This document shows positions 1 through 64,000 of a stretch of DNA of 64,000 nt, one piece after another. The notes beneath the pieces are model-generated. The model worked only from the letters and a program-made list of their open reading frames with translations, searched no databases and was not told where the DNA came from. Source of the stretch: Candidatus Micrarchaeota archaeon (lineage in GTDB: Archaea; Micrarchaeota; Micrarchaeia; Micrarchaeales; CABMGC01); the NCBI GenBank assembly GCA_021817125.1, contig JAKAWC010000002.1, forward strand, positions 3,589 to 67,588. The letters run 5' to 3'. The translations under genes were made by a program, and so were the position numbers. Each line of letters starts with the position of its first letter. Positions within the stretch are counted from its first letter, which is position 1.

Positions 1-1194
1 GTGCCGACAGTAATCAGGACGATAAACGACCACGAGCTCGGCGCGATAATCAACTTTGGGCTCAACAACCTCGACATAGTCCGGGCGGTCAACTTCCAGC
101 CCGTCTCCCTTGTGGGCAGAATGCCTCCAAGGCTGAGGGAGAAGCAGAGGATAACCATCCCTGGCGCGATCAAGCTCATAGACGAGCAGACGAACGGGGT
201 GATAGCGAAGGATGACTGGAAGTCCGTGCCATACGCAGGTGGAATAACCAAGTTCATAGAGGCGCTCTCCGGGGACTTTGGATACGACCTCTCGATACAC
301 TTCGCATGCGGGTGCGGAACTTATCTCTTTATAGACGGAGACAACAAGATAATCCCGATAACAAGGTTCCTGGACGTGGACACGTTCGTGGAGACCCTGC
401 AGCATGCCGTTGAGGAGATGCAGGGCAAGAACAGGCTCCTGAGGAGGTTCATCGCAGCCAAGGCGCTCATGAAGATGCCGAGCATGATAGAGAAGAAGAA
501 CCAACCAAAGTCGGTCAACTTCAGCTCGCTTATGACCTCGATACTCATGAAGCACGACTTCCACTCGATGGGCGTCTTCCACACCAAGACGATGTTCGTG
601 GGGATGATGCACTTCCAGGACGAGTACACCTACGACATCAAGAGGGTAGAGAAATGCGACATACACTATGCGATGCCCGACGGTCAAGTGCTGCCGTTCT
701 GCACGTTCAACGTCTTCCCAGAAGTGTACAGGGACAAGATCCAGAAGCAGTACTCCATCCCGGCGAAGGAGTGGAAGGTGATGCACAATGACTGGAACTA
801 TGCGGCCGACAAGCTGCACAGGGATATCAAAGCGCTAGAATCATCGCCGGAATACCTTAAGACGTACGGCGAGATGATAGACTACTTCGCGCTTCCCGTA
901 AATGGCGGCAGGGGAGTCAAGAACTTCGCACCGCCTGCTGCGAGGCCGATGACCCCTCCGATAGTTGCGGTCGCAAAGTCTGTCGCGGCTGCGGCGCCCA
1001 TGGCGCAGAAGACCATTGCACCAAAGGAGGACGTCTGCGGTTGCGGCGGCAAGCCCACAGAGGCCGCGAGCGGCGACGGTTGCGGCTGCGGGAAGGGAGG
1101 CAGCGGAGGCTGCGGCTGCGGCAACGACGCAGGTTCCAAGTCCGAGGACAGCTGCGGCTGCGGAGGCAAAGGAGGCTGCGGCTGCGGGGAATGA
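1..1194 (+). CDS. C-terminal ~400 aa of a radical-SAM-family enzyme resembling the COG1964 / tetraether lipid synthase (Tes, GDGT-MAS) group, ending in a Cys-Gly repeat tail; the 5' end runs off the window
   Basis: The ORF is open to position 1. Segments HFACGCGTY and KCDIHYAMPDGQVLPFCTFNVFPEVYRDKI match my memory of MJ0619/Tes-like proteins. The CxxxCxxC radical SAM core would lie upstream of the window. The last ~52 aa carry five CGCG motifs. Coding status is near certain; the family call is moderate. Confidence 0.5.
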   Translation: MPTVIRTINDHELGAIINFGLNNLDIVRAVNFQPVSLVGRMPPRLREKQRITIPGAIKLIDEQTNGVIAKDDWKSVPYAGGITKFIEALSGDFGYDLSIHFACGCGTYLFIDGDNKIIPITRFLDVDTFVETLQHAVEEMQGKNRLLRRFIAAKALMKMPSMIEKKNQPKSVNFSSLMTSILMKHDFHSMGVFHTKTMFVGMMHFQDEYTYDIKRVEKCDIHYAMPDGQVLPFCTFNVFPEVYRDKIQKQYSIPAKEWKVMHNDWNYAADKLHRDIKALESSPEYLKTYGEMIDYFALPVNGGRGVKNFAPPAARPMTPPIVAVAKSVAAAAPMAQKTIAPKEDVCGCGGKPTEAASGDGCGCGKGGSGGCGCGNDAGSKSEDSCGCGGKGGCGCGE

Positions 1195-1301
1195 CTCCAT
1201 TTAACTTTTATTCTTACCTTTTCCAGTAATAGCTGCAGACGGCTACCGAAGTGATATGCGTGGACCGAAGAACCGAACCTGAGAACAAGACACAGGAGGA
1301 C

Positions 1302-1889
1302 ATGAATGCGGAGTCCGACTACATTACTGACAAGAACGGCATAAGGGTGAGGATGCCGTACAAGACAATAAAGCTCGTAGAGTTCGACAACCTGGACCCT
1401 AAGGAGCTTATAGACATCCCACACAGCGCAAGAGTGCAGTACAGGCTTCTCCTAATGGATGCCGTGCTCCGCGCAAAGGTCGAGTTCGTAAAGAGGAAGG
1501 CTACAGTTATATACAACCACCCCGAAGCCAAGAACTACAAAGACAAGATAAACCAGCAGCAGCTCATCGAGTTCTTCGAGAAGGAGGGGATACATGTCGA
1601 CAGGAACGCGATCAAGGAGCGCGATTACGATTATGTGAAGGAGCACTACACATACGCATTCGAAGCCCCGGAGATCCGCGAGTCGGTCCCATATGGTTAC
1701 ACGAAGGAGGAGTGGCACAAGTACAAGGAGGAGGCTGCGCGGAAGAAGCAGGAAGAGCGCGCGCAGAAGCTGAAGGCCACAGAATCCGGGGAGGTTGGAG
1801 TACAGGAGGATGATGAAGAGAATCTAGTGAAAGGTGTCTCGGACCTGATAAAACAGGTATTCGCAAAGTTCAGGAGCATAAACAACTGA
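1302..1889 (+). CDS. hypothetical protein with a possible degenerate HMA-like (ferredoxin-fold) segment and a Lys/Glu-rich C-terminus
   Basis: ORF track 1251..1889; ATG at 1302 is in frame, with GTG 1251 as an alternative start. The segment RAKVEFVKRKATVIYNHPEAK..LIEFFEKEGIHV resembles an HMA beta-alpha-beta-beta-alpha-beta layout but lacks CxxC. Confidence 0.45.
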   Translation: MNAESDYITDKNGIRVRMPYKTIKLVEFDNLDPKELIDIPHSARVQYRLLLMDAVLRAKVEFVKRKATVIYNHPEAKNYKDKINQQQLIEFFEKEGIHVDRNAIKERDYDYVKEHYTYAFEAPEIRESVPYGYTKEEWHKYKEEAARKKQEERAQKLKATESGEVGVQEDDEENLVKGVSDLIKQVFAKFRSINN

Positions 1890-1892
1890 TCT

Positions 1893-2612
1893 TCAGCCTC
1901 TCTTTGCGGCTTCGAGCACCTTTGCAGTGTCCAACTCGCCTATCGTGGCGAAAGGCACTGTCATGCCTCCTGGAAACGCTACGCTGACCCCATCATCTTC
2001 GCCGACCGTAATAGTCAGCCTACGGCTGGAGTACCGCACTCCTCTTATCTCCCCCGCCCCCGGGCTGCTCCTCACAATAAACGACGCCCTTTTTGCGCCG
2101 ATAGCATAGACGCTCCCCGTCTTCGTGTCAGCTACATATGGATGCATTACCACTATCGCGTCGGCGATGCCCGTCCTCAGGCTCTCGTCGGCGTGGTTTA
2201 CGAAGGCTACTGTCATGTGGTTGTATCCGATGCTCGGGTTCTCACCGGCTAGCACAGTAAATACGCGGCCGCGCAGATTGAAGACAGGGGACTCAAGTGG
2301 ATTCGTATGGATAACCCCTGCGCTCTGGATCCTTGCTATCTTCATGTCCCTAATCATAAGCAGGGTATGGCCATCGATGATTATCCCCGGCCTGACGTCA
2401 AACATCGGCAGGAGCACAAGGCCCTCCTTCTCCGTGCCTCTCAGCATCTTCATCCTTGTAGCTGCCACCGAGATGTCAAAGATGTCCGTGAACAGAGCCT
2501 CGGCAGCCGCCCTGTCCTGCTGGCCACGCAGAAGCGTCCTAAACCCACGGTCGCTGAGCGCTTCACTCGCCCTTACCCCAAGCAACACCTGCCTTTCTTC
2601 GCTTCTGCCCAA
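1893..2612 (-). CDS. conserved-looking hypothetical protein (239 aa), no family recognised
   Basis: The ORF has ordinary globular composition. A TATA-like ctatttatagg (read on the + strand) lies ~45 nt upstream of the start at 2612. Confidence 0.6.
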   Translation of the reverse strand: MGRSEERQVLLGVRASEALSDRGFRTLLRGQQDRAAAEALFTDIFDISVAATRMKMLRGTEKEGLVLLPMFDVRPGIIIDGHTLLMIRDMKIARIQSAGVIHTNPLESPVFNLRGRVFTVLAGENPSIGYNHMTVAFVNHADESLRTGIADAIVVMHPYVADTKTGSVYAIGAKRASFIVRSSPGAGEIRGVRYSSRRLTITVGEDDGVSVAFPGGMTVPFATIGELDTAKVLEAAKRG

Positions 2613-2744
2613 CGCATCACTACGGAAAACGTATCTCCTCTCTGTTCAATCCACTATTTATAGGTATCTTTGATAATGGCTTTGTAGAAATAATGGCATT
2701 AAAACGACAGACTTAGATTAAAACTACGAAGCCTTCGATAATGG

Positions 2745-4154
2745 CTACGCCTCGAGGTTGCGCTTCATCGTGTTCACGAAGTGCCTGATTATCTCGTTTC
2801 TGTTCTCGTCATTGCTAAGCTTGATGGTGCCCGCGCTCATGTGACCCCCTCCCGAGTCGACGTTGGTGTACGCATCCTTCATCTCCCTTATCGCCCCGAG
2901 CAGGTTTGTCTTGTCCGCTATCTTCTTGTCCACGCGGACTGAGACGAACCTGTTGAAGTGGAGCACGACCACGCACGGCTCCGGATTCAGCTCTGCAACT
3001 TTGTCGAGGAGTTTCGACGCGAACCTGCCCGGAAGCGGATACCTCGACGTATCGTCCCGCACGTCCTTGAAGTCCACGATGAATATCCTGGCACTGCCAG
3101 CCTTCTGCATCTTCACGGACCTCAGCGCCGCGGCTATTGCCTCGTCCAGCTTGTTCTTCGCGTAGTCGAGGAGCTCTTCGGTCCTTTTCCCATCTATCAC
3201 CACCGAGTTTATCCCCTCTGGCGAGAGGTTCGAGTCCCTCGCGCCTGTGACTATGCTGGTGTCGCTTGTCAGCAGGTCGAGGAGCATGGAGAGCTTTCTG
3301 CCGCTTTCCGTAGGCCTCGAGTACTCGCTGTAGTCTCCTATGAATGATGCCTCGGCAAGGTCCGAGACATCTACGCCCGAGAAAGTCCTTGCAAACGTGC
3401 AAGCCAGAAAACCTGCAGTGTAGTTTGAGTCTCCGCCATACTGCCATGGATTTATATAATGCTCAAGGGAGAATCCTCCGAACCCCTTCTCGAGCGGGTG
3501 GTGGTCCAGCCAGATTATATCGAACCTCTTCGAGACGACATCTATCCCGCTATTGCTCTCGACAGATGTTCCAAAGTCGATTATGAGTAGCAACGGCTTT
3601 TCTATGGATGCATAACCATTGGATAGCATGTAATCTCCAGAAGCGTCATCCGAGGCGTAGGCAACGCTCCTGTGCATCTTCCAGCTGATGTTCCCTGCAG
3701 CGCCGATTCCTGTCTTTGCGCCAAGCTCCTCCAACGCCTTGTATACCGCGTACGCTCCAGACGAACCATCTGCATCGTTGTGAAAGCGTATCATTATCGG
3801 CACTCCAAGTAATAGTTTCCTGATGAACAGCCGGGCCGCGGCCGAGAGCTTGGGCCACATCTTCGTGGTAGCATCGTCAAGGCCCTTCTGCCCGTGCTTG
3901 TAAGGCTTGTTCTTGACGTGCCTCTTTGCAGATGCGCCAGCACCGTCGACTACGCCCTTTGCAATCTTCTCGTCGAAACTGATCGCAGCGGTCCTGATAA
4001 TCCCGTCTTCAGGCTCGAACTCTGCCAGCTCTCCCTCTTTCAGCACGATTGTGCTCTTGAATGTCCTGCAGGAGCCGCTGTCTGCATCCACCACGCTGTA
4101 GACGTTCTCTTCCGGCGAACCTCCGTGCTTTACACATGATACGACTCCTCTCAT
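2745..4154 (-). CDS. DHH-family phosphoesterase, archaeal RecJ/GAN (Cdc45-like) nuclease
   Basis: Motifs HNDADGSSG, IIWLDHHP (DHH) and SGGGHMSAG (DHHA1 GGGH), in the canonical order. Ends in TAG. Confidence 0.8.
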   Translation of the reverse strand: MRGVVSCVKHGGSPEENVYSVVDADSGSCRTFKSTIVLKEGELAEFEPEDGIIRTAAISFDEKIAKGVVDGAGASAKRHVKNKPYKHGQKGLDDATTKMWPKLSAAARLFIRKLLLGVPIMIRFHNDADGSSGAYAVYKALEELGAKTGIGAAGNISWKMHRSVAYASDDASGDYMLSNGYASIEKPLLLIIDFGTSVESNSGIDVVSKRFDIIWLDHHPLEKGFGGFSLEHYINPWQYGGDSNYTAGFLACTFARTFSGVDVSDLAEASFIGDYSEYSRPTESGRKLSMLLDLLTSDTSIVTGARDSNLSPEGINSVVIDGKRTEELLDYAKNKLDEAIAAALRSVKMQKAGSARIFIVDFKDVRDDTSRYPLPGRFASKLLDKVAELNPEPCVVVLHFNRFVSVRVDKKIADKTNLLGAIREMKDAYTNVDSGGGHMSAGTIKLSNDENRNEIIRHFVNTMKRNLEA

Positions 4155-4182
4155 AGAAATGCCTCAGTCAGGGCAGACGTGG

Positions 4183-5277
4183 CTAACCTCCTCCATTTAC
4201 CCTAGATGCGTTGAAATGCATGTCCTGGACGCAGGCGCTGTTCGCAGTGGCGTTCTTTATCAGCCCGCAGTACGCAGTGTCATTGTAGCGCTCGGCCAGA
4301 GAAAGATAGCATTGGTATATCGAGCTGTTGCCTCCCTGCAGGGTGGTGCACAGCGTCGCGTTCCTGGTGCCGATGGCTTCCTCGATTGTTATGGACTCGA
4401 TGCACGTCTGCTTGTATGCCGACGACACGCTCTGGCAGCTGTTGAGTAATTGGGTGTAGTTAAGCGATGTGCCGTTCGTACGGGACCTGCTGCTCAGCGA
4501 GGTGCAGAACGTCGCCAGGTTGCTGTTCGAGACCCTCGTGCAGTACGTGCTGTTGGATGCTTGCAGCGCGAAAAGCACGTAGCACGCGTCCCGCGACGTA
4601 AATTGCTGGTTTAGCGTGTAACTCTCGTAGCTTTCCATGTTGCTCACGCCCGTATAGCTAATCCCCCCGTTAGACCCGTAGCTCAGGTTTTCTAGGGTCA
4701 TCAGGCTTACCGACCGGTTTGTGTCGTTGCTCGCGCTGGCGCAGTAGGTCGAGTTCTTGAATACAAGCGCCTTGTTTATGTCTATCGCCGAGCTGCACGC
4801 CGCCATCCTGTCAAAGCTCCCCGTCTTGGCGCAGGCGGACTGGTTGTAGCCCCTTATGGCGAGCTGCATATAGCAGCCAGATGAGGCGTCTGACGACGCG
4901 AGTCCGCATTCAGAGTAATTATCCGTCGCGTTGGCTATGAACACCACGCACGAGTCGTACTGCGATGAGTTCGCTATCTCCGAGCACGTGGTTGCATTGC
5001 CTGTCTTCTCGGCGACGGCAGAGTAACACGCATAGGAGTTCTGACCAGGCAGGTACGAACAGACAGATGCGTTGAGCGACTCCAGTGCCAGTTGGCCAAG
5101 GCAGTTGTACTTGTTCTGTGGTATCCATGTGCCCAGGCACTGGTTTAAGAGCGAACCCCTAGGTATAAACGCGGAACCCAGTGCGAGCAGTACCAATATG
5201 ACCACCGTTGCGACGATAAGCCTTGCCCTTATCTGTTCGTCGTTGAGGATATCTCTTCCCTGTGCCATGCTATACAT
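4183..5277 (-). CDS. membrane-anchored extracellular Cys-rich repeat glycoprotein (about 25-aa sequon-Cys repeat units)
   Basis: N-terminal signal anchor (LIVATVVILVLLALGSAF). Repeated units of the form N-x-S/T-x-C-x(9-10)-C, e.g. NASVCSYLPGQNSYAC, NATTCSEIANSSQYDSC, NYSECGLASSDASSGC, NQSACAKTGSFDRMAAC. The ATG at 5277 overlaps the TGA of the upstream gene by 1 nt. Confidence 0.7.
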   Translation of the reverse strand: MYSMAQGRDILNDEQIRARLIVATVVILVLLALGSAFIPRGSLLNQCLGTWIPQNKYNCLGQLALESLNASVCSYLPGQNSYACYSAVAEKTGNATTCSEIANSSQYDSCVVFIANATDNYSECGLASSDASSGCYMQLAIRGYNQSACAKTGSFDRMAACSSAIDINKALVFKNSTYCASASNDTNRSVSLMTLENLSYGSNGGISYTGVSNMESYESYTLNQQFTSRDACYVLFALQASNSTYCTRVSNSNLATFCTSLSSRSRTNGTSLNYTQLLNSCQSVSSAYKQTCIESITIEEAIGTRNATLCTTLQGGNSSIYQCYLSLAERYNDTAYCGLIKNATANSACVQDMHFNASRVNGGG

Positions 5278-6011
5278 CAACCGTACGCCGAGACGTCCTC
5301 GGCCGCAAGTATCCTAAACCCTGCAGGTGAGATGTCGTAAGGAGTAGTCACGAAGCTGTGCTTCGCACCGCGCATCTTTATGACCTCTATCGCAGGCATC
5401 CTTTTTGCCTCATCTCCGGTCTGGTACATTATTATTATCCCGTCGAATATGAAGAACTCCGGCTTGAAGCGCAGCTTTGCCCTGTCCGGGTTGCCCATCT
5501 CTGCAATGAGAAGCGAGGTGACTCCAAGCCTCTTGAGGTTCCTCGTCATCGCCATCATCGATCTCCGGTAGGATATCTTATCGCTCATCAGGACGTCGAG
5601 CAGGGATATGGAATCGAGCACCATCGCCTTGGCTCCCGTCTGCGTTATTATCGATTCGATCTCAGCTATAAGCCTGCCGAAGCTGTATTCGGAGCTCTCC
5701 GAGTCGCTGGCATATAACCCGGTCGAGGCCTCGCTGTCTATGACGAGTTGCTTGCTCTCGATGAGCTGGTCGATGTCCGTGAGCTCCGGGAAAGCGGTCT
5801 TCGCGTTCGCTATGACTGCCTTCGGGTCCTCCTCGAGCGCGAACATCACGCTCTTTCTTCCGGCCTTCGCGTTGCGGTACGCGTATTCAAAGCCGAGTAA
5901 CGTCTTCCCCGCGCCCGGCCCTCCGGATACGAGCACCTGGTTCTTTTCAGGTATGCCTCCGTATAGCATCGCGTCGAGACCAGGTATGCCCGTCTTGAAC
6001 TGGTTTACCAT
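5277..6011 (-). CDS. single-domain KaiC-like / RecA-superfamily ATPase
   Basis: GIPGLDAMLYGGIPEKNQVLVSGGPGAGKT (Walker A) and the hydrophobic strand MVLDSISLL (Walker B-like). The 244-aa length is typical of archaeal KaiC-like ATPases. Confidence 0.8.
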   Translation of the reverse strand: MVNQFKTGIPGLDAMLYGGIPEKNQVLVSGGPGAGKTLLGFEYAYRNAKAGRKSVMFALEEDPKAVIANAKTAFPELTDIDQLIESKQLVIDSEASTGLYASDSESSEYSFGRLIAEIESIITQTGAKAMVLDSISLLDVLMSDKISYRRSMMAMTRNLKRLGVTSLLIAEMGNPDRAKLRFKPEFFIFDGIIIMYQTGDEAKRMPAIEVIKMRGAKHSFVTTPYDISPAGFRILAAEDVSAYG

Positions 6012-6101
6012 CCTCCCACTTACTCATAAGAGTATAGGAGATTAGTCTTTAAATACGTTGATATGCCTAGTATAAGCATATCCTAGCGGTTAGGTGCATC
6101 T

Positions 6102-6872
6102 ATGGACAAACGCGTGCTACTTGTGGGCATAGTTCTGATAATCATCTCTCTATTCGTCGCCTCTGAGGCGGTTCAGCCGATATTTAATGCGATGCAGAAC
6201 ACAAACGCCACATCGCAGGTCATATCGCTAATGCCGCATGGCGCATCATACCTCCACATCCCGCTAAACCAGAGCTCGGTACTGGTCGTGGCTTTCACCG
6301 CTGGCCAGAACGTCAGCTTCTACTTCATGAACCGGTCAGCGTTCACCGTAATGCTGCCATCCATTACTGCCAACCGGTCGCTTACGATGCAGGCGACAGG
6401 GCTTGAGGGCAACGGCATAATCGAGACAATGCAGAATTACACGTCGGGTTCCTTCCCATACGAGAGCACTCCGGCGAGGCCCGCGTCGGTATATGTCGCG
6501 CCAAACACGACTCTGCTCGGGACGGGGGATTATTATGCTGTTTTCTACGATCCTTCCCAAGCCAACACCACCGTGCTCGTGAAGTACAACATTGTGCCTC
6601 TGTCTGCCATCTCCCCAGCCAGCACAAACTTCGCCGTAGTCAGCATACTGGCGTTCATAATCTTCCTGGCCGGTGCGGTACTTACGATATATGGCCTCAT
6701 CAGGAAGCCAAAGACCGACCAGAACACGGTCTCCGATGCAAAGGCGGCGAGCGATAAGGCGGAGATGCAGCGCGAGGTCGACAGGCTATATGCGGGAGTA
6801 GGGAAGCATAGTGGCAGGCAGGCGGAGGACCACCGGCGCAGGGCCAATCAATCAACGCGTAAGGAGAAATAG
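6102..6872 (+). CDS. bitopic membrane glycoprotein, hypothetical
   Basis: N-terminal TM/signal (LLVGIVLIIISLFVASEA), many N-x-S/T sequons, a second TM (FAVVSILAFIIFLAGAVLTIYGLI) and a charged cytoplasmic tail. A TATA-like tctttaaatacg lies ~50 nt upstream. Confidence 0.65.
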   Translation: MDKRVLLVGIVLIIISLFVASEAVQPIFNAMQNTNATSQVISLMPHGASYLHIPLNQSSVLVVAFTAGQNVSFYFMNRSAFTVMLPSITANRSLTMQATGLEGNGIIETMQNYTSGSFPYESTPARPASVYVAPNTTLLGTGDYYAVFYDPSQANTTVLVKYNIVPLSAISPASTNFAVVSILAFIIFLAGAVLTIYGLIRKPKTDQNTVSDAKAASDKAEMQREVDRLYAGVGKHSGRQAEDHRRRANQSTRKEK

Positions 6873-6916
6873 GCAGATAAGACAAAAAGAGGGTAAGGAG
6901 AGTGGATCTTATCTGC
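6873..6916 (+). terminator. perfect 10-bp inverted repeat (GCAGATAAGA ... TCTTATCTGC) immediately after the stop codon at 6870-6872
   Basis: The arms at 6873-6882 and 6907-6916 are exact reverse complements, read directly from the sequence. The function (terminator or binding site) is inferred. Confidence 0.35.
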
Positions 6917-6995
6917 GCAATGAAGTTGATTTGGAAGAAAAGCTTTATAAATCTTGTCGAACCTGTAAGCTTATTGTCTAAGTATAGTTCGTCAG

Positions 6996-7724
6996 ATGGT
7001 ATTTAAATCTTGCGAACCTAGAATATATGATAACATGGACAGCCTTCGAGAGAGAATTGCAGGCGAGATCGCGCTATCCGAGAATCCCGGCAGCACGATG
7101 AAGAAATGGCGAGAGCTTTTCGGCATATCGCAGGTTGAACTCTCAAAGAACCTTAAGATATCCACTTCGACAATAAGCGACTATGAGGGCAACAGGAGGG
7201 CAAGCCCGGGGGTAAAGATAATCAAGCGGTTCGTGGACGCGCTCTTCGTGATAGACGAGACTAAGGGCAACGAGGTCGTCAGGAACCTCGAGAAGTTCAA
7301 CCTTCCGCAGGAGAAGACCGCTTTCTACAATATACACGATTTCACTGCGCCGATATCCGGCATAGACTTCGCCAGGATTATAGACGCGAAGATAGCATCG
7401 AACCCTGGTTACCTCGACTCGATGAAGCTCTTCGGATACACGCTGCTCGACAGCCTCCGCGTCATACTCGAGATATCTCCGGCGGAGTACCCGAGGCTGT
7501 TCGGGACAACGAACGAGAGGGCATTCATCTTCGACCAGGTCAGCACCGGAAGGTCGCCGATGGTGGTGATACGCGTCGCACCGATAAAGCCCAGGCTGGT
7601 CGTCATTCAGAACATAGATTCTGTCGACAAGTTAGCCATAAAGATATCGCAGATTGAGAAGATACCGCTGCTCACCACAAAGCTCACGACAGAGGAGATA
7701 AAGCTCAGGCTGAACAACATATAA
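6996..7724 (+). CDS. archaeal XRE-type HTH transcription regulator (COG1395-like)
   Basis: The HTH segment MKKWRELFGISQVELSKNLKISTSTISDYEGNRR is followed by a ~170-aa C-terminal domain. It lies directly upstream of NAC. An alternative start is ATG 7035. Confidence 0.7.
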   Translation: MVFKSCEPRIYDNMDSLRERIAGEIALSENPGSTMKKWRELFGISQVELSKNLKISTSTISDYEGNRRASPGVKIIKRFVDALFVIDETKGNEVVRNLEKFNLPQEKTAFYNIHDFTAPISGIDFARIIDAKIASNPGYLDSMKLFGYTLLDSLRVILEISPAEYPRLFGTTNERAFIFDQVSTGRSPMVVIRVAPIKPRLVVIQNIDSVDKLAIKISQIEKIPLLTTKLTTEEIKLRLNNI

Positions 7725-7733
7725 GTGATTCCT

Positions 7734-8087
7734 ATGATGCCGAACATGGACCCAAGGGCACTCAAGCGCATGATGGAGAGCATGGGCATCAGGCAGACGG
7801 AGGTCGATGCCCAGAGGGTGGTGATAGAGTGCGTGGACAGGGACATAGTGATTGAGCCGGCGCAGGTCACAATAATCGATGCCAAGGGCCAGAAGACATA
7901 CACCATAAACGGGGAGGCTGTGGAGCGACCGAAGGAGGTGCAGGGGGCGAAGATTGAGATAAACGACGATGACGTGCAGACCGTCCAGGCCCAGACCGGC
8001 GCCGACGCAGACCGCGCCCGCGCCGCACTCGAGGAGACAAACGGCGACATTGCCGAAGCGATAATGCGGCTGAAGAAAGAGGGTTAA
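7734..8087 (+). CDS. nac: nascent polypeptide-associated complex protein (archaeal NAC) with C-terminal UBA domain
   Basis: NPRALKRMMESMGI, a NAC beta-barrel segment (VVIECVDRDIVIEPAQVTIIDAKGQKTY) and a UBA-like tail (DRARAALEETNGDIAEAIMRL). The start is ambiguous among GTG 7725, ATG 7734 and ATG 7737. Confidence 0.9.
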   Translation: MMPNMDPRALKRMMESMGIRQTEVDAQRVVIECVDRDIVIEPAQVTIIDAKGQKTYTINGEAVERPKEVQGAKIEINDDDVQTVQAQTGADADRARAALEETNGDIAEAIMRLKKEG

Positions 8088-8425
8088 GACAGCCTGTCCT
8101 AACGCACAATGTAATCACTATCTCAAATAGTTGCATGCGACTAAGTTAACGTTACGTGACTACTAAACAGAGGAACCCTAACCCAGATAACCTTGCCCCG
8201 CTTTCACCTGAGACTTCGACTGACTGATGTAGGGCCATGTAGTCATATACCCGGTGTAGTCAATCACTATGCTCTTCATAGGGTAATCTCATCTGAATAC
8301 CGCTTGGTTGCTACTGCTTTGTCGGGTGAGTGAGCTGCCGATAGCGGAGACTAAGGAAGCATTGGCTCGCGCCCCGTTCTCGGCGCTCCGCGCCTCGGCA
8401 TGGGAGCGCTCGCATGCAGCGCGGC

Positions 8426-9214
8426 TCATCTGTCCTTGCATATTATGGCGATGAATCGACCGTCCTCTTTGTAATGCTTAGAGTCAATGAATCTCTTCAC
8501 ATTCCAACCTGTACCTGCTAGTATCTCCTTTACTTCCCTCTTTGATGCAAAGAGGGCATCGAACCAGTCGGTCGCATACTGCATGAACCTTACTCTCTCC
8601 CTGAGCTGGCCAGGCATCCTGCCGCGCTTTAGGTTCCTCTTGTGATATGCAAAATGCACCAGATTGTCGGTTATATATGGATCCCTACTCTCCGCTATCA
8701 AGTTGCAGTCATCTGAGGTGATCATTTCCAGATCCTTTAGAAAGTCCCTTGCCTGAGTCTTACTGCCCAGAAGAGCAAACCCCTTCCCTCACAGCAAAAC
8801 AGTGCTGAAAGGACCTTTTAGATCTCGTATCCTCTTGTGGCTAAGAACTCTCGCGCTTTTCACCCCCCTCAGCTTGCACACCTTTATTGCCATCGGAGAC
8901 TCATCTATTCCTAGGCTGTCAAATCCTTTTGATTGGAGGTAAAGCTCTGCCCTGCCTGCACCACAGCCGACATCCAGACACCTGTCTTTTGCATATTTGA
9001 TTGCTTCCCTCTCGTGCACGTCCCAGTCTTTGTAGCTCAAGAAGTAATCTTTTGCAGTCGGGGAAATGTTCACAAACCCATCATCCCTCTCAAAAACAAG
9101 AAAGCTCGGCTTGCCATTGTAGTAATTTAGATATGCGTGACCCCAGGCATCCTTTATATCGTTCAAATATCTCACCAAAAATGCAGTTCTGTTAACATTC
9201 TTACTATTGTACAC
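8426..9214 (-). pseudogene. class I SAM-dependent methyltransferase interrupted by one in-frame TGA (8789-8791)
   Basis: ORFs 8789..9214 and 8426..8725 are in the same frame. I translated the 63-nt gap, and the whole reads ...STVLL*GKGFALLGSKTQARDFLKDLEMITSDD.... Motif I, LDVGCGAGR, lies in the N-terminal part. The start is GTG at 9214. Confidence 0.7.
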
Positions 9215-9254
9215 ATATATAACCTTTTTAAATACCTACTGCGATGAGTAGGAT

Positions 9255-9365
9255 GTGTCGGATATGGGGAATATTACTGCAGTGTCTGCATGAGAGAATA
9301 CTATTGAGGTGTGTGATATGGGAGGCTACTATTAAGAGTGTTATTATGGGTCCATACTATTAAGG
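9255..9365. repeat. four contiguous degenerate ~27-29-bp direct repeats, consensus GTGT-N3-(A/C)ATGRG-N4-5-TACTATTRAG
   Basis: Copies at 9255-9281, 9282-9308, 9309-9337 and 9338-9365, read directly. They lie between the methyltransferase start (9214) and the stop of the Lrp-like gene (9407). Confidence 0.7.
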
Positions 9366-9406
9366 CAGACTAACAGCATCTTGCCCTTCGGCGACACTAT
9401 TTTTCA

Positions 9407-10813
9407 TCATTCATAAGCTACCAATTTCTTTGGTTCAGCCTTGCCTATTGAAACTAATCTTGCATATTGTCTTGAATAATCGTTATCAAATCGCCTATAG
9501 CATAGTTGGCCGACTATGACATCAGATACTATTAAACTCCTAACCCGTACACCATGAAATGAAGGTCTTAATGTATCCAGTTCACCTTCTATGCTACTAT
9601 CGCGTGCTATGGGTGTAAAGAAGATTGTTGCAGTAGAGATACCAATGTTGCCGGTTAGGGCATGTTTATTCATTATCTGATTGTAATCGATAATATAGCT
9701 TAATAATGTAGATATAGTTTCCTCCTCCTCGAATGCGTTAAGAGTCTCGGCCAGTATAATACTGAGATACCTCATCGACAGCTTCGCCAGTGTTATCGTT
9801 GGTCTCACTATTATCCCACGACGTTTTAGGTCTAAGTAGGTATACCTCGATGCACCTCTCCCGAGGTTGTGTCTGGCATCTATCTCCGTGAAGTCTTTTG
9901 TGCAGTCCTCATTTAGCTCCCTTAACAGTGCGAATTCTCTTGCCTTGAGTTCTTCATTAGAAGCCGGAGAAGGCTCGCCTTTCTTATGCCAGACATGCTT
10001 CTTCAGCACCATGTCGATAAACTCGTTTCGGAGAGGCACAAAAGAGTATGCCTGGCCGAAATAGAGTACATCCCATCTTGCACCGTATCCTTTCAGGAGC
10101 GGGCTTGCCTCAATCTTCCACGCATCTCCGGACGCGCTGATGGGATCGCCGGAGTCAAGCCAGTATATAACAAGGTCATAATCCCCTTTGGTCATGGCTG
10201 CAAACTGCACCTTCGGTTCGTCTTGAAGCAGCTTCTTTATGACATCGACGGGCGGTTGTTCCTTATCAAATTTGACGAAAATCAGGTACGGCAGAAGCCC
10301 AAATCTTTTGACGTCAGTCTCAAGGATGTACCTCATTCCATACCTCTTCTCAAAGTTCTTTATCTTCGTGTTTGCCTCTGATCTACTTAAGCCCGCTCTC
10401 TTAGCTATAAGAGATATAGGCATCCTCGCATTCATGCTTAGCATCGTGAGCACTTGCTTATCCACTTCTAATAATTCTCTCTCGACTTGAGGCTCTGCCA
10501 CAGCGCGCTCTTCTAGCTTTGGATAGGATATCCTTCCGCCATATGCCTTAATTATCGCTTCGGCTTTTCGGAGGTCGCTTCCAGGACCTGACGCAACCTT
10601 TTCTATGAATCGCCCCCTGTCGGTTATCTTGCCAAGGTACTCCTGCTCTCCGATTACTCTCTTCCTTTTCTTGTCCCATCTGCTGGTAGCCTTGTATACA
10701 TAATATCGTTTTCCAAACCTTCTGAGGACGACAGCAAAGTCAACCCGCTGCCTGATAGCGCTGAATGCGTCGAGGACCCTCGGCGGGATGTCGTTCACGC
10801 TTAGTATATACAT
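9407..10813 (-). CDS. atypical 468-aa regulator with two Lrp/AsnC-type winged-HTH modules and an extra N-terminal domain
   Basis: HTH 1: DKQVLTMLSMNARMPISLIAKRAGLSRSEANTKIKNFEKRYGM. HTH 2: EFALLRELNEDCTKDFTEIDARHNLGRGASRYTYLDLKRRGII. The composition is AT-richer than the surrounding genes. Confidence 0.65.
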   Translation of the reverse strand: MYILSVNDIPPRVLDAFSAIRQRVDFAVVLRRFGKRYYVYKATSRWDKKRKRVIGEQEYLGKITDRGRFIEKVASGPGSDLRKAEAIIKAYGGRISYPKLEERAVAEPQVERELLEVDKQVLTMLSMNARMPISLIAKRAGLSRSEANTKIKNFEKRYGMRYILETDVKRFGLLPYLIFVKFDKEQPPVDVIKKLLQDEPKVQFAAMTKGDYDLVIYWLDSGDPISASGDAWKIEASPLLKGYGARWDVLYFGQAYSFVPLRNEFIDMVLKKHVWHKKGEPSPASNEELKAREFALLRELNEDCTKDFTEIDARHNLGRGASRYTYLDLKRRGIIVRPTITLAKLSMRYLSIILAETLNAFEEEETISTLLSYIIDYNQIMNKHALTGNIGISTATIFFTPIARDSSIEGELDTLRPSFHGVRVRSLIVSDVIVGQLCYRRFDNDYSRQYARLVSIGKAEPKKLVAYE

Positions 10814-11093
10814 ATATATGCTATTTAAGGCTTTTGCCTTGCATATATGTAATATATCCCGTGAGAATTCCTATGATTTTACCACATTTATTAATTATGC
10901 TGAGATTTTTCTACCTGTTTTAGTTGAATGTCCTCGATATACGTGGCCATTCTTATATAGTCGAAAAGTCAGAATACTATTCACAGATGGGGTTGGCGTG
11001 GGACAGTATCTATTTTCAGATGCAGCATCCCTCCCCTCAAAGATGCCACCCCATCCCCATCCCCTTTTGGATGCGTCATGCTTGGTGGGTTGA

Positions 11094-11237
11094 ATGATGG
11101 TGGTAAGCACAATAAAAAGGACTCTGGGAATAGGTAGGGCAGCGATTGAGACGCCGTACGTCTGCTGGATGTGCGGCGCACAGTATGAGAACGCCGCGGA
11201 GTTCCTCTGCCACATAAATGCCGAGAAGGGCAACTAA
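11094..11237 (+). CDS. 47-aa zinc-finger-like micro-protein
   Basis: Hand translation gives MMVVSTIKRTLGIGRAAIETPYVCWMCGAQYENAAEFLCHINAEKGN. It has a C-x2-C ... C-H arrangement similar to small C2H2-like fingers of archaeal mobile elements. It is below the 60-aa cut-off of the ORF track. Confidence 0.35.
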   Translation: MMVVSTIKRTLGIGRAAIETPYVCWMCGAQYENAAEFLCHINAEKGN

Positions 11238-11246
11238 GGCGACAAC

Positions 11247-11438
11247 ATGGGAATAATACAAACAATGGCAGCGCAAGCTCTGCCCCAGAAGGAGGTTCCG
11301 TTCACTGCACTGGCAGGGCTGACACGGCAGCCTGTTGCAGAGTCATCCAGAAAGGCAGCATTTCGAGGAGCGCTCCGAAGTCCAGGATTAACGATGAACG
11401 ATAAATGGGTTGGATCAGATGAGAAACAAAAGAGTTAG
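11247..11438 (+). CDS. hypothetical 63-aa protein
   Basis: From the ORF track only. It is co-oriented with the neighbouring small ORFs and has no recognisable motif. Confidence 0.2.
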   Translation: MGIIQTMAAQALPQKEVPFTALAGLTRQPVAESSRKAAFRGALRSPGLTMNDKWVGSDEKQKS

Positions 11439-11532
11439 CGATGGCACCGCTACGGTGCTGAGAAACGTGACAGAAGGCGGCTTCCTGATGGTGAAGCCGA
11501 CGCACTGAAGCGACGCCGACATAAAGGCGAAG

Positions 11533-11763
11533 GTGATTGCCATGTGCGGCGGAGTAGAGAAGGTCGTCCTGTCGAGCGGTGAGTACGGCTACGTCGTGTC
11601 CACTAAGAAGGGCACAGACATCGCCGAGGTCAGGAACCGGCTCGGCAGGGTCCTGAAGGGCGCAGTGATAACCGCCGCATCTGGTCACATCGTGTACCGC
11701 GCCAAGAGGTCCTCTGCAAAGAGGATAATAAGGGCCGTGCGCCCAGGTCTGTTCACGCGATGA
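11533..11763 (+). CDS. hypothetical 76-aa protein
   Basis: The ORF has globular-looking composition (VVLSSGEYGYVVSTKKGTDIAEVRNRLGRVLKGAVITAASGHIVYRAK) and is co-oriented in the small-ORF cluster. Confidence 0.35.
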   Translation: MIAMCGGVEKVVLSSGEYGYVVSTKKGTDIAEVRNRLGRVLKGAVITAASGHIVYRAKRSSAKRIIRAVRPGLFTR

Positions 11764-11767
11764 TACG

Positions 11768-11998
11768 ATGTGTACTATAATTTTCTTTGCTGGTATGTCA
11801 TTGGGCGGACGCCTGGAGATTGACCCAGAGGACTGCAGCCATCCAGAGGAGTATGTAAAGGAGTGGTGCGAATGGTGCCGCATCCACAACATAGACGAGA
11901 TGCAGCTGCAGTGCGAGTGGTGCGGCAAGATATTAAGGGCGGAGCCGACCCCGTACTGGAAGAAGAGAGGTTGGGACAGGAAAAGATTAAGGCATTAG
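11768..11998 (+). CDS. small zinc-ribbon protein
   Basis: WCEWC ... x13 ... CEWCG gives a CxxC-x13-CxxC pattern, followed by a basic C-terminus. The start may instead be the internal Met (MSLGG...). Confidence 0.4.
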   Translation: MCTIIFFAGMSLGGRLEIDPEDCSHPEEYVKEWCEWCRIHNIDEMQLQCEWCGKILRAEPTPYWKKRGWDRKRLRH

Positions 11999-12008
11999 CG
12001 GAATAGGG

Positions 12009-12320
12009 CTAGTCCATCTGGTATACCTGCAGGAACGGGACGCCGGAGACCATCTTCACATCGCCCTTCTCCGCAAGCCCGAGTTCTATGAATACTCCAA
12101 CAGCGTCCTTCCCGACTATGTTTGCCGTGTACAGCCTCTTTATCTTGCCCATCTCCCTCTTAGCGTCGTCTGCGCTCACCAGGTCCCCCTTGTAAAAGCT
12201 TGCGTATCTCGCCAGTTCCAGGTGTATCTTTCCCTCACTGAGCGTCTTCCCGAGAAGGTCTTTGTCGCACATGGCCACGATGTACCCGTTGTCTGTCGGG
12301 TAAGTCTTAACGTAAATCAT
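12009..12320 (-). CDS. DUF424-family small archaeal protein
   Basis: MIYVKTYPTDNGYIVAMCDKDLLGK...LYTANIVGKDAV, 103 aa. The ATG at 12320 lies 4 nt after the TGA of the upstream GT2 gene. The longer 180-aa track ORF overlaps that gene and is rejected. Confidence 0.6.
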   Translation of the reverse strand: MIYVKTYPTDNGYIVAMCDKDLLGKTLSEGKIHLELARYASFYKGDLVSADDAKREMGKIKRLYTANIVGKDAVGVFIELGLAEKGDVKMVSGVPFLQVYQMD

Positions 12321-12324
12321 TTGC

Positions 12325-13995
12325 TCACCCGTAGCGGTAGAAAAAGAAGAAAGTCGAGCCGTAGAGCATGCAGTACCAGAGCAGCCAGATCCCGCCTGAG
12401 AAGTTGTTAGCAGCGAGAGAGAGGACGCCCAGCCCGAGCATGCCGACGGAGAATACCATCTCCGCAAGAGAATTCCTGAGCGCGGCGATGAACCGCATCC
12501 CTTTCCCCTTTGTGTCCCCCTTGACCCATCCGAACTTCGGGTCCATTCCAAGCACCGCAGCGACGCCCGCCCTCGCCCGTATGAATGCGAGGCCGAAGTT
12601 GAGGAAGAATATCATTATCCCGTACTTGAACGAGCCGAAGTATATCCTGGAGACCAGAAGCGGGGCGACGAACGAGACCACAAGCGCGAGTATGCTGAAG
12701 TACTCTATGTCTGCCTCAATGTAGCTAGGGTAGAGCAGGTGGCTCAGCGACGAGCTGGTCCAAGGTGCGTTCATCAGCACTACCAGTATCGAGAGCACGC
12801 TGAACAATATCAGTATCACCGACAGGTAGTTGAGCCCGAATCCAAGGCTGAAGTAGTCCAGCTTCTCCATCGGTTTCATCTTGGACTTTTTGGACTCCTT
12901 GAGGTAGTGCCTGAGGAACTGCGTACTACCATAGTTATACCTCCACTGCTGCCTTGCAAAAGCGGTGAACTTGTTTATCGGCCTTCCCAGTGCATACGTC
13001 CTTGGGATGTAGATTCCCTTATAATCCTTCATCCTCGTGTCGAAAGACAGAAACGTGTCCTCGACTATATACTCCGGGAATCCGCCTATCTCTTCGACGG
13101 CGCTCCTCCGCAGTATGCCGCATGAGCCAGCAAAGGTCTGCGTGTTCCTGGATGCGCGCGAAGGCTGTATAAAGTTGAAGAAGAACCCGTTGAAGAGCGT
13201 GACCGAATCTGAGAAGAAGCTGCCCCTCTGGTATGTCTTCTCCGTCTGGACGTACGCCACCTTCCTATCATCGAAGAACGGAAGCAGGTCCACCAGGAAT
13301 CTCTTCTTGATCAGGTACTCGTCAGCGTCGAACACTGCTATAAATTCCTCTCCTGTCTTCATGGCGAGGAAGTTGTTCATGGCGCCAGCCTTGAACGCGT
13401 GCCTCTGCTCACGGTGTACGTACGTAACACCGTTCTTCTTGGCAAACGCCGAGAGGTCCGCCGAGATTTCGCTGTTGGTCGAGTCATCGAGCAGATAGAA
13501 GTTCACTTTCTTCCTGTCATACTCCGCCTGCTTGAGCTTGAGCATCGCCGTCTTCACCACGCGCAGGTCCTCGTTGTATGACGGGACGACCACCGCCACC
13601 GTGGGATAACGGGACAGCTTCCCGAACTTGAGCCTCATCTTCTTGAACTTCTGCTCGTATGAGTATGAGTCATAGTAAGCTATGGCCGCCTGGAGGTTGA
13701 ATATCGTCGAGATGCCGCTTAAGAAGGCGAACACCACGGCTATAGAGACGGTATAAATGTTGTTCGAGATCGTGAACAGGTAGATGGCAAATCCCACGGT
13801 CAGCGCGTTAAGCAACAGCACGGCTGGGATAGTGAGGTATCTAATAAAAGCGCTTTGGTTCAAGCGTAGCACCGATGCATTATTATTCATGGTTACTATT
13901 AAAATGGTTTCGTATGGCGTTTCGGCGAGGGCAGAGCGCACGAAAGTCCAAGAAATGCGTAGTATAAGGCACGCAGGATCCGTCCAATCCCACAT
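12325..13995 (-). CDS. processive family-2 glycosyltransferase (cellulose/chitin-synthase-like) with N- and C-terminal TM segments
   Basis: VVVPSYNED, YLLDDST, FDADE (DxD), GSCGILRR, EDTFLS and QQWRY (the QxxRW signature of processive GT2s), plus multiple TM helices. An alternative start is ATG 13890. Confidence 0.8.
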   Translation of the reverse strand: MWDWTDPACLILRISWTFVRSALAETPYETILIVTMNNNASVLRLNQSAFIRYLTIPAVLLLNALTVGFAIYLFTISNNIYTVSIAVVFAFLSGISTIFNLQAAIAYYDSYSYEQKFKKMRLKFGKLSRYPTVAVVVPSYNEDLRVVKTAMLKLKQAEYDRKKVNFYLLDDSTNSEISADLSAFAKKNGVTYVHREQRHAFKAGAMNNFLAMKTGEEFIAVFDADEYLIKKRFLVDLLPFFDDRKVAYVQTEKTYQRGSFFSDSVTLFNGFFFNFIQPSRASRNTQTFAGSCGILRRSAVEEIGGFPEYIVEDTFLSFDTRMKDYKGIYIPRTYALGRPINKFTAFARQQWRYNYGSTQFLRHYLKESKKSKMKPMEKLDYFSLGFGLNYLSVILILFSVLSILVVLMNAPWTSSSLSHLLYPSYIEADIEYFSILALVVSFVAPLLVSRIYFGSFKYGIMIFFLNFGLAFIRARAGVAAVLGMDPKFGWVKGDTKGKGMRFIAALRNSLAEMVFSVGMLGLGVLSLAANNFSGGIWLLWYCMLYGSTFFFFYRYG

Positions 13996-14042
13996 CCGGA
14001 CGAATCTATATATATCCCTAAATAGGAAAAAGTTATAGTCTT

Positions 14043-14462
14043 ATGAGTGATGATATGGCAGCGCGATTGGCAGGCAGTGGAGTTGCAGAAGCAGTAGTGA
14101 GCACAGGTGCGATCAGGGTTGACAATTTCGACCAGATGCGCCTACTCGGCGCAGATGTAAAGACGGCAGTAATTATTTCTGGCAACGCACAGCGCGAGTT
14201 CCACAGGCACACAAACAGGAACGGCTGTGCAGGCGGATGGGTAGAGGGCACCGCATCTGTTGCAAATACGGCACAAATCGGTAGAGATGTTATTATTGCA
14301 GGCAGGGCACGGGTCTCCGGCACCGCACGGGTCTCCGGCAAAGTAGAAGTAAATGAAGGTGCTATCAACGACATGTATATATGCACCCAGCATGGGCTCG
14401 AGGCGTATCTCAAGTCGAAGGCCAAACTGAGGGGGTGCTGGACGCCGAGGAACTCAAGCTAG
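14043..14462 (+). CDS. hypothetical protein with beta-helix-like (hexapeptide-like) repeats
   Basis: ASVANTAQIGRDVIIAGRARVSGTARVSGKVEVNEGAI. It contains an exact ~18-nt tandem duplication at 14307-14340. The antisense ORF 14033..14425 is less protein-like. Confidence 0.4.
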   Translation: MSDDMAARLAGSGVAEAVVSTGAIRVDNFDQMRLLGADVKTAVIISGNAQREFHRHTNRNGCAGGWVEGTASVANTAQIGRDVIIAGRARVSGTARVSGKVEVNEGAINDMYICTQHGLEAYLKSKAKLRGCWTPRNSS

Positions 14463-14605
14463 AAAAGAGGGCCTAGAGAGCCGCGCTGAACGCTGTAGCG
14501 CTGGCCATACGCAACGCCTTCAAGCGGTACTAGACGCAGGTTGCCATCATGGCGAATGCCGCACAGCAAAACATTATAACCTATGCTGTACAAATGCGTA
14601 TACGT

Positions 14606-14729
14606 GCCAGGGTGGCAGAATCCGGTAACGCGCCGGTCTCGAGTTTGCAAAACATCGAGAGCTGATCAGTGATGCTACGAGCGAACCGGTGCCCGCAAGG
14701 GCTTTAGGGTTCAAATCCCTACCCTGGCG
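14606..14729 (+). tRNA. tRNA-Ser (anticodon CGA) with a 40-nt intron at the canonical 37/38 position (about 14644-14683)
   Basis: Folded by hand. Acceptor GCCAGGG/CCCTGGC with discriminator G. Anticodon stem CCGGT/ACCGG, with loop CT-CGA-G[intron]A. Long variable arm GCCC-GCAA-GGGC. T-arm TAGGG-TTCAAAT-CCCTA. There is one A-C mismatch in the D-stem. Confidence 0.85.
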
Positions 14730-14734
14730 TCATA

Positions 14735-14974
14735 TTAAAGATATTTTGCCACTTTGGATGCATGAAACGCAGTCACTACGAAGACCGCTTTCCCTATCCG
14801 GAGGAATACAACGACAACAATCTTGCCGTTTGGCAATAATCTGGCTGCTAAGAATTCTCCACTCCTTCTAGTAGTAGTGCGATCAGGTGCAGCCAAGGTG
14901 CTTTCAGTGCCCGCTTTGCTAATCTATCTCTTCAGCATCCGCTGCAAGGAATGCTTAGAAAAAGATATAATCAT
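14735..14974 (-). pseudogene. DUF4258-like toxin gene interrupted by an in-frame TAG (14924-14926)
   Basis: Translated by hand, codon by codon: MIISFSKHSLQRMLKR*ISKAGTESTLAAPDRTTTRRSGEFLAARLLPNGKIVVVVFLRIGKAVFVVTAFHASKVAKYL*. This matches the DUF4258 pattern (i.FSkHA.eRm.eR.Is ... VV...... vVITay). Its ATG overlaps the TGA of the DUF2283 gene (ATGA). Confidence 0.6.
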
Positions 14975-15228
14975 CGGCTTACCGCTATATTGGTCAGCAC
15001 GCGGGAAAGTATCCCATTCAGGTTGACTTTCGTTTTTGAGAACTCAAGGATTTCTATGCCGATGACTCTCTGGCGGTTGCCCCCGTCTAGAAGCACTCCA
15101 CGGCTGACTTCTATGGTGTCCTGCACCCTGCCGCTCCCGACTCGTATGTAAGCCGCATCTACCTGTCCCTCATACTCCAGCACATACTTCTCGGTCTTTG
15201 GACGTCGCTTCTCCATAAACACCAACAA
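14971..15228 (-). CDS. DUF2283-family protein (putative antitoxin partner)
   Basis: YVLEYEGQVDAAYIRVGSGRVQDTIEVSRGVLLDGGNRQRVIGIEILEFSK fits the DUF2283 pattern (yD.e.DalYI... ivGIEIL.aS). Confidence 0.7.
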   Translation of the reverse strand: MLVFMEKRRPKTEKYVLEYEGQVDAAYIRVGSGRVQDTIEVSRGVLLDGGNRQRVIGIEILEFSKTKVNLNGILSRVLTNIAVSR

Positions 15229-15323
15229 TCTACCTTTATCAGCAGACGTTTAAAAGTCTCATCCCATCTGCCACATGCCTTGCATGGCACAGCTATTTAT
15301 TTTATCCTATCCTTATACTTGCT

Positions 15324-15824
15324 ATGAACCTGAACGCCGGCAGGATCGCCCTTCTGATTGCAGCAATAGCAATCTCGGGTGCCGTGTACGCATCGCAGTA
15401 TCCAGGCGCTGCCGTAGGTCTCGACATATTCGCCCAGATATCCGCATTCATAGCAAGCCTCGTCCAGCAGATAACCGGCGCGCTAAGCTCGCTCGGGGTC
15501 GTCGCGCTTACGACGACAGTGTCGACGACGCTGAGCACCACCACTACGATACTCCAGACAACCGCACTCACAACGACCACTAGCCCAACAACGGTGAACA
15601 CAACGGTGCAGACTACGGCATCCACCGTGTCTTCCATCTCTACGGCTTCGACCCTGTCCACAATAAGCATCAACTATACTTGCGGGTCGAACAGGCAGTG
15701 CGACTACGGCACCTGCCCTTCGGGGCAGAGGTGCTCATCCGGACTGGCGGGCGTAGGCGGCTACTGCCCATACCACATCGGCTATGCGTGCGTCAACATC
15801 ACCACCGGAAACCGAACAAACTGA
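15324..15824 (+). CDS. secreted protein with a Thr/Ser-rich (mucin-like) linker and a C-terminal Cys-rich knot
   Basis: Signal peptide (RIALLIAAIAISGAVYA), a ~65-aa T/S-rich tract, then CGSNRQCDYGTCPSGQRCSS...GYCPYHIGYAC. Confidence 0.6.
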   Translation: MNLNAGRIALLIAAIAISGAVYASQYPGAAVGLDIFAQISAFIASLVQQITGALSSLGVVALTTTVSTTLSTTTTILQTTALTTTTSPTTVNTTVQTTASTVSSISTASTLSTISINYTCGSNRQCDYGTCPSGQRCSSGLAGVGGYCPYHIGYACVNITTGNRTN

Positions 15825-15859
15825 TCGGGTCTTATAAGATTTAACTCTGCTGTATCCAC

Positions 15860-16135
15860 ATGGACAGGAGTACAATAATTGCGGGTCTCGGCTGGATCGC
15901 TGCAGGCATAGTCTCGCTGGCTGCATGGGCAATCAAATCCCAGCCGGCCATATGCAACTGCCCTGCCCAGATAATAGGCCAGGTCTCCCATCCGTGCGTC
16001 TGCGGCTCGCCAGCAGGCAGTGCGGCAGGTCTCGCATACATCGGCGTGCTGACCCTAATCCTGGGATTTGCCATACTGCTCTCAAGCAAGCAGATAGAAA
16101 AGCTGAAGAGAACGATGATGCGCAAGAAGCGCTAA
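15860..16135 (+). CDS. small two-TM membrane protein with a Cys-containing loop
   Basis: TM helices IIAGLGWIAAGIVSLAAWAI and LAYIGVLTLILGFAILL, the loop CNCPAQIIGQVSHPCVCG, and a basic tail. Confidence 0.5.
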   Translation: MDRSTIIAGLGWIAAGIVSLAAWAIKSQPAICNCPAQIIGQVSHPCVCGSPAGSAAGLAYIGVLTLILGFAILLSSKQIEKLKRTMMRKKR

Positions 16136-17346
16136 TGCTTTAGGAACTCCGCCATCGCCACCGTGGCGTAAGAGCCAGACGGCAGCGAGAACTCCATCCG
16201 CAAGCCGTTCCCGTCCTGCGCGTGCGAGAACGCGCCGAGAGGCGCGAAAAAGACGCGCTTTGCACCTTTGCAGTTGAGTTCCGGCATCGATCTGACTCTG
16301 AAATCTTCCTTTGTAAGCCCGAGTCCCCCAAGGATCTCCTGTTCGGCGTCGTTCGGTTCCATCTCGTAGCCGACTATGTTCCCGACCACGAATCCTCCCC
16401 CTCCATCAAACGCCCGTGCCGTAGCCAGGTCCGGGAATCCCGCCCTGCCTGCAGAGCACACTATGTCGCCGGGCTTCGGCGCCACCTCTCCGGCACCGAC
16501 CCTCGCCTCTACCTCTTTGTTGAAGATGTAAGCGTCGACAGCGTGGACGAACATCAGCGTGAGCGACCTCGGAAGCCTCCTTATCGCCTTGGCAGGGTCT
16601 GTCGGCTCTGAGGCCAGCGACTGCAGCATCATCCTCTCGTACTTCAGATAACGCGGGAAGTACTCGAGCGCATTCGCATAGTCCTGCTCCTCCGCGAGCC
16701 TCTTCCTCGCCTCTTGTGCATCGGCAGAGGTCTCGTTCGTCGTATCCTCAAGGAACTTCGAGACCGCGCCCCGGAAGTCCCCTCTCAGTATATCCACGCC
16801 TATCGCAGCGTTGTTGCCGCGTATGCCGAACCTCTGCTCCCCGAAGTAGTTCGGGAAGACGCCGTTCAGCTCCTCAAGTATGCCGTCAATGCTCTCCTCT
16901 CCCCTCGCGTCCGACACCCTAATCACGAACCTGTTGCCAAGGAGATCGCCAAGCTCTACGCCGGTCTTGGACTGCCAGGCGCCGTTCACCGAGATATCCT
17001 TCAGGTGCAGGCCGGCGAACTGCTCCGTCTTGACGCCGAACATGCTGCAAAGCTGCGTCGATACGGCGGTCCTGTCCTTCGTTCCCGCATATCCTGCCGA
17101 CTTTATGCCCCTGTGGAGCCTCTTCGCGATGGTCATGAGCGCCTGGGAGGTGTTCCAGTCCCTCTTCTGCAGGACAAAAGTGACGAACCTCCCCTCCCCA
17201 TCCTCCAGCATGGAGAGATCGGCAGGTGTGTAAGCCCTACCGGTCTCCAGGCAGGTCCCATTCTGGGTTATCTCCATCACAACGAAGTCTTCGGGCTCAC
17301 CCTTTATGCTTCCCTCTAGACCATTTTTCCTCGACAAAGTGAGCAA
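16132..17346 (-). CDS. truD: tRNA pseudouridine(13) synthase TruD/Pus7 family
   Basis: PEDFVVMEI, GYAGTKDRTAVSTQ (catalytic Asp motif) and NYFGEQRFG. TTG start at 17346. Confidence 0.9.
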   Translation of the reverse strand: MLTLSRKNGLEGSIKGEPEDFVVMEITQNGTCLETGRAYTPADLSMLEDGEGRFVTFVLQKRDWNTSQALMTIAKRLHRGIKSAGYAGTKDRTAVSTQLCSMFGVKTEQFAGLHLKDISVNGAWQSKTGVELGDLLGNRFVIRVSDARGEESIDGILEELNGVFPNYFGEQRFGIRGNNAAIGVDILRGDFRGAVSKFLEDTTNETSADAQEARKRLAEEQDYANALEYFPRYLKYERMMLQSLASEPTDPAKAIRRLPRSLTLMFVHAVDAYIFNKEVEARVGAGEVAPKPGDIVCSAGRAGFPDLATARAFDGGGGFVVGNIVGYEMEPNDAEQEILGGLGLTKEDFRVRSMPELNCKGAKRVFFAPLGAFSHAQDGNGLRMEFSLPSGSYATVAMAEFLKH

Positions 17347-17433
17347 GAAACCACGCTTATAAGCCTTTCTTTCCTAATACTATCTTATCATAAAATCATT
17401 ATATAAACTAGCGTACGGTACGCAAGTGATGCT

Positions 17434-18264
17434 TTGAAGGAGGAACATTTAGTGGACAAGGTGCTTCACAAGCTGGTCAAGAAGCACATAGCGGGAACCA
17501 ACATGAGCTCAGCGATAGAGAAGGCGAAGGAGCTCAACGGCAAGGGCGTGCCAGTCTCGCTTACCTTCCTTAGCGATGTCCCGCGGGACAGGTCAAAGGC
17601 GAAGTACATAACTTCGACCTATCTCGAGCTCATCCGCCAGGCGGCGAGGCTGCACCTCAAGGCGAGCGTCCAGGTTCCGCTCGAGCAGATAGGCAGCACG
17701 ATAGCCAGGGACGCCGTGCTTGCAAACATGAAGGATATAGTCGCAGCCGGCAACAGGTACGGCATCTTCCTCTGGTTCGAGGCGGACGAGGGAAACATGG
17801 ATATCGCAGAGGAGCTCGGTCCTGCAAGGGGATGCGGCATCTCCGCCGACATCAGCACAGCGAAAGCGTATGTCAAGAGACACAAGAGGGTCAACATGAT
17901 AAAGGTCAGGTGCGGCAAGCCGCACGCGGAGAAGGCCGGCAAGAAGAGTCCCGACGAGATCGGCGAGATCGAGGAGATAGCCAAGCGCTCGGGGAGCACG
18001 ATGCTTACCCATATGCACGACGGCGTCCCGAACGCGTTCCTGAAGAACGGCTCGAAATACAGAAAATCTTTAATCTTTGAGTTTCAATTAGGATACAGCG
18101 GCAAGAAGATGTCCAGGATCACGAAGCGCGGCGGCAGACTGAGCGTCTGTGTGCCTTTCGGCAAGGACTGGGCGAGATACGCCATGAACACCGTTCCAGA
18201 AGGATACATCAGGTTCCTCGCATCCAACCTGCTCAATGAGGCAGACAGCAACACAAGTGTTTGA
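17434..18264 (+). CDS. proline dehydrogenase (PutA-type TIM barrel) family protein
   Basis: KKHIAG..A...AKELN.KG..VSLTFL near the N-terminus and CVPFGKDWARYAMNTVPEGY near the C-terminus, as in short archaeal/bacterial proline dehydrogenases. TTG start; GTG 17452 is an alternative. Confidence 0.5.
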   Translation: MKEEHLVDKVLHKLVKKHIAGTNMSSAIEKAKELNGKGVPVSLTFLSDVPRDRSKAKYITSTYLELIRQAARLHLKASVQVPLEQIGSTIARDAVLANMKDIVAAGNRYGIFLWFEADEGNMDIAEELGPARGCGISADISTAKAYVKRHKRVNMIKVRCGKPHAEKAGKKSPDEIGEIEEIAKRSGSTMLTHMHDGVPNAFLKNGSKYRKSLIFEFQLGYSGKKMSRITKRGGRLSVCVPFGKDWARYAMNTVPEGYIRFLASNLLNEADSNTSV

Positions 18265-18265
18265 A

Positions 18266-19390
18266 ATGGCAAAGCAACCCCTGAAGGCAAAAGTGCGCGC
18301 GGACCAGCCAGAGGGGCGCCCCAAGCAGGTGAAGAGACAGGCGAGCATAGTCAACGATGACCCGCCTGCCGACCCTCCGGAAGGGATAGACATGAAGGCG
18401 ATAACCGACGACATCAAGGACACTCGAGAGACCGTTCTGGTTTCGGGAAGCAACGGGAGGCTGGGGAAGGAAGTCATAAGGATGTTGCTCAAGAAAGGCG
18501 ACGTCGTCAGGGCTCTCGTCAAGAAGAGGGAGTACATAGTCGACCTTCCCGCAGGCGTCATACCCTACATCGGCGACCTGAACGACGAAAATGTGCTCGA
18601 CCAGGCGTGCGACGGCGTTCGCACCGTCATGCACTTTGCTGCGATCGTAAGCGAATACAGGGCCACTACGGAAGAGCTTCTGCGGGTCAATGTCGACGGT
18701 ACAAGGAACCTGTTAGAGGCGTCCGAGAAAGCAAAGGTAGACCACTTCATCTATCCCAGCACCGTGGATGTATATGGCAAGCGCAGGAAGGAGATCCTCA
18801 CCGAAGAGTCTGAGCTGCGGCCCACGGACAAGTATGGTCACAGCAAGATGCTCGCAGAGTATGTGCTCGAGCACTACAAGGCATCAGTGCCATACACCAT
18901 ATTCAGGATGGCGAACCTGTACGGTCCGGGTTTTGAGGGGCCGTTCTTCAAGATACTCAGGGCGATAAAAGAGCAGAAGGCGTACCTCATAGGTAGCGGG
19001 CAGAACAGCATGCCCCTGCTCCACGTCTACGATGCGATGCGCGCATTCATCCTCGCCAAGAACAACTCGGCAAGCAAGGGCAAGACGTACAACCTTACCG
19101 ATGGCATCAACTACACGCAGGAACAGCTGTTCGCGAAGGCGGCGGAACTGCTCCACGTGCCCGCACCATCGCAGCATATAAGCGAGATAATAGTCAAGGT
19201 CATGGCCAAGAAGCGCGGGCTCGACAGCGATGAGCTGCGTTTCCTGACGAGCGACAGGAGGGTGGACATCTCCAAGGTGAAGAACGAGCTTGGGTTCTCC
19301 GCCATGGTGACTCTGGACGAGGGTGGCGGCGAGCTCGTTGACAAGTTCCTGGGCAGGATGCAGAAGGCGCCGCCCAGCCTGCAGATTTGA
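18266..19390 (+). CDS. NAD-dependent epimerase/dehydratase (extended SDR) with a ~60-aa basic/Pro-rich N-terminal extension
   Basis: VLVSGSNGRLGKEV (Rossmann GxxGxxG) and YGHSKMLAE (YxxxK). The ATG at 18266 lies 1 nt after the upstream TGA. Confidence 0.75.
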   Translation: MAKQPLKAKVRADQPEGRPKQVKRQASIVNDDPPADPPEGIDMKAITDDIKDTRETVLVSGSNGRLGKEVIRMLLKKGDVVRALVKKREYIVDLPAGVIPYIGDLNDENVLDQACDGVRTVMHFAAIVSEYRATTEELLRVNVDGTRNLLEASEKAKVDHFIYPSTVDVYGKRRKEILTEESELRPTDKYGHSKMLAEYVLEHYKASVPYTIFRMANLYGPGFEGPFFKILRAIKEQKAYLIGSGQNSMPLLHVYDAMRAFILAKNNSASKGKTYNLTDGINYTQEQLFAKAAELLHVPAPSQHISEIIVKVMAKKRGLDSDELRFLTSDRRVDISKVKNELGFSAMVTLDEGGGELVDKFLGRMQKAPPSLQI

Positions 19391-19400
19391 GACTGATACT

Positions 19401-20198
19401 ATGCCAATAAAAATTGGAAAGACCGAGAAGTACATTTACGAGATGCTCGAGAAGCAGGGAGCCCTGCTCTTCTGCTCGATAGACCCGCTGGACTACAAGA
19501 ACGAGGAGGATGCGGTGAAGACCGCCAAGGCGGTCAACGAGGGCGGTGCAGACATAATATTCATCGGCGGAAGCACAGGCGCGCAGGGAGAGCTGCTGGA
19601 CAGCGTCGCCACAAAGATAAAGGAGGTCATCGACGTTCCGCTCGTGCTCTTCCCCGGCAACCTCGCCACCATAACCAGACACGCCGACGCCATGCTCTTC
19701 ATGTCCCTGCTCAACGCAAGGAATCCGTATTACGTGATCCAGGCCCAGATGCTCGCAGCGCCGACGCTAAAGATGCACGGCATAGAGCCGATACCCGTGG
19801 GGTACGTGCTTGTGCAGCCTGGTGGCACTGCAGGGTGGGTCGGCGACGCCAACATGGTGCCGAGAGAGAAGCCTAAGATCGCCGCAGCTCTCGCACTGGC
19901 TGGACAGTACCTGGGCAACAGGTTCATCTACACCGATGCCGGCTCGAATCCAAGGCTGCAGGGTTTTGGCCCAATACCAAAAGAGATGATCCAGATGGTA
20001 AGGCATGCTATAGACATCCCGTACATAGTCGGCGGCGGGATAATATCACCGGAGGAGTTGAGGACGGCTTATGCCTCCGGCGCAGACATAGTGAAGATAG
20101 GCACCGCGTTCCAGAACTCCCCCGACGCCGCGAAGAAGGCAGCAGCTCTCTTCAAGAAGACGACAATCGAAGAGGGCAGAAAGAAGCTGAAGCGCTGA
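19401..20198 (+). CDS. geranylgeranylglyceryl phosphate synthase (PcrB/GGGPS family)
   Basis: IDPLDY...GGADIIFIGGS, LVLFPGN, PVGYVLVQPGG, FIYTDAGS and IVGGGI match the conserved GGGPS TIM-barrel pattern. Confidence 0.85.
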   Translation: MPIKIGKTEKYIYEMLEKQGALLFCSIDPLDYKNEEDAVKTAKAVNEGGADIIFIGGSTGAQGELLDSVATKIKEVIDVPLVLFPGNLATITRHADAMLFMSLLNARNPYYVIQAQMLAAPTLKMHGIEPIPVGYVLVQPGGTAGWVGDANMVPREKPKIAAALALAGQYLGNRFIYTDAGSNPRLQGFGPIPKEMIQMVRHAIDIPYIVGGGIISPEELRTAYASGADIVKIGTAFQNSPDAAKKAAALFKKTTIEEGRKKLKR

Positions 20199-21316
20199 TG
20201 CGGATGCGGGAGATTGCATCCATCGAGATACACGCGCTCGTGCGGGAGCTCGCCCCCCTCGAGGGAAGTTTCTTCAGGAAATTCTATGACCTGGGCGACG
20301 GCGCCTTCAAGTTCACGCTCTCGAAGGAGAGGAAGAACCGCATCCTGTACATAAACCTGCTCCGGGCGTTCAACGAGACCGAGTTCAGCGAAGAGGCCGA
20401 GAGCGCAACCCAGTTCGCAATAGCCGTGAGGAAGAGATTGGACGGCACGAGACTGAAGTCGATAACCCAGCGCGGCTCTGACCGAATAATCGTGATGGAG
20501 TTTGAGGGGAAGCAGGTGTACAAGCTTATCTTTGAGATGTTCGGCAAGGGCAACCTGGTGGTGGTCAACGGCACGGGCAAGATCGAACTGGTCTACTCGC
20601 CAGTCAGACAGAAGGACAGGGACGTGCTGCCGAATAGGGAGTACAAGTTCCCCGAGAGCGGAGGAATCCCGTTCGACGAAGCCGGAGACAAGCTTGACGA
20701 CATCCTAGAAAAGGCAGGAGCTAGCGACGCGAGGATAATCACCGAGCTCTCAGGTCAGATCAACCTCGGACCGATGTATCTGGAAGACGTCCTGTTGACT
20801 GCAGGGATAAACCCCAAGGAAAAAGCCAGTGCCACGACCGGGTCTCACAGAAAGCTCCGGGAGGCTCTGCTCTCGTTCCTCAGGGAGACTGAGAATCCGC
20901 GCCCGGCGATCTACACGAGGGGCGGAGAGAGTGTCGACTACTCCCTAGTCCCGCTCAAGAAATATGCGGATCTGGAGAGGATCGAGTACGCATCGCTCGG
21001 CGCGCTGCTGGACACTTTATACCTGTCTGAGCGCAGCAAGGTAAGGGACGACAGGAAGGGCGAGGAGCTCAAGGAGGCGCGTTCAAACGTCGAGAAGCAG
21101 ATAGAGGCGGCGAAACGCCTCAAGGTGGAGTCAGAGGAGAGCGCGAAGGAGGCGCACCTCATGCTCATGAAGATGAAGGAGATAAACGAGATAATTGCGT
21201 ACATGCGCGCCAACAGGAGAGCCACGGCAGAGGAGCTGCAGGGCGCTTTTAAGAACGTAAAGATCAAGAATATAGACCTGAAGAACAAGACAGTCACGAT
21301 AGAGATAGGGGAATAA
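20198..21316 (+). CDS. NFACT-N domain protein (FbpA/Rqc2-NEMF-like), short form
   Basis: EIHALVRELAPLEGSFFRKFYDLGDGAFKFTL...ILYINL...FEMFGKGNLVVVN is typical of NFACT-N. The C-terminal third is coiled-coil, and no NFACT-R segment is recognised. The ATG overlaps the upstream TGA by 1 nt. Confidence 0.65.
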   Translation: MRMREIASIEIHALVRELAPLEGSFFRKFYDLGDGAFKFTLSKERKNRILYINLLRAFNETEFSEEAESATQFAIAVRKRLDGTRLKSITQRGSDRIIVMEFEGKQVYKLIFEMFGKGNLVVVNGTGKIELVYSPVRQKDRDVLPNREYKFPESGGIPFDEAGDKLDDILEKAGASDARIITELSGQINLGPMYLEDVLLTAGINPKEKASATTGSHRKLREALLSFLRETENPRPAIYTRGGESVDYSLVPLKKYADLERIEYASLGALLDTLYLSERSKVRDDRKGEELKEARSNVEKQIEAAKRLKVESEESAKEAHLMLMKMKEINEIIAYMRANRRATAEELQGAFKNVKIKNIDLKNKTVTIEIGE

Positions 21317-21317
21317 G

Positions 21318-22211
21318 ATGATACGGGTCACGCTTCTTGGGACTTCCGGCTCGCTTCCTACGGTCACGAGGCAGATGCCTGCCGTCGCCCTGGTGCACGA
21401 GGGCGACACGTTCCTGTTCGACTGCGGCGAGGGTACACAGTCTCAGATGCTGAAGTACGGGGTCAACATCTTCAGGATAAGGGCGATATTCCTGAGCCAC
21501 GTCCACGGCGACCACATAATAGGCATAGCTGGGCTTGTGAGGACGCTCGCGCTGCAGGGAAGGAAGGAGCCGCTCCGGATATTCATCCCGCAGGGCGGGG
21601 AGGGCATTGTCAGGAGCCTGATAGTATTCGACAGGGCGATAATAAACTACCCGATTGAGATAAAGGGGGTCCGCCCCGGGGAGGTATACAAGGGCAAGGA
21701 CTTCACAGTCAGCGCTTTCAGGCTGGAGCACACCGCACCAACGCTCGGGTTCGTCTTCAAGGAGAACGACAGGAGAAGGTTCATGACGGACAAGGCGAAG
21801 GCCCTCGGGCTGAGGGGCACGATGTTCTCGGAGCTGCAGAAGAAGGGCAGGCTGAGGGTGAAGGGCAGGATCGTGACACTTTCCAGCATAACCACGCTGC
21901 AGACTGGCAAGAAGGTGGCATACGCAACCGACACCCGGCCCACGAAGGAGACCATAGCGGCGGCAAGGGGTGCTGACCTGCTCATCCACGAGGCAGCGTA
22001 CAGCGACAGGGAGGCCGAACTCGCAAAGCAGAGGAAGCACTCCACGTCGAGGGAGGCAGCGCAGGTGGCGAAGAAGGCAAAGGCAGTCCAGCTGATCCTT
22101 ACGCACATAAGCGCAAGGCACAAGACCGCAGCGCAGCTCCTGAAAGAGGCGCGGGAGGCGTTCAAGAACGTCCTCGCCCCGGACGACGGCTTCACCATAG
22201 AGATTAGATAA
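21318..22211 (+). CDS. rnz: ribonuclease Z (tRNA 3' endonuclease, metallo-beta-lactamase fold)
   Basis: LLGTSGSLPT, FLFDCGEGTQ, LSHVHGDHIIG (HxHxDH) and ILTHISARH. Confidence 0.9.
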   Translation: MIRVTLLGTSGSLPTVTRQMPAVALVHEGDTFLFDCGEGTQSQMLKYGVNIFRIRAIFLSHVHGDHIIGIAGLVRTLALQGRKEPLRIFIPQGGEGIVRSLIVFDRAIINYPIEIKGVRPGEVYKGKDFTVSAFRLEHTAPTLGFVFKENDRRRFMTDKAKALGLRGTMFSELQKKGRLRVKGRIVTLSSITTLQTGKKVAYATDTRPTKETIAAARGADLLIHEAAYSDREAELAKQRKHSTSREAAQVAKKAKAVQLILTHISARHKTAAQLLKEAREAFKNVLAPDDGFTIEIR

Positions 22212-22244
22212 TCATTTAAAGGCAAACGATAAATAAAAGATGTC

Positions 22245-22315
22245 GGGGGTATCGTCTAGTGGTAGGACGACAGATTGACATTCTGTAAGCAGGAGTTCGA
22301 TTCTCCTTACCCCCA
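22245..22315 (+). tRNA. tRNA-Val (anticodon GAC)
   Basis: Folded by hand. Acceptor GGGGGTA/TACCCCC with discriminator A. Anticodon arm ACAGA-TTGACAT-TCTGT. T-arm AGGAG-TTCGATT-CTCCT. 4-nt variable loop. The ends are accurate to +/-1-2 nt. Confidence 0.85.
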
Positions 22316-22434
22316 TCCGATGATAAATCGACGACAGAATTTAGGCAGATGTCTGAAGCCAATCTTTGTCTACCTAAAAGTCTAGGCCTACAGTTCGGTC
22401 TCGCATGAGAGATGATATAAACAAGTGATACCAA

Positions 22435-22611
22435 ATGAAATCGACAAATATGGGTAAATACGACAAGGAGTTTTTGGACTACATGGAGAAAAGATACGGA
22501 ATAACTCTTGCAAAAGCGACAAAAGGAAGGGAAGTAGAGATAATAACTTTCGCCATCGCCTGGAATGTCTGGAAGCAATCCAAGAAGATCTACTCTCGCC
22601 GCAAGCAGTAA
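22435..22611 (+). CDS. hypothetical 58-aa protein next to tRNA-Val
   Basis: Hand translation: MKSTNMGKYDKEFLDYMEKRYGITLAKATKGREVEIITFAIAWNVWKQSKKIYSRRKQ. The stretch is AT-richer. The antisense track ORFs here look non-coding. Confidence 0.3.
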   Translation: MKSTNMGKYDKEFLDYMEKRYGITLAKATKGREVEIITFAIAWNVWKQSKKIYSRRKQ

Positions 22612-22637
22612 AAGTTGCCCTCCGGCCCCGGCGGACG

Positions 22638-22907
22638 TCAATAACGCTTCTGCGGGGCAAGCTCAACGCGCCTTGCCTCGTTGTGCGGCGCCTCGCGGGC
22701 TGTGCTAAGTCTGGAAAGGGGAAGCCGGAGCGTTCCGGAATGCTCTGTCTTTACGACAGCGCTCTTCGTGCTCAAGGACACCCCCAAGACCCTGCCACGC
22801 TTCGCCTCCTTCGTGCCACTGTCTATCGCTACCTCGTCGCCGACCTTGAACGGAAGCGGAGCTGACTCAAAGAGCGCCTGGTTAATCTGGCGGTGTTGGT
22901 ATGGCAT
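22638..22907 (-). CDS. hypothetical 89-aa protein with a KOW/SH3-like segment
   Basis: FKVGDEVAIDSGTKEAKRGRVLGV resembles a KOW-type beta-hairpin. It lies directly downstream of tRNA-Ala on the same strand. Confidence 0.35.
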   Translation of the reverse strand: MPYQHRQINQALFESAPLPFKVGDEVAIDSGTKEAKRGRVLGVSLSTKSAVVKTEHSGTLRLPLSRLSTAREAPHNEARRVELAPQKRY

Positions 22908-22988
22908 AGCATCACTAGATGAGACATCTTCTTCTTCCCTTAGCTATACTTTGTGGATGGCTAATGCACGCCACGCGATAGGGGTGAG

Positions 22989-23060
22989 TGGACTCGGCGG
23001 GGATCGCACCCGCGACCTTCCGCTTGCAAAGCGGACGCTCTACTACTGAGCCACGAGCCC
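22989..23060 (-). tRNA. tRNA-Ala (anticodon UGC)
   Basis: The reverse complement reads GGGCTCG...TCCGC-TTTGCAA-GCGGA...GCGGG-TGCGATC-CCCGC-CGAGTCC-A. It includes the G3:U70 pair, the alanine identity element. Confidence 0.9.
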
Positions 23061-23195
23061 AAGGTGTAGGATTATCCCCAACAATGCCTATTAAGTTTTC
23101 TGTTGGTGTTTGTTGTAAGCCCGTATAACGGGGCTGCCCGAACGCTTTAAATACTCTTCTAAAGTATTGTAAGTGCTTCTGACAACGGTGATACT

Positions 23196-23303
23196 ATGGC
23201 AAAGAAACCATCAAATGAAGACGAAGAAGACGATGACTTGGACGACGATGAAGAGATGGACGAAGAGGAAGACACGGAAGAAGACTTCGATGACGAGGAA
23301 TAA
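23196..23303 (+). CDS. 35-aa poly-acidic micro-protein
   Basis: Hand translation: MAKKPSNEDEEDDDLDDDEEMDEEEDTEEDFDDEE, with 24 of 35 residues D/E. A TATA-like ctttaaatac lies ~50 nt upstream and a T-rich tract follows directly after the TAA. Confidence 0.35.
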   Translation: MAKKPSNEDEEDDDLDDDEEMDEEEDTEEDFDDEE

Positions 23304-23357
23304 GTTCTCTCTTTTATTTATTTTTTAATCTCAAGATCCTGGATTCTGTTTCTGTAG

Positions 23358-25979
23358 CTACTTCTTGCTCTTAGGCTTAGCCTTGCCCTTCGCGCTCCCC
23401 TGCGTCTCTTCGTGCACCTTCTCGTCGTTCTCGCTGCCGGCCGCCTCCTCCTTCTCGGGAGTTTCGCCGTCTCGGTGCTCCGTAGGCGCGCCTTCCGCCT
23501 CGTTATCCCGTGCGACCCTAGCGTGGACCTCTCCCTGGCCCCTGATGACGTGCGGTCCCTCTCCGGTGCCCGTCCTTGGGTTCATGATGTTCGGCGTATT
23601 CGCTTCCGGACCTGTGCCCGTGTACTCATAACGCTTGCCCATGGTCTTGTTAAAGTCCGCGTCCGCCTTGGCCCCCAGTTCGATGCCCTTCTGCTTGAGC
23701 ATGCCGCCTCCAATTATACCCACTTTGTCCGCGGCATGACCGACTCCGATGGCTAAGTCCGCGGCAATCGTCTTAAAGACAGGTATGCTCATGCTGCCTG
23801 ACCTCCCTAGCTCCTCCCTCAGGTCCTCGGTTCCCTGGCCGGCGATTGCTTTCGCCGCCGCGGTAGCATATCTTATAGGGCTGCTTATGCCATAAGCGCT
23901 GTCGTGCAGCTTGCCGAAATCCTTGTTGAACTGCTTCTCTATCGCTGCCTGTTCCTTCTGTGCGGTCTTCAGGTCTTTCTCCAGCTGGCTCCTGTATGTC
24001 GCCGCTTCCGCAGTGGTCATATCTCTGACTCCCTTCGTGCCCAGGTCTCCGACCTGCGGCACAGTGCCCTCGCCAAGCTGTCTGAGCGAATCCTTAATCT
24101 GGGTCTCCCTGTCGTAAGCCGACTTCAGTCTCGTAGTCGTATCCTGCGTGAGCAGCTCGAATCTCTTCGCTATCTCGTCAAGATGTTTCTTCCTTTCCTC
24201 GAGAATATTCCTATCGGACTGCTGCCCTGCCTGTACATATGGGCTTACCTTCTCTGCCTGTTCCCTCTCTTTTGGCGCAGCCTTCGCCTCCTTACTGTAA
24301 TCATTCGCAAGCTGTTTGACGTTTTCTGCGCTCTTGGCTCTGGTGCGCTCCTTTCTTAGTTCTTTCGAAGCGCTTGCGACGGACGAAGTGCCATCGACAA
24401 TCTCCTGTGCGCGCTTTGCCGCCTCTCCCTTAAGACCCATGGAGGTGATTACGTCCTTCATATTCTTCCGGCCTGCTATAACATCCTCGGCAAGCGTCTT
24501 CGCCGTGCCAGTCAGTCCAGTGCTGCTTCCTAGTGTCTTTGCGGTACGGATCGCTTCCACATCCCTAAGGTCCTTCACGCTGCCGCCTACCCTGTCCTCA
24601 ACTCTCTTCGTGGCTTCATCCAGCTTCTGCTTAGCCTTGGCTACTGGTTCTAGCATACCTGGTCTCGTAAGGCTGTCTTTTAACTCATCGCTGGGCCTTG
24701 CAACCCGCTTCCCGCCAGGTTTCGAGGACTTGTTCTTATCGCCCGCTGTCACGTTCGTGACGCCCTCTGTCTCTATTCTCTTCCCCTGCCCTTCACGCAC
24801 CGGCCTGGTCGCCGGACCCGCGCTTCCCAGTAGTATATCGAGCCTCTTCCTCTCAGCCTCGAGCCTCAGTCCCGGTGTTCCGCTAATCGGCGACCCGCCT
24901 GCCACCTGTGAGTAGCCGATGACTTTGGTCCTTCTCCCGAAGACAGTCTTTTGTGTAACATCATGCACCGCGAACGTCTTGCCTTGCGCATCTTTAATCT
25001 CACGCGGCGCCCTCCTCTTCGCCTGGTTGGTCTGGTATCCTGCCCTCGCCTCCGCTCTGGCCTGTGCCCCTCCCTGATAACCCTTGAATGCGACCAATCC
25101 GGGGACAGCTAACATAAGTGCTGACCTAGGGCCGTACTTGATTCCGGCTTTGGCCCCCTTGATCGCCAGAGGTATCGGCGCAAAAGCCACCCTCTTGGCT
25201 ACGGTGCTTGCCCTGTTGGCTATCCGCCCGCGAAGCGTTCCCTGATCGAACCTTGTCACCGGAGTTGTCTTGTGCTCGGCCACCCTGTCGATTGCCACTC
25301 CGGCCCTGCTTCCCGCTCTCCCCACGGCCAGGCGTGCATTCCTCATCTTGACCCTCGCGTTCTGGAGGTTGAATGCGACCGCCCTGGTAGACCTTTTGAA
25401 TCCGCCGCCTGCACGGCTTGCCGATGGCAGGTTGCCAACGGGTGACCCCTTCCTCAGCTGCGTCGAGGTGACCTTGCCTACAGGGGCGAGCCCGCCGAAC
25501 TTGCCTCCGGGGGCTGCTCTAGGCGCCGGGATAGGCCTGCCCCTCATGCCGACACCTGTGCCGGCAGATCCGAGTACACCGGCAGGCCTCCCTGCCGCTC
25601 CCCTGATCCTCGACCATAAGACGTTCCTCTCCGCTCCCCTTCCGGCCTTTATGAGGCTCCTTCTCGGTGACAGCGACCTGAGCCCCCCTGACCTTGCCAG
25701 CTTTACGCCAGCGGCTATCTGCCCACCCGTCCTGGACAGCTGGAACGGTCCTGCCGTAGCTATCTTCCCGACGTTCTTCTTTGCGAGCGATCCCCTTCCG
25801 GCAGCGCTGCCGAACCCGGCAAGAGTGGCTATGCCGAACAGGTTGAAAAGGCTGTAGCCCCGCATCGATCCCGCGGCCGCGGCTACAAGGATGAAGATTA
25901 TGATGAGAGGGATGAGCGCGTCTATTGCTCCCAGTGAGAGAAGAATCGCAACGAGTGTAACTCCCACTATCAAAGGCAT
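23358..25979 (-). CDS. 873-aa membrane-anchored, hyper-basic, low-complexity/coiled-coil protein of unknown function
   Basis: The N-terminal ~60 aa form 2-3 TM helices. About 330 aa rich in R/G/A/K follow (e.g. RGAAGRPAGVLGSAGTGVGMRGRPIPAPRAAPGGKFGG). Next come K/E/A-rich coiled-coil-like segments, and the protein ends in a charged tail (...KGKAKPKSKK). No enzymatic motif was recognised. Confidence 0.7.
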   Translation of the reverse strand: MPLIVGVTLVAILLSLGAIDALIPLIIIFILVAAAAGSMRGYSLFNLFGIATLAGFGSAAGRGSLAKKNVGKIATAGPFQLSRTGGQIAAGVKLARSGGLRSLSPRRSLIKAGRGAERNVLWSRIRGAAGRPAGVLGSAGTGVGMRGRPIPAPRAAPGGKFGGLAPVGKVTSTQLRKGSPVGNLPSASRAGGGFKRSTRAVAFNLQNARVKMRNARLAVGRAGSRAGVAIDRVAEHKTTPVTRFDQGTLRGRIANRASTVAKRVAFAPIPLAIKGAKAGIKYGPRSALMLAVPGLVAFKGYQGGAQARAEARAGYQTNQAKRRAPREIKDAQGKTFAVHDVTQKTVFGRRTKVIGYSQVAGGSPISGTPGLRLEAERKRLDILLGSAGPATRPVREGQGKRIETEGVTNVTAGDKNKSSKPGGKRVARPSDELKDSLTRPGMLEPVAKAKQKLDEATKRVEDRVGGSVKDLRDVEAIRTAKTLGSSTGLTGTAKTLAEDVIAGRKNMKDVITSMGLKGEAAKRAQEIVDGTSSVASASKELRKERTRAKSAENVKQLANDYSKEAKAAPKEREQAEKVSPYVQAGQQSDRNILEERKKHLDEIAKRFELLTQDTTTRLKSAYDRETQIKDSLRQLGEGTVPQVGDLGTKGVRDMTTAEAATYRSQLEKDLKTAQKEQAAIEKQFNKDFGKLHDSAYGISSPIRYATAAAKAIAGQGTEDLREELGRSGSMSIPVFKTIAADLAIGVGHAADKVGIIGGGMLKQKGIELGAKADADFNKTMGKRYEYTGTGPEANTPNIMNPRTGTGEGPHVIRGQGEVHARVARDNEAEGAPTEHRDGETPEKEEAAGSENDEKVHEETQGSAKGKAKPKSKK

Positions 25980-26090
25980 CTATATCGCCCCCTATTCCTA
26001 ATTAAAGATATGGCGTTCCACCTATAAATAGGTATGCATGAATACGTCGAGCTATAGAGGTCAATCCGGAAAGAGGCTATAAATAAGGCA

Positions 26091-29000
26091 TTAATGTGTC
26101 CTATGTGCCCTGCGTCTCTTCCTTCCTGCAGTGAACAGCAGCACCGCAGCGACAGCGGCTATCGCCGCAAGCCCTGCCGCGTCTATGTTTCCGTATCCAA
26201 GTTCGAGCAGGCCTATAGGCGTGCTCAGCGTCGACATGTTGGGTGACCAGGTGTAGTTGACCGCTATGAACTTGTCCGACGCGCCGGAATAGAACGGGTC
26301 TGCCGCGTCGACAAGCGGCGCCTGGCTGACGAGTATCGGCTGCGGAGAGGGCGATCCGTAGTATTCCGCGGTTATCAACGCGGTCCCTATGCCGCATGCG
26401 ACTACGTTCGTGGAGAAGACGCCGTCACTGCTCGTCTTGGCTATGCCTATCAGTCCAATCTGCGGCGTGCATATCCCCGTGCCGTTGCTGTACAGCGGCT
26501 CGCAGAACCAGTTCACCGAGCCTCCGGCCGTGGGGAAGCCCTGCGTGGGCACGCTGCCCGAATTGGGTTGGAACGCCTGCGTGTTGCATTCTGCCCAGAG
26601 CCCGTCGACCGCCTTAGTGACGCCGTAGATATTGCAGTCAGCCGTGGTCGGGCTGAAGAGGCTTTTCGGCGGCGCCATGCAGGTGTCCGGTGTCGCGCCC
26701 GAGTTGAAGAGCGAGTTGTATGCGGTGTTATACTCCACAACGGCGTTATTCGGCTGGAGGTTGCCGGCGTATCCCGGATAACCCCGCCAGACCGGGTTGG
26801 ACTTCGTGCAGTTGACCGGTATGGAGCAGCTCTTGTCTGCCGCACATGCACTCGGGCTTCCGCCGAAAGCGCAGAACTGCGCGTTGGTTATGTTCGCCGG
26901 TATCGGCTGCGCGACGAAGTTCATATCGGTGCCATAGTAAAGGTAGACGTCCCCGTTCGGGAGCGGCGAGAACTTGGTTCCGAAGTCAGACTTGTAGCCC
27001 ACTGTCCCGTCTATGTGGACTGTCGTCTGGTTGGCATTGCTCTCCTGGACGGACGGCTGGACAGTGAGCTGGATCGACGTTATGTTCGCGAGATCCGCGT
27101 CGAGCGGTGCGTATATGGTGTTGTTGAACCTGTCGTTGAATACATATACGAGCCTCTGGTAGCCTAGGGTGTTGGACGTACCTGTGAAGCCGTGGTTGGC
27201 GGGGTTTGCAGTGTTGTACTGGTCCCCGTTGATGAACATGTCCAGGGGGCTGTTGTATATCGTCTCCTTATAGAGGTCGAAGAGGCTGACAAATCCCGGA
27301 AACAGCGCCTGCCATGTCTGCTGGTCTGTCGCGCTTATCTGCCCGTCCCCTATCCCGTTGTTGGCTATAGACGAGGGATATGTCTGGACCACCTGGGCGC
27401 TTACCGATGGGTAAAGGAACAGGTTTGGGTTTCCTGACATGCTCATGCCCGAGATGTTGTAGAAGTTCATTGCCCCTTCAGGTATGGGCACGCCTGCCGT
27501 AGCCGACGTGATCGAGTACACGAGCGAGGTCGGCGCACCGGGCTGCGCATACGCAAGAGGCCCGTTCGAGTACGTCTCCACAGTGTTGCCCGTGACCGTG
27601 AGCACGAGCGGATCGCTCGGCGAGATCCAGGCTGTGTCTCCCTGGAGTATGACATTGACCGTGCCCTGCGCCATCTCGTCTATGGCGCGCTGCGACGGCA
27701 GGAATGTTGTGGACAGGTAGAGCGACGTGAATGCGCTCTCGAAGCCGTTGCCGTTCGGCTGCACTATATACGGTCCAGGTATGGCGCTCGGCGCAATGGT
27801 CTGTGGGAGTATGGGATTCGAGTTGATGTTCTCATAGCCGGGGTTCGCCCCCTGCTTGTATGTGTTGACCTGGTACGTGAACAGCTTTGTGGCGTTGATT
27901 ATGTTCTGCAGGTTCGTCGACGCGCCTGCCGTAAGATTGACATATGCCTCCCCGAGCAACCTGTCGTTCTGTAGGTTGAGCGCTATCTGCGGAGGTATTA
28001 TCGTGCCGAGGTCGGAGATGTTTGCGATGTAGTAGTTAGGCGTGCCGGAGTACTGCAGGTACGTGTCCCCTCCCTCTATTATCGAGGTGAGCCAGTTCGA
28101 GGCGCCGTTCACAATCTGGGAGGTGTAGACCGTCGTAGGCCCGACCTGCTGCAGGTTTGGTGCGGAGCAACTTCCAGGCGAGGACCTGAGGTTGCTCGCA
28201 GTCTGCGTTATCCTGTAGGTGTAGGAGTACGGAATCACTGCGTACCCGCTGACCCTGGCGGAGAGTGTCTCCGGTTGGCCAATGAGGCTTGGCACCGACG
28301 GCGTGGTTATGCCTGTGGCGTTGCTGTAGATTATGTTCGCTATGCCGTTGTATCCTCCGTTGGCGTTCTGTACGCATCCCGTGGAGTTGGTCACGTTGAT
28401 GTCCTGGCACGATGCGTTGACCGAGAAGCTACCGCCTCCAGGATAGCTGGATGAGAAGTATCCCGCAGCCGTGAGCAGCTGTGGGCTGCCCAGGTTCTCT
28501 GCATAAGTGAACGGATCGGATACCGTATAAGCTGGTCCCTCCATGTTGTCCACGGTGGAGAGGTAGTTGCAGGTGGACAACGGGTCTGCGCCTGATGCGG
28601 GGTTGCCGTTGCCCGGCAACGCGTAGGCGCCTGCAGAAGTGTAGCACTGGTACTGCGGAAGGCCGCCGAACTGCTTCGTGTAGTTCTCCAGGGCGTACTT
28701 CGTTATCGCGAAAGTGTCCCACAGGTTGGCGTTCTGCTGTATCTGGTAGCTCCATGTGTCGCTGGAGCCCGGATAGTTGATTATGGGCAGCGATGGGACG
28801 TTCGGCATGAGTATGTCTATGGAGCCGTTGAAGCTGACGCCAAGCGAGACCCCGAAGTAGAGCGGCGTGTAGCCCGCTGCTCCAAGTCCGGCTCCGAACC
28901 AGGCGCCGTTGTTGCATGTGCCCTGCGTTGCTCCTGAAGGATTTGTATTGACCCACGGACCGAGAGCCTGTATCGTTGGCCCGATCGGATAGAATGCCCC

Positions 29001-32000
29001 CGTGTACTTGGCTGCTCCGTTTGTGAGGTCCGCCTTGTCGAGGCATGTGGTCGAGCTTCCGGAGCAGAAGTTTATCGATGAGTAATCGCCCCCTGTCCAG
29101 CCGTTGCCGCTGCTGTCGGTGTAGGGTCCGCAGCTCGTGCCGCACCCCCGGAAGTTGCCTATCTCGCCGTAAGGCGGGTTGTTGGCAGAGCAGCTCGGGT
29201 TGAAGTTGGTCAGCCCCCAGCCCCGCGTGGTCTCAAGCTGGTAGATTCCATCTCCGGGCAAGCAGCCGAAGCCAAGGTTTCCTGCGGCGTTGTTGCCGCT
29301 GCATATTATCGTCACGTTCGCAGCCAGGGGCCAGCCGTACGGCGGGTATACCCCGCCGGGTGTCGGCGAATTTGTGCCTATATCATCGTAGCCCGTAGGG
29401 TTTATCTGCAGGTCTGTGCCGTTCGAGGTGAGCGCCCTGAGCTCGAGTGCGCTGAACCAGACTCCCTGCGTATAAGTGGCTTGCCCTCCTGCGCCCCCGC
29501 CCTGGCTGGGGTCCTGTACGTTGAAGTCGCTTGGCGCCCAGTTGTCGAGAACGTAGAGGTAGCCATTCACATCCGTCAGGCCCAGGGGGTGGTGGTAGCC
29601 TGGGGTGTCCTGCCATAATGTCGTCGATATGCCAGAGCCCTGCAGCGCGCTGACTATGTCGAGGCCAAAGTGATAGAGCCCGCTGTTTTGGAGATACGAT
29701 GTGATGTTTACCGGCGGCGCGACCGAGCTGCTGTATCCGGCAATCTGCTGGCGGTAGGTCAGGTCCACGCTGCCGCCAGAAGTGAGGTTCTTGCCGAACA
29801 TGGTGTAAATAAATCCGGTCTGCGCGCTGGACAGGTAGTCCGTCTGGTTGGCCAGGAAGACAAGGGAGCCGTCCGGAGACGACGTTATCTCCGTGGTGAC
29901 AGGCATGTTGAAGCTTGTGCTTGTGGTGTTCGACCAGAGCCACGTGGTGTTCGCTGCTAGCGTAGGGTTGCCGCTTATCGTGTTGGACACCTTCACCACT
30001 CCGGGGAACGTCTCGGTGGTGCAGCTGGACGGGTTCACGCCCTGCACCGCTCCGGTTATGAAGACGTCTCCGCTGTTGTCCGCAGTTATGTTGAGCGGCG
30101 TAAATGCCGGGGAGTTCGGCGACGTCTGACTGTTCCCCTGCTGGTTCGTGACGCTCCCGCCGCATGCCACCTGCATCATGTGGTTCGCGTGGTTGTAGAG
30201 CGTGTTCTCATAGCTCGCCATCACCCCCTGCGCCCCGGAACCGCTGTTCCCCGGGCCGAGGAGGATGGACCTGGCGACGTAGACCTCCTGGTCTTGCAGA
30301 TTTATCAGGTTGTTGAAGTAACTCTGCCAGTTGCCGTTCCACTGCGCCTGGGAGGTGCAGGATGTGCCGCTGCAGATCGTGCCAGGCTGGTAGCCTGAGG
30401 CGTTGTACTGTCCATGGGGGACGACGCGGAGTATGGTTAGGTAGTAGTAGTTGCCGCCGCTCATGTTGAGGACGAAGATGTAGTCGTTTGATATGGCCGC
30501 GACAGATATCGGGCCTGGGATGTTGGGGTTTACCCAGCCAGGCGTGCCTGCGTTGTTGCCCAGTATGGAGCCAGGGTCCTGCGGCCCGTTGTTGTGGCTG
30601 CATCCCCCGTTGCTGTCTGGCAGGCAGTAGAAAGGCGCGCCCTCGAGCGAGCCCAGGTCGGCGCTCTGCAGCGAGTTGTTGACGTTGACGAAGAGCTTGC
30701 TCGGAAGGTCTATCGGGTACGGGTCTATCGACTGCGAAGGTGTATTGTAGTTCCACGGGCCGAAGAGGTCGTAAGAGTTGTTGAGCGATGCACCGTAAGG
30801 CCCTGGCAGCGAGTAGTTGAGCGTGAAGTATGGTAGGATGTTGGCGTCGAACGTGTTGAACTTGTTGCCCTGCCCGTCGACCACTTCGTTGAATGGTATG
30901 TAACTGTTGTCGACTCCGCTAACCATCGTATTTATGGTGTCGGCGAAAGTGTACGAGCAGCTTGAGGTCGGGTCCGTATACGATACTACGGGTATGTACG
31001 CCTGGGAAGGCACTGTCTGCCGCAGGTCCGCGAACTCCGCGCTCCATGACCATATATCGTGTTGCGCTATCGACGGTATGCCGAAGAAGATGTAGCTCTG
31101 GGTGTGGAAGTTGTTGGCTATCTCGCCGTCAACGCTCGGCGTGAAGGAGATCTCGTTGATCGTGAGCGCGCCGATGTTGCTTATCCCAAAGCTGGGCAGC
31201 GAGACCTGGGGGGAGCTCACTCCATTCCATGATACCTCTGTCTGGTAGTGAATCTGGGAGTCGAGGCTAGACACAGACGACATGCACTGGTCCCCTGCAG
31301 CGTAGGTCGGGGTGGCAGCTCCCGGGTATATATCCGACTGGTCTCTCGGATTCATCACAGGCGCATTCGGCGCAGTGAGGAACCAAGGTGCGTTGGCTAT
31401 GTTGTTATTGTTCACCTGCTCTGCGGGAGAATATGCGTAGCCCGGCGTCGAGCCAGTATATGTGAGCTGGCACCCTGCAGGGTTGTAGCTTGTCACCGTG
31501 CCGAGTCCTGTGTCGAAGATGCACACCGTGGTGCCGCCTATGGAGTTGCATGGCAGCGCCTCTGTCTGATAGTTAACGATGAAGTTGGCCGTGGCGCCAG
31601 AGGACCAGCCGCCCGGAAAGTCTGTCGTCAGCGTGCCGCTGGACAGGCAGCTGCCGCCGGTGCAGCTGAATACAGGGGACTCCTGGTAAAGTTCGTTTAT
31701 CGTGTAAGTGTAGTACGGGGCAGGGACCGACTGGAAAAACATTGGGCTATTGTATGCGAACTGGACGTTCTCGTCGTTCGCCACGAGGAATGTTGCCTGA
31801 CCGCTAGCCACCTGAGAGGCGGTCCACGTCTGGTTATGCGAGCCGACCGTGACCGTGAGCATATTTGCGTTTGCAAGGTTTGAATTGAGCGAGTTGGCTC
31901 CGTTATCGACCACATAGCCGAACTGGAGCGGGTAGATGCCCAGCGCAGTCTCTTGCACCTGCCCGTTTGCGCCACCAGACCCGCCAGGGCAGTTGTAGGT

Positions 32001-33104
32001 GTTGCTGCTGCAGCTGCATCCGCCAAGGCCGAGGTTGCATGTGGTGTAGGTGCCGCTTCCGGCGTAGACGCCCCCTCCAGAGGAATGCGCCCAGCCAGGG
32101 TTTGAGCCTATGCTGTTGAGCACCGCCGACGTCGCGGTGATGGATATTACTCCTCCTCCCCCGCCTCCGCCGTCAACGCAGCCGATAGGAGCCTCGGAGC
32201 CGCAAAGGCTCGTGGACCCGTGGTGCCAGAATGTGCCCTCCCCGCCGCTGCCTCCGATTGCAGCGATATATCCGCCAGGGGCGCCGTTGAACACGGCGTT
32301 TCTAGGATTTGGCGTCACCACCGTTATGTTTATACTTCCTCCTCCGCCTCCGCCTCCGGCAGCCGCGCCGTTGCATCCTGTGGTCGCCCCCTGGCCATCG
32401 TTGCCGTTCGCGGTTATCGGCCCGTTGTTGTAAAAGTTAAGCGCAGTGATGGATACCGCCCCTCCTCCAGCCCCGCCCCCGCATGAGAGCGAGAAGCTTG
32501 GACAGACCGTTCCCGAAGAACTCGCATAGCCCGCGCCTCCGCCTCCGGAGTATGCACCGCCGCCCATGGAGCCTGTCGATATGCAGAAGCCTGAACCTAT
32601 ACCAGATCCACCCCCGCCGCATCCGCTGTTTCCGCCCCAGCTGCACGTAAGGTCGCTTCCCGAGAACCCGCCATTGTTATTGTTGCCCGCCTGCCCGCCG
32701 CCTATCTCCACGTTGGGTCCGTTGCCTCCGTTCCCTCCGTTGCCGCTGCCCGCTCCGCCGCTGCCGCTTCCGCCCTCCCAGCCCCCGGTCCCGGTCGCGG
32801 ATATAGTGCCGCCGTTGGTGAACGTGTCAAGCGCGGTCATCGAGTAACAGTTGCTGTCCTTTCCTGCGCATGTGTAGACCGTGTAGCCCGAAGGTATGTT
32901 TATGTCGTCGTAACAGATGCTGCTCGAGAGCGTATACGAAGCGCTGGGCGGGGTCCAGGTGCCCGGCGTGTATGTCACGCCGCTCGGGCACGATACCACA
33001 GGAAATGTCATCGGGTTCTGATGGATGATTGTGGCCGATGCTGATGCGATAGAACACAGACAGAGGACTCCGAGAGCGAGAAGGATAGTTTGTAGCCTCT
33101 GCAT
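26091..33104 (-). CDS. 2,337-aa secreted giant surface protein (adhesin or S-layer-associated) with a Gly/Cys-rich N-terminal module and a C-terminal TM anchor
   Basis: Signal peptide MQRLQTILLALGVLCLCSIASASA. Residues ~100-380 carry poly-Gly runs with the repeat GGGGGG(S/V)I.IT. The long S/T/N/G/Y-rich body has very many N-x-S/T sequons. The C-terminus is AAGLAAIAAVAAVLLFTAGRKRRRAHRTH. A TATA-like tatataaata lies 48-57 nt upstream. Confidence 0.85.
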   Translation of the reverse strand: MQRLQTILLALGVLCLCSIASASATIIHQNPMTFPVVSCPSGVTYTPGTWTPPSASYTLSSSICYDDINIPSGYTVYTCAGKDSNCYSMTALDTFTNGGTISATGTGGWEGGSGSGGAGSGNGGNGGNGPNVEIGGGQAGNNNNGGFSGSDLTCSWGGNSGCGGGGSGIGSGFCISTGSMGGGAYSGGGGAGYASSSGTVCPSFSLSCGGGAGGGAVSITALNFYNNGPITANGNDGQGATTGCNGAAAGGGGGGGSINITVVTPNPRNAVFNGAPGGYIAAIGGSGGEGTFWHHGSTSLCGSEAPIGCVDGGGGGGGVISITATSAVLNSIGSNPGWAHSSGGGVYAGSGTYTTCNLGLGGCSCSSNTYNCPGGSGGANGQVQETALGIYPLQFGYVVDNGANSLNSNLANANMLTVTVGSHNQTWTASQVASGQATFLVANDENVQFAYNSPMFFQSVPAPYYTYTINELYQESPVFSCTGGSCLSSGTLTTDFPGGWSSGATANFIVNYQTEALPCNSIGGTTVCIFDTGLGTVTSYNPAGCQLTYTGSTPGYAYSPAEQVNNNNIANAPWFLTAPNAPVMNPRDQSDIYPGAATPTYAAGDQCMSSVSSLDSQIHYQTEVSWNGVSSPQVSLPSFGISNIGALTINEISFTPSVDGEIANNFHTQSYIFFGIPSIAQHDIWSWSAEFADLRQTVPSQAYIPVVSYTDPTSSCSYTFADTINTMVSGVDNSYIPFNEVVDGQGNKFNTFDANILPYFTLNYSLPGPYGASLNNSYDLFGPWNYNTPSQSIDPYPIDLPSKLFVNVNNSLQSADLGSLEGAPFYCLPDSNGGCSHNNGPQDPGSILGNNAGTPGWVNPNIPGPISVAAISNDYIFVLNMSGGNYYYLTILRVVPHGQYNASGYQPGTICSGTSCTSQAQWNGNWQSYFNNLINLQDQEVYVARSILLGPGNSGSGAQGVMASYENTLYNHANHMMQVACGGSVTNQQGNSQTSPNSPAFTPLNITADNSGDVFITGAVQGVNPSSCTTETFPGVVKVSNTISGNPTLAANTTWLWSNTTSTSFNMPVTTEITSSPDGSLVFLANQTDYLSSAQTGFIYTMFGKNLTSGGSVDLTYRQQIAGYSSSVAPPVNITSYLQNSGLYHFGLDIVSALQGSGISTTLWQDTPGYHHPLGLTDVNGYLYVLDNWAPSDFNVQDPSQGGGAGGQATYTQGVWFSALELRALTSNGTDLQINPTGYDDIGTNSPTPGGVYPPYGWPLAANVTIICSGNNAAGNLGFGCLPGDGIYQLETTRGWGLTNFNPSCSANNPPYGEIGNFRGCGTSCGPYTDSSGNGWTGGDYSSINFCSGSSTTCLDKADLTNGAAKYTGAFYPIGPTIQALGPWVNTNPSGATQGTCNNGAWFGAGLGAAGYTPLYFGVSLGVSFNGSIDILMPNVPSLPIINYPGSSDTWSYQIQQNANLWDTFAITKYALENYTKQFGGLPQYQCYTSAGAYALPGNGNPASGADPLSTCNYLSTVDNMEGPAYTVSDPFTYAENLGSPQLLTAAGYFSSSYPGGGSFSVNASCQDINVTNSTGCVQNANGGYNGIANIIYSNATGITTPSVPSLIGQPETLSARVSGYAVIPYSYTYRITQTASNLRSSPGSCSAPNLQQVGPTTVYTSQIVNGASNWLTSIIEGGDTYLQYSGTPNYYIANISDLGTIIPPQIALNLQNDRLLGEAYVNLTAGASTNLQNIINATKLFTYQVNTYKQGANPGYENINSNPILPQTIAPSAIPGPYIVQPNGNGFESAFTSLYLSTTFLPSQRAIDEMAQGTVNVILQGDTAWISPSDPLVLTVTGNTVETYSNGPLAYAQPGAPTSLVYSITSATAGVPIPEGAMNFYNISGMSMSGNPNLFLYPSVSAQVVQTYPSSIANNGIGDGQISATDQQTWQALFPGFVSLFDLYKETIYNSPLDMFINGDQYNTANPANHGFTGTSNTLGYQRLVYVFNDRFNNTIYAPLDADLANITSIQLTVQPSVQESNANQTTVHIDGTVGYKSDFGTKFSPLPNGDVYLYYGTDMNFVAQPIPANITNAQFCAFGGSPSACAADKSCSIPVNCTKSNPVWRGYPGYAGNLQPNNAVVEYNTAYNSLFNSGATPDTCMAPPKSLFSPTTADCNIYGVTKAVDGLWAECNTQAFQPNSGSVPTQGFPTAGGSVNWFCEPLYSNGTGICTPQIGLIGIAKTSSDGVFSTNVVACGIGTALITAEYYGSPSPQPILVSQAPLVDAADPFYSGASDKFIAVNYTWSPNMSTLSTPIGLLELGYGNIDAAGLAAIAAVAAVLLFTAGRKRRRAHRTH

Positions 33105-33161
33105 GATTCTGCCTCGAGTAACACCCGCAGATAGCTATTATGTTACTTACGTATATAAATA

Positions 33162-33320
33162 TTACGACGGACGCAGCCTGCCCCTCCGCGCCTCTTCCGA
33201 CCTGCGCGCGACTGCCAGGTTGCAGCTGCTGTGCGTGGAGCACCAGGCGTGGCACTCGCCGGCGTCGCTCGCATTGCGGTAGTGCAGCCCGCAGATGCTG
33301 CAGGAGTGCATCGCAGCCAT
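33162..33320 (-). CDS. 52-aa Cys-rich (zinc-binding-like) micro-protein directly upstream of the giant gene
   Basis: Hand translation: MAAMHSCSICGLHYRNASDAGECHAWCSTHSSCNLAVARRSEEARRGRLRPS, with a C-x2-C-x12-C-x3-C-x5-C pattern. It is below the ORF-track cut-off, and no clear promoter was found. Confidence 0.3.
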   Translation of the reverse strand: MAAMHSCSICGLHYRNASDAGECHAWCSTHSSCNLAVARRSEEARRGRLRPS

Positions 33321-33454
33321 GAACATCCTTGGAAGAGAACCTTCTTCTTACTTCCGCCGCATCTCCGCGCGCGTTCGTCTCCCGTCTAATATCCGACGGA
33401 GGGTATGGATAACTTTAAAAAGCTTGTGGTCGAGTGTTAATGTTAGTGATATAA

Positions 33455-33820
33455 ATGGCGACAAAGAAAAATTCGTCCATGACTATGGGTGGCGCCCTAG
33501 TATTTCTAGGGGCTTTGATCTACCTGTACGTCGCATATGGCGCATACAATGCGGGCACCGGTCCGTGGCTGTCAGCAGCAACGTTCCTTGGACCCTTTGC
33601 GGCAGCATTCGCAATCTTCAGCGCAGTCTCCCTGTTCTTCCTCGGAATGCAGGGAATGGCAGGCACATGGTCCGATAACACAAGAAAGAACATTGTCTGG
33701 AAGTTCGTGATGTGGGGCGCGATAACGTTCCTCATCTGGACGGCAGGCGGTGCGTACTTTACTTGGGTGGTCGTGGCCCTGGTGCTGACATATCTCGGCG
33801 CTGCATGGGCTGGAATGTAA
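33455..33820 (+). CDS. small four-TM membrane protein
   Basis: Four hydrophobic helices (e.g. GGALVFLGALIYLYVAY, FLGPFAAAFAIFSAVSLFFLG). A TATA-like aactttaaaaagc lies ~35-45 nt upstream. Confidence 0.6.
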   Translation: MATKKNSSMTMGGALVFLGALIYLYVAYGAYNAGTGPWLSAATFLGPFAAAFAIFSAVSLFFLGMQGMAGTWSDNTRKNIVWKFVMWGAITFLIWTAGGAYFTWVVVALVLTYLGAAWAGM

Positions 33821-33830
33821 AGCTGCAAGT

Positions 33831-33866
33831 CTTTCTTTATTTTTTCTTATTTTTCTTTTTCTTATC
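33831..33866. terminator. T-rich tract between convergent genes
   Basis: ctttctttattttttcttatttttctttttcttatc follows the stop at 33820. Archaeal termination typically uses oligo-T. Confidence 0.4.
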
Positions 33867-33920
33867 CTCTTACATCTCCTTCCGTAGGGCAGGAGCCGCA
33901 CGACTCGTCACGCAGGAAGG

Positions 33921-36278
33921 TTAGTGCGTAGCGTTGTAGTTGATCTGGAATATCTTCGAGTCCCTGTTCGAGTAGACCAGGCGTGCGGTGGCGTTCCTGT
34001 TGTTCCATATGCAGTTGTAATTGTTGCAGAAGAAGATGAACTTCAGCATGTTGCTGTTGTACAAGCCAGGAGTGAAGAGGTACGCCTCGGTTACGTTCAC
34101 CGGAAGCTGCGGGTTCGGCACGCCAGAGTACACTACCAGGAGCATATCTCCGTTGGTCTGGTTGAAAGTGGTCTGCTGCACGACGGAGTAGTTAGAGTTG
34201 TCGGTATCATAGAACGCCACGTACTTGAAAGGGCTTATCCCGTTCTGCGCTATCCCGTAGGCGGATATCTTCTTCGTGCCGTTGACGTTCGTTATCGTGA
34301 GCCTTGCCGCGAGGCCGTTCGGGTTTTGGAACTGGAAGCGCTCTGTCGTCGAGTTGTAGTTGAAACCGACCTGCGGGAACGGTGCGTACGAGTAGTTGAG
34401 CTGCTCCTGGAGCGGCGTCAGGCTCCAATTCGCCTCGATGAGTATGCCCGACGTCTCGAGAAGCCAGTTGTTCCTCACAAGGAGGTACTGCGGGCTTCCA
34501 GTCAGGTTCGAGGTCAGGTAGGCAGGGTCTGGTGACGCGTTGTAGAGCCAGCGCGCGAAGAGCAGCGCCTTCTGCGCGTTCTGCGCGCCGACGCTGTCCA
34601 TCACGCTGGTCCTGTTCGCTACTCCCTCCACGACGCTGCCGTCGGGCCAGAGCGTGAGCACCGTGGCGTTTGCGTGGGTGTTTGCCTGCAGCGTTGCTAG
34701 CGCCACGAAGAGGTATGGGTTTACGTTGTCTGCCTGTACGAGGGTGAATGTGTAGCCATAGTCTATGAACAGGATGTAAGCGAGGAATGCTATCAGTATG
34801 CCGAACGCCACGAACCTGACCGGCACGTTCACGACCGGCAGGCGCGCGTCCTTCAACATGAGTATCACCCAGTATATAGTGTATGCCGACATTATGGCGA
34901 GCGGCACAGCGAGCAGCGAGTTGAACCTTATGGCGTTTATCTGCAGGAACGAAGTCACAACTATATAAGCTATGACGATGAGCATTGTCTCGTCGGCGTC
35001 GAACCTGAAGCGCGCGTTGCCGCCCATGAATCCTGTCCCGCTGTCATAGGTCTTCATGAAGAGGTATATCCCAGACACCATGATTATAAGGAGCCAGAAG
35101 AGGTACTTGAACCCGCTCACATATGTCGAGAGGGCGATAAGGAGGCTCATGGGTGTGGTGAACAGTGTCACCCCGAAGGATGCAAAGAGAAAGCCGAACG
35201 AAGGGGGCTGCAGCTCCTGGATCGTCGACGAGAAACTATTCGTTATTATAAAGCCGTTGGCCACGAAAACGTCGTAGATGAAACCGGGGGCGATGATGTA
35301 GAGTGCGATGCTGGCCACAGCCACCCCCGCCACGAGTACTCCCAGCCTATATGCTGCTGTAGGCATTCTCAGGATAGTGGGTAGCACTTTAGCAGCGTAC
35401 CATCCGACAAGCATGAACACGAGTATGATCCCGAAGTCAAGGCCGGTGAAGACCTGCGGGTACATAAAACCGAGGAGGATGTATGCGTTGACCAGGATGT
35501 ACCAGACCGCGAGCGCGGCCAGCATGTATTTTCCTTCGTCGACAAGGTTCTTGTTGTCGAGGACGAACCCGAATCCGACTATGAATATGAAGGCGAGCGC
35601 GTATACCGCGACAGCGAAAGCGCCTCCTGAGAATGTGAGATCACAGAGGCTCAGGAGGAAGCCCGACGCCACCGCAAGCGCAACCTTCCTGCTCTGGGGC
35701 TTCTCCCTGAAGGCCATAAGTATGATGATGAGTGCGCCGAGAAGGAACGCCGGGGCGAATCCGTCTCCCCTATACACCCCTCCGCTGGTCCTGGCAGCGT
35801 CGCCCATGCTGAGCGCGAGAAGTGCCATGACCAGGAGTCCGAACATGCGGTCCTTGCTAATCCCGCGGGAGAGATAGTATGCGCCTATAACGTCGAGGAT
35901 GCCGAAGAGTATCGGCACAAGACGCATCACATCATAGTAGCTTATTCCAGCGAACCGCAGGAAGAAGTACGGGATCAGCGTGACCCAGTAGAGCCCGAAA
36001 GGCTCGGTCACCAGCGCGTGCTGTGGCCAGCCAGATATGTTGAGTATATGCGGTATGGAGAAGCCCTGATTGACTGCCTGCCTTATGACCGAGAAGTGAT
36101 AGAAGCCGTCGGGCTCGTAGAAGCCGTAGTACTTCAGGATGGGCACCCTGAAGTATATGGTCAGTGCTATGATAACGATAGTGAGAAGGATGAATATCGC
36201 CCCATATGGCAGCCCCTTCTTCACGCCCGAAGTAGTTGCAGCAACTTGCTCGCTCAATGCATCACAATCAGTAAACAT
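33921..36278 (-). CDS. aglB: archaeal oligosaccharyltransferase AglB (STT3 family) with a divergent WWDYG motif
   Basis: A 13-TM-like N-terminal region with YEPDGFYHF in the first loop (DxD-type), TIQE (the TIxE motif of loop EL5), and LWPDGS at aa 543-548 in place of WWDYG, followed by a soluble C-terminal domain. Confidence 0.8.
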   Translation of the reverse strand: MFTDCDALSEQVAATTSGVKKGLPYGAIFILLTIVIIALTIYFRVPILKYYGFYEPDGFYHFSVIRQAVNQGFSIPHILNISGWPQHALVTEPFGLYWVTLIPYFFLRFAGISYYDVMRLVPILFGILDVIGAYYLSRGISKDRMFGLLVMALLALSMGDAARTSGGVYRGDGFAPAFLLGALIIILMAFREKPQSRKVALAVASGFLLSLCDLTFSGGAFAVAVYALAFIFIVGFGFVLDNKNLVDEGKYMLAALAVWYILVNAYILLGFMYPQVFTGLDFGIILVFMLVGWYAAKVLPTILRMPTAAYRLGVLVAGVAVASIALYIIAPGFIYDVFVANGFIITNSFSSTIQELQPPSFGFLFASFGVTLFTTPMSLLIALSTYVSGFKYLFWLLIIMVSGIYLFMKTYDSGTGFMGGNARFRFDADETMLIVIAYIVVTSFLQINAIRFNSLLAVPLAIMSAYTIYWVILMLKDARLPVVNVPVRFVAFGILIAFLAYILFIDYGYTFTLVQADNVNPYLFVALATLQANTHANATVLTLWPDGSVVEGVANRTSVMDSVGAQNAQKALLFARWLYNASPDPAYLTSNLTGSPQYLLVRNNWLLETSGILIEANWSLTPLQEQLNYSYAPFPQVGFNYNSTTERFQFQNPNGLAARLTITNVNGTKKISAYGIAQNGISPFKYVAFYDTDNSNYSVVQQTTFNQTNGDMLLVVYSGVPNPQLPVNVTEAYLFTPGLYNSNMLKFIFFCNNYNCIWNNRNATARLVYSNRDSKIFQINYNATH

Positions 36279-36900
36279 AACTCTTCACTCAAATAAGTAT
36301 AAAAGATTAGCGGCTGACGCAGGCGTGAAGGCTCACACATAAACGGCGTTTCCCCCCGGAGAATCTCGCCTGCTCCTTCATAGCCTTACCTCTGCAGTCT
36401 TCGTCTCCTTCCATGCTTTGCATTTCTGCCCGATGGCAAGCACCTCCCGGAGCAGGAATTCAAGCCAGACGGGCAGGCGCAGGCTGACCGCCCCCCCATC
36501 AATGCGTATCCCTCCGACGCACTCGCCCGTCGCAGAGCCATGCGGTTCCTATTGCGGCACCGGTCCGCTACTATAATATATAAGGGCAGACACGAGGATG
36601 CACCCGGACCCGAACGTTCCCGCAGGGTTTATACGCTACCGAAGCGCCTGGCAGGGTTTAAATAATCCCCGTACCTAAACTATATCTGCAAGAGTGTGCC
36701 AATGGCGCAGCCAAAGAATACATCAATCAACGAACATCAACAAATGACGAACTGCCTGGTCAAGCAGCGCCACAGAAAAACCTCCGAGGGCAGAAAAATG
36801 GCTTGTCGTCGGTGGCATACGTCCATCAAAGAAAGCAGGTATAACAATTGACGAATGATAATATGGAAGATATAAAAAAGAAATTAAATAAAACACCAGT

Positions 36901-36911
36901 CTTTAAATACC
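36901..36911 (+). promoter_or_regulatory. TATA-like box (ctttaaatacc) upstream of the S-layer gene
   Basis: It lies 43-53 nt upstream of ATG 36954, within a very AT-rich stretch. Confidence 0.4.
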
Positions 36912-36953
36912 TTTCAGTCATAGTAATCTCACAAAATATATTCATGTGATAGC

Positions 36954-39900
36954 ATGAAAAGTCTAAACGCAAAAAGGATAGCTGCCCTTGCAGCTAGTTT
37001 GGTAATGGGTCTTGCATTCGCAGGACCTGTAGTGGCGACCGCATCGGGAGTGACGATCGGTAACGGGTTCTCAGTGATAAATAGCGCTGGAACTCCAACA
37101 GTCCAGATAGTTGTGGGATCTCAGGCACAACCTAGCGACGGCGTAGTTGCGGCAAACATTGCTGCAGTTATCGGCAACCTCGCATATGTGTCCTCAAAGA
37201 TAACCGCAACGGTCAACGGACTGGGAGCGGTAACGTGCGCAGTCACGACCCCAACATGCACGCTGTCAAACCAGCAGGTATGGCTTGGAGTAAAGGGACT
37301 CAGCGCGCCAACAGGATCTTATGCAATTAAGACCTTGATAGGCTCGGTGATGAACGGCGGAGTACTTAACTATAATACATTATCTAACACCAAGGCCGTG
37401 ATATCTGGTTCAAGCCAGTACACGTACCCAGAGGGAAACTCTCCGTACCCTGTGACCTCATCGCCTGAGATGACCTCGGCGTTCGCAGGAATAGGCTCGA
37501 TATCCATACCTGGCCCTGTATCTGCAACGACGAACGGAGGCGGCTTCACAGGAAAGGCGTTCACGCAGAGCGGCTTCGACAACGTAGTCGAGCTCTCGAC
37601 AACGCAGATCCCAAGCCTGCTCTCTGCATCGGGCCAATACTCAGAGTCTGAGTACCTATGGCTTATGGGCTTCCCAGTCTATAACCAGCAGACGAACGTC
37701 AGCAACTTCCAGCTGCTCGACGGAAACGGCGCATACCAGGTCGTCTTCGGAAAGCCGATCTCGATCTTCACCTCAGCTGCAAACGCTGCGGCGAAGGCGT
37801 ACAACCACGCCGGCTTCAGGTTGCTAGGGACGAACTGGACCATCTACAACGTAACGCTGCCTAATGTGAATGCACCATCAAGCGGCAACTTCGTGGTAGG
37901 AACGACTTCGAGCGAAGGAACACTGCAGCTCGCACAGTCGCAGGTGCCATTGACCCTGCTCTACGTAGGACAGAACATGACCGCAGGCCCTCTTACAATC
38001 GCACTGCAGGACTTGACATACCCTAACCAGTCTGGAGCATCCAAGGCTGTCATAGGAGTATACAAGAACGGTGTTCTGACCAACGAGTCGACAATCTCGC
38101 CTCTTGGCACGGCAACGATCAACGCGTCTGGCACGACCGCATACATCTATGTGTCCGCGACAACGCCTGGTCTGTACGCCAGCCAGAGATGGGCAAAGAT
38201 CCAGGTCTTCAGCAACATCTTCAACGTGACGAACGGGCAGAAGTTCGGAAGCTCGAACCCTAACTGGCTGACATCGATAAGATGGTCAACGAACCAGTCG
38301 ACAGGAGTATCGGGAACGCTTTCCGGCACTGAGGCGACGAACGCAGTCCTCGAGGGCATAGTAATATATAGCAACCTCTCGAAGGCATACTCGCTGACAC
38401 CAGGTCAGTCATTGGGCTTCATACAGAACCCACTGGCGTTCAACCTGACGTTCTCTGGTGACGCACTCGGCACGCCAAGCGCAACGAACTCGAACTTCGA
38501 CGCACAGACGTTCTCGTCAACAACCGCAACAGGAGGGTCGGACTACACGTACGGCAACCCTAACGGCGACACGACAGCGAACCCTGGAGCTCAGACGTTC
38601 TCCACAGGCCTGATAGCATCTGTCTCGGCAGCTGCAAACGCGGTCAACGCGACGGTGGTAACCGAGCCCGTGAACCTGTTCACAGTGCAGAGCTCGCTGC
38701 CTACGGCGTTCCAGATAACTTCGCACACTGGAATCTTCCCATCGCCAAGCACGAATCAGCAGAAGGTCCTATACAACCTCGACGGCTATTCGTATGTGCC
38801 AAACAACGTATTGGACGGCCCTGGATCGGCAAACATACTAACGTATGCGCCTAACAACTACGGTGTCGTGTTGCAGATACACAACAACGGAGTGGACGGG
38901 AACTACGTCACGAACAACAACCAGTTGACGGTCTCGATAAGCGGCTCAAAGTGGACCTCAGGCCAGGGAACCGCATCGGTATCGGGATTCGGATTCAACC
39001 CGACCAACTCGATTGGGACAGCCACAATTCCGGTAAACGTGATACAGCAAGGCATGCTGATGAAGAACGTGACCAACGTGAACGTCGGCTACCCTCTTCC
39101 AGCACCTGGTGTAACAGTATACGTCTACGACACCGCGAACGTCTTCGCGTTCAACGCGACAAGCGGTGCAAACTCGATACTGATGGGAACACTGTCGTAC
39201 TATGGCCCAACGCTGTTGTACTCCGTACCTCAGTACAACTACTGGCAGGCGCCTAACGCGCTGACAGCGAACGTTGTATACACCGAGTCTGGCTACACGC
39301 AGGCATACACCCTCAAGAGTGGCTCAACCACGCCGGGCGTGGCGAGAGAGCAGTACTGGTCGTATGTGATCCCAGAGATCGCTGTACCTCAGACCGGCAC
39401 CACAGACGCGAACATGACTATCGGATTGACGAACCAGTCAACCTCGAACGTCGGCTCAACGCCTGAGTACTGGCTGAACCAGACCAGCGGCAACAACAAC
39501 AAGCTGATCTACACCTCGTACCAGGGAACTGCAACGCAGGCTGTACAGGGCTTCAGGACAGAGCGTGGATCTGGCGTCGGCCCAATAACGTCGACATCAG
39601 TGACATACTACCTGGCTCAGTCCATCGACACCCTGAACTTCCTGGTCGGACCTGCAAAGCAGGGCTCGCTGGCGACGACACAGACCGTCGGACCGTTCAA
39701 GATCGGACAGACATACAACAACATAACGATCGAGAACGTGAGCGCAACATGCGCGTTCGCAGCAACAAGCTGCAAGGTCTCCGGCCTGACGAACGTCACG
39801 GCAACGCCAAGCGCGACTACGGCGATAACTGCAGTGCCATTGAACACTGCGGCAACGCCTATAGCCGTACTGGACTCGAATGCAAGCTCGACGCAGAACC

Positions 39901-40112
39901 TCATAGTGGTAGGAAGCAAGTTCGTGAACTCGGTTGCAGCGACAATATTCGCAAACCAACCGACGTTCGCAAGCGGCTTCAACACGGGTTCCGTAGTCGT
40001 GCAGCAGTTCGGAAACCAGTACCTCGTAGCAGGATGGACCGCCGCACAGACAGTCTCGGCAGGAAACCAGTTCATCCAGCAGCTATTGAGCGCGGCAGCG
40101 ACCTCTACATAG
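36954..40112 (+). CDS. S-layer protein (1,052 aa)
   Basis: Signal peptide (RIAALAASLVMGLAFAGPVVATASG). An N-terminal segment, VQIVVGSQAQPSDGVVAANIAAVIGNLA, and a C-terminal segment, LIVVGSKFVNSVAA...YLVAGWTAAQTVSAGNQFIQ, both match the euryarchaeal S-layer protein pattern (vVGs.Aa..DvvaAanIa / VAG..A.dT..A). S/T/N/G-rich with many sequons. A strong terminator-like structure follows. Confidence 0.8.
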   Translation: MKSLNAKRIAALAASLVMGLAFAGPVVATASGVTIGNGFSVINSAGTPTVQIVVGSQAQPSDGVVAANIAAVIGNLAYVSSKITATVNGLGAVTCAVTTPTCTLSNQQVWLGVKGLSAPTGSYAIKTLIGSVMNGGVLNYNTLSNTKAVISGSSQYTYPEGNSPYPVTSSPEMTSAFAGIGSISIPGPVSATTNGGGFTGKAFTQSGFDNVVELSTTQIPSLLSASGQYSESEYLWLMGFPVYNQQTNVSNFQLLDGNGAYQVVFGKPISIFTSAANAAAKAYNHAGFRLLGTNWTIYNVTLPNVNAPSSGNFVVGTTSSEGTLQLAQSQVPLTLLYVGQNMTAGPLTIALQDLTYPNQSGASKAVIGVYKNGVLTNESTISPLGTATINASGTTAYIYVSATTPGLYASQRWAKIQVFSNIFNVTNGQKFGSSNPNWLTSIRWSTNQSTGVSGTLSGTEATNAVLEGIVIYSNLSKAYSLTPGQSLGFIQNPLAFNLTFSGDALGTPSATNSNFDAQTFSSTTATGGSDYTYGNPNGDTTANPGAQTFSTGLIASVSAAANAVNATVVTEPVNLFTVQSSLPTAFQITSHTGIFPSPSTNQQKVLYNLDGYSYVPNNVLDGPGSANILTYAPNNYGVVLQIHNNGVDGNYVTNNNQLTVSISGSKWTSGQGTASVSGFGFNPTNSIGTATIPVNVIQQGMLMKNVTNVNVGYPLPAPGVTVYVYDTANVFAFNATSGANSILMGTLSYYGPTLLYSVPQYNYWQAPNALTANVVYTESGYTQAYTLKSGSTTPGVAREQYWSYVIPEIAVPQTGTTDANMTIGLTNQSTSNVGSTPEYWLNQTSGNNNKLIYTSYQGTATQAVQGFRTERGSGVGPITSTSVTYYLAQSIDTLNFLVGPAKQGSLATTQTVGPFKIGQTYNNITIENVSATCAFAATSCKVSGLTNVTATPSATTAITAVPLNTAATPIAVLDSNASSTQNLIVVGSKFVNSVAATIFANQPTFASGFNTGSVVVQQFGNQYLVAGWTAAQTVSAGNQFIQQLLSAAATST

Positions 40113-40135
40113 AGGCAAGGTAGCGATTAGAAGTT

Positions 40136-40184
40136 GAGGCTTCGGCCTCACTTTCTTTTATTTTTCATCACCTTTTTTGGTGAT
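40136..40184 (+). terminator. two stem-loops plus oligo-T after the S-layer gene
   Basis: GAGGC-TTCG-GCCTC at 40136-40149, then ctttcttttattttt, then ATCACC-TTTTTT-GGTGAT at 40167-40184. Read directly from the sequence. Confidence 0.6.
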
Positions 40185-40379
40185 ATCCCTTCTCCTTTCC
40201 GGCCATCAACCATCCAGCGTAAGCGCGCCCTCTTCCCCGAGGAGGCTCCAGAGAAGAGCTGCCAGAATTGGTCCCAGGTAGAATCAATCAGAAGAAGTTT
40301 TTCGTCGAAAAACCGCCCCGAGCTCTCGGAAATCTATTTAAATACTATCTTCTTATATACCAATTGAATCTGTGGTAGA

Positions 40380-42425
40380 ATGGGGGCTCGTTACGACATA
40401 ATTCTCATCTCGCTGCTCGCGTTTGCAGCTGTCTCCGGTGCGGCTTCGGTCAACAGCACTCTTGCCGGCTACAACGTCCCGTCAGCCGTTATCGCCAACC
40501 TGACGCAGGTGAACATAAGCTACGGCTCTGCGCAGTACGCAGCGCTCTACCTGCAAGGCAACCTCTCATTCGTGCTCAACAAATCTAACGGATACGGCGT
40601 GGTCCTCGGCTCCACGAGCATAGCCCGCATAATGCAGAACTACACCGTCTCCCAGAACATGCCCAAGGCCAACTTCACCCATCTCCGCTCAGAGATGAAA
40701 GCATTCCAGGCTTCTGCGGCGTTCAAGCTCACCCAGGCGCTCCAGCTGACAGGGCTCAACAAGTACACATGCACCACGCAGAACAAGTGCTACTCGTGTC
40801 AGTCCGTAGGCTACGTCTGCTACACCCTCTGGTACCAGACCCTCGGCACGAACGACTCGCTCCAGGTCGACATAATAAACTTCGAGAACAACTGGACCCT
40901 ATACAACCAGTCGCTCAACCGCTTCTATGCGTCGGTAAACGGAATAACCGTCGCGAACGTCGCGCAGAACCTCTCCGCGCTCACCGCATCGGCGGAGAAT
41001 GTCAGCCTGTACTCCCACCAGATGTCAATCGTTGACATGTTCACGGTGCCGGGCAATATGACGTCGCTGCTTGGCAACTGCGGCTTCTACGGCGTCTCGA
41101 CAGGCCCGTGGTACTGCCATTCTGTCGGCTACGTCTCGTGGCTCGGCTACAACTTCACCCTAATCAACAACATAAACTCGCAGCTCGCCGCCATAGCCGC
41201 ACTGCCGCTGACCAGCCAGCAGGTGTTGCAGATAGCGGTCAGCGCCAACAATACGGAGGCATCCTACGTAGTGCCAGTCATACAGGCGCACAAGAGGCAG
41301 CAGCTCGGTGTCATAATCAACACCACATTCTTCGGCTACAATGCGATAGTCAACAACTCCAACCAGATACTCGCTCACATTACGAATGCGACGCTGACCG
41401 CCGATCTTAACGCGCTGGTCCGGGTCCACGCCAATGTGACCGCCAACTTCCTGACGGAGAATTTCACCGCAGCCAACCGGAGTGCAGCGAACGCCATGGC
41501 TACGATGCAGGGTGCATACGCCACGCTTAACAGGACGTATTTCTTCATAATAGGCAGGGCGCAGAACAACACCGAGCTCTTGCTGGACGCGCAGCTTAGC
41601 GGCAACGCCCAGTCCGGCGCGCTCGCATCGGTCGCGTTTCAGCAGATGCTCATGAACCAGCAGCTCTCCGGGCAGATAACCAACACCACGTCTGTCGAGA
41701 TGCAGCTCGATGCGCTCAACGCCAACGCCACTGCCCAGTACAGGGCTTCGCAGCAGCTCTCGCTATCCAACTTTGCGCGCTCTGTGGACAAGCCGTTTAT
41801 CAGCATGCTTGGCGCATACAGCGGCCAGCTCTACGCCGCAAACGTCGCACTCGCCCCAGCATATGGCGCCGTCCTCTCGCTGATAATAGGCGTGGTCATA
41901 TTTATCATAATCTATCTGTACTACCTGTCGCTCGGCGCCCAGAAGAGGCTCGCCATGACCAAGACCGTGCGCGCCAATTGGAGGAAGCTCTTCGCCTCCG
42001 TGGCGATCCTGGTAGTCGTATACGCGGCCCTGACATACTCGCTGCTCTACAGCGCGTCCCAGTCCACTCCTGTCAGCGCGTTCCAGGCTGACGTCTCGCA
42101 CTCGGCATACCTTGCGATAATAGAGAACGGCACGCAGACTGTCGGGGGGCAGAACTGCGTCAACACCCTTGTCAATAGGGCGCTCGCGCTGAGCAAGAAA
42201 CCGATAATCGCGCAGATAAGCGGCACCACGTGCACCGTGGGCAATGTGACCAAGACACGTGACTACTGCATGAACTTCTTCGCATACTCCGACATCCCTT
42301 CAGTACTGCTTACGAACAACAACACGCCTAGCATACGGGTGTACTCCCTCTACGGCTCGCAGCTTGCGGAGAGCGGAAACTCGAGTGTACTCGGCTCGTG
42401 CTATGCATCGCTTCTGCTCGGATGA
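40380..42425 (+). CDS. 681-aa membrane glycoprotein, candidate S-layer anchor/stalk
   Basis: Signal peptide (IILISLLAFAAVSGAASV). A ~490-aa N/Q/A/L-rich ectodomain with many sequons and coiled-coil-like stretches. Two TM helices (VLSLIIGVVIFIIIYLYYL, FASVAILVVVYAALTYSLL). A ~120-aa C-terminal domain. A TATA-like tatttaaata lies ~40 nt upstream. Confidence 0.65.
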   Translation: MGARYDIILISLLAFAAVSGAASVNSTLAGYNVPSAVIANLTQVNISYGSAQYAALYLQGNLSFVLNKSNGYGVVLGSTSIARIMQNYTVSQNMPKANFTHLRSEMKAFQASAAFKLTQALQLTGLNKYTCTTQNKCYSCQSVGYVCYTLWYQTLGTNDSLQVDIINFENNWTLYNQSLNRFYASVNGITVANVAQNLSALTASAENVSLYSHQMSIVDMFTVPGNMTSLLGNCGFYGVSTGPWYCHSVGYVSWLGYNFTLINNINSQLAAIAALPLTSQQVLQIAVSANNTEASYVVPVIQAHKRQQLGVIINTTFFGYNAIVNNSNQILAHITNATLTADLNALVRVHANVTANFLTENFTAANRSAANAMATMQGAYATLNRTYFFIIGRAQNNTELLLDAQLSGNAQSGALASVAFQQMLMNQQLSGQITNTTSVEMQLDALNANATAQYRASQQLSLSNFARSVDKPFISMLGAYSGQLYAANVALAPAYGAVLSLIIGVVIFIIIYLYYLSLGAQKRLAMTKTVRANWRKLFASVAILVVVYAALTYSLLYSASQSTPVSAFQADVSHSAYLAIIENGTQTVGGQNCVNTLVNRALALSKKPIIAQISGTTCTVGNVTKTRDYCMNFFAYSDIPSVLLTNNNTPSIRVYSLYGSQLAESGNSSVLGSCYASLLLG

Positions 42426-42429
42426 GAAC

Positions 42430-43026
42430 ATGCCTAAGACCGGAAAGGACACGAAGAAGAGTTCAGACGCCAAGACCCGGAGCAAGCCGGCTGCGCAGAA
42501 GGCGCAGCAGGCCGCCAAGGGACCAGAATCCGGCATGGGGTCCTTTATCGCGGCGATAGCGGTCATTGTGGTCCTTATCGTGATAGGCTACGCACTCTTC
42601 TACTACATCCTTCCCCGATACTTCCCAAGCTTCTTGTCCGGCGTGCCTTTCTCGACGTTTAAGGCAAACTTTGGTTCCGCCACCAGGGTCGCGGTGGTTG
42701 CGACGTACACCAACAACAGCCAATGGCTCAGCAACGTGAACTGTGCGATAAACATAATCTCCAACGGCATAGCGCCGCACAGGAACGTCACGACCATTGA
42801 CTTCTTCATAGTGAACGCCACTAACTGCACGTACTCCCCGATAGGTTACCCGATCAACTACACCGTCGAGCCCATCGCCCAGTGCATCAAGGTCGCCAAC
42901 TCGGAGCCCAGCATATTCCTTAACTACAGCGCAGTCAACCGCACGACAATAACCGCTTACCATATGTACGTATCGGGCAACGTCGCATACATGAGGATGT
43001 GCCCTGTCGCAGTAGACATCTCCTGA
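42430..43026 (+). CDS. type II membrane glycoprotein (Lys-rich cytoplasmic tail, one TM, ~130-aa ectodomain)
   Basis: MPKTGKDTKKSSDAKTRSKPAAQKAQQAAKG, then FIAAIAVIVVLIVIGYALFYYI, then a sequon-rich domain. The ATG lies 4 nt after the stop of the upstream gene. Confidence 0.6.
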   Translation: MPKTGKDTKKSSDAKTRSKPAAQKAQQAAKGPESGMGSFIAAIAVIVVLIVIGYALFYYILPRYFPSFLSGVPFSTFKANFGSATRVAVVATYTNNSQWLSNVNCAINIISNGIAPHRNVTTIDFFIVNATNCTYSPIGYPINYTVEPIAQCIKVANSEPSIFLNYSAVNRTTITAYHMYVSGNVAYMRMCPVAVDIS

Positions 43027-44574
43027 TCAGACCCTTTTATAGACCTGTGCCGTGCCGTTCTGCACGTACAGCCTGTACGAATTGCTTCCCAAATACTCGT
43101 AGAAGTACGGTTGGACCAGGAATGCATTCTCGCTCACGTTCGCGTTGAAGTCAACCACAATGTACTGTGGCGCAAACCTGATGTTGCTTGAGAAGTCCTC
43201 CAGCCACTCCCTCTGCGTCAGGTGCGGCATCATGAACTGCGCCGCAGCGACGCTCGCGTTCGCAGGTATCGCGGCCAGCACCGAGTTCATCTGCGCATCG
43301 AGGACCTGCTGCTGGGGGCCCACCCGGAAGAGCAGGCTCTGGCTGAGGTTCGCTATGTTCGCGTTGCGTATGAGGACCGGGGAGACCACGCACAAACACG
43401 CAGAGGCAATCACGCAGCTGACCACCACGACCGACCCAAGCTGCATCCGGCGTGCTTCCTGAACACGTCTCCTCGTGGTGCCCGCCGCCCTCCCAAGGAG
43501 AGTCAAGGCACCGAGCGTAGCTGCGACGAATGCACCCGGCATGGCAAATGCGAAATACTGCTCGTATGGCAATATGAACGGAGGCTTGAAAGAGATGAAA
43601 GTACCGGCAAGATACGGCAGTACCGTGAGCACGGCAACATCAAGGCTGGCGAAGAGCGCCACCCCGAAGCCGAGGAATATCACCAGCAGGGCGAACGCAG
43701 TGTACGGCGAATAAAAGCCAGTGACATATATCGCGATGTCGTTGGTCACGGACTTGCCGAAGTTGGATAGCGAGAGCGATGTGAGTCTCAGCAGCCCATT
43801 CTGCGAACCAAAAGTGACATAGAGCATCTGTGGCACCGAGGCATAATCTCCCGCAGAGTATGCTGCAGTGAGGTTTGCGGTAATAAGATAATATACCAGC
43901 GTCGCGACCAACGAGGCGACTATTATCACATACGTGAGGTTCCTCCTCTCGCTTCTGGTCTTCCCGCCCTTGTTGTGGAACTGCTCATAGACGAGGAGCG
44001 CAACCCCGAGCATGAGCACTATAGCCACAACGCTCTCCAGGCTGCCCAGAAGAAGCGCCAGCGACGCATAGAACTGTGGCTTCCTCACCTGCATGTAGAA
44101 GTAGAAGGTCAGTATGTAGAAGAGAGGGATGAATGCCTCGGTGTGGAAATCAAAAAGCGTTATGCCGTGGATTCCCGGGCTCAACAAGAACGCGGCACAG
44201 AATGCCAGCGCAAGTCCCTGCCTTCCGGTCAGGCCCCTCACAGCGAAGAATACGGCCAGCCCGGCGAGCGAGACGATGACGTCTTCCGCAAAGAGCAGCG
44301 TAAGTGGGGACTGGAACAACGCATAGAAGGGCACGACAAGAAGCCACATGTCCGGGGAGATGTGGTTTCCGAACACCAGCAGCTGCAAGCCAGCGGCGTA
44401 GCTTGTGTAGTGGAGATAGAAGTAAGTGTTGTAAGTGAATATCGCCAGATCGAAATATGTGTGGAAGGTATTGTACTCGTTGACAGAGTAGAGTCCCCAG
44501 TAGGCTATGCTTGCCAGCGTCATGGCGATCGCCGCCGCTGCAAAGACAGCGTTATAGTCTCTCTTCTGCGCCAT
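43027..44574 (-). CDS. DUF2079-family polytopic membrane protein (GT-C-like, possible glycosyltransferase)
   Basis: FDLAIFTYN...FGNHISPDMWLLVVPFYALFQSPLTLLFAEDVIVSLAGLAVF matches the DUF2079 pattern (fDlgif...HfsPil.l.aPlY.lfPsp.tLL). Many TM helices and a soluble C-terminal domain. Confidence 0.6.
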   Translation of the reverse strand: MAQKRDYNAVFAAAAIAMTLASIAYWGLYSVNEYNTFHTYFDLAIFTYNTYFYLHYTSYAAGLQLLVFGNHISPDMWLLVVPFYALFQSPLTLLFAEDVIVSLAGLAVFFAVRGLTGRQGLALAFCAAFLLSPGIHGITLFDFHTEAFIPLFYILTFYFYMQVRKPQFYASLALLLGSLESVVAIVLMLGVALLVYEQFHNKGGKTRSERRNLTYVIIVASLVATLVYYLITANLTAAYSAGDYASVPQMLYVTFGSQNGLLRLTSLSLSNFGKSVTNDIAIYVTGFYSPYTAFALLVIFLGFGVALFASLDVAVLTVLPYLAGTFISFKPPFILPYEQYFAFAMPGAFVAATLGALTLLGRAAGTTRRRVQEARRMQLGSVVVVSCVIASACLCVVSPVLIRNANIANLSQSLLFRVGPQQQVLDAQMNSVLAAIPANASVAAAQFMMPHLTQREWLEDFSSNIRFAPQYIVVDFNANVSENAFLVQPYFYEYLGSNSYRLYVQNGTAQVYKRV

Positions 44575-44992
44575 TCATTGGCACCTGGACTTCGACGTTG
44601 CCCATCCGCGGCAGGACATCCTCCAGCCTGCGGTTCGCGGCCACCACCTTCCTCTTTGTCACGTTCCAGTTGGACTTGCCCTGTGTGAACTCTTCCAGGG
44701 CTATGAAGTACCAGCCCTCCCTTGGCATCCTCCAGGCCACATATGTGGGAAAGGACGTGTTCTTGGCAAGCTCGAGAAGTTTGACGTACTGTTCATCGTC
44801 GAGCGCTATGCTTCCCGAATCCCATGCCTTGCACTCTATGCAGATGGCCTTCCCGTTCTTCAGGGCTATCAGGTCCGGGCTGAGGGCGTCGACGCCAGAT
44901 CCCGCGCTCCTTATGACGGAATAACCCATCTCGTGGAGCTTGTCCCTGAGCTCCCTCTCGCTCCTGGCACCCTTTACGTACCTATTCACCAA
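44552..44992 (-). CDS. hjc: Holliday junction resolvase Hjc
   Basis: KGARSERELRDKLHEMGYSVIRSAGSG...PDLIALKNGKAICIECK matches the Hjc nuclease core (E..D..EcK). It overlaps the next gene by 23 nt. Confidence 0.85.
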   Translation of the reverse strand: MVNRYVKGARSERELRDKLHEMGYSVIRSAGSGVDALSPDLIALKNGKAICIECKAWDSGSIALDDEQYVKLLELAKNTSFPTYVAWRMPREGWYFIALEEFTQGKSNWNVTKRKVVAANRRLEDVLPRMGNVEVQVPMNGAEERL

Positions 44993-45175
44993 CGGATCGC
45001 CACAGAAGCTTTAAGAACCTTAAGATATAAATTAACATGTGTATATTCAGCAGCATTTGAAGACGTTAATAGAGGATATTATGTATCATACTCATCCAAT
45101 GGTCCTGTGCCATTCGACCGCAGCAGGTATGTCGTCTCCTCGACGTTAGATGCGCTGATTCCTTAGTGGAAGCGG

Positions 45176-45550
45176 ATGCAGCGATTGAAAAAGGATTACA
45201 GGCAGAAGAAGCACCTTCTTGATACTTTAAAGAGGTTAGCCGAGGGCACAGTGGTTGTCGAAGGCAAGCACGACATCGCGGCGCTCAAGAAACTCGGCAT
45301 AAGCGCCATGGCATACTCTGCCGTGGAGAGCGGAAACGTGTCTATTCCTGTGGGCAGGACGATATACCTGCTTACCGACAACGACAGGGGAGGCGATGAG
45401 AAGCGCGAGCGCCTGAAGTCGGCGCTGCTTGCGATGGACAATCGGCATACTATAAACGACGAGCTGGGCAGAAAGCTGCTTAGTATGCTGCACGCGACCT
45501 CCATAGAGCAGATTTTCGGCCCGGCAGAGGAGATACTGGAAGAAAAGTGA
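45176..45550 (+). CDS. small stand-alone Toprim-domain protein (UPF0292/RNase M5-like)
   Basis: VVVEGKHD and LLTDNDRGGDEKR (the Toprim E and DxD motifs). It lies immediately upstream of dnaG. Confidence 0.7.
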   Translation: MQRLKKDYRQKKHLLDTLKRLAEGTVVVEGKHDIAALKKLGISAMAYSAVESGNVSIPVGRTIYLLTDNDRGGDEKRERLKSALLAMDNRHTINDELGRKLLSMLHATSIEQIFGPAEEILEEK

Positions 45551-45555
45551 TAATC

Positions 45556-46998
45556 ATGGCAAAAACATATCTAGACATCGTGAAATACATGGTGGAGGCG
45601 AAGTTCACCATAGACGGGATGGTTGAGAAACCAGACATAATCGGAGCCGTATTTGGGCAGACCGAAGGTCTTCTCGGAGACGAGCTCGACCTTAGGGAGC
45701 TGCAGAAAAACGGCAAGATAGGAAGGATAGAGATTGACGCTCAGCAGTCCGGGGGCAAGACCTACGGGAAGCTACACCTGCCCGCATCGCTCGACAGGAT
45801 CGAGACATGCATACTCGGAGCCGCAGTGGAGTCCGTGGATAGGGTAGGCCCATACGAGGCAACGTTCTCGGTGGAGAAGATAGAGGACACCCGGTCGGAG
45901 AAGAGAAGGAAGATTCTCGACAGGGCGAAGGATCTGGTCAAGAACCTGCTCACATCCGAGCTTCCTGACAGCAAGGAGCTTGCAGAGCTGGTCCAGTCCG
46001 AGGTCAAGTCGAGCGAGATAACGACCTACGGCCCGGACAAGCTGCCCGCAGGACCCGATGTAGGCAAGGCTTCAGACGTGATAATCGTGGAGGGCAGGGC
46101 AGACGTCATAACGCTGCTGCGCTCCAACATAACCAACGCGATAGCGATAGGCGGGGCGACCTCGACTGTGCCGCAGACGATAAAGAATCTTTGCGGGGAG
46201 AAGGAGGTCACCATATTCGCCGACGGCGACCGCGGCGGTGACATGATTATAAAGACGATTATAAGCGTGTCGGAGGTTGACTTCGTGACAAAGGCTCCAG
46301 ACGGGAAGGAAGTGGAGGAGCTGACAAGAAAGGAGATAATCAAGGCGATGAGGACGAGAATCCCCATCGACCAGTACACCGGCGGAAAGGGGAGGAGCGG
46401 TTCAGGCCCATCTGGCGGCGCCCATCAGCAGCAGCCACAGCGGTTCTCCCAACGAGGGCCAGAGCAGGAGCGCAGGCCGGAGATGGAACGCAGGCCCACG
46501 CCTCCTCTACCGTCAAGGCCGCAGATGCATGAGCCTCCACTCGATTACAGGCAGGAGCAGATAGGCTTGGGCAGGCCAATGCCTCCCCCAAGGCCCGAGC
46601 GCAGGGAAGAGCGCGACGACATAGGCATAGCCAGAATGGAGCCCGAGGACGTAAAGGCATCTATGGTCAGGTCGTCAGAGGCGAGACCTGCTCTTGAGTC
46701 CATGGTGCTCACGCAGCTGAACAACGGGCTTACTGAGCTATCCGGCACAATCCGCTGCAGGTTCTACGACCCTGTCGGCAACATGATAAAGGAGGTGCCG
46801 ATACGCGAGCTCTATGCCGCCATGCAGGATACGGACAACATTTACGCGATAGTGCTTGACGGAGTCATAACCCCAAGACTTGTCGACCAGGCTCTCCAGA
46901 AGGGCGTGAAGGCGATATACGGGGTCAAGGCGAACCCGATGCAGAAGACGCATCCGGAGCTCCTGCTGTACACCAAAGAGCAGGGAAAGGTAGCATAA
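45556..46998 (+). CDS. dnaG: archaeal DnaG-type primase / exosome-associated Toprim protein, with a ~100-aa Pro/Arg/Glu-rich insertion
   Basis: YMVEAKFTIDGMVEKPDIIGAVFGQTEGLLG, IIVEGRADV and FADGDRGGD. A low-complexity segment, GGKGRSGSG...RPERREERDD, lies between the Toprim and C-terminal domains. Confidence 0.9.
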   Translation: MAKTYLDIVKYMVEAKFTIDGMVEKPDIIGAVFGQTEGLLGDELDLRELQKNGKIGRIEIDAQQSGGKTYGKLHLPASLDRIETCILGAAVESVDRVGPYEATFSVEKIEDTRSEKRRKILDRAKDLVKNLLTSELPDSKELAELVQSEVKSSEITTYGPDKLPAGPDVGKASDVIIVEGRADVITLLRSNITNAIAIGGATSTVPQTIKNLCGEKEVTIFADGDRGGDMIIKTIISVSEVDFVTKAPDGKEVEELTRKEIIKAMRTRIPIDQYTGGKGRSGSGPSGGAHQQQPQRFSQRGPEQERRPEMERRPTPPLPSRPQMHEPPLDYRQEQIGLGRPMPPPRPERREERDDIGIARMEPEDVKASMVRSSEARPALESMVLTQLNNGLTELSGTIRCRFYDPVGNMIKEVPIRELYAAMQDTDNIYAIVLDGVITPRLVDQALQKGVKAIYGVKANPMQKTHPELLLYTKEQGKVA

Positions 46999-47943
46999 TC
47001 ATATGCTTACTCCGAAGTAATACCGTATCGTGGCGCCGAGCAGGATAGTGACCACAGCTGCGCCAAGCGATATTGCCAGCATCTCCGTCACCCTGTGCTT
47101 TATGTCGGTGTCGCTTATAACCGCCACCACGGTTGAGACTATGGACAGGGCTATAACAACTAGGATAGCCGACGCGATGATCCCTTTGTACCCCGACATG
47201 CCCAAAGCGAACGGAAGTATGGATATCACGGAACCGAAGAAGTAGAAGATTCCAATGTATAATGCTTCTCTTGCCGGCGAGGTGGTTAGGCCTGAGTGGT
47301 TCTTCACAGCCACATTGACGAGACCCTTTGACTTGGAAGAGAGATATTCGCCCGCGGCCATGGACAGCGTCCCGGAGATCCCGACGACGAATCCAGCTAT
47401 CGCGACCACCAGCCCCGTGTTTGCTACCACTGCTATGCCGGCAACCACAGCGAGCAGCTCGACGAGGCCGTCGTTTATGCCGAATATCATCGACTTGATG
47501 TAGCTTAGGTCTCCCTCATACTGCCGAAGCTTGTTCTGAAGCTCGACCTCATGGACCTTCTCGTCCTTGATTATCTTCCTTATCGCAGTCTTGCCGCGCG
47601 CGCTCATGCGCACGCTCTCAAGCCCCGCATAATACGCTTCCAGTCCGCGCTCCTCATTCCGCTCGAGAACCTTTGTCGCAAATGCCGTGCCGAAGAGCCG
47701 CCTCATCATCACGAATACGAACGCGCCGATTCCGGCGAGCGGAGGCTCGCTGACTGTGCCTCCCTGCTGCTCAACGACCGCTTTCCATGCCGCGGCGTGT
47801 CTCCTCTCCGTGCTCGCCAGTTTCTCCAGGAAGCTACGCAGCTCTCTCCTCTTCTCTGCCTTCGCAAGCGCTTCGTATATTGCCAGGTCTGTCTTCTCCC
47901 CTTTATAAAACCCATTTTCAAGTTCAAGCGTGACGTCTGCCAT
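46999..47943 (-). CDS. VIT1/CCC1-family iron/manganese transporter with an N-terminal ferritin-like (rubrerythrin-type) domain
   Basis: The ferritin-like helices have E..H-type motifs (LASTERRHAAAW, DEKVHEVEL), followed by FGINDGLVE and the TM helices typical of VIT1. ATG 47943 is preferred over ATG 47988. Confidence 0.7.
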   Translation of the reverse strand: MADVTLELENGFYKGEKTDLAIYEALAKAEKRRELRSFLEKLASTERRHAAAWKAVVEQQGGTVSEPPLAGIGAFVFVMMRRLFGTAFATKVLERNEERGLEAYYAGLESVRMSARGKTAIRKIIKDEKVHEVELQNKLRQYEGDLSYIKSMIFGINDGLVELLAVVAGIAVVANTGLVVAIAGFVVGISGTLSMAAGEYLSSKSKGLVNVAVKNHSGLTTSPAREALYIGIFYFFGSVISILPFALGMSGYKGIIASAILVVIALSIVSTVVAVISDTDIKHRVTEMLAISLGAAVVTILLGATIRYYFGVSI

Positions 47944-47979
47944 AAGAATCCTTTTATTTGTTGTCGCCAATTTACATTT

Positions 47980-48543
47980 ATGCTTCAACTGCTAAAATCT
48001 AAAAGGCATTCTTATTCGGGCAGAGAATCCTATAGATATGTCGAGCGCGTCATAAGGAATGGGAGAAACGTCGCGATATCCTCGCCCTTCATCGACAGCT
48101 ACTATGCAAACTTCCTGGTCAGGAACGCAAAGGGGAAAAGGATACGCGTGCTCTCATCGTCGATGGAGAAAGGCGCAGAGAAGATACTGAACGGCGGAGG
48201 AATACGCTGGTGGACGCTGAAACTATCGAGTGCGACATTGGCGTTCAACATCTTCCTTTTTGCGTTTAAGTTGTCTACGCTGCCGGTAATCGCCGCATCG
48301 GCAGCGATAATATTGGCATGCATCGCATTCTTCAGGCGGGGCAATCCCGGCATCTCGGTCAAGATCCCGAAGTCATTCGTCCATGCCAAGATGTATATCG
48401 CCGACAACGAGGCGGCAGAGGGCTCGGCCAACCTCACGTATGCAGGCATGCACAAGAATATAGAACACGTAGAGGTAGTGACAGACCCGGAAGATGTGAA
48501 GGAACTGCGCTACCAGTTCCAGAAGATCTGGGAATCATCCTGA
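47980..48543 (+). CDS. phospholipase D-superfamily (single HKD motif) protein with an internal hydrophobic hairpin
   Basis: HAKMYIADNEAAEGSANLT is the canonical HxK-x4-D-x6-GSxN motif. It is preceded by two hydrophobic helices (LSSATLAFNIFLFAF, LPVIAASAAIILACIAFF). The upstream part of track ORF 47551..48543 is antisense to the VIT1 gene and is discarded. Confidence 0.6.
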   Translation: MLQLLKSKRHSYSGRESYRYVERVIRNGRNVAISSPFIDSYYANFLVRNAKGKRIRVLSSSMEKGAEKILNGGGIRWWTLKLSSATLAFNIFLFAFKLSTLPVIAASAAIILACIAFFRRGNPGISVKIPKSFVHAKMYIADNEAAEGSANLTYAGMHKNIEHVEVVTDPEDVKELRYQFQKIWESS

Positions 48544-49437
48544 CTCTGTTGCGGTAACTATCCCCGACGCAAATATCCTCGGGACCGCTGCCCTTATCAG
48601 GAGGAACTTGTCGCCGACAGCCAACGATATCGGCTTTTCGAGGTGTATCCTGGCGCTCTTGCCGTCGAGTTCCAGCCTTGCATTTGTGTATGAGAAATTC
48701 AGGACCAGCTGGTAGAGCTTTGTCTGATCCACGCTCTCGTTCACGAAGCCGCTTTTCGTTATCTCCGCAGTTATGACCTTCGCTTTCCCCAGCTTGTCGG
48801 AGGCAAGCAGGTCGCCCTTGTCCATCTCGTCGTGTTCGATCCCCTTCAGTGCGATACCGACACGCGTTCCGTATTCCGCTTCGCCGATGTCCACGTCCTG
48901 GCTCTGCATCGACCTGACCTCGACATCTTTGCCCGACGTGTGCTTGAGCTTGTCGTGCACCCTGACCCTGCCGCTCTTGACTATCCCAAGTGCGACAGTG
49001 CCGATGCCCTTTACCGGGAACGCTTTGTCCACGTCGACCCTGGTTCCCTTCTGTTCTGCCTGTGGCTTAAATGCAAGTATCCTATCAACAACACCCTGCC
49101 TGTCCACTAACTCATAATCCCTCATCGTCCCGTTGGCGAGCAGGTTGTTGACGTCATTGTCCTTCGTTATAATAGTGTGCTTTCCGAGAAGCGAGCACGC
49201 AATGAGCATCTCCCCAAACGACTTGTCGACGTTCGCGGTGCTAAGAACGATCTGGTCGGCGATTAGCATTGCCTCTGCAACGCTGTAGAACTTCTCCTCA
49301 AGACTTGTCGGCGCAAGTGCAACGATGGTGTTGTCATCCTGCTTGCGGTTGTAGAACGTGATTCCATTGACCGAGCCCTTTTTGCCTATAAAGTCCGCGA
49401 GGTCCTTGTCCAACGGTACTGCCACTACATAGTGCAT
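48535..49437 (-). CDS. EF-Tu/SelB-like protein with a degenerate G-domain and an EF-Tu domain-2 beta-barrel
   Basis: TRVDVDKAFPVKGIGTVALGIVKSGRVRVHDKL...VEVRSMQSQDVDIGEAEYGTRVGIALKGI is a typical EF-Tu domain 2. The N-terminal ~130 aa lack a GxxxxGK(S/T) P-loop. Confidence 0.5.
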   Translation of the reverse strand: MHYVVAVPLDKDLADFIGKKGSVNGITFYNRKQDDNTIVALAPTSLEEKFYSVAEAMLIADQIVLSTANVDKSFGEMLIACSLLGKHTIITKDNDVNNLLANGTMRDYELVDRQGVVDRILAFKPQAEQKGTRVDVDKAFPVKGIGTVALGIVKSGRVRVHDKLKHTSGKDVEVRSMQSQDVDIGEAEYGTRVGIALKGIEHDEMDKGDLLASDKLGKAKVITAEITKSGFVNESVDQTKLYQLVLNFSYTNARLELDGKSARIHLEKPISLAVGDKFLLIRAAVPRIFASGIVTATESG

Positions 49438-49466
49438 ATGTTCACATCTGAGAATTGTAGATGAAG

Positions 49467-50168
49467 CTATTTAAGAGTAACCTCGAGAGGTCCGGCGTAG
49501 CTGAAGTCTGGTGCCTTCAGGTATAACGTAAGCGGATAGCTGCGCTGCTGGTCGACCGTCAGCGGAAGCCTCGGCTCCGTACCTACCAGTTCGAACGGCT
49601 GGTTCACCGCGACGCCCTGCACCTTATCGCCATAGGCAAGGGCTTTGTATAGCTGGACGTCCTTCTTGAATATCTGGTTCTTCTGTACCGACGTCGCGAA
49701 TGCAGAGTCCTGTAGGTCGACATCCCTCTTTTCGGACTTTAGGGTTATCTTGTTCACGGTGAGGTGTATTATGTCCTGCGGGTTGTTCCCGAAATCTATC
49801 GTTACCGGACCCATGTACTGTTCCTCCGGCGCCTTTATCCTGAACTTGAAGACCACCTGTTCGCGATATGCGATCTCGACAGGCAGCTGCGGAGCGAGAC
49901 TCACCAACGTAAACGGCGCGGTAATGCTCACCCGGTCTATCCTTATGCTAGGCCTCTTGAAGTGCGCAGGCACCAGGTCGCTGCCGGACTTGTTCGTGAA
50001 CGGCACATTGACAGAGAAGACTCGCTCCCTGACCTCCTTAGGGCCAATGCTGTGCACCCCGCCCATTATCTTGAGGTTTATGTTGGTGATGCTCACCCTC
50101 ACCTTGCTGCGTTTCAGGAAGCCAAGCATGCTTTCACTGGGAGTTGTAGAGTAATAAATGTTGCTCAT
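49467..50168 (-). CDS. hypothetical protein with two internally duplicated beta-sandwich-like domains
   Basis: APFTLVSLAPQLPVEIAYREQVVFKFRIKAPEEQYMGPVTIDF aligns with QPFELVGTEPRLPLTVDQQRSYPLTLYLKAPDFSYAGPLEVTL. ATG 50168 is chosen to avoid overlap with the bcp promoter. Confidence 0.5.
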   Translation of the reverse strand: MSNIYYSTTPSESMLGFLKRSKVRVSITNINLKIMGGVHSIGPKEVRERVFSVNVPFTNKSGSDLVPAHFKRPSIRIDRVSITAPFTLVSLAPQLPVEIAYREQVVFKFRIKAPEEQYMGPVTIDFGNNPQDIIHLTVNKITLKSEKRDVDLQDSAFATSVQKNQIFKKDVQLYKALAYGDKVQGVAVNQPFELVGTEPRLPLTVDQQRSYPLTLYLKAPDFSYAGPLEVTLK

Positions 50169-50214
50169 AACTAAGTTATATAACTTTTTATATAACTTTA
50201 AATCTGGGGATATC

Positions 50215-50688
50215 ATGGTACTAGAAGTGGGAATCTTCGGACCGAATTTCAAGCTGCAAGGTTCGGATGGCAAGACACACACTAGGAAAGAGTTTGATGG
50301 GCGATATCTCGTCCTCTATTTTTATCCTAAGGACGACACGCCAGGCTGCACGATAGAGGCAAAAGAATTTACAAAGCATGCGGATGAGATTAGGCGACAT
50401 GGTGCAGAAGTGGTCGGCGTGAGCAAGGACGATCTCGAGTCACACAGCAAGTTTATGAACAAGTGCGGGCTCGGCATACTCCTGCTATCTGACCCATCCC
50501 ACCTGACTATACAGGCATACGACTCATGGGGCAACAGAGGGATCTTCGGATTTGGAACGCTCAGGAAGACGTACATAATGGACCCCACAGGCAAGATAGT
50601 CAAGATATATGATAAGGTGAATCCAGGCAAGCACGCCGCGGAGGTCATCGAGTTCCTGAGATCTGTCCAGGTCGCCACTCAGGTATAA
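50215..50688 (+). CDS. bcp: peroxiredoxin Bcp (thiol peroxidase)
   Basis: LVLYFYPKDDTPGCTIEA (PxxxTxxC peroxidatic Cys motif). The size is ~157 aa. Confidence 0.9.
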   Translation: MVLEVGIFGPNFKLQGSDGKTHTRKEFDGRYLVLYFYPKDDTPGCTIEAKEFTKHADEIRRHGAEVVGVSKDDLESHSKFMNKCGLGILLLSDPSHLTIQAYDSWGNRGIFGFGTLRKTYIMDPTGKIVKIYDKVNPGKHAAEVIEFLRSVQVATQV

Positions 50689-50713
50689 AAACCTTCAATG
50701 AGCAGAGGCAAGT

Positions 50714-53242
50714 ATGGAGGGGGGACACGAGACGCTGGGGGACAACGCAATTCCCTCGCACTATGACCTGACGCTCTCGCCCGACACGAAGAGATTTACC
50801 TACAACGGGGAAGAGTCCGTCTTTGTCCTGATCAAGAAGCCATCAAAGACGGTTTTGCTCAACGCACTCGACTTGAAGATAACCAGCGCAGCCATCGTGG
50901 AGAACCGCATAGCGCAGATGGCGGTCGCGAAGCCGAAAGGGAACGGGGTAATCGAGTTCGCGTTCGGCAAGCCGGTCAAGGGAGAGGTCGAACTGAAGAT
51001 ATTCTTCTCCGGTAAGATAGAACAGCGCCTCGAAGGGTTCTATCGGTCTCCGTACACCTACAAAGGTAAGACCGGCTACCTGCTCTCGACGCAATTCGAA
51101 GCCGTGGATGCGCGAAGGATGTTTCCATGCATAGACGAACCAGAGCGCAAGGCAACGTTCTCGCTCTCACTGGTCGTCGACAGCAAGTACACGTGCGTAT
51201 CCAACATGCCTATAGCGAGGCAGAAGAAGCTGCCGAAGGGAAAGAAGCTCGTCGCTTTTGAGAAAACCCCGCGTATGTCCACGTATCTCTTATATATGGG
51301 TATCGGCGAGTACGCAAGCCTGAGCGGCAAATACAGAAACGTCAAGCTTAGGGTCCTCGCCACTCCTGGAAAGGAGAAGATGCTGCGACTCCCAATGGAA
51401 TACCTGAAGAGATATCTGGAGCACCATGAGACGTATTTCGGGATAAAATACCCGCTGCCCAAGATGGACCTCATAGGAGTGCCCGACTTCGCTGTCGGTG
51501 CGATGGAGAACTGGGGTGCGATAACATTCAGGGAGACCGCTCTGCTGGGCGACGAGAACTCGTCACTCTCCGGCAAGCAGCGGATCGCGACTGTAATCGG
51601 GCACGAGCTCGCACACCAATGGTTCGGCAACTTCGTAACGATGAAGTGGTGGAACGACCTCTGGCTGAACGAGAGCTTCGCAACATTCATAGAGGGAAAG
51701 GCGACAAACACGCTCTTCCCGGAGTGGAAGTTCAAAGAGCAGGGGCTCTCTGATACAAAGGGCCTGGCCCTGAACATAGATCAGTCAAAGTTCACGCACC
51801 CCATAAGCGTCAATGTGGAAACTCCCGATCAGATAGGCTCGCTTTTCGACAGGATAAGCTACGAGAAGGGCGCATCGGTTCTTGCGATGATGGAGGCGTA
51901 CGCCGGTGAGGAAGCATTCAGGAAAGGGCTGCAGACATATCTCAGGTCACACGCATATGCGAACGCGGAGAAGGGCGACCTTTGGCGCGCCATAGACAAG
52001 GTCTCGAGGAAGATGGGCGAGGCAAGCATATTCAAGGTCGCGAACCGTTGGACGGACACAGCGGGCTATCCCGTATTGGAGGCGACCGCAAAAGGGGCCA
52101 ATGTAACGCTCACGCAGCACAGGTTCCTCCTGCTGGACGGCGTCAATGAGAGGGACACCTGGCCGATTCCGCTGACGTATTCAATAAACGGGGAGGCTGC
52201 GGGAAGCGTGCTCCTGCCCGGGAAGTCTCACAGGCTGGCTTTGCCGGACGGGGCGTGGATATGCCTGAACTACCAGCAGCCAGGATTCTACCGGGTCAGC
52301 TATGACAGGACCCTGCTGGACCGGCTCGGCAGTGCGGTGAAATCAGGGGAGCTAGGTCCATCAGACATATGGGGGATAGAGAATGACTTATTCGCCATGG
52401 TACGCACAAGCAGGACCACTGCGGCAGACTACGCTGACTTCATCGAAAGGTACATGATGGACGTTGCATATCCGACCGACGTAAGCATACTCGGAGACCT
52501 CCTGTGGATCATCACTGTCCTCGGACGACTCAGGGGCCAGAGGCATGCGACCCTGCTTTCAAGATATGCGAAGAAGATGCTCGAAAGGCTCAGCTGGGAG
52601 AAGAGACCAGGCGAGGCGCCCACCGACACCGCCCTGAGAAGCGCAACTATACGTGCGCTCGGGATGATCGGGGACGAGGAGACCATCCAGAAGGCACGTG
52701 AGATGACCGAGGGATTCCTGGATGGTGTCTCGGACCTTGACCCGGACATACGCAATCCGGTGATGCTCATCGCTGCGAAGTACGGCGACCCAGAACTCTA
52801 TGACAGGATGATGTCCTTGTACCTCAAGGAAGAGAGCCCGCAGTGGAAGGTCAGGTACATGCAGATGCTTGGCGCTTTCGGCGACACGGAATTGACCAAG
52901 AAGGCACTGGCGTTTGCGCTATCCAAGGGCGTCAGGGCACAGGATATAGTGAACCTGGTCACCGTGCCCGCATCGATAAACCCTGAACACGTAGAACTGG
53001 TCTGGGAATGGACGAAAGCCAACTGGCAGAGATTCATGAAGATGTTCAGTGCTGGCAATAACATGTTCCAGTACTTCCTGAAGCTGCTAAGGATATCCTC
53101 CACCGAGGAAATGAAGCAAGATGTCGAGACGTTCTTCAAGGACAAGAGGAACAGGCGCGAGGATATTGAGCGCGAGATATCGCAGACACTTGAAGCAATG
53201 GAAGCAAACATACGCTTTATAAATTATAACTCCGCAAAATAG
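50714..53242 (+). CDS. M1-family zinc aminopeptidase (tricorn-interacting factor F2/F3-like)
   Basis: GAMENWG, HELAHQWFGN and WLNESFA (HExxH-x18-E), plus a C-terminal ERAP1-like helical domain. Confidence 0.9.
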   Translation: MEGGHETLGDNAIPSHYDLTLSPDTKRFTYNGEESVFVLIKKPSKTVLLNALDLKITSAAIVENRIAQMAVAKPKGNGVIEFAFGKPVKGEVELKIFFSGKIEQRLEGFYRSPYTYKGKTGYLLSTQFEAVDARRMFPCIDEPERKATFSLSLVVDSKYTCVSNMPIARQKKLPKGKKLVAFEKTPRMSTYLLYMGIGEYASLSGKYRNVKLRVLATPGKEKMLRLPMEYLKRYLEHHETYFGIKYPLPKMDLIGVPDFAVGAMENWGAITFRETALLGDENSSLSGKQRIATVIGHELAHQWFGNFVTMKWWNDLWLNESFATFIEGKATNTLFPEWKFKEQGLSDTKGLALNIDQSKFTHPISVNVETPDQIGSLFDRISYEKGASVLAMMEAYAGEEAFRKGLQTYLRSHAYANAEKGDLWRAIDKVSRKMGEASIFKVANRWTDTAGYPVLEATAKGANVTLTQHRFLLLDGVNERDTWPIPLTYSINGEAAGSVLLPGKSHRLALPDGAWICLNYQQPGFYRVSYDRTLLDRLGSAVKSGELGPSDIWGIENDLFAMVRTSRTTAADYADFIERYMMDVAYPTDVSILGDLLWIITVLGRLRGQRHATLLSRYAKKMLERLSWEKRPGEAPTDTALRSATIRALGMIGDEETIQKAREMTEGFLDGVSDLDPDIRNPVMLIAAKYGDPELYDRMMSLYLKEESPQWKVRYMQMLGAFGDTELTKKALAFALSKGVRAQDIVNLVTVPASINPEHVELVWEWTKANWQRFMKMFSAGNNMFQYFLKLLRISSTEEMKQDVETFFKDKRNRREDIEREISQTLEAMEANIRFINYNSAK

Positions 53243-53264
53243 AATTTGCGCACGATGTGTTAAT

Positions 53265-53582
53265 ATGCTCGAACTCGATGAAAGCAATTTTGAGAAGGAG
53301 GTGCTGAAGTCAAGGCAGCCGGTGATAGTCGATTTCTGGGCGGAATGGTGCGGCCCTTGCAAGGTATTCACCCCTACCCTAGAAGAGGTCTCGAAGGAGA
53401 TGAACGGGAAGGTCAAGTTTGCCAAACTTAATGTGGACGAGAATACGAACATCGCGCAGGAGTACGGCATAATGAGCATACCCACGGTCCTGATGTTCGA
53501 GTCTGGCACCCCGAAGGCGCAATCCATAGGCGCGATCGCCAAAGACCAATTCAGGGCATGGCTCTCAGAGAATCTTGACTAA
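53265..53582 (+). CDS. trxA: thioredoxin
   Basis: VDFWAEWCGPCK active site; 105 aa. Confidence 0.95.
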   Translation: MLELDESNFEKEVLKSRQPVIVDFWAEWCGPCKVFTPTLEEVSKEMNGKVKFAKLNVDENTNIAQEYGIMSIPTVLMFESGTPKAQSIGAIAKDQFRAWLSENLD

Positions 53583-53688
53583 GGGCTGAGCCCATATTCC
53601 TCGCCCTGCCGAGCGGCAGTCCCATTCAGATCTCCGTCTACCACACGCTTTTTATTCCTTGATATTGAAAGGCTATCAGCGTGCCAGC

Positions 53689-54735
53689 ATGTACTCGACA
53701 TACCTCACCCTGATCGTGCCCGCATTAATCGCATTCCTGGGGGCGCTAGGGGCCATATTCTTCATTCAGTCGTACATGGTAGAAGCAGGGATAGTCTTCA
53801 TAAACCTTAATCCGGACGCGAGGCGGAGGGTGATGCTTCCGACTGCCGGCGGCATAGCGGTCGCGTTCGGCTTCGCTATAGGCACCCTCGCATATGTCTT
53901 CGGAAACAGTTTTGGGCTCTACACAGCTGTAGCGTCCATCTCGCTCCTTTTCGCCGCGGTGCTCTCGGTGATGCTCATAACCTTCGTAGGCTTCCTTGAC
54001 GAGCTGAATATAAAGGCGAAGATGGTGCACACGACCGGAATGAAAGACATACGGAAGGGACTGAAGCAATGGCAGAAGCCAATCTTCACCGTGATCGGGG
54101 CGATTCCGCTTGTCGCCGTAAACGCAGGCGTGAGCATGGTGATGTTGCCGTTTTTCGGCGCAGTGAACTTCGGCATAATCTACCCTCTCGTGCTCCTCCC
54201 GCTGGCAATCATATTTGTCGCCAACGCATTCAACCTGCTCGGGGGCTTCGATGGCATGATAACAGGGACGGGCCTGATAGCGGCGCTCGGGCTTCTCATA
54301 TACAGCCTGGCATTCGGCACCTACAGCGGGGCATTGATATCTGCGATACTGGTCGCAGCGGTGCTGCCACTCTTCTGGTACCACAAATACCCTGTCAAGG
54401 TGCTTCCTGGAGACAGCTTCACATACGGCTATGGCGCTGCCTTCCTCGCAGCCGCGGTCATAGGCAGTATGGAGGCATTCGCAATGATAGTCTTCCTGCC
54501 GTGGATAATCGAGTTCTTCCTGCACCTGCGCGGGAAGTTCAAGACGACCGATCTCGGCAAGCCGCAGAAGGACGGCACGCTTGCGCCGCCTTATGGCAAG
54601 AAGATATACAGCTGGACCCACATAATAATGAACATAAAGCCGATGAGGGAATGGGAGGTATCTGCCTATATGTGGGTGATAGAAACTATCTTCGTAGTCC
54701 TGGCGTTCGGCCTAAAAGTTGCAGGCCTCCTCTAG
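53689..54735 (+). CDS. glycosyltransferase family 4 (MraY/GPT-like), probable dolichyl-phosphate HexNAc-1-phosphate transferase (AglH-like)
   Basis: FVGFLDELN (the DD/DE motif region) and NAFNLLGGFDGM, with ~10 TM helices. The track ORF starts at TTG 53659; ATG 53689 is preferred. Confidence 0.75.
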   Translation: MYSTYLTLIVPALIAFLGALGAIFFIQSYMVEAGIVFINLNPDARRRVMLPTAGGIAVAFGFAIGTLAYVFGNSFGLYTAVASISLLFAAVLSVMLITFVGFLDELNIKAKMVHTTGMKDIRKGLKQWQKPIFTVIGAIPLVAVNAGVSMVMLPFFGAVNFGIIYPLVLLPLAIIFVANAFNLLGGFDGMITGTGLIAALGLLIYSLAFGTYSGALISAILVAAVLPLFWYHKYPVKVLPGDSFTYGYGAAFLAAAVIGSMEAFAMIVFLPWIIEFFLHLRGKFKTTDLGKPQKDGTLAPPYGKKIYSWTHIIMNIKPMREWEVSAYMWVIETIFVVLAFGLKVAGLL

Positions 54736-54739
54736 AGTC

Positions 54740-54955
54740 TTACTCTTCGGGTCTGGCAGTAAGCAAGACATCCGCCTTCTTTATCGTCTTCTTCCTTCCA
54801 GCATGTTCGGCATACCTGAGCGCCCTGTGCGCCATCTTCTCCGCGAGCCTCTCCAGCTCCCTTTCAAGGTCAAGTACCGCGTCCTCCGTCACGCGCTCGG
54901 CTCCTGCCTCGCGTATGAACTGCTCTACATCGTATAAACTGAATCCCCTTGTCAT
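54740..54955 (-). CDS. archaeal histone (HMf-type histone fold)
   Basis: EQFIREAGAERVTEDAVLDLERELERLAEKMAHRALRYAEHAGRKKTIKKADVLLA matches the histone fold including the RKT(I/V) loop. 71 aa from ATG 54955. Confidence 0.85.
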   Translation of the reverse strand: MTRGFSLYDVEQFIREAGAERVTEDAVLDLERELERLAEKMAHRALRYAEHAGRKKTIKKADVLLTARPEE

Positions 54956-55072
54956 GTTACACACCCCCTGACCCTTGCGGATCAAAATGCAACAGAGATT
55001 AGTTGTACAAGCAAGGTTTAAAAAAGGTCCCCAGGCCGGTGAAGTAGTGGTCTACTCAATTCCAACCAAGTT

Positions 55073-56275
55073 TTACGATTTGTACTTCAGGATTGCGCCG
55101 ATACCCCTGAATCCCATGAGGAATTCCTTGCCGTAAGAGCTCTCGTTTGATACGAATGTCATCTCCACTCCCTTCTTGTCTGCGATGTCAACGAGGCTCT
55201 CTATCGCGTCTTCGACACCGGTGACCTGCAGCGTCCCTCCGCAATCGTGCTTCGCCTCCCTATGATCGCCAATCTCAAACTTCTCGATGAGTGCGCCACA
55301 CGAGTTGCACTTGTACTTGACACGGAAGATGTCAAGGTCCTTGTTCAGTATGAGCTTGTTGACCTGCCCCGCCTCGAGCGCCTTCTTCGTGTTCTCGTAG
55401 CCGTAAGTCGCGAGGCCACCGCGCGATATCTCCTGCATGAAACGCTCTATCACCCGTCTCTCCTGTGCGGCCTCCTGCTCCTTGAACAGGGCCTCCGCCT
55501 TCTCCATGAGCTCCTGAAGTCCATAATCATCCGTGTATCCTGTGTCGTAGGTTCCGAGGGTCTTTATCTGGTAGTTCAAGACGTTTGACTTGTTAAATCC
55601 CTCTTTTGCCGGTCCGGGCCCTCCGACCACCAGTCCCTTTATCTTAAAATCATTAGCGGCAAACAGCGCATTGATGCATTCCCCTATCCTGCTGTGGAAT
55701 TCGTTGATGCTCTCCTCGATCCCTCGCTCGTACCTGGCTGCAGATTGGCCACCCTTCCTTACTTTCGCATGGGCCATCGAGTTCATCCTCTTGATAATCT
55801 GGATGTGGTGTCCCTTCAGTGTGGCGACCGTCGCCTCTCTCCCATCCATCACCAAAAGTGCGTACATGTCCCTCGCCTCGACTATGTCCTCTATCGGGTC
55901 GAGCAGGAATTTGTTGTCGCACCTGTAGAGGTTGATCTTGAGCGGGAATGGCGGCTCGATCGAGAACAGTTCGATGTCTGTCTTGGCTTGGTTGTCCGAT
56001 ACGTTCCCGCAGAAGATAGCTATGCCGTTCTTAGGCGTCTCCCGGTAGAGCTTGAGATACTGGAGGATCTTGTCTATCGCGCCAAGGACGCTCGTCCTCG
56101 TCTGCTTCGACTTTATGTTTGAGGATGTGCTATACTCGTTTCTGAGTCTAGCTACCTCTTCGCTGATCTGGTAACCTGCAGGTATGTAGACGCTGACAAG
56201 CTCTGTGCCAGATCCCCGTATGGACTTCAGCCGCTTTATCTCTCGTATTATGCTATACTCATTCTTCATCTGCAT
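55073..56275 (-). CDS. prf1: peptide chain release factor aRF1
   Basis: NIKSKQTR (NIKS) and GGQSAARY (GGQ), plus the C-terminal zinc-knuckle-like CNSCG...HDCGG. Confidence 0.95.
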   Translation of the reverse strand: MQMKNEYSIIREIKRLKSIRGSGTELVSVYIPAGYQISEEVARLRNEYSTSSNIKSKQTRTSVLGAIDKILQYLKLYRETPKNGIAIFCGNVSDNQAKTDIELFSIEPPFPLKINLYRCDNKFLLDPIEDIVEARDMYALLVMDGREATVATLKGHHIQIIKRMNSMAHAKVRKGGQSAARYERGIEESINEFHSRIGECINALFAANDFKIKGLVVGGPGPAKEGFNKSNVLNYQIKTLGTYDTGYTDDYGLQELMEKAEALFKEQEAAQERRVIERFMQEISRGGLATYGYENTKKALEAGQVNKLILNKDLDIFRVKYKCNSCGALIEKFEIGDHREAKHDCGGTLQVTGVEDAIESLVDIADKKGVEMTFVSNESSYGKEFLMGFRGIGAILKYKS

Positions 56276-56350
56276 CGCTCTTCTGCGGTCGAATAAACTT
56301 TAGACTAACATATATAAATAGGCTTTACGAATATTCTGTATTCGGTCATT

Positions 56351-56437
56351 GCAGGGGTGGCAGAGCCTGGCCAAATGCGACGGGCTTAGGACCCGTTTAC
56401 TTTAGTGTATGCGAGAGTTCAAATCTCTCCCCCTGCA
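56351..56437 (+). tRNA. tRNA-Leu (anticodon UAG)
   Basis: Folded by hand. Acceptor GCAGGGG/CCCCTGC with discriminator A. D-stem GCA/TGC. Anticodon arm ACGGG-CTTAGGA-CCCGT. Long variable arm. T-arm GAGAG-TTCAAAT-CTCTC. Confidence 0.9.
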
Positions 56438-56455
56438 CATATTCAGGATGCTAAC

Positions 56456-57169
56456 ATGGCAAAAGGTGTGGAAATAAGCGTGGTCATTCCAGCATACAAC
56501 GAGGAGAAGTACCTCGGACAGACGCTGGAGGCGCTGAACGCTCAGACGTTCAAGAACTTCGAGACCATAGTGGTCGATGGGGGGAGCAAGGACAGGACGC
56601 GGGCGATTGCCAAGCGTTACGGCGCAAAGGTCATAGCGCAGAAGAGCAAGACCGTCGGCGGTGCAAGAAACGACGGTGCAAGGGTCGCAAAGGGGGACCT
56701 CATATTCTTCACCAACGCAGACACGGCGCCTTCGAGCGGGCTGCTGCGGCTCTACCATGATCTTTTCAGGGACAAGCGCATAGTCGCAGCTTCCGGCCCG
56801 CTTCTTCCGCTTGAGAAGACCACGCTGTTTATAAGATTCGGATACCGGTTCGCATCCGTGTACCTTGCGAAGTTTGCATACCTGATAGGCTCGCCCTCGA
56901 TGACCGGTTCGAACATGGCGGTGAGGCGAAGCGCATTCAGGAAGAGCGGCGGTTTTGATACGAGCCTAGTCACATACGAGGACCTGGACCTTACTCTCCG
57001 GCTCAAGAAGCACGGCAAAGTGGTGTTCCATGACCTCGCAAAGGTCAAGACCAGCACGAGGCGGATAGTCGCATGGGGAGTTCCGAGATATATCTACTTT
57101 AATGCAATGAACGTGGCGAAGTACAACTTCACCAGGAAGGCGCACGGCCACTACGAAGTAATCCGGTAG
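56456..57169 (+). CDS. family-2 glycosyltransferase (dolichyl-phosphate sugar synthase-like), paralogue 1
   Basis: ISVVIPAYNEEKYL, ETIVVDGGSKDRT and LIFFTNADT (DxD-like). The ATG lies 18 nt after the tRNA-Leu 3' end; the track ORF start at 56405 lies inside the tRNA. Confidence 0.8.
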   Translation: MAKGVEISVVIPAYNEEKYLGQTLEALNAQTFKNFETIVVDGGSKDRTRAIAKRYGAKVIAQKSKTVGGARNDGARVAKGDLIFFTNADTAPSSGLLRLYHDLFRDKRIVAASGPLLPLEKTTLFIRFGYRFASVYLAKFAYLIGSPSMTGSNMAVRRSAFRKSGGFDTSLVTYEDLDLTLRLKKHGKVVFHDLAKVKTSTRRIVAWGVPRYIYFNAMNVAKYNFTRKAHGHYEVIR

Positions 57170-57173
57170 GTCA

Positions 57174-57875
57174 ATGGCAGCTGAGATAAGCGTTATAATC
57201 CCTGCAAGAAATGAGGAGCATTACATCCGTTACCCAATGGAGGGGCTCGCGAAGCAGACGTTCAAGGACTTCGAGACGATAGTCGTTGACGGTAACAGCT
57301 CCGACAGGACGCGGCAGATGGCGAAGAAGTTCGCGAAAGTCATAGTGGAGAAGGAGCGCGGCATATCCCGGGCGAGGAACGCCGGCGCAAGGGAGGCCAG
57401 AGGAAGCATACTGCTGTTTCTCGACGCAGATACTCGGCCCAGCCCGAAGCTGCTTTCTGCGTACCGGAAGGCATTCAAGGACGACAGGGTGGTCATTGCG
57501 ACGGGTCCTATATACCCTATAGAAAAGACAAGGAAAAGGATTCGCTGGGGATACAAACTGGTATCTGTGTTCTATGTCAAAGCCGGCATACTGCTGCACA
57601 GACCGCCGCTTGTCGGTGCAAACATCGCCGTACGCAGGAGCGCGTTCGAAAAGGTCAGGGGTTTCGATGAGAGTCTGAAATCTCACGAGGACTTCGACCT
57701 CGCATACAGGATATCGCGTCTCGGGAGGGTGGCTTACCTGAACGACGCAATAGTACACACCAGCGCCAGGAGGTTGCAGGAGTGGGGAGTGCTGAAATTC
57801 CTCAAGTTCAAAGTGAAGGACATGGCGCTGTACCGGTTCTTCGGCAGGGCGCAGGACAACTACCACACCCGGTAA
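57174..57875 (+). CDS. family-2 glycosyltransferase, paralogue 2
   Basis: ISVIIPARNEEHYI, ETIVVDGNSSDRT and LLFLDADT. It is collinear with paralogue 1 and separated from it by 4 nt. Confidence 0.8.
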   Translation: MAAEISVIIPARNEEHYIRYPMEGLAKQTFKDFETIVVDGNSSDRTRQMAKKFAKVIVEKERGISRARNAGAREARGSILLFLDADTRPSPKLLSAYRKAFKDDRVVIATGPIYPIEKTRKRIRWGYKLVSVFYVKAGILLHRPPLVGANIAVRRSAFEKVRGFDESLKSHEDFDLAYRISRLGRVAYLNDAIVHTSARRLQEWGVLKFLKFKVKDMALYRFFGRAQDNYHTR

Positions 57876-57999
57876 ACGCACCAGGCTGGACGCCTCGCCG
57901 AAGCGTTAAAAAAGCTTTAATAATATATCGCTCCTATAAGATAGGTCAACTACAGAGGCAAGTTTCTCTTTGTCGGTACTGACGGAAAATGGTCATTAG

Positions 58000-58179
58000 A
58001 TGGACTACACTAAGTTTGAAAAGGCGAGGATAATCGGTGCACGCGCCCTCCAGCTGGCGTACGGTGCGCCGCCGCTCGTGAAGGTGGCAGACGGCGTAAG
58101 CAGTCCGCTCACTCTCGCAGAGCTCGAGTTTGATGAGGACGTAATCCCGATAGTAGTCGTAAGAAGCGGAAAGAAATAA
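58000..58179 (+). CDS. rpoK: DNA-directed RNA polymerase subunit K (Rpo6)
   Basis: Hand translation: MDYTKFEKARIIGARALQLAYGAPPLVKV...PLTLAELEFDEDVIPIVVVR, the conserved RpoK/Rpb6 core. 59 aa, below the ORF-track cut-off. Confidence 0.85.
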   Translation: MDYTKFEKARIIGARALQLAYGAPPLVKVADGVSSPLTLAELEFDEDVIPIVVVRSGKK

Positions 58180-58193
58180 ACAAACGTGTTTGT

Positions 58194-59639
58194 ATGGCAT
58201 ACGATTATGACATAATAGTCGCAGGCGGAGGCATAGCAGGTTCCCTTGCAGCCGCCGCTGCGGCGAAGAAGGGAGCGAAGGTGCTGATGCTCGACAGGAA
58301 CGACCGGATCAACGTCGGAAAGAAGACCAACTGGGGTTGGGTCTGCGGCGACGCCGTCGCAAAGGTTCATATCGACTTCATAAAGGAGCACCTTGGCATG
58401 GCTCTCGATTATCCGGAGCTCGACCTGAAGGTCGACGGGGTGTATGTTCTCAGCCCAGACATGAAGAACAAGATGCTATTCGAAGGCGCTGGCTTCAGCC
58501 TTGACAGACCTAAGATAGAACGAAAGTTCGCGCAGTTCGCAATAAAAGCGGGCGTGGACTATAAGCCAGAACACGAGGTGGAAGGACCGATTCTGGAGGG
58601 AGAGACGCTCACTGGCGTGTGGGGCAAGGACCAAGACAAGAAGGACTTCAAATACACCGGAAAAATAATCATCGACGCGCTTGGAATGGCGAGCACTCTC
58701 CGCAGGAAGCTGCCGATCAATGAATATGTAGAGCGGGATGTCAGCATAGATGACATTGAGTCAACAGGAAGATACATCTACACTGTAGATGAGCTCTCCG
58801 AAGACGAACGATATTACGACAAGAAGAATGCGCTCATCCACCTGAATCAGCAGCTTGCGCCAGGAGGCTATGGCTGGGTCTTCCCCAAGACGCAGAACAG
58901 GGTCAACATCGGGATCGGCGTAGAGAGGAAGAGCCTCGATATAAGGAACACCAGGCTCAGCAAGAAGGACTCGCTCCACAAGCTCATCGACGAATACGTC
59001 GCATGGAATCCTGTGATAAAGCCGAAGGAGGTGGACAACACCGACAACAACGGGAAGGGATACTGGTCCGTGGCGGTGAGGAGGCAACAGGACAGCCTTG
59101 TCTGGAATAACTACATGGGCGCGGGCGACAGCATGGCGATGCCAAACCCCATCAGCGCTGGCGGAATAGGTCCTGCAATGACGTCCGGGATTCTCGCGGG
59201 CGAGGTCGCAGGGGATGCGATAAAGGAGAATAAGGTAACGATGGACTACCTCTGGAAATACAACGTCCGGTACAACGACGCCTATGGGAGCAAGACAGCA
59301 GGGCTCGAAGTATTCAGGATTTATCTTCAATCGCTCGACAACGAGCTGATAAACTATGGCATGGCCAACTTCCTTACGAAGGAGGAGGCGGTGCAGATCA
59401 GCTACGGGCTCATCCCGGAAATGACCATGTCGGGGACATTGATGAAGATAATGAAGGGAGTCCAGAACATAAATGCGTTCAATAACCTCAGGTACTGTGT
59501 AAGCACGATGAAGAGGCTCAACGGGCTGTATGCAAACTACCCGAAGGACACAAAGGGTTTCAAGGCGTTCAAGGCGGCGGTATCTGCTGAGATAAAGGAT
59601 GCAAAGGCAAGATTCCCTCCCATGCCGATAAGAGCCTAA
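58194..59639 (+). CDS. geranylgeranyl reductase family FAD-dependent oxidoreductase
   Basis: YDIIVAGGGIAGSLAAAAAAKKGAKVLMLDR (FAD GxGxxG), GDA-type and PISAGGIG motifs. At 481 aa it is longer than typical archaeal GGRs. Confidence 0.75.
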   Translation: MAYDYDIIVAGGGIAGSLAAAAAAKKGAKVLMLDRNDRINVGKKTNWGWVCGDAVAKVHIDFIKEHLGMALDYPELDLKVDGVYVLSPDMKNKMLFEGAGFSLDRPKIERKFAQFAIKAGVDYKPEHEVEGPILEGETLTGVWGKDQDKKDFKYTGKIIIDALGMASTLRRKLPINEYVERDVSIDDIESTGRYIYTVDELSEDERYYDKKNALIHLNQQLAPGGYGWVFPKTQNRVNIGIGVERKSLDIRNTRLSKKDSLHKLIDEYVAWNPVIKPKEVDNTDNNGKGYWSVAVRRQQDSLVWNNYMGAGDSMAMPNPISAGGIGPAMTSGILAGEVAGDAIKENKVTMDYLWKYNVRYNDAYGSKTAGLEVFRIYLQSLDNELINYGMANFLTKEEAVQISYGLIPEMTMSGTLMKIMKGVQNINAFNNLRYCVSTMKRLNGLYANYPKDTKGFKAFKAAVSAEIKDAKARFPPMPIRA

Positions 59640-60397
59640 TCCAACTCTGCTTTTTCTTCTCTTTCTTCTTCAACAAGCCGCTTAGCATTGCCCAGCACGT
59701 TGCCGCCTAGGTCGTAAACCTTTGCGTTGTTGAAATCAAAGACGTCCTTGTTGAGGAGCGGGATGAAACTCTTCGTCTTCCCATTGATCCGCGTTCCTGT
59801 AATCAATGCGTTGAACGCCGGGGCGACGATGAGCCTCGCATTCTTGTTGAACTTCCCATAACGCTCTCCGGCTCCGCTGCCGATGGCCGCCATGAGCCAC
59901 GCCTTCTCCATCTTGCCCCCGCGCTTCGCAGCGATATGTCCGTGCCCAGTTATGATATATTCTTTCTGCATCGCCTCGTCAGACGGCCACGCATTGCCGT
60001 GCATCAGAGCCGCATTGCCGAGCAGTATCTCATCTTCTATCTTGACATCGATGTTCTGCCCCTTGAATATCCGCGCAAGGTAAGCGTCGTGGTTCCCTCT
60101 CGCGATGGAGATGTCCATTCCGCGCAACGCCGAAAAGAATTCACCGATAGCTTCGGCCTCGTCCCTGCTCGAATATGATACGTTGTCCTTTATGTCTCCC
60201 AGAAGCACTATAGACCTAGCACCGCTCTTCTTGAACGCTGCCAGGAGATCCTCTGCCATCCTCGCTGCAGCCTTGCTGAAGTAGAGCCCCCGTTCCTTCA
60301 TCCTGGTCTCTGCGCCTATGTGCAGGTCGCCGGCCACAAGCACCTTCTCGCGCTTTATGAGCAGGGCTGGCGTGCCATTGACGAAGAGGATATCCAT
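59636..60397 (-). CDS. calcineurin-like metallophosphoesterase (COG1407 ICC-like)
   Basis: VAGDLHIG, LLGDIKD, RGNHD and TGHGH, in the canonical order. Confidence 0.75.
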   Translation of the reverse strand: MDILFVNGTPALLIKREKVLVAGDLHIGAETRMKERGLYFSKAAARMAEDLLAAFKKSGARSIVLLGDIKDNVSYSSRDEAEAIGEFFSALRGMDISIARGNHDAYLARIFKGQNIDVKIEDEILLGNAALMHGNAWPSDEAMQKEYIITGHGHIAAKRGGKMEKAWLMAAIGSGAGERYGKFNKNARLIVAPAFNALITGTRINGKTKSFIPLLNKDVFDFNNAKVYDLGGNVLGNAKRLVEEEREEKAELD

Positions 60398-60454
60398 GGT
60401 TAAAGTATCCTGCTAAGCTATTTATTAAGTAGCATCCGATAGAGACTGGTCACA

Positions 60455-61537
60455 ATGGCAGATTCCATACGTTTGGGGAGCGTATTCGGGATAAGCGTAG
60501 AGCTCCACTGGACGATAGTGCTCCTGTTCCTGTTCTCATTGATAATCCCCGCATTGTTCTTCTTCTTCCTCCTGGTATTCCTGTCGGTCTTCCTCCACGA
60601 ACTATCGCACTCTCTAACCGCGCTCAGGAACGGCGTCAGGGTGCGGAAGATACTGCTCAACCCGATAGGCGGAGCGTCGATTCTGGACGACATCAATCTG
60701 GACCCGAGGATAGAGTTCAAGATATCAATAGTCGGACCGTTATCAAACATCGTCATAGCCGGGCTCGCGGGCATGCTCGTCACGTTTACGCCCATAGGAC
60801 CGGTGACGCAGACGGTGCAGCTGCTCTTCGAGATAAACTTGCTGCTCGGGGTAGGGAACATCCTGCCGATATTCCCTCTTGACGGGGGGAGGATATTCAG
60901 GAGCTACCTGCAGGAGACACGCAGCAAGTTCGATGCAACCATGATGACAGCGAGGATGAGCAAGGCCCTACTCCTGCTGATCGTGCTCGGCACCCTGGCA
61001 TTCGTGCTCCTTGAGACATCGTACTCGCCTGAGTACAGAGAGTTCGTCTTCTTATGGGATCTCTTCATAGTCATAGTCCTATATGGGGGCACCAGAGCTG
61101 AGGAACAGATGGCAGTCATTAGAAAGGAGACCGCTGGGCTGACCATCAAGGATGCGATAAGGAGAAAATTCATATTCACTGAGCCCGGCAGGATGCTGAG
61201 CGACCTCTACACTGAGATAAAGGACGCAAAGGATCATATCGCGATAACCCGGATGGGAAACGACTTCTACTTTGCAGCAATTAACCGGGCCAGGAGGACC
61301 AGAGGGGCCGTACTGGTCAGGGACGTTGCGGTTGGCGTGCCGACATTCACCGAGAAGACCAATCTTGTAGATGCGCTTGCCACGATAGAGGGCAATGATG
61401 CCCCCCTGGGGGTGGTGCTGAAGGGCAACAAGCCCGTAGGCGTCGTCACCGCAGCCCACCTCGAGTCTATCATCTCGCTGCACATGCTGGCGCAGAGGGA
61501 GAAGCAACTCCGACGCAAAGAAGAGCAAGGAATTTAA
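60455..61537 (+). CDS. site-2 protease (M50 family) with a C-terminal CBS domain pair
   Basis: FLHELSHSL (HExxH) and NLLPIFPLDGGR in TM segments. The C-terminal ~140 aa are CBS-like (GVVTAAHL). Confidence 0.85.
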   Translation: MADSIRLGSVFGISVELHWTIVLLFLFSLIIPALFFFFLLVFLSVFLHELSHSLTALRNGVRVRKILLNPIGGASILDDINLDPRIEFKISIVGPLSNIVIAGLAGMLVTFTPIGPVTQTVQLLFEINLLLGVGNILPIFPLDGGRIFRSYLQETRSKFDATMMTARMSKALLLLIVLGTLAFVLLETSYSPEYREFVFLWDLFIVIVLYGGTRAEEQMAVIRKETAGLTIKDAIRRKFIFTEPGRMLSDLYTEIKDAKDHIAITRMGNDFYFAAINRARRTRGAVLVRDVAVGVPTFTEKTNLVDALATIEGNDAPLGVVLKGNKPVGVVTAAHLESIISLHMLAQREKQLRRKEEQGI

Positions 61538-61575
61538 AGATTAGTTCTCTAAGAATAAATGCGACCGGTGCAGTA

Positions 61576-64000
61576 ATGCTATACCTCAAGTCATTGGTAT
61601 TGGACAAGTTCAAGTCCTTCAAGCACGCCGAGCTCCTTTTCAACAACGGGTTCACATGTGTAGTCGGGCCGAACGGCAGCGGCAAGTCCAACATATGCGA
61701 TGCACTGTTCTTTGGCCTCGGCGAGACCTCTCTTAGGAGGATGAGGGCTAAGAAGCTCACTGACCTCATAATGCTTGGGCAGAAGAAGAGAGCAGGCGAG
61801 CTTCCAAAGGCATACATAAAGGCGGAGTTCTCAGGTGATGAGGATATAACCATACTCCATGCGGTCCGCGCAGACGGCAAGGCGCTGTTCAAGGTCAATG
61901 GGAAGAAGACGACCAGGCAGGAAGTCACAGAGGTGCTCAAGAAGCACAACATCCACATCGATGAGACCAGCACCATAGCACAAGGGGAGATCCAGGCGAT
62001 AAGCGACATGTCCCCGAGGGAAAGGAGGGAGCTTATAGACATCGCAGCTGGCATACAGGAGTTTGAGGCCAAGAAGACCGAGGCGATGCGGGAGCTGGAG
62101 AAGGTCTCGACCAAGGTCAACGAAGCGAATATAATGCTGCACGAGCGGGGTGCATTCCTGGGGGAGCTCGAGAAGGAGAAGGAGGCGGCAGAGAAGTACA
62201 CCACCCTCGCCGCAAGGCAACGCATCCTCAACTATAGCATTCTCACGTCTAGGAAGGGCCAGGCACAGCAGTCTCTGGACTCTTACACCAAGGAGATGGC
62301 GCTCATGGACGCCAAGGCGAACGAGATCCAGGCGGGCACCGACGAGCAGACGCGGAAGATAGAGCAATTCAGCGCCGATAGGCAGATAATAATGAAGGAG
62401 ATTGCGGAAGGCAGCAAGAACGCCGGCGAGACCAACAAGAAGCTGGAAGAGATAAACAAGGAGCTTGCGACCATCGCAGTCGAAGTGGACAACTTTGCCA
62501 GGGAGATGGATGAGAAGAGCAAGTTCTCAAAGGGCGCGAGCGAAGAGATAAGGAAGGCAAAGGAGACTGTCGAGACCGATGCAAAGAAGATCGAGGAGAA
62601 GAAGAAGGCCCTCGCTGAGATAACGGCACAGCTCGGCGAGTCAAAGGCGAGTACCGAGCTAGGCCAGGAGGAAGTAGAGAAGCGGCTCAAAGTGGCATCG
62701 GATGAGATAGGTTCATACGAGGCGAAGATAAATTCGCTCCAGGCAAACATAGGCACGCTCAACACAGAGATAACTCTGGGCAGGTCGAACAAGGAGAATG
62801 CTGACAAGGCGCAAACAAAGGCAGAGAAGGCGCGCATCGAGAAGAAGAGAACGCTCGACGACATAGCGAAGAAGGCATCAAAGCTTACCTCCGAGAGCAA
62901 ACTGAAACAGACCGAGGTCACCGCCGCAGAAGACAGGCTGGGTCAGATAGAACACGAAATATCTGACATAGACGAGAGGCACATCCAACTCATGGAGCAG
63001 CGCAGCATGGTCCGTGAGAACGCGTCGGTAGGAAAGATAAAAGATGCATTTACCGACAAGGACGGCTTCTACGGAAAGGCGGGTGAGCTTTGCACCTACT
63101 CGCTTGACGATGCGATAGCTGTCGAGACGGCGGCAGGCGCCAGGTTTGATTACCTGGTCGTAGACACCATAAGCACCGCCAACAAGATGATCGAGTTCCT
63201 GAAGAAAAACGACCTTGGCAGACTCACGTTCATGCCTTTGAAGGAGCTCCGGGCAGAAGATGTCGACTACTCAGACAGCATGCAACCTGCGATAAACCTC
63301 ATTAAGTTTGATGCAAAGTTCAAGAAGGTCTTCAACTACATACTCGGCAACACCTACGTGATAAAGGGAACTGAGGATGCCAAGAAGCACGGCATAGGCA
63401 AGCACAGGTACGTCACCCCGGCGGGAGAGCTTGTCGAGCAGTCCGGCATTCTGTCCGGCGGCTCTACGAAGAAACGGATGTCAGTCTCAGTGATCGACGG
63501 CCAGATAAAACTCCTGGCAAAACAGAAGACCGAGCTCAGGGCTGAGCACGAAACGTTGTCTGCAAAGACGAAGCAGCTCAGGAAAGAACAGGCTGCGATA
63601 GAGGTGGAATTCGACACGCTGCGCAAGGATGGCGAACGGCTCGAGGGCGAGCTCAAGGAGATTGCCGCCGAGGCGGAGACCAGTGCGTCGTATGTTGAGG
63701 AACTGGACGCAAAGATCAGGGATACAGAGAAGAGGATGCTGATGCTAGATAAGGAGAAGCTCGAAAGCATGGAGCGGCTCACAGCGGCAAAGGAGCAGCA
63801 GGCTAGATTGATAACCGAATCGGTCGAAGCGGGCAGGAAGATTGCAAAGCTCGGCAAGGCCGAACGGGAGAAGATAAAGAAGCTCACCGATGGGGCAACC
63901 GCGCTCCAGGTGGAGATAGCCACCCTGATGACAGAGAGGAGCATGCTCGTTTCGAAGATAACCGACGATGAGACCGCGGTTACCGCAGCGAAGAAGGAGG
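61576..64000 (+). CDS. smc: SMC chromosome segregation ATPase, N-terminal ~808 codons (3' end beyond the window)
   Basis: Hand translation from ATG 61576: MLYLKSLVLDKFKSFKHAELLFNNGFTCVVGPNGSGKSNICDALFFGLGE (Walker A). Long coiled-coil K/E-rich sequence follows, then the hinge (FYGKAGELCTYSLDDAIAVETAAGARFDYLVVDT...LGRLTFMPL). It is absent from the ORF track because no stop occurs within the window. Confidence 0.9.
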   Translation, partial: MLYLKSLVLDKFKSFKHAELLFNNGFTCVVGPNGSGKSNICDALFFGLGETSLRRMRAKKLTDLIMLGQKKRAGELPKAYIKAEFSGDEDITILHAVRADGKALFKVNGKKTTRQEVTEVLKKHNIHIDETSTIAQGEIQAISDMSPRERRELIDIAAGIQEFEAKKTEAMRELEKVSTKVNEANIMLHERGAFLGELEKEKEAAEKYTTLAARQRILNYSILTSRKGQAQQSLDSYTKEMALMDAKANEIQAGTDEQTRKIEQFSADRQIIMKEIAEGSKNAGETNKKLEEINKELATIAVEVDNFAREMDEKSKFSKGASEEIRKAKETVETDAKKIEEKKKALAEITAQLGESKASTELGQEEVEKRLKVASDEIGSYEAKINSLQANIGTLNTEITLGRSNKENADKAQTKAEKARIEKKRTLDDIAKKASKLTSESKLKQTEVTAAEDRLGQIEHEISDIDERHIQLMEQRSMVRENASVGKIKDAFTDKDGFYGKAGELCTYSLDDAIAVETAAGARFDYLVVDTISTANKMIEFLKKNDLGRLTFMPLKELRAEDVDYSDSMQPAINLIKFDAKFKKVFNYILGNTYVIKGTEDAKKHGIGKHRYVTPAGELVEQSGILSGGSTKKRMSVSVIDGQIKLLAKQKTELRAEHETLSAKTKQLRKEQAAIEVEFDTLRKDGERLEGELKEIAAEAETSASYVEELDAKIRDTEKRMLMLDKEKLESMERLTAAKEQQARLITESVEAGRKIAKLGKAEREKIKKLTDGATALQVEIATLMTERSMLVSKITDDETAVTAAKKE

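Follow-up and report, generated by a model that had tools for sequence, protein, structure and literature searches.

A conserved gene module in Micrarchaeota

The window analysed here is 64,000 nucleotides of chromosomal DNA from a DPANN archaeon of the Micrarchaeota. Its source is metagenome contig k141_11793, where housekeeping genes surround it. On its minus strand lie two large co-oriented ORFs, 111 bp apart as the preliminary description had placed them: a gene for a giant exported surface protein of 2337 aa with a C-terminal membrane anchor (26091..33104), and a gene for a partner protein of 873 aa (23358..25979), whose anchor profile and charge indicate an N-terminal membrane anchor and a long polybasic, probably cytoplasmic tail. 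A convergent gene on the plus strand (23196..23303) encodes a poly-acidic micro-protein of 35 aa, MAKKPSNEDEEDDDLDDDEEMDEEEDTEEDFDDEE.

Neither large protein has a match in Pfam, NCBIfam, PHROGs, PADLOC or the PDB sequences, and the published annotation of Ca. Micrarchaeum harzensis A_DKE, which is in culture, lists their orthologues (Micr_00434 and Micr_00435) as 'hypothetical', in agreement with the earlier view that the module is undescribed. The A_DKE orthologues are transcribed in co-culture (TPM 0.95 for Micr_00434 and 2.06 for Micr_00435; levels similar to those of SMC, 1.43, and KsgA, 0.33). Nearly all loci related to the module are titled Micrarchaeota. That the parts exist, are conserved and have the order and composition described here is established: the giant, the basic partner and the acidic peptide are an undescribed, conserved gene module of the Micrarchaeota lineage, frequently accompanied by a glycosyltransferase gene.

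The partner lies directly downstream of the giant in 40 loci, where the median intergenic distance is 38 nt, and one or two genes intervene in a few more. In the window, the spacer (25980..26090, minus strand) contains two TATA-like boxes (26078-26085 and 26023-26030) and a GGGGG ribosome-binding-like site. Because the second box is ~45 nt upstream of the partner ATG, a promoter of its own may serve the partner, and the giant and partner genes may not share a transcript. Upstream of the giant, an archaeal TATA-box-like element, TATTTATATA (33153..33162, minus strand), is found ~50 nt from the ATG; TATTTATA occurs five times in the window, compared with 0.53 expected.

The giant surface protein

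The giant begins with a signal-peptide-like sequence, MQRLQTILLALGVLCLCSIASASA (aa 1-24; 33033..33104, minus strand), and the same start is used in all full-length homologues. The public record starts at an internal ATG (2306 aa) and therefore lacks the signal peptide. The protein has 54 Cys and a pI of 4.2, and it ends in one hydrophobic helix followed by RKRRRAHRTH, an anchor type that no other ORF of the window has. These hallmarks of export had been recognized earlier and stand; its 33 N-x-S/T sequons, in contrast, are not enriched beyond composition (38 +/- 5 in shuffled sequences).

Several regions can be distinguished along the minus-strand ORF. A Gly-rich, lineage-specific insert (aa ~100-400, 26-42% Gly; 31905..32807) has no counterpart in P0014 or other homologues, whose alignment begins at window aa ~559, and its AlphaFold confidence is below 40. 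A beta-strand-rich region conserved with P0006 (aa ~720-1270; 29295..30947) is probably a beta-propeller of the YVTN/NHL type: AlphaFold gives moderately confident strands at aa ~860-1115, and the top Foldseek matches in the PDB, although weak (E ~3e-3), are all propellers (YncE, PknD-NHL and Brat-NHL). The best-conserved part is a C-terminal ectodomain module (aa ~1930-2298; 26211..27317) that contains invariant Cys, Gly and Pro (columns in A2 and A3), is 35-37% identical to the homologues in L003 and L007, and has beta-sandwich-like segments of pLDDT 60-80. Overall, AlphaFold models the giant poorly (mean pLDDT 37 and 43), and we regard the ectodomain as large, beta-rich and probably propeller-containing.

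The anchor itself (26094..26210, minus strand) consists of the juxtamembrane motif LELGYGNID, the TM helix and the RKRRRAHRTH cytoplasmic tail. The pattern [LFIM][SG][YFLM]G[DNSAT][ILV] precedes the TM helix in 47/77 anchored giants, compared with 1/146 other C-terminally anchored ORFs. The family has at least 82 genome matches, almost exclusively in contigs titled Micrarchaeota, from which 80 giant loci were retrieved; the protein database holds 20 more homologues. The preliminary description saw no catalytic or adhesin domain, and the window's giant indeed has no Pfam match; among its homologues, however, P0014 has hydrolase inserts (NlpC/P60 plus CHAP), and P0016 has a weak SLT-like match beside a weak SBBP repeat.

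The basic partner

The partner has a pI of 10.3 (K 9, R 8, A 13 and G 12%). The sole conserved part of its family is the N-terminal anchor (aa 1-60, LSLGAIDALIPLIIIFILVAAAAG-SMRG-YSLFNLFGIATLAGFG; 25800..25979, minus strand), for which a profile matches 337 representative clusters, 207 of them at E<=1e-10 and every one at residues ~1-76. There follow, on the same strand, a polybasic low-complexity region (aa 61-420; 24720..25799) with a net charge of ~+50, and a distal E/K/A/Q-rich region of mixed charge with an acidic end (aa 421-873; 23361..24719), which has no domain match. The tail sequence is not conserved, but the charge profile is alike in 30/30 partners examined. Some relatives have LRV repeats in their tails, and three (P0041, P0070 and P0134) end in a J-domain with the HPD motif.

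Two or three N-terminal TM helices had been proposed for the partner. Its homologues begin ~10 residues downstream of the window ORF start, and a single TM helix with a less hydrophobic second segment is therefore more likely. The proposed topology, opposite to that of the giant with the basic tail in the cytoplasm, fares better, with indirect support from the charge that follows the anchor, the J-domains of the three relatives, and a sequon density of 0.34 per 100 aa compared with 1.41, 2.0 and 4.26 in exported neighbours. The partner also has, in the same register, the juxtamembrane motif of the giant's outside-to-inside anchor, a likeness whose pattern was drawn up after both families had been viewed and whose HMM scores are individually inside the null range.

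Micro-ORFs and upstream neighbours

The acidic ORF, which the preliminary description noticed converging on the 3′ end of the pair, proves to be a conserved third component. In 3.25 Mb of related loci there are 32 poly-acidic ORFs, all but one of them (31/32) convergent at the 3′ end of a giant/partner module, whichever gene comes last there, and 25 of the 31 lie within 300 nt of it. The window's ORF has a GGTGA Shine-Dalgarno sequence upstream and a T-rich tract after its stop; Shine-Dalgarno-like sequences accompany 21/32 (background 11%), and T5+ tracts follow 17/32 (background 4.8%). The peptide has a net charge of ~-20 and no signal peptide. It is present in only 31/83 modules located outside the ATPase cluster described below, and by the criteria applied it was not found in the A_DKE clade. 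A Cys-rich ORF call upstream of the giant (33162-33326, minus strand; 54 aa, or 52 aa from the second ATG) had also been assigned to the module. The public gene caller predicts both micro-ORFs, but the Cys-rich one has no counterpart in ~190 related loci and is dropped from the module.

An aglB gene and an S-layer locus had been named as neighbours, and both are there. The S-layer gene (36954-40112, plus strand; PF05124 and TIGR01564) is ~4 kb away. A minus-strand gene of 785 aa (33921..36278) has no Pfam match, but the profile of its nine-member family matches STT3 chains at E ~1e-5 over the acidic motif of EL1 as well as WWDYG, with 'FyEPDGFy' aligned to 'HEFDPWFNF' and 'WPDGsvvEgvAnR' to 'WWDYGYQIGGMADR'; it is a divergent AglB/STT3-type oligosaccharyltransferase paralogue. 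In five loci (L132, L135, L138, L139 and L141) a homologue immediately precedes the giant, and in three (L154, L164 and L177) one is found downstream in convergent orientation. A plus-strand gene (33455..33820) encodes a small four-TM membrane protein of 121 aa, a possible accessory whose link to the module is weak: its only homologue adjoins the giant of L014 (tblastn E 4e-25).

Partner genes in a six-paralogue/ATPase cluster

The partner gene is found in two contexts, beside the giant or within a cluster that occurs throughout the phylum and encodes six paralogous polytopic membrane proteins (px1-6) and an ATPase of the HerA/FtsK/VirB4 superfamily; there it lies between px6 and d280. It thus does not always follow a giant: besides the 40 direct pairs, partners of many genomes are in the cluster, and the system is therefore larger than the giant-partner pair. 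Among the 20 MAGs in which both a giant locus and an ATPase cluster were recovered, the partner is beside the giant or one or two genes off in 9/20, in the cluster in 7/20 and in both in 0/20; four have it at neither site, one of these with a solitary partner. Solitary partners occur in three loci (L009, L018 and L028). In L014 the giant, the partner and px1-6 are all together, and in L099 the ATPase cluster is followed directly by a giant.

The ATPase is 66-84% identical over at least 129 matches, and TopoVI-B adjoins the cluster, whose synteny is stable across the phylum. Besides the ATPase, no known secretion component was identified among the cluster proteins. The cluster was not found on the window's contig.

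Discussion

On balance, we favour a scenario in which the surface giant, the partner, the acidic peptide and the ATPase machine belong to one host-contact assembly. The giant's signal peptide would direct its export. N-glycosylation is probable, possibly through the neighbouring divergent AglB paralogue, and the dedicated anchor of motif, TM helix and polybasic stub would keep the protein tethered to the cytoplasmic membrane. Its ectodomain would be displayed within the S-layer or beyond it, where the giant would act as an adhesin or in host contact. The partner would have a very short N-terminus outside, one conserved TM helix and, facing the cytoplasm, a disordered polybasic region of ~300 residues followed by a helical distal region. 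The acidic peptide of ~35 aa would most likely bind and neutralize the polybasic tails in the cytoplasm, as a polyelectrolyte chaperone or regulator. Because the partner is a single-copy gene found in either the giant locus or the ATPase cluster, we infer that it is an adaptor joining the giant to an ATP-driven membrane machine. Gene order alone does not prove that the giant and the partner meet at the membrane, and such contact is proposed here as an inference. The whole assembly would serve cell-cell (host) contact and possibly macromolecule transfer.

There are other possible scenarios. The genes may adjoin without forming a complex, the giant being an ordinary large adhesin-like or S-layer-associated glycoprotein, the partner an unrelated cytoplasmic protein tethered to the membrane (such as a nucleoid or RNA tether or a cytoskeleton-like scaffold), and their adjacency a gene order passed down in genomes that are small and compact. 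The possible separate promoters, the solitary partners, the placement in another cluster in many genomes and the unconserved tail, which resembles generic basic low-complexity DNA/RNA-binding segments, are all consistent with this. We nevertheless consider it rather unlikely, given that a single-copy partner occupies one of the two contexts in 16/20 MAGs and never both, that the spacing is tight across the 40 pairs, that L014, L099 and the type-B clusters with a partner provide three independent arrangements joining giant, partner and cluster, and that the acidic ORF keeps its position at the module's 3′ end. A reading in which both proteins face outward, with an extracellular basic tail that binds the acidic S-layer, glycans or the host membrane, would leave no inside/outside couple. 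The partner's hydrophobic N-terminus might serve as a signal anchor that is not cleaved, and a basic extracellular binder is conceivable because the giant and the S-layer proteins are acidic. However, the positive-inside rule holds in acidophiles too, and the charge of ~+50 comes right after the TM helix with none ahead of it; J-domains are partners of cytoplasmic Hsp70; and the low sequon density and a companion peptide lacking a signal peptide likewise make an outward tail highly improbable.

The module could alternatively belong to a DNA-uptake or conjugation-like apparatus (type IV secretion or Ced-like) in which the ATPase pumps DNA through a channel of the six paralogues, the polybasic tail binds the nucleic acid passing in or out, the acidic peptide regulates it as a DNA mimic and the giant provides cell-cell adhesion. 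The ATPase matches the models of HerA, VirB4-like (4ag5), TraG P-loop and FtsK, and the combination of a histone-H1-like basic tail with a poly-acidic peptide would fit. There are also precedents in the chromosomally fixed type IV secretion systems of ultra-small epibiotic Patescibacteria (PMC12102498) and the archaeal Ced DNA import system (PMC9905601). Like these and Ted, the cluster has a HerA/VirB4-superfamily ATPase beside multiple polytopic membrane proteins, and like the Patescibacteria systems it is a fixed chromosomal feature of an ultra-small lineage that depends on hosts. The ATPase superfamily is all that is shared, however: VirB6/TrbL, VirB2/CedA1, VirD4, relaxase and other T4SS families were undetectable in 91 cluster proteins or in L005, the ATPase is unusually conserved across the phylum for a conjugation gene, and the cluster is absent from both window and contig. 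We therefore judge such an apparatus decidedly unlikely. We find it scarcely credible that the locus is what remains of a mobile element or a provirus and that the giant served it for receptor binding or entry. The orphan proteins would fit, as would the fact that HerA/FtsK-type ATPases are also viral packaging enzymes (a PHROG terminase-like match), but genes for RNase Z, RqcH, GGGP synthase, primase, eRF1, SMC and ribosomal proteins flank both sides, the Pfam annotations of neighbouring genes include no integrase, GC is not atypical (0.58-0.60 compared with 0.52-0.58 around), the pair has no PHROG match, and module synteny, with TopoVI-B beside the cluster, is conserved across the phylum.

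Among the closest described counterparts are the large surface proteins of the Micrarchaeon Mia14, earlier proposed to function in cell-cell interaction, whose YVTN/Kelch beta-propeller, PKD and CARDB modules have been described (Golyshina et al. 2017, PMC5498576). By description they share with the giant the phylum, an exported size of ~2000 aa and a probable propeller region; the window's giant differs in having no PKD, CARDB or Kelch match in Pfam, and that paper describes no dedicated anchor motif, basic partner, acidic micro-protein or link to an ATPase cluster. The giant also resembles PGF-CTERM/archaeosortase, PEP-CTERM and LPXTG proteins in its terminal motif, TM helix and basic cluster, but its motif, L-S-[YFM]-G-[DNS]-[IL], is restricted to giants and absent from the S-layer protein, and no sortase-like gene was identified. 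The SPEARE giants of Nanohaloarchaeota, also surface proteins of DPANN episymbionts, are reportedly surface-exposed and thought to mediate host attachment. Pfam detects none of their serine protease, adhesion and restriction-endonuclease domains in the window's giant, and no sequence similarity was found.

The S-layer outer/anchor pair SlaA/SlaB of Sulfolobales is likewise encoded by two adjacent envelope genes, one for a large glycosylated surface protein and one for a membrane-anchored protein. Both Sla proteins are extracellular, whereas the partner is predicted to be cytoplasmic and the S-layer gene proper of the window is a different one. The acidic peptide and the partner recall polyelectrolyte systems such as prothymosin-alpha/histone H1, acidic histone chaperones and DNA-mimic proteins, in that an extremely acidic, probably disordered chain stands beside an extremely basic region; there is no homology, the module's pair is prokaryotic and membrane-associated, and its binding is a prediction.

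Finally, we note that this module of the ultra-small symbiotic Micrarchaeota is genetically tied to an ATPase-driven membrane machine, likewise uncharacterised, which may mediate contact with the host.

Results

Genomic setting

The two large minus-strand open reading frames (ORFs) claimed in the preliminary description are present at 26091-33104 (2337 aa; here the giant) and 23358-25979 (873 aa; the partner), with 111 bp between them. The window belongs to an 81-kb metagenome contig (ena:ERZ27237313:k141_11793) and lies within housekeeping genes (RNase Z, RqcH, GGGP synthase, TruD, primase, eRF1, SMC and ribosomal proteins); it is chromosomal and not an obvious mobile element. Nearly all contigs retrieved by collection searches with parts of the module bore the title Micrarchaeota, and the complete genome of Ca. 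Micrarchaeum sp. A_DKE was among them. A few contigs whose deposited names are Saccharimonadales, Marsarchaeota, Methanothrix or 'bacterium' (loci L014, L031/L176, L149, L093 and L089) show Micrarchaeota-type synteny of the giant and partner or of the ATPase cluster described below, and are probably mis-binned.

The proposed aglB and S-layer neighbours were both borne out. As a single sequence the 785-aa gene upstream of the giant falls below Pfam STT3 detection; its family profile matches STT3A/STT3B chains at E-values of 1e-5 to 3e-4 and aligns both catalytic-site motifs, the acidic EPDGF of EL1 and a WWDYG-type WPDGS, and the gene is by these features a divergent AglB/STT3. Homologues of this AglB paralogue flank giants in at least nine other loci, and a related gene heads several ATPase clusters. 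Between the paralogue and the giant lies a 121-aa four-TM protein (33455-33820, plus strand) whose only detected homologue also adjoins a giant (L014, 6249-6605, E 4e-25). The S-layer neighbour, of 1052 aa, matches PF05124 (9e-15) and TIGR01564 (1e-8). Just downstream of it, a 681-aa protein (40380-42425, plus strand) with a signal peptide and no Pfam match has the highest sequon density of the region, and may be a second glycoprotein associated with the S-layer. Envelope glycosylation genes abound in the wider region (43027-44574 and 12325-13995, minus strand; 53659-54735 and 56405-57881, plus strand), namely a DUF2079 GT-C-like membrane protein, Glycos_transf_4, two GT2, another GT2 and an NDP-sugar epimerase, and this abundance places the module in a glyco-envelope neighbourhood.

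The octamer TATTTATA occurs five times in the window (2655-2662, 26023-26030, 26078-26085, 33154-33161 and 56313-56320) against 0.53 copies expected. Three of the five copies flank the giant and partner genes, one upstream of the giant and two within the 111-bp spacer, and separate but similar promoters are therefore possible in the window. The octamer is likely to be an archaeal promoter box, and may be common to co-regulated envelope genes. In other loci the usual giant-partner spacing of 38 nt looks operonic.

The giant

The giant has a typical N-terminal signal peptide and, after the residues LELGYGNID, a 19-residue hydrophobic helix followed by RKRRRAHRTH, in agreement with the claim that it is exported and anchored by its C-terminus. 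It has a pI of 4.2, 54 Cys, 33 N-x-S/T sequons and a K+R content of just 1.9%. In the public record an internal ATG serves as the start of the gene (2306 aa), so that the first 31 codons (33011-33104) are lost and with them the signal peptide. We favour the 2337-aa start because of a TATA box (TATTTATATA) 50 nt upstream of it and because of the N-termini of all homologues.

In the window, the giant is the sole ORF with a C-terminal TM helix and basic tail. Its C-terminus (...LELGYGNIDAAGLAAIAAVAAVLLFTAGRKRRRAHRTH) has no PGF and no TIGR/NCBIfam match, and thus does not resemble a PGF-CTERM/archaeosortase substrate. The anchor motif is found in 47 of 77 anchored giants compared with 1 of 146 other anchored ORFs, and is absent from the neighbouring S-layer protein; a general sorting signal was rejected on the basis of this specificity to giants.

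Neither the giant nor the partner has a match in Pfam, NCBIfam, PHROGs, PADLOC or PDB sequences, consistent with the claim that the pair is undescribed. The S-layer models PF05123, PF05124 and TIGR01564 do not match the giant at E<=0.01, nor does it contain a Pfam domain of the SPEARE-type serine protease or restriction-endonuclease kind. Homologues are 1.4-4 thousand residues long and have several blocks in common, the best-kept part being the last ~400 aa, in which some Cys, Gly and Pro residues are invariant; a Gly-rich segment at aa ~100-400 is lineage-specific. AlphaFold2 models of the two halves, based on a 21-sequence alignment, were poor (mean pLDDT 36.8 and 42.8), the usable parts being a small beta domain (aa 40-105), beta strands (~aa 860-1115) and beta-sandwich-like segments near the C-terminus. 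All top Foldseek matches to the PDB were beta-propellers (YncE, PknD-NHL, Brat-NHL), at weak E-values of ~3e-3 and TM-scores <=0.3 from a low-confidence model. No Pfam propeller repeat was found in the giant of the window, and the homologue P0016 has a weak SBBP match. The propeller matches agree with repeats of the giant such as NGYLYVLDNW, and with the YVTN/Kelch propellers reported in huge surface proteins of Micrarchaeon Mia14 (PMC5498576). By itself, the giant is a member of a recognised kind, the large DPANN surface proteins.

Some homologues carry hydrolase-type inserts: NlpC/P60 and CHAP in P0014 (aa 710-818), and a weak lysozyme-like SLT_3 in P0016 (aa 516-611). These inserts have no counterpart in the giant of the window, which has the Gly-rich insert instead. 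Inserts of this cell-wall-hydrolase type hint at an ability of the giant family to bring lytic activities to a partner cell.

The partner

The partner consists of a hydrophobic N-terminus, ~360 residues with a net charge of ~+50, and a mixed-charge half rich in E, K, A and Q. Conservation in the family is confined to the first ~60 residues (LSLGAIDALIPLIIIFILVAAAAG-xxRG-YSLFNLFGIxTLAGFG). A profile of this anchor, searched against 1.84 billion proteins, retrieved 337 representative clusters (207 at E<=1e-10), always matching at residues ~1-76 of proteins ranging from fragments to 1137 aa. The tails are unalignable and have one charge plan in all 30 examined, with ~300 strongly basic residues passing into a neutral to acidic stretch (pI 9.5-11). 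In three family members (P0041, P0070 and P0134) the C-terminus is a canonical J-domain carrying the HPD motif, which would recruit Hsp70 to the membrane anchor, and LRV repeats occur in three; the partner of the window has no J-domain. No archaeal class III (type IV pilin-like) signal peptide was recognised at the partner N-terminus, and N-termini of the family are uncharged (consensus xxLSxGAINALIPxxII...), with no K/R before the Gly.

The partner tail is most likely cytoplasmic, as had been proposed, and the topology would be opposite to that of the giant. There is no charge before the TM helix and ~+50 after it, and the positive-inside rule is valid in acidophiles as well. J-domains, which act with cytoplasmic Hsp70, terminate three tails of the family, and the acidic companion described below has no signal peptide. 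Finally, the partner has 0.34 sequons per 100 aa, below its exported neighbours (1.41 for the giant, 2.0 for the S-layer protein and 4.26 for the 681-aa protein).

A degenerate motif, L-S-hydrophobic-G-x-hydrophobic directly before the TM helix, occurs in 45 of 87 giants, 25 of 70 partners and 1 of 2223 other N-termini, the pattern having been written after both families had been seen. Scored with the partner-anchor HMM, giant anchors gave a median of 1.7 versus -0.4 bits, with no single score beyond the null range. The common motif suggests that both families cross the membrane in the same out-to-in orientation, perhaps with a shared interaction, and is a lead rather than a result. Four apparent giant-partner fusion ORFs (L161, L190, L157 and L192) are really giants whose C-terminal TM helix weakly matches the partner HMM.

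The micro-ORFs

Both micro-ORFs of the preliminary description were recovered by ORF calling, a 35-aa poly-acidic ORF (23196-23303, plus strand) and a Cys-rich ORF (33162-33326, minus strand) that directly abuts the TATA box of the giant. Neither appeared conserved by tblastn, a result later overturned for the acidic ORF and upheld for the Cys-rich one, which has no counterpart in related loci and was dropped from the module.

In the closest relative locus (L007), a convergent 38-aa ORF (MAKKKDEEDDDEEDEDDEDIEDDFDEESDDDFDDDSEE) occupies the position of the acidic ORF. A composition scan of 3.25 Mb of loci identified 32 non-redundant small ORFs with >=55% D+E, of which 31 converge on the 3' end of a module from a distance of up to 2.6 kb (25 of these within 300 nt); 18 follow a partner, and 13 follow a giant whose locus has no downstream partner. 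Acidic ORFs are present in 31 of 83 modules outside the ATPase cluster and beside none of 27 partners inside it. A Shine-Dalgarno-like GGTG accompanies 21 of the 32, compared with 11% of 19,378 other small ORFs (p 5e-13), and a T5+ tract follows the stop codon in 17 of the 32 versus 4.8% (p 1e-14). No family model matches the acidic ORF, and its comparison with DNA-mimic and acidic chaperone proteins draws on composition and position. Its conserved position, the Shine-Dalgarno-like sequences and the T5+ tracts argue that it is a real gene; we regard this 35-aa ORF, invisible to BLAST, as conserved and as a component of the module.

Two neighbourhoods of the partner

One genome per species was scanned, giving 25 partner, 80 ATPase and 80 giant loci, which were mapped by our own ORF caller, BLAST and HMM. 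The preliminary description asked whether the partner always lies downstream of a giant. It does so directly and on the same strand in 40 loci, with a median gap of 38 nt (range -38 to 208), and after 1-2 intervening genes in a few more; the "always" fails, since a second context exists inside an ATPase cluster. This cluster is phylum-wide in Micrarchaeota (L036-L115; e.g., L005 1558-19758) and absent from the window and its 81-kb contig. It comprises a gene for a 245-aa membrane protein, six paralogues (px1-px6) that encode polytopic membrane proteins and have signal-peptide-like N-termini, d280, d273, a ~500-aa ATPase, d101, d129, d253 and d815, usually with TopoVI-B alongside; among its products are two small TM proteins, a winged-helix protein and a ~800-aa TM protein. 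ATPase sequences show 66-84% identity over at least 129 matches, and the ATPase is assigned to the HerA/FtsK/VirB4 superfamily, and the other cluster proteins match no known family. With the PADLOC defence models the ATPase gave just generic HerA/DndH P-loop matches, and the giant and partner none.

Most ATPase clusters have no partner, and a subset has it exactly between px6 and d280. In the 20 MAGs that yielded both a giant locus and the px6/d280 junction, the partner is beside the giant or within 1-2 genes of it in 9, inside the ATPase cluster in 7, in neither place in 4 (one with a solitary partner), and in both places in none. Giant, partner and px1-6 are together in L014, and in L099 the giant directly follows the ATPase cluster. 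The L099 giant is split over six or more successive ORF fragments, being either a pseudogene or the product of frameshift errors in a long-read MAG. In the genus Micrarchaeum (L003 1641-7920 and 20784-26036; L016/L146, which are A_DKE), two type IV pilus-like gene sets with T2SSE ATPases, T2SSF and small pilin-like proteins flank the pair on its two sides, and the poly-acidic ORF is missing. The TopoVI-A neighbourhood of A_DKE (Krause 2022 supplement) has no ATPase cluster.

Orthologues in a cultured species

The published annotation of the cultured Ca. Micrarchaeum harzensis A_DKE assigns no arCOG, KO, Pfam, TIGRFAM or InterPro entry to the orthologues of the giant (Micr_00434, 2010 aa) and partner (Micr_00435, 454 aa), and our literature search found no publication naming either. 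In the transcriptome of the A_DKE/host co-culture their TPM values are 0.95 and 2.06, a level similar to that of SMC (1.43), signal peptidase (1.37) and KsgA (0.33), which the table also lists; no proteome data for the two were found. In a cryo-ET study of Micrarchaeon ARM-1 the host is given as the source of the nanotubes, and no symbiont gene is named.

Discussion

The alternation of a single-copy partner between exactly two neighbourhoods points to giant, partner and ATPase-cluster genes working together; the comparative evidence for this is strong, and the shared function is what we infer from it. We lean towards a model in which the giant would be an exported, glycosylated, membrane-tethered host-contact protein, the partner a membrane adaptor whose polybasic scaffold faces the cytoplasm, and the acidic micro-protein a factor that neutralises the basic tails, the set being functionally coupled to the px/HerA-type ATPase machine. 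A broader proposal, which we put forward as tentative and somewhat doubtful, is that giant, partner, acidic peptide, px1-px6 and the ATPase cluster form one unrecognised, phylum-wide Micrarchaeota envelope machine that attaches the symbiont to its host and moves macromolecules (DNA, lipids or proteins) through the site of contact. If true, the chromosomal type IV secretion system of Patescibacteria would have a DPANN counterpart made up of unrelated parts.

There are several other scenarios. It is unlikely that the genes are mere neighbours whose products form no complex, given how the partner is distributed over its two locations. A DNA-uptake or conjugation-like apparatus seems more unlikely still: a HerA/VirB4-superfamily ATPase is recognisable in related loci, but it is the only T4SS/conjugation component there and the window has none, and a search for T4SS families in 91 cluster proteins found none, only coiled-coil and winged-helix noise. 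An arrangement with both proteins outside the cell is very improbable in view of the charge layout and low sequon density of the partner and the J-domains of its relatives. We assign next to no probability to a mobile element; this or a viral reading was rejected on account of the housekeeping flanks and the phylum-wide synteny.

To return to the coupled host-contact model, we found nothing described that corresponds to the partner family or the acidic micro-protein, to the conserved way in which they are arranged, or to the connection with the ATPase cluster. It has long been asked how DPANN archaea recognise and hold their hosts and draw resources from them, and we know of no symbiont-side molecular apparatus in Micrarchaeota. 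The module supplies candidates: an exposed giant, an unannotated adaptor family of 337 sequence clusters, an unusual polybasic/polyacidic pair, and a genetic connection with an ATPase machine that is very highly conserved. Because Micr_00434 and Micr_00435 are present and transcribed in the A_DKE co-culture, the hypothesis that such a module may serve contact between symbiont and host is directly testable.

Follow-up and report, generated by a model that had tools for sequence, protein, structure and literature searches.

The 873-aa protein encoded in the analysed stretch of Micrarchaeota DNA (64,000 nucleotides, in the following referred to as the window) belongs, as homology searches indicate, to a real, undescribed and unannotated family that is restricted to the Micrarchaeota. 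Its members combine a strongly conserved N-terminal membrane module with a tail that appears to evolve fast, with selection acting on its net positive charge and not on its sequence. Gene neighbourhoods tie the family to giant surface proteins and to a cluster encoding a HerA/VirB4-class ATPase, a connection that a preceding sequence-only reading had missed. We propose that the target protein serves an envelope machine of the Micrarchaeota as its polycationic scaffold on the cytoplasmic side, a proposal to which we give slightly less than an even chance and in which every functional step derives from gene neighbourhood and composition.

DPANN archaea including the Micrarchaeota need physical contact with a host; the molecular hardware for this is almost unknown and most of the conserved genes are 'hypothetical'. 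Three linked, phylum-specific and testable components are defined here, namely the membrane module with its charged tail, a hyper-acidic microprotein whose expression signals are strong, and the ATPase cluster with the giant proteins. The cultured 'Ca. Micrarchaeum harzensis' and 'Ca. Mancarchaeum acidiphilum' make the predictions testable.

The target gene and its product

The 873-aa ORF (Table 1) was confirmed on the minus strand with ATG as start codon, and both peptides quoted in the sequence-only reading as well as the terminal KGKAKPKSKK are present in its translation. It is a genuine gene and not a chance ORF, because gene calling recovered the identical protein in several samples, on contigs assembled independently of each other, GC3 is raised, as it is in the adjoining genes, and at least 210 homologous clusters exist. 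A spurious or decaying ORF, that is, a functionless low-complexity translation of GC-rich DNA, might be suspected from the low-complexity composition, from the missing sequence conservation of the tail and from one relative in which the gene is broken into two ORFs. Against this stand the intact 2.6-kb frame, the conserved module and basic tail kept in each of the 210 clusters, a conserved promoter box, the synteny kept across 28 loci and the identical protein in several samples; we regard this reading as practically negligible and, in view of the family-wide conservation, as effectively refuted. The promoter box, CTATTTATA(T), occurs upstream of most giant-linked orthologues (type B, see below) and matches the TATA-like box of the target.

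Table 1. Positions of the target gene, its protein domains and neighbouring features in the window.
Feature	Coordinates	Strand	Basis
Target gene, 873 aa, bitopic membrane protein with predicted polycationic cytoplasmic tail	23358..25979	-	ORF, composition, homologues
Conserved N-terminal membrane module, residues 1-75	25755..25979	-	only part aligning family-wide; AF2
Polycationic low-complexity block, residues ~61-430	24690..25799	-	charge profile; AF2 pLDDT about 30
Predicted helical mixed-charge domain, residues ~440-783, lineage-specific	23631..24662	-	AF2 long helices
C-terminal tail, residues 784-873, acidic then basic (KGKAKPKSKK)	23361..23630	-	composition; low AF2 confidence
TATA-like box TATTTATA, 44-51 nt 5' of target ATG	26023..26030	-	also upstream of most type-B orthologues
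Hyper-acidic microprotein gene, 35 aa, 69% D/E, MAKKPSNEDEEDDDLDDDEEMDEEEDTEEDFDDEE	23196..23303	+	convergent with target
Microprotein expression signals: consensus TATA box TTTAAATA (23146-23153), Shine-Dalgarno GGTGAT (23187-23192)	23146..23192	+	
Giant 2337-aa secreted, sequon-rich, Cys-rich surface protein	26091..33104	-	translation, homologues, sequon counts

The protein is rich in A (117 residues), G (107), K (75) and R (74), has a pI of 10.3 and lacks Cys. Residues 61-400 carry a net charge of +53 (pI 12), residues 401-790 are of mixed charge (+12), and the last ~85 residues are acidic first and basic thereafter. The earlier description of a hyper-basic, R/G/A/K-dominated block, of a switch from an acidic stretch to KGKAKPKSKK and, overall, of a membrane anchor followed by a large polycationic domain and a helical region was thus borne out.

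Conservation is limited to the first ~70 residues, which comprise a TM helix, a hinge and a short hydrophobic helix. The TM helix contains a conserved polar N/D20 and P24 and is followed by an AAAG motif, the hinge R40-G41-(Y/F)-S, the short hydrophobic helix FNLFGIATLAG and a G-rich G(K/R)GS stretch; mean column identity of the module was 58% among 30 diverse members. The family signature, L-S-x-G-A-(I/V)-(N/D)-x-L-I-P ... A-A-A-G-x-x-R-G-(Y/F)-S-x-F-N-x-F-G-I, is represented in the target by LSLGAIDALIPLIIIFILVAAAAGSMRGYSLFNLFGIATLAG. AF2 placed the TM helix at residues 2-39 (pLDDT about 80-90) and the second, short hydrophobic helix at residues 44-60. Of the several "N-terminal TM helices" claimed before, one can thus be retained with confidence, whereas the second is a short hydrophobic helix. 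Far from being generic, the anchor is a membrane module of strong conservation, which had also been overlooked. An N-out TM helix with a polar residue leads via a Gly hinge into an interfacial helix and then into a charged, possibly unstructured tail, a layout that recalls TatA/TatB; this resemblance is architectural only, and no match to PF02416 (MttA_Hcf106) was obtained for the target at E<=0.1.

The polycationic block is most likely intrinsically disordered, given its very low AF2 confidence (pLDDT ~30, with few weak helices). Its positive charges are evenly dispersed, and TRF detected no tandem array in the target gene, the basic block included. RG/GR, RGG, KG/GK and spaced K/R patterns were not enriched over shuffled sequences (z between -1.5 and +0.4), and [ST]P[KR][KR] occurred once versus 0.1 expected (z 3.65), a single match rather than an enrichment. 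Family means of the z-scores for nucleic-acid motifs (RGG, RG, SPKK, spaced charge) were about 0, and enrichment of S/TPKK, AKP or RGG/RG motifs beyond composition, which would mark a histone H1/Hc1-like or RGG-type disordered region, was not found in the target.

For residues of about 440-783, AF2 predicted long helices with pLDDT locally above 90 and up to 95, in agreement with the coiled-coil-like K/E/A/T-rich part noted earlier. In sequence, this domain resembled none of the other family members. The idea that the helical domain of long members is a fused copy of a ~525-aa cytoplasmic neighbour (fam17) of short members was rejected. The C-terminal tail beyond the helices is probably disordered.

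Topology

Members of the family are best described as putative N-out/C-in bitopic proteins with a cytoplasmic tail, as supported by the positive-inside rule, a low density of N-glycosylation sequons and domain fusions in relatives. The target contains 0.34 sequons per 100 aa compared to 1.4-4.3 in the neighbouring surface proteins. Two relatives (P0028 and P0034) carry J-domains above the Pfam cut-off and two others (P0004 and P0087) LRV repeats, in each case at the end of the tail. The cytoplasmic polycationic domain assumed in the sequence-only reading thereby gained support.

In the opposite arrangement the short second helix would span the membrane and the tail would lie outside, serving as an adhesin on the anionic membrane of a wall-less host. 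Micrarchaeota indeed attach to wall-less Thermoplasmatales hosts (PMC5498576, PMC8975820), the gene of a giant surface protein adjoins the target, and a second hydrophobic stretch is present. The second helix is only about 11-15 residues long, however, and a +53 domain outside would break the positive-inside rule. Moreover, the cytoplasm-like sequon density and the absence of Cys set the target apart from all neighbouring surface proteins, the J-domains of relatives act on cytoplasmic Hsp70, and the acidic microprotein has no signal peptide. An extracellular polycation is therefore considered highly improbable.

Extent and conservation of the family

Exhaustive HMMER searches yielded at least 210 homologous representative clusters matching residues ~8-75, and all named members derive from Micrarchaeota (DPANN archaea); proteins of the family measure 300-980 aa. 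A search of a 5.8-billion-protein database with the module profile returned short fragments only, and a metagenome scan contributed only two further loci. Family genes appear to occur in single copy per genome, as judged from two MAGs and partial contigs, and in a check for virus or plasmid origin no members were found on IMG/VR viral contigs.

The earlier statement that the protein cannot be assigned to any family still holds. Pfam-A, NCBIfam, PHROGs and PADLOC gave no match to the 873-aa protein, phmmer against the PDB gave none either (best E=0.84), and the module profile retrieved from the PDB only chance antibody CDR3/J matches (E>0.1) and no solved relative. Foldseek with the AF2 model returned insignificant, generic helical matches (E of 0.16 or higher, query TM-score no more than 0.12). 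In the literature, no description of the family, the acidic microprotein or the ATPase cluster was found.

A check suggested before, namely whether TM anchor and basic block persist in orthologues, was answered positively, with net-positive tails (pI 9-12) in 151/151 members examined. Across the family, charge declines along the tail from +0.18 to 0 per residue (background 0.002 +/- 0.025). It peaks within the first 50-100 residues past the membrane, a stretch almost free of acidic residues, and the target's net-positive, non-conserved tail follows this pattern. The tail defies alignment in comparisons in which housekeeping proteins share 42-52% identity, TruD 46% and the giant protein 25-40%. 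Such a tail would be a clean natural example of a region selected for charge pattern alone and genetically paired with an oppositely charged partner, a case of broad relevance to research on disordered proteins and polyelectrolyte complexes.

In ~31% of the members the tail contains, ~150-250 residues in, a further hydrophobic segment that is frequently Pro-kinked; a central Pro was present in 66% of these segments versus 28% expected. As a family-wide feature the segment was rejected, since it occurs in a subset only (mean z = 0.5).

The charge maximum next to the membrane might suggest a lipid-binding membrane skeleton, in which the polycation and amphipathic helices would lie on anionic archaeal lipid head groups without involvement of nucleic acid and would lend form or stiffness to the membrane beneath the S-layer or where the host is contacted. 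The additional hydrophobic segment of about a third of the members could dip into the membrane, and the position of the target among S-layer and glycoprotein genes would be in line with such a function. The weak Foldseek matches include BAR and F-BAR domains, but these are not significant, and the hydrophobic segment is not universal. A pure lipid binder, moreover, would not obviously require an acidic microprotein or J-domain fusions, and we consider this explanation quite improbable.

Gene neighbourhoods

We classified 28 loci by the gene context of the family gene. In type A (13 loci) it lies inside a cluster of six polytopic paralogues ("six-pack") and a HerA/VirB4-class ATPase; in type B (13 loci) it lies just downstream of a giant surface protein. 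The target shares this family context, and the window represents the giant-linked type. Two MAGs each contain both an ATPase cluster without a family gene and a giant-linked family gene.

The giant protein of the window carries a signal-like segment at its N-terminus and a TM anchor at its C-terminus; in 12 other loci a homologue with 25-41% identity immediately precedes the family gene. The secreted giant neighbours of family genes comprise 1,700-2,300 aa. Since the target usually has its own promoter, the coupling of the two genes is understood as conserved adjacency and not as a proven operon. The target lies among envelope genes, in an island that includes genes for S-layer proteins and glycoproteins. 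A 785-aa 12-TM protein (33921-36278) was tentatively taken for a GT-C/STT3-like glycosyltransferase on account of an 'EPDGFYH' motif; this guess found no support, with no Pfam, NCBIfam or PDB match obtained. The protein also showed no relation to the 7-TM protein at the edge of the type-A cluster.

Downstream of the target we identified the convergent gene of a hyper-acidic microprotein (Table 1), which had gone unnoticed, also in the sequence-only reading. The two stop codons are 54 nt apart. A microprotein gene (30-45 aa) is convergent with the family gene in 15/15 type-B or undetermined loci and in 0/13 type-A loci, and it is also called by a public gene caller. Its substitutions fall predominantly on codon position 3 (1157 versus 218 and 166 at the other positions), and the amino-acid changes are mostly D/E swaps; the substitution pattern is of the coding type as judged from this comparison. 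TATA box and Shine-Dalgarno sequence were conserved in 11/11 loci compared, and T-rich terminators follow the stop codon in most of the 11, including the window. The gene is convergent and not co-transcribed with the target. We infer that the microprotein would be the most specific candidate for a polyanionic ligand or regulator of the polycation; it is not an obligatory partner of the family, since it is absent from type-A genomes.

The demanding neighbours raise the alternative of a membrane receptor for ribosomes or mRNA. In eukaryotic p180/RRBP1 and ERj1, and likewise in Oxa1/YidC with their basic C-tails, a membrane anchor is joined to a long, strongly basic cytosolic region, followed in p180 by a coiled coil, and these proteins act beside the translocation of large secretory or membrane proteins. 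By analogy, the polybasic tail would bind rRNA or mRNA and keep translation at the membrane while the adjacent giant protein or the six-pack is exported or inserted co-translationally, and J-domain relatives would recruit Hsp70 to the same site. The order of TM helix, long basic region and helical region agrees with p180/RRBP1 in architecture, the neighbours are always demanding Sec substrates (a secreted protein of 1,700-2,300 aa or six polytopic proteins), J-domain fusions exist in relatives, and evenly dispersed charge would suit non-specific RNA binding. On the other hand, the archaeal target lacks the tandem basic decapeptide repeats of p180 (TRF) and shows no homology to any known ribosome receptor, and neither p180, ERj1 nor Oxa1/YidC has a counterpart of its conserved membrane module. 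Such a receptor would also leave the acidic microprotein and the HerA-class ATPase without a role, and we hold it to be distinctly unlikely.

The type-A cluster occurs in three different gene orders across the 13 loci and also includes two 2-TM proteins and surface proteins. Its ATPase is 69-87% identical across the phylum and contains DUF87, TraG P-loop and AAA_10 domains; the closest solved relatives are HerA and VirB4. The cluster is absent from the 64-kb window, in which tblastn with the cluster proteins matched only the N-terminal module. PADLOC searches for anti-phage defence gave no matches for the target and the membrane neighbours; the ATPase alone matched generic HerA/DndH models.

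The ATPase also invites the view that the target is the nucleic-acid receptor of a DNA- or RNA-translocating machine, with the cluster being a Ced/Ted-, T4SS- or FtsK-like pump that serves to import nucleic acid from the host or to handle the chromosome. On the cytoplasmic side the tail would catch the polyanion on its way in or out, and the microprotein would be a gating DNA mimic, as its D/E-rich composition resembles known DNA-mimic proteins. The domain content and exceptional conservation of the ATPase and the embedding of the family gene in its cluster in 13 loci fit this view, and a further parallel exists in nanohaloarchaeal giant surface proteins fused to VirB4/TraG-like ATPases (PMC10266531). 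Profile searches against Pfam and solved structures, however, detected no VirB2-, VirB3-, VirB6-, VirB8- or CedA-like component, and PDB profile searches gave no matches that would make the six-pack or the 2-TM proteins VirB6- or VirB8-like. Enrichment of SPKK or other DNA-binding motifs is likewise absent, an ATPase clade alone does not specify the substrate, and the window has no ATPase cluster. We consider a dedicated nucleic-acid pump improbable.

The nanohaloarchaeal proteins just mentioned are giant, membrane-anchored 'SPEARE'-type surface proteins of the Nanohaloarchaeota (PMC10266531). Here as there, a giant surface protein of a DPANN episymbiont is genetically tied to a HerA/VirB4-class ATPase system for which a function in host interaction is proposed. 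In SPEARE the ATPase is fused to the giant protein, and no polycationic bitopic protein, six-pack or acidic microprotein has been described; in Micrarchaeota the link is provided by the target family, which adjoins the ATPase cluster in some loci and the giant protein in others. No sequence relationship was found between SPEARE proteins and proteins of the window or the cluster.

Proposed role

According to the scaffold proposal, the small-residue packing motifs, the buried N/D and the Pro kink of the membrane module would mediate docking into a specific envelope complex or oligomerisation. The tail would act as an electrostatic scaffold or tether at the inner face of the membrane by binding a polyanion. 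The machine served would consist of the six polytopic paralogues, the two 2-TM proteins, the HerA/VirB4-class ATPase and LamG-like or giant surface proteins. Beyond the basic region the tail carries lineage-specific add-ons, the helical domain in the target and J-domains or LRV repeats in relatives. The microprotein could be, for example, a charge-neutralising chaperone or a competitor for nucleic-acid or lipid binding. Points against the proposal are that no nucleic-acid-binding motif is enriched, the low AF2 confidence of the tail, the absent fold match and the absent ATPase cluster in the window.

Polyelectrolyte pairs are known from histone H1/prothymosin-alpha and protamine/nucleoplasmin, and D/E-rich proteins act as DNA mimics. 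A long low-complexity polycation (here +53 and probably disordered) likewise occurs together with a D/E-rich polyanion; unlike the known pairs, the two are conserved archaeal gene neighbours, the polycation is membrane-anchored, and their interaction is suggested by adjacency only. In a bolder version of the scaffold proposal, tail and microprotein would form a dedicated, co-evolving polyelectrolyte pair, a membrane-anchored archaeal analogue of histone H1/prothymosin-alpha. It would function as a switchable electrostatic latch at the cytoplasmic face of a Micrarchaeota-specific envelope machine driven by the HerA/VirB4 ATPase, and through this machine and the giant surface protein acting jointly, nucleic acid or protein would be exchanged with the host cell. 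We rate this version as unlikely.

Compared with Ced/Ted and T4SS systems, the type-A cluster shares the combination of a HerA/VirB4-class ATPase with polytopic and 2-TM membrane proteins and surface proteins; it differs by the missing VirB/CedA-like components, and the adjacent ATPase is found in type-A relatives and not in the window. The target itself was rejected as a T4SS or Ced/Ted pilin or VirB3-like subunit, having 873 aa and a ~800-aa tail as opposed to a hairpin of under ~150 aa, and profile searches of Pfam and the PDB revealed no resemblance to VirB2, VirB3 or CedA1. While the target contains no J-domain (PF00226), the two family members ending in one (P0028 and P0034) resemble DjlA-type membrane J-proteins in this respect.

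Identification of a Micrarchaeota-specific protein family

The large, highly basic open reading frame noticed in the sequence-only reading was found to be real, with an ATG start, 873 amino acids (aa) and the quoted peptides present in the ORF listing. The target protein (A 117, G 107, K 75, R 74; pI 10.3) carries a net charge of +53 in residues 61-400 (pI 12), followed by a mixed-charge region (residues 401-790, +12) and an acidic final stretch of ~85 residues ending in KGKAKPKSKK. GC3 (0.67) is raised like that of neighbouring genes, GC2 is high owing to the G/A/R-rich composition, and the identical protein was called on independently assembled contigs from several samples. A spurious ORF is disfavoured. 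The surrounding DNA is archaeal chromosome encoding GGGP synthase, TruD, aRF1, tRNase Z, NFACT and a Methanococcales-type S-layer domain protein, and its housekeeping genes are shared with L011, a locus of a Micrarchaeota-type MAG, at 42-52% identity.

The same reading had been unable to assign the protein to any family, and this was borne out by the complete lack of matches in Pfam, NCBIfam, PHROGs and PADLOC; a PDB sequence search with the target also yielded nothing. Exhaustive phmmer searching of 1.84 billion representatives, in turn, retrieved 210 family clusters at E<=1e-3, all of them aligning exclusively to query residues ~8-75. All members with a source name are annotated 'hypothetical protein' and come from MAGs of Candidatus Micrarchaeota, Micrarchaeia or Micrarchaeaceae, and no member was found in the viral contigs searched. 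This demonstrated a genuine, phylum-restricted family. A literature search found no description of the family, of the microprotein or of the gene cluster dealt with below; the reading also took in work on Micrarchaeota, archaeal 'dark matter' and uncharacterised archaeal membrane proteins.

The aligned region represents a conserved membrane module with the consensus L-S-x-G-A-(I/V)-(N/D)-A-L-I-P-(hydrophobic)-A-A-A-G-x-x-R-G-(Y/F)-S-x-F-N-x-F-G-I-x-T-L-x-G, followed by a G-rich G(K/R)GS stretch, and shows 58% mean column identity in a set of 30 members sharing no more than 50% identity overall. AF2 modelling based on a 19-sequence alignment predicted with confidence a transmembrane (TM) helix spanning residues 2-39, followed by short helices as far as residue 60. 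Residues ~58 to ~430 (pLDDT ~30, a few weak helices) are most likely disordered according to this model, residues ~440-783 were predicted as long helices with pLDDT up to 95, and the end of the protein was of low confidence. The best Foldseek hit of the model in the PDB had E=0.16, and the module profile likewise yielded no relative of solved structure.

The tail is conserved in charge, not in sequence

Comparing target residues 76-873 with 179 other family members revealed zero similarity despite the tiny search space, at a divergence at which TruD is 46% and the neighbouring giant surface protein 25-40% identical. Nevertheless, a net-positive tail with a pI of 9-12 was present in all 151 members examined. 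Net charge per residue across the family amounts to +0.18 over the first 50 residues past the module, a stretch with just 5% acidic residues, and declines to 0 by ~500 residues, against a background of 0.002 +/- 0.025 in other proteins of the same loci. The charges are evenly dispersed, neither RGG, RG nor SPKK motifs are enriched, and no tandem repeats were found in the target. These findings demonstrate that the tail, which is probably cytoplasmic and disordered, is selected for charge alone.

Tails are between ~250 and ~900 residues long. Some lineages add J-domains at the C-terminal end (P0028, residues 591-640; P0034, residues 504-550) or LRV repeats (C-termini of P0004 and P0087), all above the Pfam cut-off, indicating that the distal part of the tail can accommodate protein-recruiting domains. 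About one third of the tails contain an extra, often Pro-kinked hydrophobic segment ~150-250 residues from the N-terminus. Such a segment, which in the target is RSALMLAVPGLVAFKGY at residues ~285-301 (with a central Pro in ALMLAVPGLVAF), may form a membrane-dipping hairpin. In L024, the family gene (10001-11465) is divided between a membrane-module part of 108 aa (P0053) and a separate basic ORF of 367 aa (pI 9.9, +28) in a different frame; the split may be natural or due to a frameshift or misassembly.

The tail most likely lies in the cytoplasm, on four grounds. This location agrees with the positive-inside rule, and the protein has 0.34 sequons per 100 aa and no Cys, compared with 1.4-4.3 and many Cys in the adjacent surface proteins. 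Relatives carry J-domain fusions, and the second hydrophobic helix is too short for a membrane span. The alternative that the target is an extracellular adhesin, encoded as it is beside surface proteins, is disfavoured.

The family gene occurs in two genomic contexts

Leaving out redundant copies, 28 loci were classified. In type A (n=13: L001, L002, L007, L008, L009, L012, L013, L015, L020, L021, L026, L027, L028), the family gene lies inside a co-directional cluster of ~20 kb (e.g. L001 1-19758). The cluster begins with a 7-TM and a 6-TM protein and six polytopic paralogues of ~400 aa sharing the motif R-x-(F/L)-P-(F/W)-x-R-x-x-G-G (the six-pack). The family gene follows, then two 2-TM proteins (~275 aa), a ~500-aa ATPase (DUF87/TraG-P-loop/AAA_10), small proteins, a LamG-like protein, a ~245-aa protein with weak winged-helix, CdvB_HTH and ZapB matches, and a ~800-aa surface protein; a Zn-ribbon 2-TM protein is also encoded, and topoisomerase VI-B usually flanks the cluster. 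Relative to the six-pack the family gene takes three different positions, always within the cluster. No Pfam or PDB relative was found for the cluster membrane proteins. The ATPase, a member of the HerA/VirB4 clade, is unusually conserved across the phylum, with more than 1,000 homologues, the best 120 of which, L001's own copy apart, are 69-87% identical. The protein of ~240 aa (L001 16385-17146; L030 12262-12981; a 239-aa gene in L033-L042) weakly matched CdvB_HTH, ZapB and EAP30/Vps36 winged-helix models, hinting that the cluster may be connected with cell division or membrane remodelling.

In type B (n=13: the window, L003, L004, L010, L011, L014, L016, L018, L019, L024, L032, L043, L044), a giant gene is located directly upstream of the family gene in the same orientation, sometimes with the gene of a ~525-aa cytoplasmic protein in between. 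The remaining two loci, L005 and L006, with coverage ending short of the sequence upstream of the family gene, were assigned to neither type. The type-B giants (1,674-2,337 aa) are secreted, sequon-rich surface proteins with a C-terminal TM anchor. The window giant, whose anchor is followed by RKRRRAHRTH, has no Pfam family, but its homologues precede the family gene at all 12 further type-B loci. Giant and family genes overlap in L019 and L024 according to our ORF calls, and in most other type-B loci the family gene has its own conserved CTATTTATA(T) box. The 1052-aa and 681-aa genes and the target region form an envelope gene island, the former gene probably encoding an S-layer protein. Homologues of the ~12-TM protein of this region also occur near type-A clusters (42% identity in L020); its reading as a GT-C glycosyltransferase, prompted by an 'EPDGFYH' motif, was unsupported.

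Features of the window around the target gene
Feature	Position	Strand	Characteristics
Low-GC region	8001-10813		GC content 0.46 vs 0.52-0.60 elsewhere
468-aa HTH (AsnC-type) ORF	9407-10813		GC3 0.49 vs 0.66-0.81 in other genes
tRNA-Val	22245-22315	+	
89-aa ORF	22638-22907	-	weak KOW-like matches (NusG/L24)
tRNA-Ala	22988-23060	-	135 nt from microprotein gene
Microprotein gene	23196-23303	+	35 aa; convergent with target, stop codons 54 nt apart
Target gene	23358-25979	-	873 aa
Hydrophobic segment of target	~25080-25130		
Giant surface protein gene	26091-33104	-	2337 aa; signal-like N-terminus, nearby Gly-rich region, 33 N-glycosylation sequons, 54 Cys
785-aa protein gene	33921-36278	-	~12 TM; no Pfam, NCBIfam or PDB match
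1052-aa protein gene	36954-40112	+	S_layer_C and S_layer_MJ domains
681-aa protein gene	40380-42425	+	4.3 sequons per 100 aa, C-terminal TM segments

The N-terminal modules of the two types can hardly be told apart. In Micrarchaeaceae, the ATPase/six-pack clusters viewed (L030 and L031 with 10-kb flanks, L033-L042 with 4-kb flanks) contain no family gene and no motif match in any frame, the first 2-TM gene starting 35-57 nt past the six-pack. Two assemblies carry such a target-less cluster and, on a separate contig, a locus with giant, target and convergent microprotein genes (GCA_038878195.1, L038 and L043; GCA_038877415.1, L041 and L044). On the simplest reading of these partial genomes, each would have one family gene, which would sit in the ATPase cluster except in some lineages, where it would have moved next to the giant gene and be accompanied by the microprotein; the ATPase system would persist in both contexts.

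A hyper-acidic microprotein is encoded next to the family gene

Convergent with the target, the window encodes the microprotein MAKKPSNEDEEDDDLDDDEEMDEEEDTEEDFDDEE. An equivalent ORF of 30-45 aa was detected 70-300 nt beyond the family gene in 15 of 15 loci (type B plus L005 and L006) and in none of the 13 type-A loci, and scanning the window and L001-L023 revealed no further such ORF. The microproteins typically start with MAKKK or MPGKK, consist of ~70% D/E and have conserved aromatic positions. Substitutions fell mostly on third codon positions (1157 vs 218 and 166), and D/E swaps accounted for 484 of 770 amino-acid differences. In each of the 11 copies compared, a TATA box that matches or nearly matches the consensus (TTTAAATA) lies 40-55 nt upstream, and a Shine-Dalgarno sequence of the GGTGA type precedes the ATG by 4-8 nt; the window copy has a consensus TATA box and GGTGAT. 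A T-rich terminator accompanies most copies, that of the window included. Given the coding-type substitutions, the retained TATA and Shine-Dalgarno elements and the call by a public gene caller as well, the microprotein gene is real and, judging from these signals, probably well expressed.

On its far side, tRNA-Val and tRNA-Ala flank an 89-aa ORF; nothing near these tRNA genes pointed to an integrated element.

Possible role in the cell envelope

Envelope machinery and a microprotein of opposite charge are tightly and recurrently linked to the family, which is genomically tied to what seems to be a core, uncharacterised envelope machine of Micrarchaeota. Regarding its function, we infer that the module docks into a membrane complex or organises one; it combines small-residue motifs with a buried N/D and a Pro kink, features typical of specific helix-helix packing. 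The tail would act as a polyanion-binding electrostatic scaffold on the inner membrane face, and the microprotein might neutralise, chaperone or compete for it. Rival candidates for this polyanion are the microprotein only, ribosome/mRNA, DNA/RNA in transit, and anionic lipids.

The closest thematic parallel comes from Nanohaloarchaeota, whose giant surface proteins are either fused to VirB4/TraG-like ATPases or adjacent to them (PMC10266531). In architecture the target resembles the p180/ERj1 ribosome receptors, DjlA-type J-proteins and TatA/B, and the charge pair of target and microprotein resembles histone H1/prothymosin-alpha. In each case at least one defining feature was tested and found missing, and these systems are therefore analogies of mechanism, not memberships. 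New here are an undescribed family, its unusual evolutionary mode and a conserved polyanionic microprotein as candidate partner.

Elsewhere in the window, the low-GC region containing the AsnC-type HTH ORF may be foreign DNA.

Follow-up and report, generated by a model that had tools for sequence, protein, structure and literature searches.

The giant gene and its product

The window analysed in this study is a stretch of 64,000 nucleotides from a contig of a Candidatus Micrarchaeota archaeon. An ATG-started open reading frame on its minus strand encodes a protein of 2337 aa (Table 1). An identical product, called from M32 and thus given as 2306 aa, is found on four contigs of independent assemblies. 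Since the frame is intact on all four of these independently assembled contigs, it is no accident of assembly, and the concern attached to the original prediction, that the frame might be broken in other assemblies, can be set aside. The giant ORF is genuine. The start of the 2337-aa form is better supported than the M32 start of the public gene calls, because a TATA-like box (ATTTATATA) and a GAGG element precede its ATG, whereas no TATA-like or Shine-Dalgarno-like signal could be read from the sequence upstream of M32. The public calls from M32 drop the signal peptide, and screens of the secretome would consequently miss the giant protein. The gene adjoins a probable AglB gene in an envelope and glycosylation neighbourhood, and an S-layer protein that matches PF05124 and TIGR01564 is encoded 3.8 kb away. 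A phage or mobile-element origin of the gene was considered and rejected, as no PHROG matches, flanking repeats or cassettes were found.

Hydropathy analysis showed exactly two hydrophobic segments, at aa 1-28 and aa 2305-2328. The former is signal-peptide-like, with the sequence ASASA/T, and the latter is followed by RKRRRAHRTH. Export via Sec with a predicted cleavable signal peptide is strongly supported, as is anchoring by one C-terminal transmembrane (TM) helix with a positive-inside tail. Both features had been proposed in the original prediction. The signal peptide was borne out by the N-terminal Sec-type segment and by the promoter-like and Shine-Dalgarno-like signals of its start, and the single TM helix with a basic stop-transfer sequence by the second of only two hydrophobic segments and the RKRRR sequence that follows. 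The product is a type-I membrane protein of about 240 kDa from a Micrarchaeota (DPANN) archaeon.

The protein is rich in G (12.9%), S (10.7%), T (9.0%) and N (8.9%), and K, R, D and E together make up only 7.2%. The neighbouring S-layer protein is also low in charge (5.8% charged residues), and the low charge is therefore a feature of the exoproteome of this organism, not a peculiarity of the giant protein. The head and the Gly/Cys module described in the original prediction were recognised: four Cys residues (39, 64, 79 and 86) lie in aa 25-100, Gly accounts for 32% of residues 101-400, and aa 101-385 contain 12 Cys residues and two G7 runs. Long tandem repeats had been said to be lacking, and indeed no internal protein repeat was detected by BLAST at E<=10; the DNA repeats in the gene are just two tiny ones, both within the Gly region. 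The protein has 33 N-glycosylation sequons (1.41 per 100 aa), 3-4 times the density of the cytoplasmic proteins of the window. In this respect it is dense in sequons, as had been claimed, but the number is not above that expected from shuffling its own residues (37.5 +- 5.4). The sequon density is a by-product of composition. Truly enriched sequons were found in neighbouring secreted proteins, with observed versus expected numbers of 29 vs 10.8, 18 vs 7.0 and 14 vs 5.1.

Table 1. Features of the giant gene and its surroundings (positions in the window)
Feature	Position	Strand	Remarks
S-layer protein, 1052 aa	36954-40112
TATA-like box	33152-33160	-	Read from sequence; ~52 nt upstream of ATG
GAGG Shine-Dalgarno-like element	33112-33115	-	7 nt spacing to ATG of 2337-aa start
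Giant ORF	26091-33104	-	2337 aa; stop codon 26091-26093
Signal peptide, aa 1-24	33033-33104	-	MQR / hydrophobic core / ASASA-T; similar N-terminal hydrophobic leaders in full-length homologues
Cys-containing head, aa 25-100	32805-33032	-	Motifs CPSGV and ALDTFTNGG common to Micrarchaeum homologues
Gly/Cys-rich module, aa 101-385	31950-32804	-	Three units: poly-Gly, then short beta-strand-like x-I-x-I-T-A
Lineage-specific region, aa 386-529	31518-31949	-	BLAST: only family match is itself
Block A, aa 530-810	30675-31517	-	Present in 130/155 family proteins listed
Block B, aa 860-1270	29295-30527	-	Present in 139/155 listed; probable NHL/SBBP-like beta-propeller
Cys-rich lineage-specific insert, aa 1271-1399	28908-29294	-	8 Cys; from composition and family BLAST
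Block C, aa 1400-1780	27765-28907	-	Present in 154/155 listed; part of family search profile
Lineage-specific linker, aa 1781-1934	27303-27764	-	C-D gap 155 aa here, family median 55
Block D, aa 1935-2308	26181-27302	-	Present in 155/155 listed; most conserved, Cys-rich, membrane-proximal
C-terminal TM helix, aa 2309-2327	26124-26180	-	AAGLAAIAAVAAVLLFTAG; hydropathy
Cytoplasmic basic tail	26094-26123	-	RKRRRAHRTH; positive-inside stop-transfer
Partner gene, 873 aa	23358-25979	-	Own TATA-like box; directly downstream of giant gene
N-terminal membrane module of partner, ~65 aa	25785-25979	-	LSLGAIDALIPLIIIFILVAAAAGSMRGYSLFNLFG; conserved in 9 loci

A delimited family with a conserved membrane-proximal scaffold

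No family in Pfam, NCBIfam or PHROGs was matched by the window protein, which has no enzymatic or adhesin domain recognisable with these collections, and searches of the PDB by sequence and by profile returned nothing significant. A profile search, however, retrieved a sharply delimited family, with 214 representatives at E<=1e-3, of which 193 reach E<=1e-30. In nearly all of the 150 proteins listed, the matched part is C-terminal or close to the C-terminal end, and complete members reach 3844 aa. It is strongly supported that the giant protein belongs to this uncharacterised and previously undescribed family. Fifteen genome loci carry names, and 12 of them are labelled Micrarchaeota or Micrarchaeaceae, including that of the cultured Ca. 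Micrarchaeum A_DKE (NZ_CP060530.1, about 400,579-406,611). The family appears to be confined to Micrarchaeota, a restriction that refers to these 15 named loci, the 214 profile matches carrying no names. Two paralogues occur in one metagenome-assembled genome (MAG). Word-indexed protein searches were swamped by Gly-rich or hydrophobic words (2, 11 and 7 matches), and such a search with the membrane module of the partner failed to recover even known long partners.

The central part of the protein, some 1,900 aa, had been described as S/T/N/G/Y/P-rich sequence with no obvious long tandem repeats. It is far from devoid of features: the region consists of four conserved blocks, A to D, which are present in 130-155 of 155 family proteins, and of lineage-specific inserts. 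A membrane-proximal scaffold of about 1,800 aa, made up of the four blocks, is strongly supported as the conserved part of the family, whereas lineage-specific sequence makes up the head and the segments aa 1271-1399 and 1781-1934. In the window protein, blocks A-D are collinear, the C/D region is C-terminal and is followed by the TM helix and basic tail, and the partner module is encoded directly downstream. Block D ends in a juxtamembrane motif, NYxWxPNxT...IGxxELxYGNI, and the motif and the Cys residues are conserved across loci.

The distal part of the protein behaves differently. Among Micrarchaeum species, identity is 22-52% in the first 400 aa versus mostly 60-85% in the core. As judged from these values, conservation is concentrated at the TM end, and the N-terminal end evolves fastest. 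A BLAST search of the family with aa 25-100 matched only the protein itself and one other member (P0096). The unit of poly-Gly and x-I-x-I-T-A was also found in A_DKE, ARMAN-1 and a third locus (L017), and no Pfam family was matched at E<=10 by any of three heads, those of the window protein and of its A_DKE and L017 homologues. The G7-x-I-x-I-T units presumably resemble the ALK-type glycine-rich domain (PF12810) and the chlamydial Pmp / beta-helix repeats; the head matched neither of these models at E<=10.

The conservation profile of block B contains four blade-like motifs (P.SIA..PNDYIYVLN, D..GDVFI.G, EIAVSP.G..VYLA and HHPLGI.DVNGYLYVLDNW). The Pfam SBBP model was matched in 2 of the 17 relatives scanned (best E 1.1e-4) and not in the window protein. 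Weak propeller matches for block B were obtained from the PDB by sequence and from Foldseek with a low-confidence first model (TM-scores 0.1-0.3). These observations suggest that block B is a probable beta-propeller of the NHL/SBBP type. Structure prediction had been recommended together with the original prediction. AlphaFold2, run from 12-row alignments on aa 71-1270 and on aa 1271-2337 as separate tiles, reached a mean pLDDT of only 40 and 32, which is too poor for fold assignment. At this low confidence, the models are mostly beta-strand, with no long helix except the TM helix.

The downstream partner and its fusions

The gene directly downstream encodes a protein that matches nothing in Pfam, NCBIfam or PHROGs and in which no J domain was found. 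Its N-terminal membrane module is encoded directly 3' of the giant gene in nine loci, and the rest of the protein is a non-conserved, basic, Gly/Ala/Lys-rich cytoplasmic tail. The A_DKE partner gene lies at about 406,650-408,011 of NZ_CP060530.1. In seven representative clusters, the module is fused to the giant protein. The junction of these fusions is clean: the partner module replaces the TM helix of the giant protein, and the juxtamembrane motif passes straight into the TM helix of the partner and a long cytoplasmic tail. A DnaJ domain above the Pfam threshold was found in three of the seven fused clusters, where it lies at the end of the cytoplasmic tail and has the HPD motif. These comparisons strongly support a conserved membrane partner, encoded immediately downstream, which some lineages have joined to the giant protein as a single chain.

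The partner gene and its fusions to the giant protein, some of them with a J domain, are unusual features absent from the original prediction. The possibility that the N-terminus of the partner is a duplicate of the anchor of the giant protein was also considered, and was rejected because their direct alignment scored 25 compared with 26 +- 5 for shuffled sequences.

Variable slots and muralytic modules

Two variable slots are strongly supported. The N-terminal slot has a median length of 122 aa and reaches at most 1287 aa; the other, which separates block A from block B, has a median of 244 aa and a maximum of 1085 aa. The A-B gap contains SLT_3 and Peptidase_M23 in one relative (P0007), SLT_3 and NlpC/P60 in another (L006) and SLT_3 in a third (P0016). 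Among the 16 longest members, SLT_3 was found in five, and GH5, GH39 and GxGYxYP in one each. The 24 mid-length members scanned showed SLT_3 in six, SLT in three, NlpC/P60 in three, and Phage_lysozyme2, CHAP and PKD in one each. Taken over the 40 members scanned, muralytic enzymes (SLT_3, NlpC/P60, CHAP) occur in about one third, SLT_3 in at least 11, and Peptidase_M23 in one further member. Neither SLT nor SLT_3 was found in the window protein by Pfam, the head having been scanned down to E<=10. The variable end of the window protein is a fast-evolving Cys/Gly-rich N-terminal head instead of enzymes.

The C-terminal anchor and the role of the protein

The anchor had been called unusual in the original prediction. 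The TM helix and basic tail were, however, found in 144 of the 155 family proteins listed, and the predicted anchor is of the classical type-I kind rather than a sortase signal. The accompanying statement that a PGF-CTERM-type signal is lacking agrees with our results, as there is no PGF tripeptide in the last 60 aa and no match to the NCBIfam PGF-CTERM model at E<=0.1. It could be argued that IGxxELxYGNI, the TM helix and the basic cluster form a new tripartite signal, and that an unknown sortase-like enzyme removes the helix and attaches the protein to lipid or the envelope. The motif, helix and basic tail are ordered as in the PGF-CTERM, PEP-CTERM and LPXTG signals, conservation of the motif extends throughout the family, and the only match to a sorting model, VPEID-CTERM (TIGR04161), covers aa 2307-2333. 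We nevertheless consider such processing very improbable. The VPEID-CTERM match, with 13.8 bits (E 0.046), is below the cutoff of 33, and no archaeosortase-like gene was found among the 15 window proteins scanned. Genuine sorting signals are shared among unrelated cargo, whereas in about 400 kb of Micrarchaeota DNA this C-terminal architecture was found, among low-charge (exported-type) proteins, in this family only. Because it is absent from the other exported-type proteins in this DNA, the motif is not pointed to as a shared sorting signal. In the fused forms, moreover, the motif runs into the TM helix and tail of the partner, which argues that the helix is kept.

The presence of the S-layer gene at 3.8 kb and of the probable AglB gene would also fit a purely structural role in the envelope. 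The giant protein might be a membrane stalk that anchors the S-layer, as a functional analogue of SlaB of Sulfolobales, and the anchorless S-layer protein would then sit on it. SlaB, roughly one fifth the size of the giant protein, possesses a coiled-coil stalk; like the giant protein, it has a signal peptide, a beta-rich ectodomain and a single C-terminal TM anchor, and its proximity to the S-layer gene is shared by the giant gene in the window, although this linkage is not conserved across the giant family. The 1052-aa S-layer protein ends without a TM helix of its own, the giant gene lies amid envelope and glycosylation genes, and it is the membrane-proximal end that is conserved. A stalk would also match the speculation of Gfrerer et al. 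that the S-layer protein of A_DKE requires a second, TM-anchored stalk protein. A lattice anchor is, however, expected to be uniform, as the invariant architecture of SlaB is, whereas members of the present family are hypervariable at their ends, may contain enzyme inserts and can be as long as 3844 aa, and one MAG has two paralogues. The linkage is seen in the window only: in 16 other giant-gene loci, searched together with up to 10 kb of flank, tblastn detected no match to the S-layer protein, and the neighbours of the giant gene in ARMAN-1 are pilus loci. The low-confidence models contain no long coiled-coil stalk of the SlaB type, and the giant protein itself does not match the S-layer models PF05123/PF05124 and TIGR01564. 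We therefore regard an S-layer stalk as unlikely. It also seems quite unlikely that the protein serves for protection or as matrix in general, as a glycoprotein of a glycocalyx, biofilm or acid shield that has no particular partner cell and in which the inserts reflect neutral domain shuffling. The low-charge, Ser/Thr/Asn-rich composition is typical of acidophile exoproteins, glycosylation genes are nearby, and no binding domain was found in the window protein. On the other hand, muralytic enzymes have been acquired repeatedly at one and the same slot, which does not look neutral, the sequons are not above composition, unlike those of the truly enriched secreted neighbours, and a membrane partner and fusions to a J-domain tail would be unexpected for a passive coat.

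We give about an even chance to the reading that the giant protein is a host-contact protein projecting beyond the S-layer. The scaffold would be a stalk that bridges the 20-25 nm sub-S-layer space and holds the variable module out at the cell surface, where the module would engage the envelope of a second cell. This module is, in many relatives, a set of muralytic enzymes, which would cut a cell wall. In the window protein and in the Micrarchaeum species living on wall-less Thermoplasmatales, it would be the fast-evolving Cys/Gly-rich head, which we take as a binding, non-catalytic tip. The partner, or the fused tail, would connect the complex with the cytoplasm, and in three lineages the J domain would recruit Hsp70. 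A_DKE is known to have a pseudoperiplasm of 20-25 nm, and remodelling of the surface has been observed where it contacts its host (10.1101/2021.04.28.441871; PMC8975820). In the published papers and supplement descriptions on A_DKE, we found no expression data for the homologue. The original prediction had cautiously guessed at an interaction or adhesion factor, and the family fits this guess with its conserved TM end, its fastest-evolving N-terminus and the lytic enzymes in the slots of relatives. It should be noted that muralytic modules make little sense against archaeal hosts that are wall-less or have only an S-layer. In relatives, they may reflect another function, for example an attack on bacteria, which is not transferable to the window protein. 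On the present sequence evidence, the giant protein probably serves to touch or open a partner cell.

A broader proposal, which we put forward as rather doubtful, is that the giant protein and its partner form an unrecognised trans-envelope apparatus, Micrarchaeota-wide and encoded by two genes or one fused gene. Outside the cell would stand a stalk whose exchangeable modules suit the envelope of a given host or prey, with muralytic enzymes for walled cells and the Cys/Gly-rich head for wall-less Thermoplasmatales. Inside would be a membrane-coupled tail, which in some members would engage Hsp70 via the J domain. Such an apparatus could be a contact machine on the symbiont side, possibly for import.

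Imaging of Micrarchaeota has shown contact sites, filaments and nanotubes, and we know of no symbiont-side contact molecule named so far. The giant family offers a concrete candidate contact factor, since it is conserved in the sampled Micrarchaeota, very large and membrane-anchored, varies most towards its distal end and has repeatedly gained enzymes that cut envelopes. The A_DKE and ARM-1 co-cultures already available would allow this candidate to be tested. A correspondence between head type and host type would allow the hosts of uncultured Micrarchaeota to be predicted from sequence.

Comparison with known systems

Very large surface proteins proposed for host interaction are known from other, cultivated DPANN symbionts. 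The SPEARE proteins of Nanohaloarchaeota have serine protease and restriction endonuclease domains as their hallmarks; these were not detected in the window protein with Pfam and NCBIfam. In Mancarchaeum Mia14, about 2.5% of the genome encodes four large strain-specific surface proteins with beta-propeller, PKD and CARDB modules (PMC5498576). Compared by description, the Mia14 proteins have Pfam-recognisable PKD, YVTN and Kelch domains, whereas the window protein has none above threshold. The giant extracellular proteins with lytic-transglycosylase domains from Woesearchaeota and Pacearchaeota (fam00969; Castelle et al. 2021, PMC8204110) reach about 3,000 aa and have been proposed to attach to or degrade the cell wall of the partner. 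The two families have in common that they occur in small-genome DPANN archaea and include huge extracellular proteins with a murein-type lytic transglycosylase, which in the present family is the SLT_3 domain of at least 11 of 40 members, the window protein itself having no SLT domain. Compared by description only, fam00969 is reported to be specific to Woesearchaeota and Pacearchaeota, whereas the present family is found in Micrarchaeota, and the description of fam00969 mentions neither a conserved C-terminal scaffold nor a type-I anchor nor a partner encoded downstream or fused.

On the cytoplasmic side, three fused members resemble membrane-tethered J-domain proteins (E. coli DjlA and the Sec63/Pam18 type) in having a single TM helix and a cytoplasmic DnaJ tail. 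Those proteins have no giant ectodomain, and the window partner has no J domain. Fusion to a cytoplasmic tail, sometimes with a J domain, represents an unexpected coupling of inside and outside for an archaeal surface protein.

The giant gene and its product

The giant reading frame translates without interruption and is the longest of the window. An identical protein was found on four contigs of independent assemblies (ENA ERZ27237313, NCBI and Logan SRR13205814), where it is called from Met32. The reading frame is therefore intact, and the check for a disruption, by which the original prediction was to be judged, was negative. A TATA-like element (ATTTATATA) lies about 52 nt 5' of the upstream ATG, and a GAGG element is spaced 7 nt from it. 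No TATA-like or GAGG-type signal was found in the region before Met32. The upstream ATG is thus the better start, and the public gene calls therefore drop the signal peptide, so that secretome predictions based on them would miss the protein. The Met32 start is the one in public records L001 and L002 (window 33011-33104; 2306 residues). Just upstream, public records also list as a gene a 54-residue Cys-rich ORF (33162-33326, minus strand; CxxC ... CxxxC, zinc-ribbon-like) without a family match, whose stop codon (33162-33164) adjoins the TATA-like box of the giant gene (33152-33160).

Hydropathy analysis gave exactly two hydrophobic segments. The first, residues 1-28, consists of MQR, a hydrophobic core and ASASA/T; the second, residues 2305-2328, is directly followed by RKRRRAHRTH. 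The signal peptide, single C-terminal transmembrane (TM) helix and basic tail that had been predicted were thus recovered, and the product would be a Sec-exported giant membrane protein with a C-terminal anchor. The mature protein has a pI of 4.2 and a mass of about 240 kDa. Four Cys residues lie within residues 25-100, Gly makes up 32% of residues 101-400, and residues 101-385 hold 12 Cys and two G7 runs, in agreement with the expected Cys head and poly-Gly/Cys module. No internal repeats were found, and the claimed absence of long tandem repeats therefore holds.

Features of the window and conserved blocks of the giant protein
Feature	Position	Strand	Remarks
Membrane GT2 glycosyltransferase	12325-13995	-	
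Exported protein, sequon-enriched	4183-5280	-	18 sequons vs 7.0 expected; no family match
Exported protein, sequon-enriched	6102-6872	+	9 vs 2.5 expected; no family match
Partner gene	23358-25979	-	873 aa; directly downstream of giant gene; own TATA-like box
Giant ORF	26091-33104	-	2337 aa
Multi-pass membrane protein	33921-36278	-	785 aa; YEPDGFYH in first loop, TIQE, FIDYG replacing WWDYG
S-layer protein	36954-40112	+	1052 aa; PF05124 at 8.9e-15; TIGR01564
Exported protein, strongly sequon-enriched	40380-42425	+	29 vs 10.8 expected; no family match
DUF2079 membrane protein	43027-44574	-	E 1e-40
Block A	residues 530-810		130/155 proteins
Block B	residues 860-1270		139/155 proteins
Block C	residues 1400-1780		154/155 proteins
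Block D	residues 1935-2337		155/155 proteins

A family with a conserved scaffold

Searches of Pfam, NCBIfam, PHROGs and PDB sequences returned no match to the giant protein except VPEID-CTERM, which was below threshold, its 13.8 bits falling short of the cutoff of 33. Assignment to the PGF-CTERM, VPEID-CTERM, S-layer or SLT-bearing proteins was tried and rejected; the lack of a PGF-CTERM signal had already been noted. The initial database search matched only the protein itself and a 2011-residue hypothetical protein of Ca. Micrarchaeum sp. ARMAN-1, which has the same layout and is collinear over almost its full length.

A scan with one genome per species found 15 family loci. Of these, 12 carry a Micrarchaeota or Micrarchaeaceae label, among them that of the cultured Ca. 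Micrarchaeum A_DKE; the others are labelled Methanothrix (L013, JAVYSI010000013.1), Marsarchaeota (L015) and "archaeon" only. L013, L015 and P0011, a protein also labelled Marsarchaeota, show an ARMAN-1-type giant protein and partner gene on contigs in non-Micrarchaeota bins, and these labels are probably binning or labelling errors. One MAG (binchicken_co3_333) holds two paralogues (L010 and L019; 2607 and 2338 residues) with near-identical C-termini and different N-terminal parts. A profile of the C-terminal 940 residues, searched against 1.84 billion representative proteins, matched 214 at E<=1e-3; of these, 209 reached E<=1e-10 and 193 reached E<=1e-30. With essentially no distant relatives, the family thus has a sharp boundary. 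In nearly all of the 150 proteins listed the matched region is at or close to the C-terminus, a few fused forms extending up to about 450 residues past it. Complete members among the listed matches range from about 1,500 to 3,844 residues, and the shorter entries are probably fragments. All source names seen were "hypothetical protein", and no description of the family was found in the Micrarchaeota literature consulted. These sequence data point to a phylum-level, otherwise undescribed family, its taxonomic restriction resting on the 15 named loci.

SPEARE proteins establish the idea of giant DPANN surface proteins, as do those of Mia14 (PMC5498576). Among published analogues, the nearest are giant extracellular lytic-transglycosylase proteins, described from Woesearchaeota and Pacearchaeota (PMC8204110). 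The kind is therefore already known. We found no earlier description of this family, of its scaffold and slot logic, of its presence in Micrarchaeota or of the coupling through a partner or J domain.

A survey of 155 members shows a conserved proximal scaffold of four blocks with variable slots. Block B contains four NHL/SBBP-type blade-like motifs and is a probable beta-propeller, to which weak hints point (Pfam SBBP in 2 of 17 relatives, PDB sequence matches and Foldseek on a poor model). Both structure predictions came out too poor to assign a fold. The Cys-rich block D closes with a conserved juxtamembrane motif, NYxWxPNxT...IGxxELxYGNI, after which come the TM helix and basic tail; 144 of the 155 have this ending. 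Variation falls mostly in the N-terminal slot (median 122 residues, maximum 1287) and the A-B gap (median 244, maximum 1085). The window protein has an occupied N-terminal slot (530 residues), an A-B gap near the minimum (50 residues) and private inserts at residues 1271-1399 and 1781-1934.

Muralytic modules are frequent in relatives. The A-B gap holds SLT_3 with Peptidase_M23 in P0007, SLT_3 with NlpC/P60 in L006 and SLT_3 in P0016. Among the 16 longest members, SLT_3 was found in five, and GH5 cellulase, GH39 and GxGYxYP in one each. The 24 mid-length members gave SLT_3 in six, SLT and NlpC/P60 in three each, and phage tail lysozyme, CHAP and PKD in one each. The function of these modules may not be common to the window protein, whose Cys-head and Gly-rich type is shared with the genus Micrarchaeum (A_DKE, ARMAN-1, L017) and a few others.

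The partner gene

The first 65 or so residues of the partner form a hydrophobic module, and the remainder is a basic Gly/Ala/Lys-rich tail of disordered appearance; the protein showed no match in Pfam, NCBIfam or PHROG. The membrane module, not the tail, is kept in the gene immediately 3' of the giant gene in nine loci. Giant protein and partner form a single polypeptide in 7 of 155 representatives; there the juxtamembrane motif leads directly into the partner TM helix, which takes the place of the helix and basic tail of the giant protein. Read-through of the stop codon was rejected as the source of these forms. Because of the fusion, a Rosetta-stone argument suggests that the two work together; the partner is conserved and sometimes fused.

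Three fused tails (P0086, P0150 and P0154, from public metagenomes) end in an HPD-motif DnaJ domain, predicted to be cytoplasmic, past the Pfam threshold (E 2e-12, 5e-10 and 1.6e-13). A J domain ending a giant surface protein is an odd architecture; the window's partner has none. Just past the partner gene lie tRNA-Val(GAC) (22245-22315, plus strand) and tRNA-Ala(TGC) (22988-23060, minus strand), and neither repeats nor signs of integration showed up nearby.

Genomic surroundings

The giant gene sits among envelope genes. The 785-residue protein matched nothing in Pfam, NCBIfam or PDB, and its motifs resemble those of a divergent AglB/STT3 oligosaccharyltransferase; with the DUF2079 and GT2 genes, this AglB-like gene suggests an envelope-glycosylation neighbourhood. 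Orthologues of the GT2 and TruD genes of the window lie close to the giant gene of L007. The setting as a whole is not kept in relatives: the ARMAN-1-like contig L003, unlike the S-layer context of the window, has type-IV-pilus/archaellum-like loci (T2SSE, T2SSF and small predicted proteins) on both sides of the giant gene (1641-7920 and 22087-26036).

Possible role

We suggest that the scaffold carries a variable module across the sub-S-layer space, measured at 20-25 nm in A_DKE, to the cell surface, where the module would engage the envelope of another cell. In the window protein, and in the Micrarchaeum species whose hosts are wall-less Thermoplasmatales, the Cys/Gly-rich head would serve as a binding tip, in the position that wall-cutting enzymes occupy in relatives. 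A link from the complex to the cytoplasm would be provided by the partner or the fused tail. To this reading as a whole we give an even chance. Within Micrarchaeum, identity is 22-52% over the first 400 residues and mostly 60-85% in the core. Anchored at its C-terminus, the protein thus changes fastest at the end that lies farthest from the membrane of its own cell.

The giant protein might instead be a stalk that anchors the S-layer. The adjacent S-layer protein has a signal peptide and no C-terminal TM anchor, and Gfrerer et al., who raised for A_DKE too how the S-layer protein is held on the cell, speculated along these lines. However, an S-layer gene near the giant gene is absent in 16 of 16 other loci, and the hypervariability of the family and its enzyme inserts also argue against a stalk, which we consider unlikely. 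A passive glycoprotein coat seems quite unlikely as well. That the C-terminus is a new sortase-type sorting signal is highly improbable, since the motif was found on no protein outside the family in about 400 kb of Micrarchaeota DNA and fused forms retain a helix at that position.

Composition of the exported proteins

The protein had been described as dense in N-x-S/T sequons. The sequons are indeed numerous (33), but they are not enriched, as 37.5 +- 5.4 would be expected from its own composition. Among secreted proteins nearby the excess over such an expectation is two- to three-fold, in the three exported proteins of the table it is 2.5-3.6 times, and the C-terminal domain of the AglB-like protein has 14 sequons against 5.1 expected. 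The giant protein is rich in G/S/T/N, with only 7.2% charged residues (5.8% in the adjacent S-layer protein). This low charge, common to both and to other exported proteins, is an exoproteome trait of the source organism and presumably an acid adaptation.
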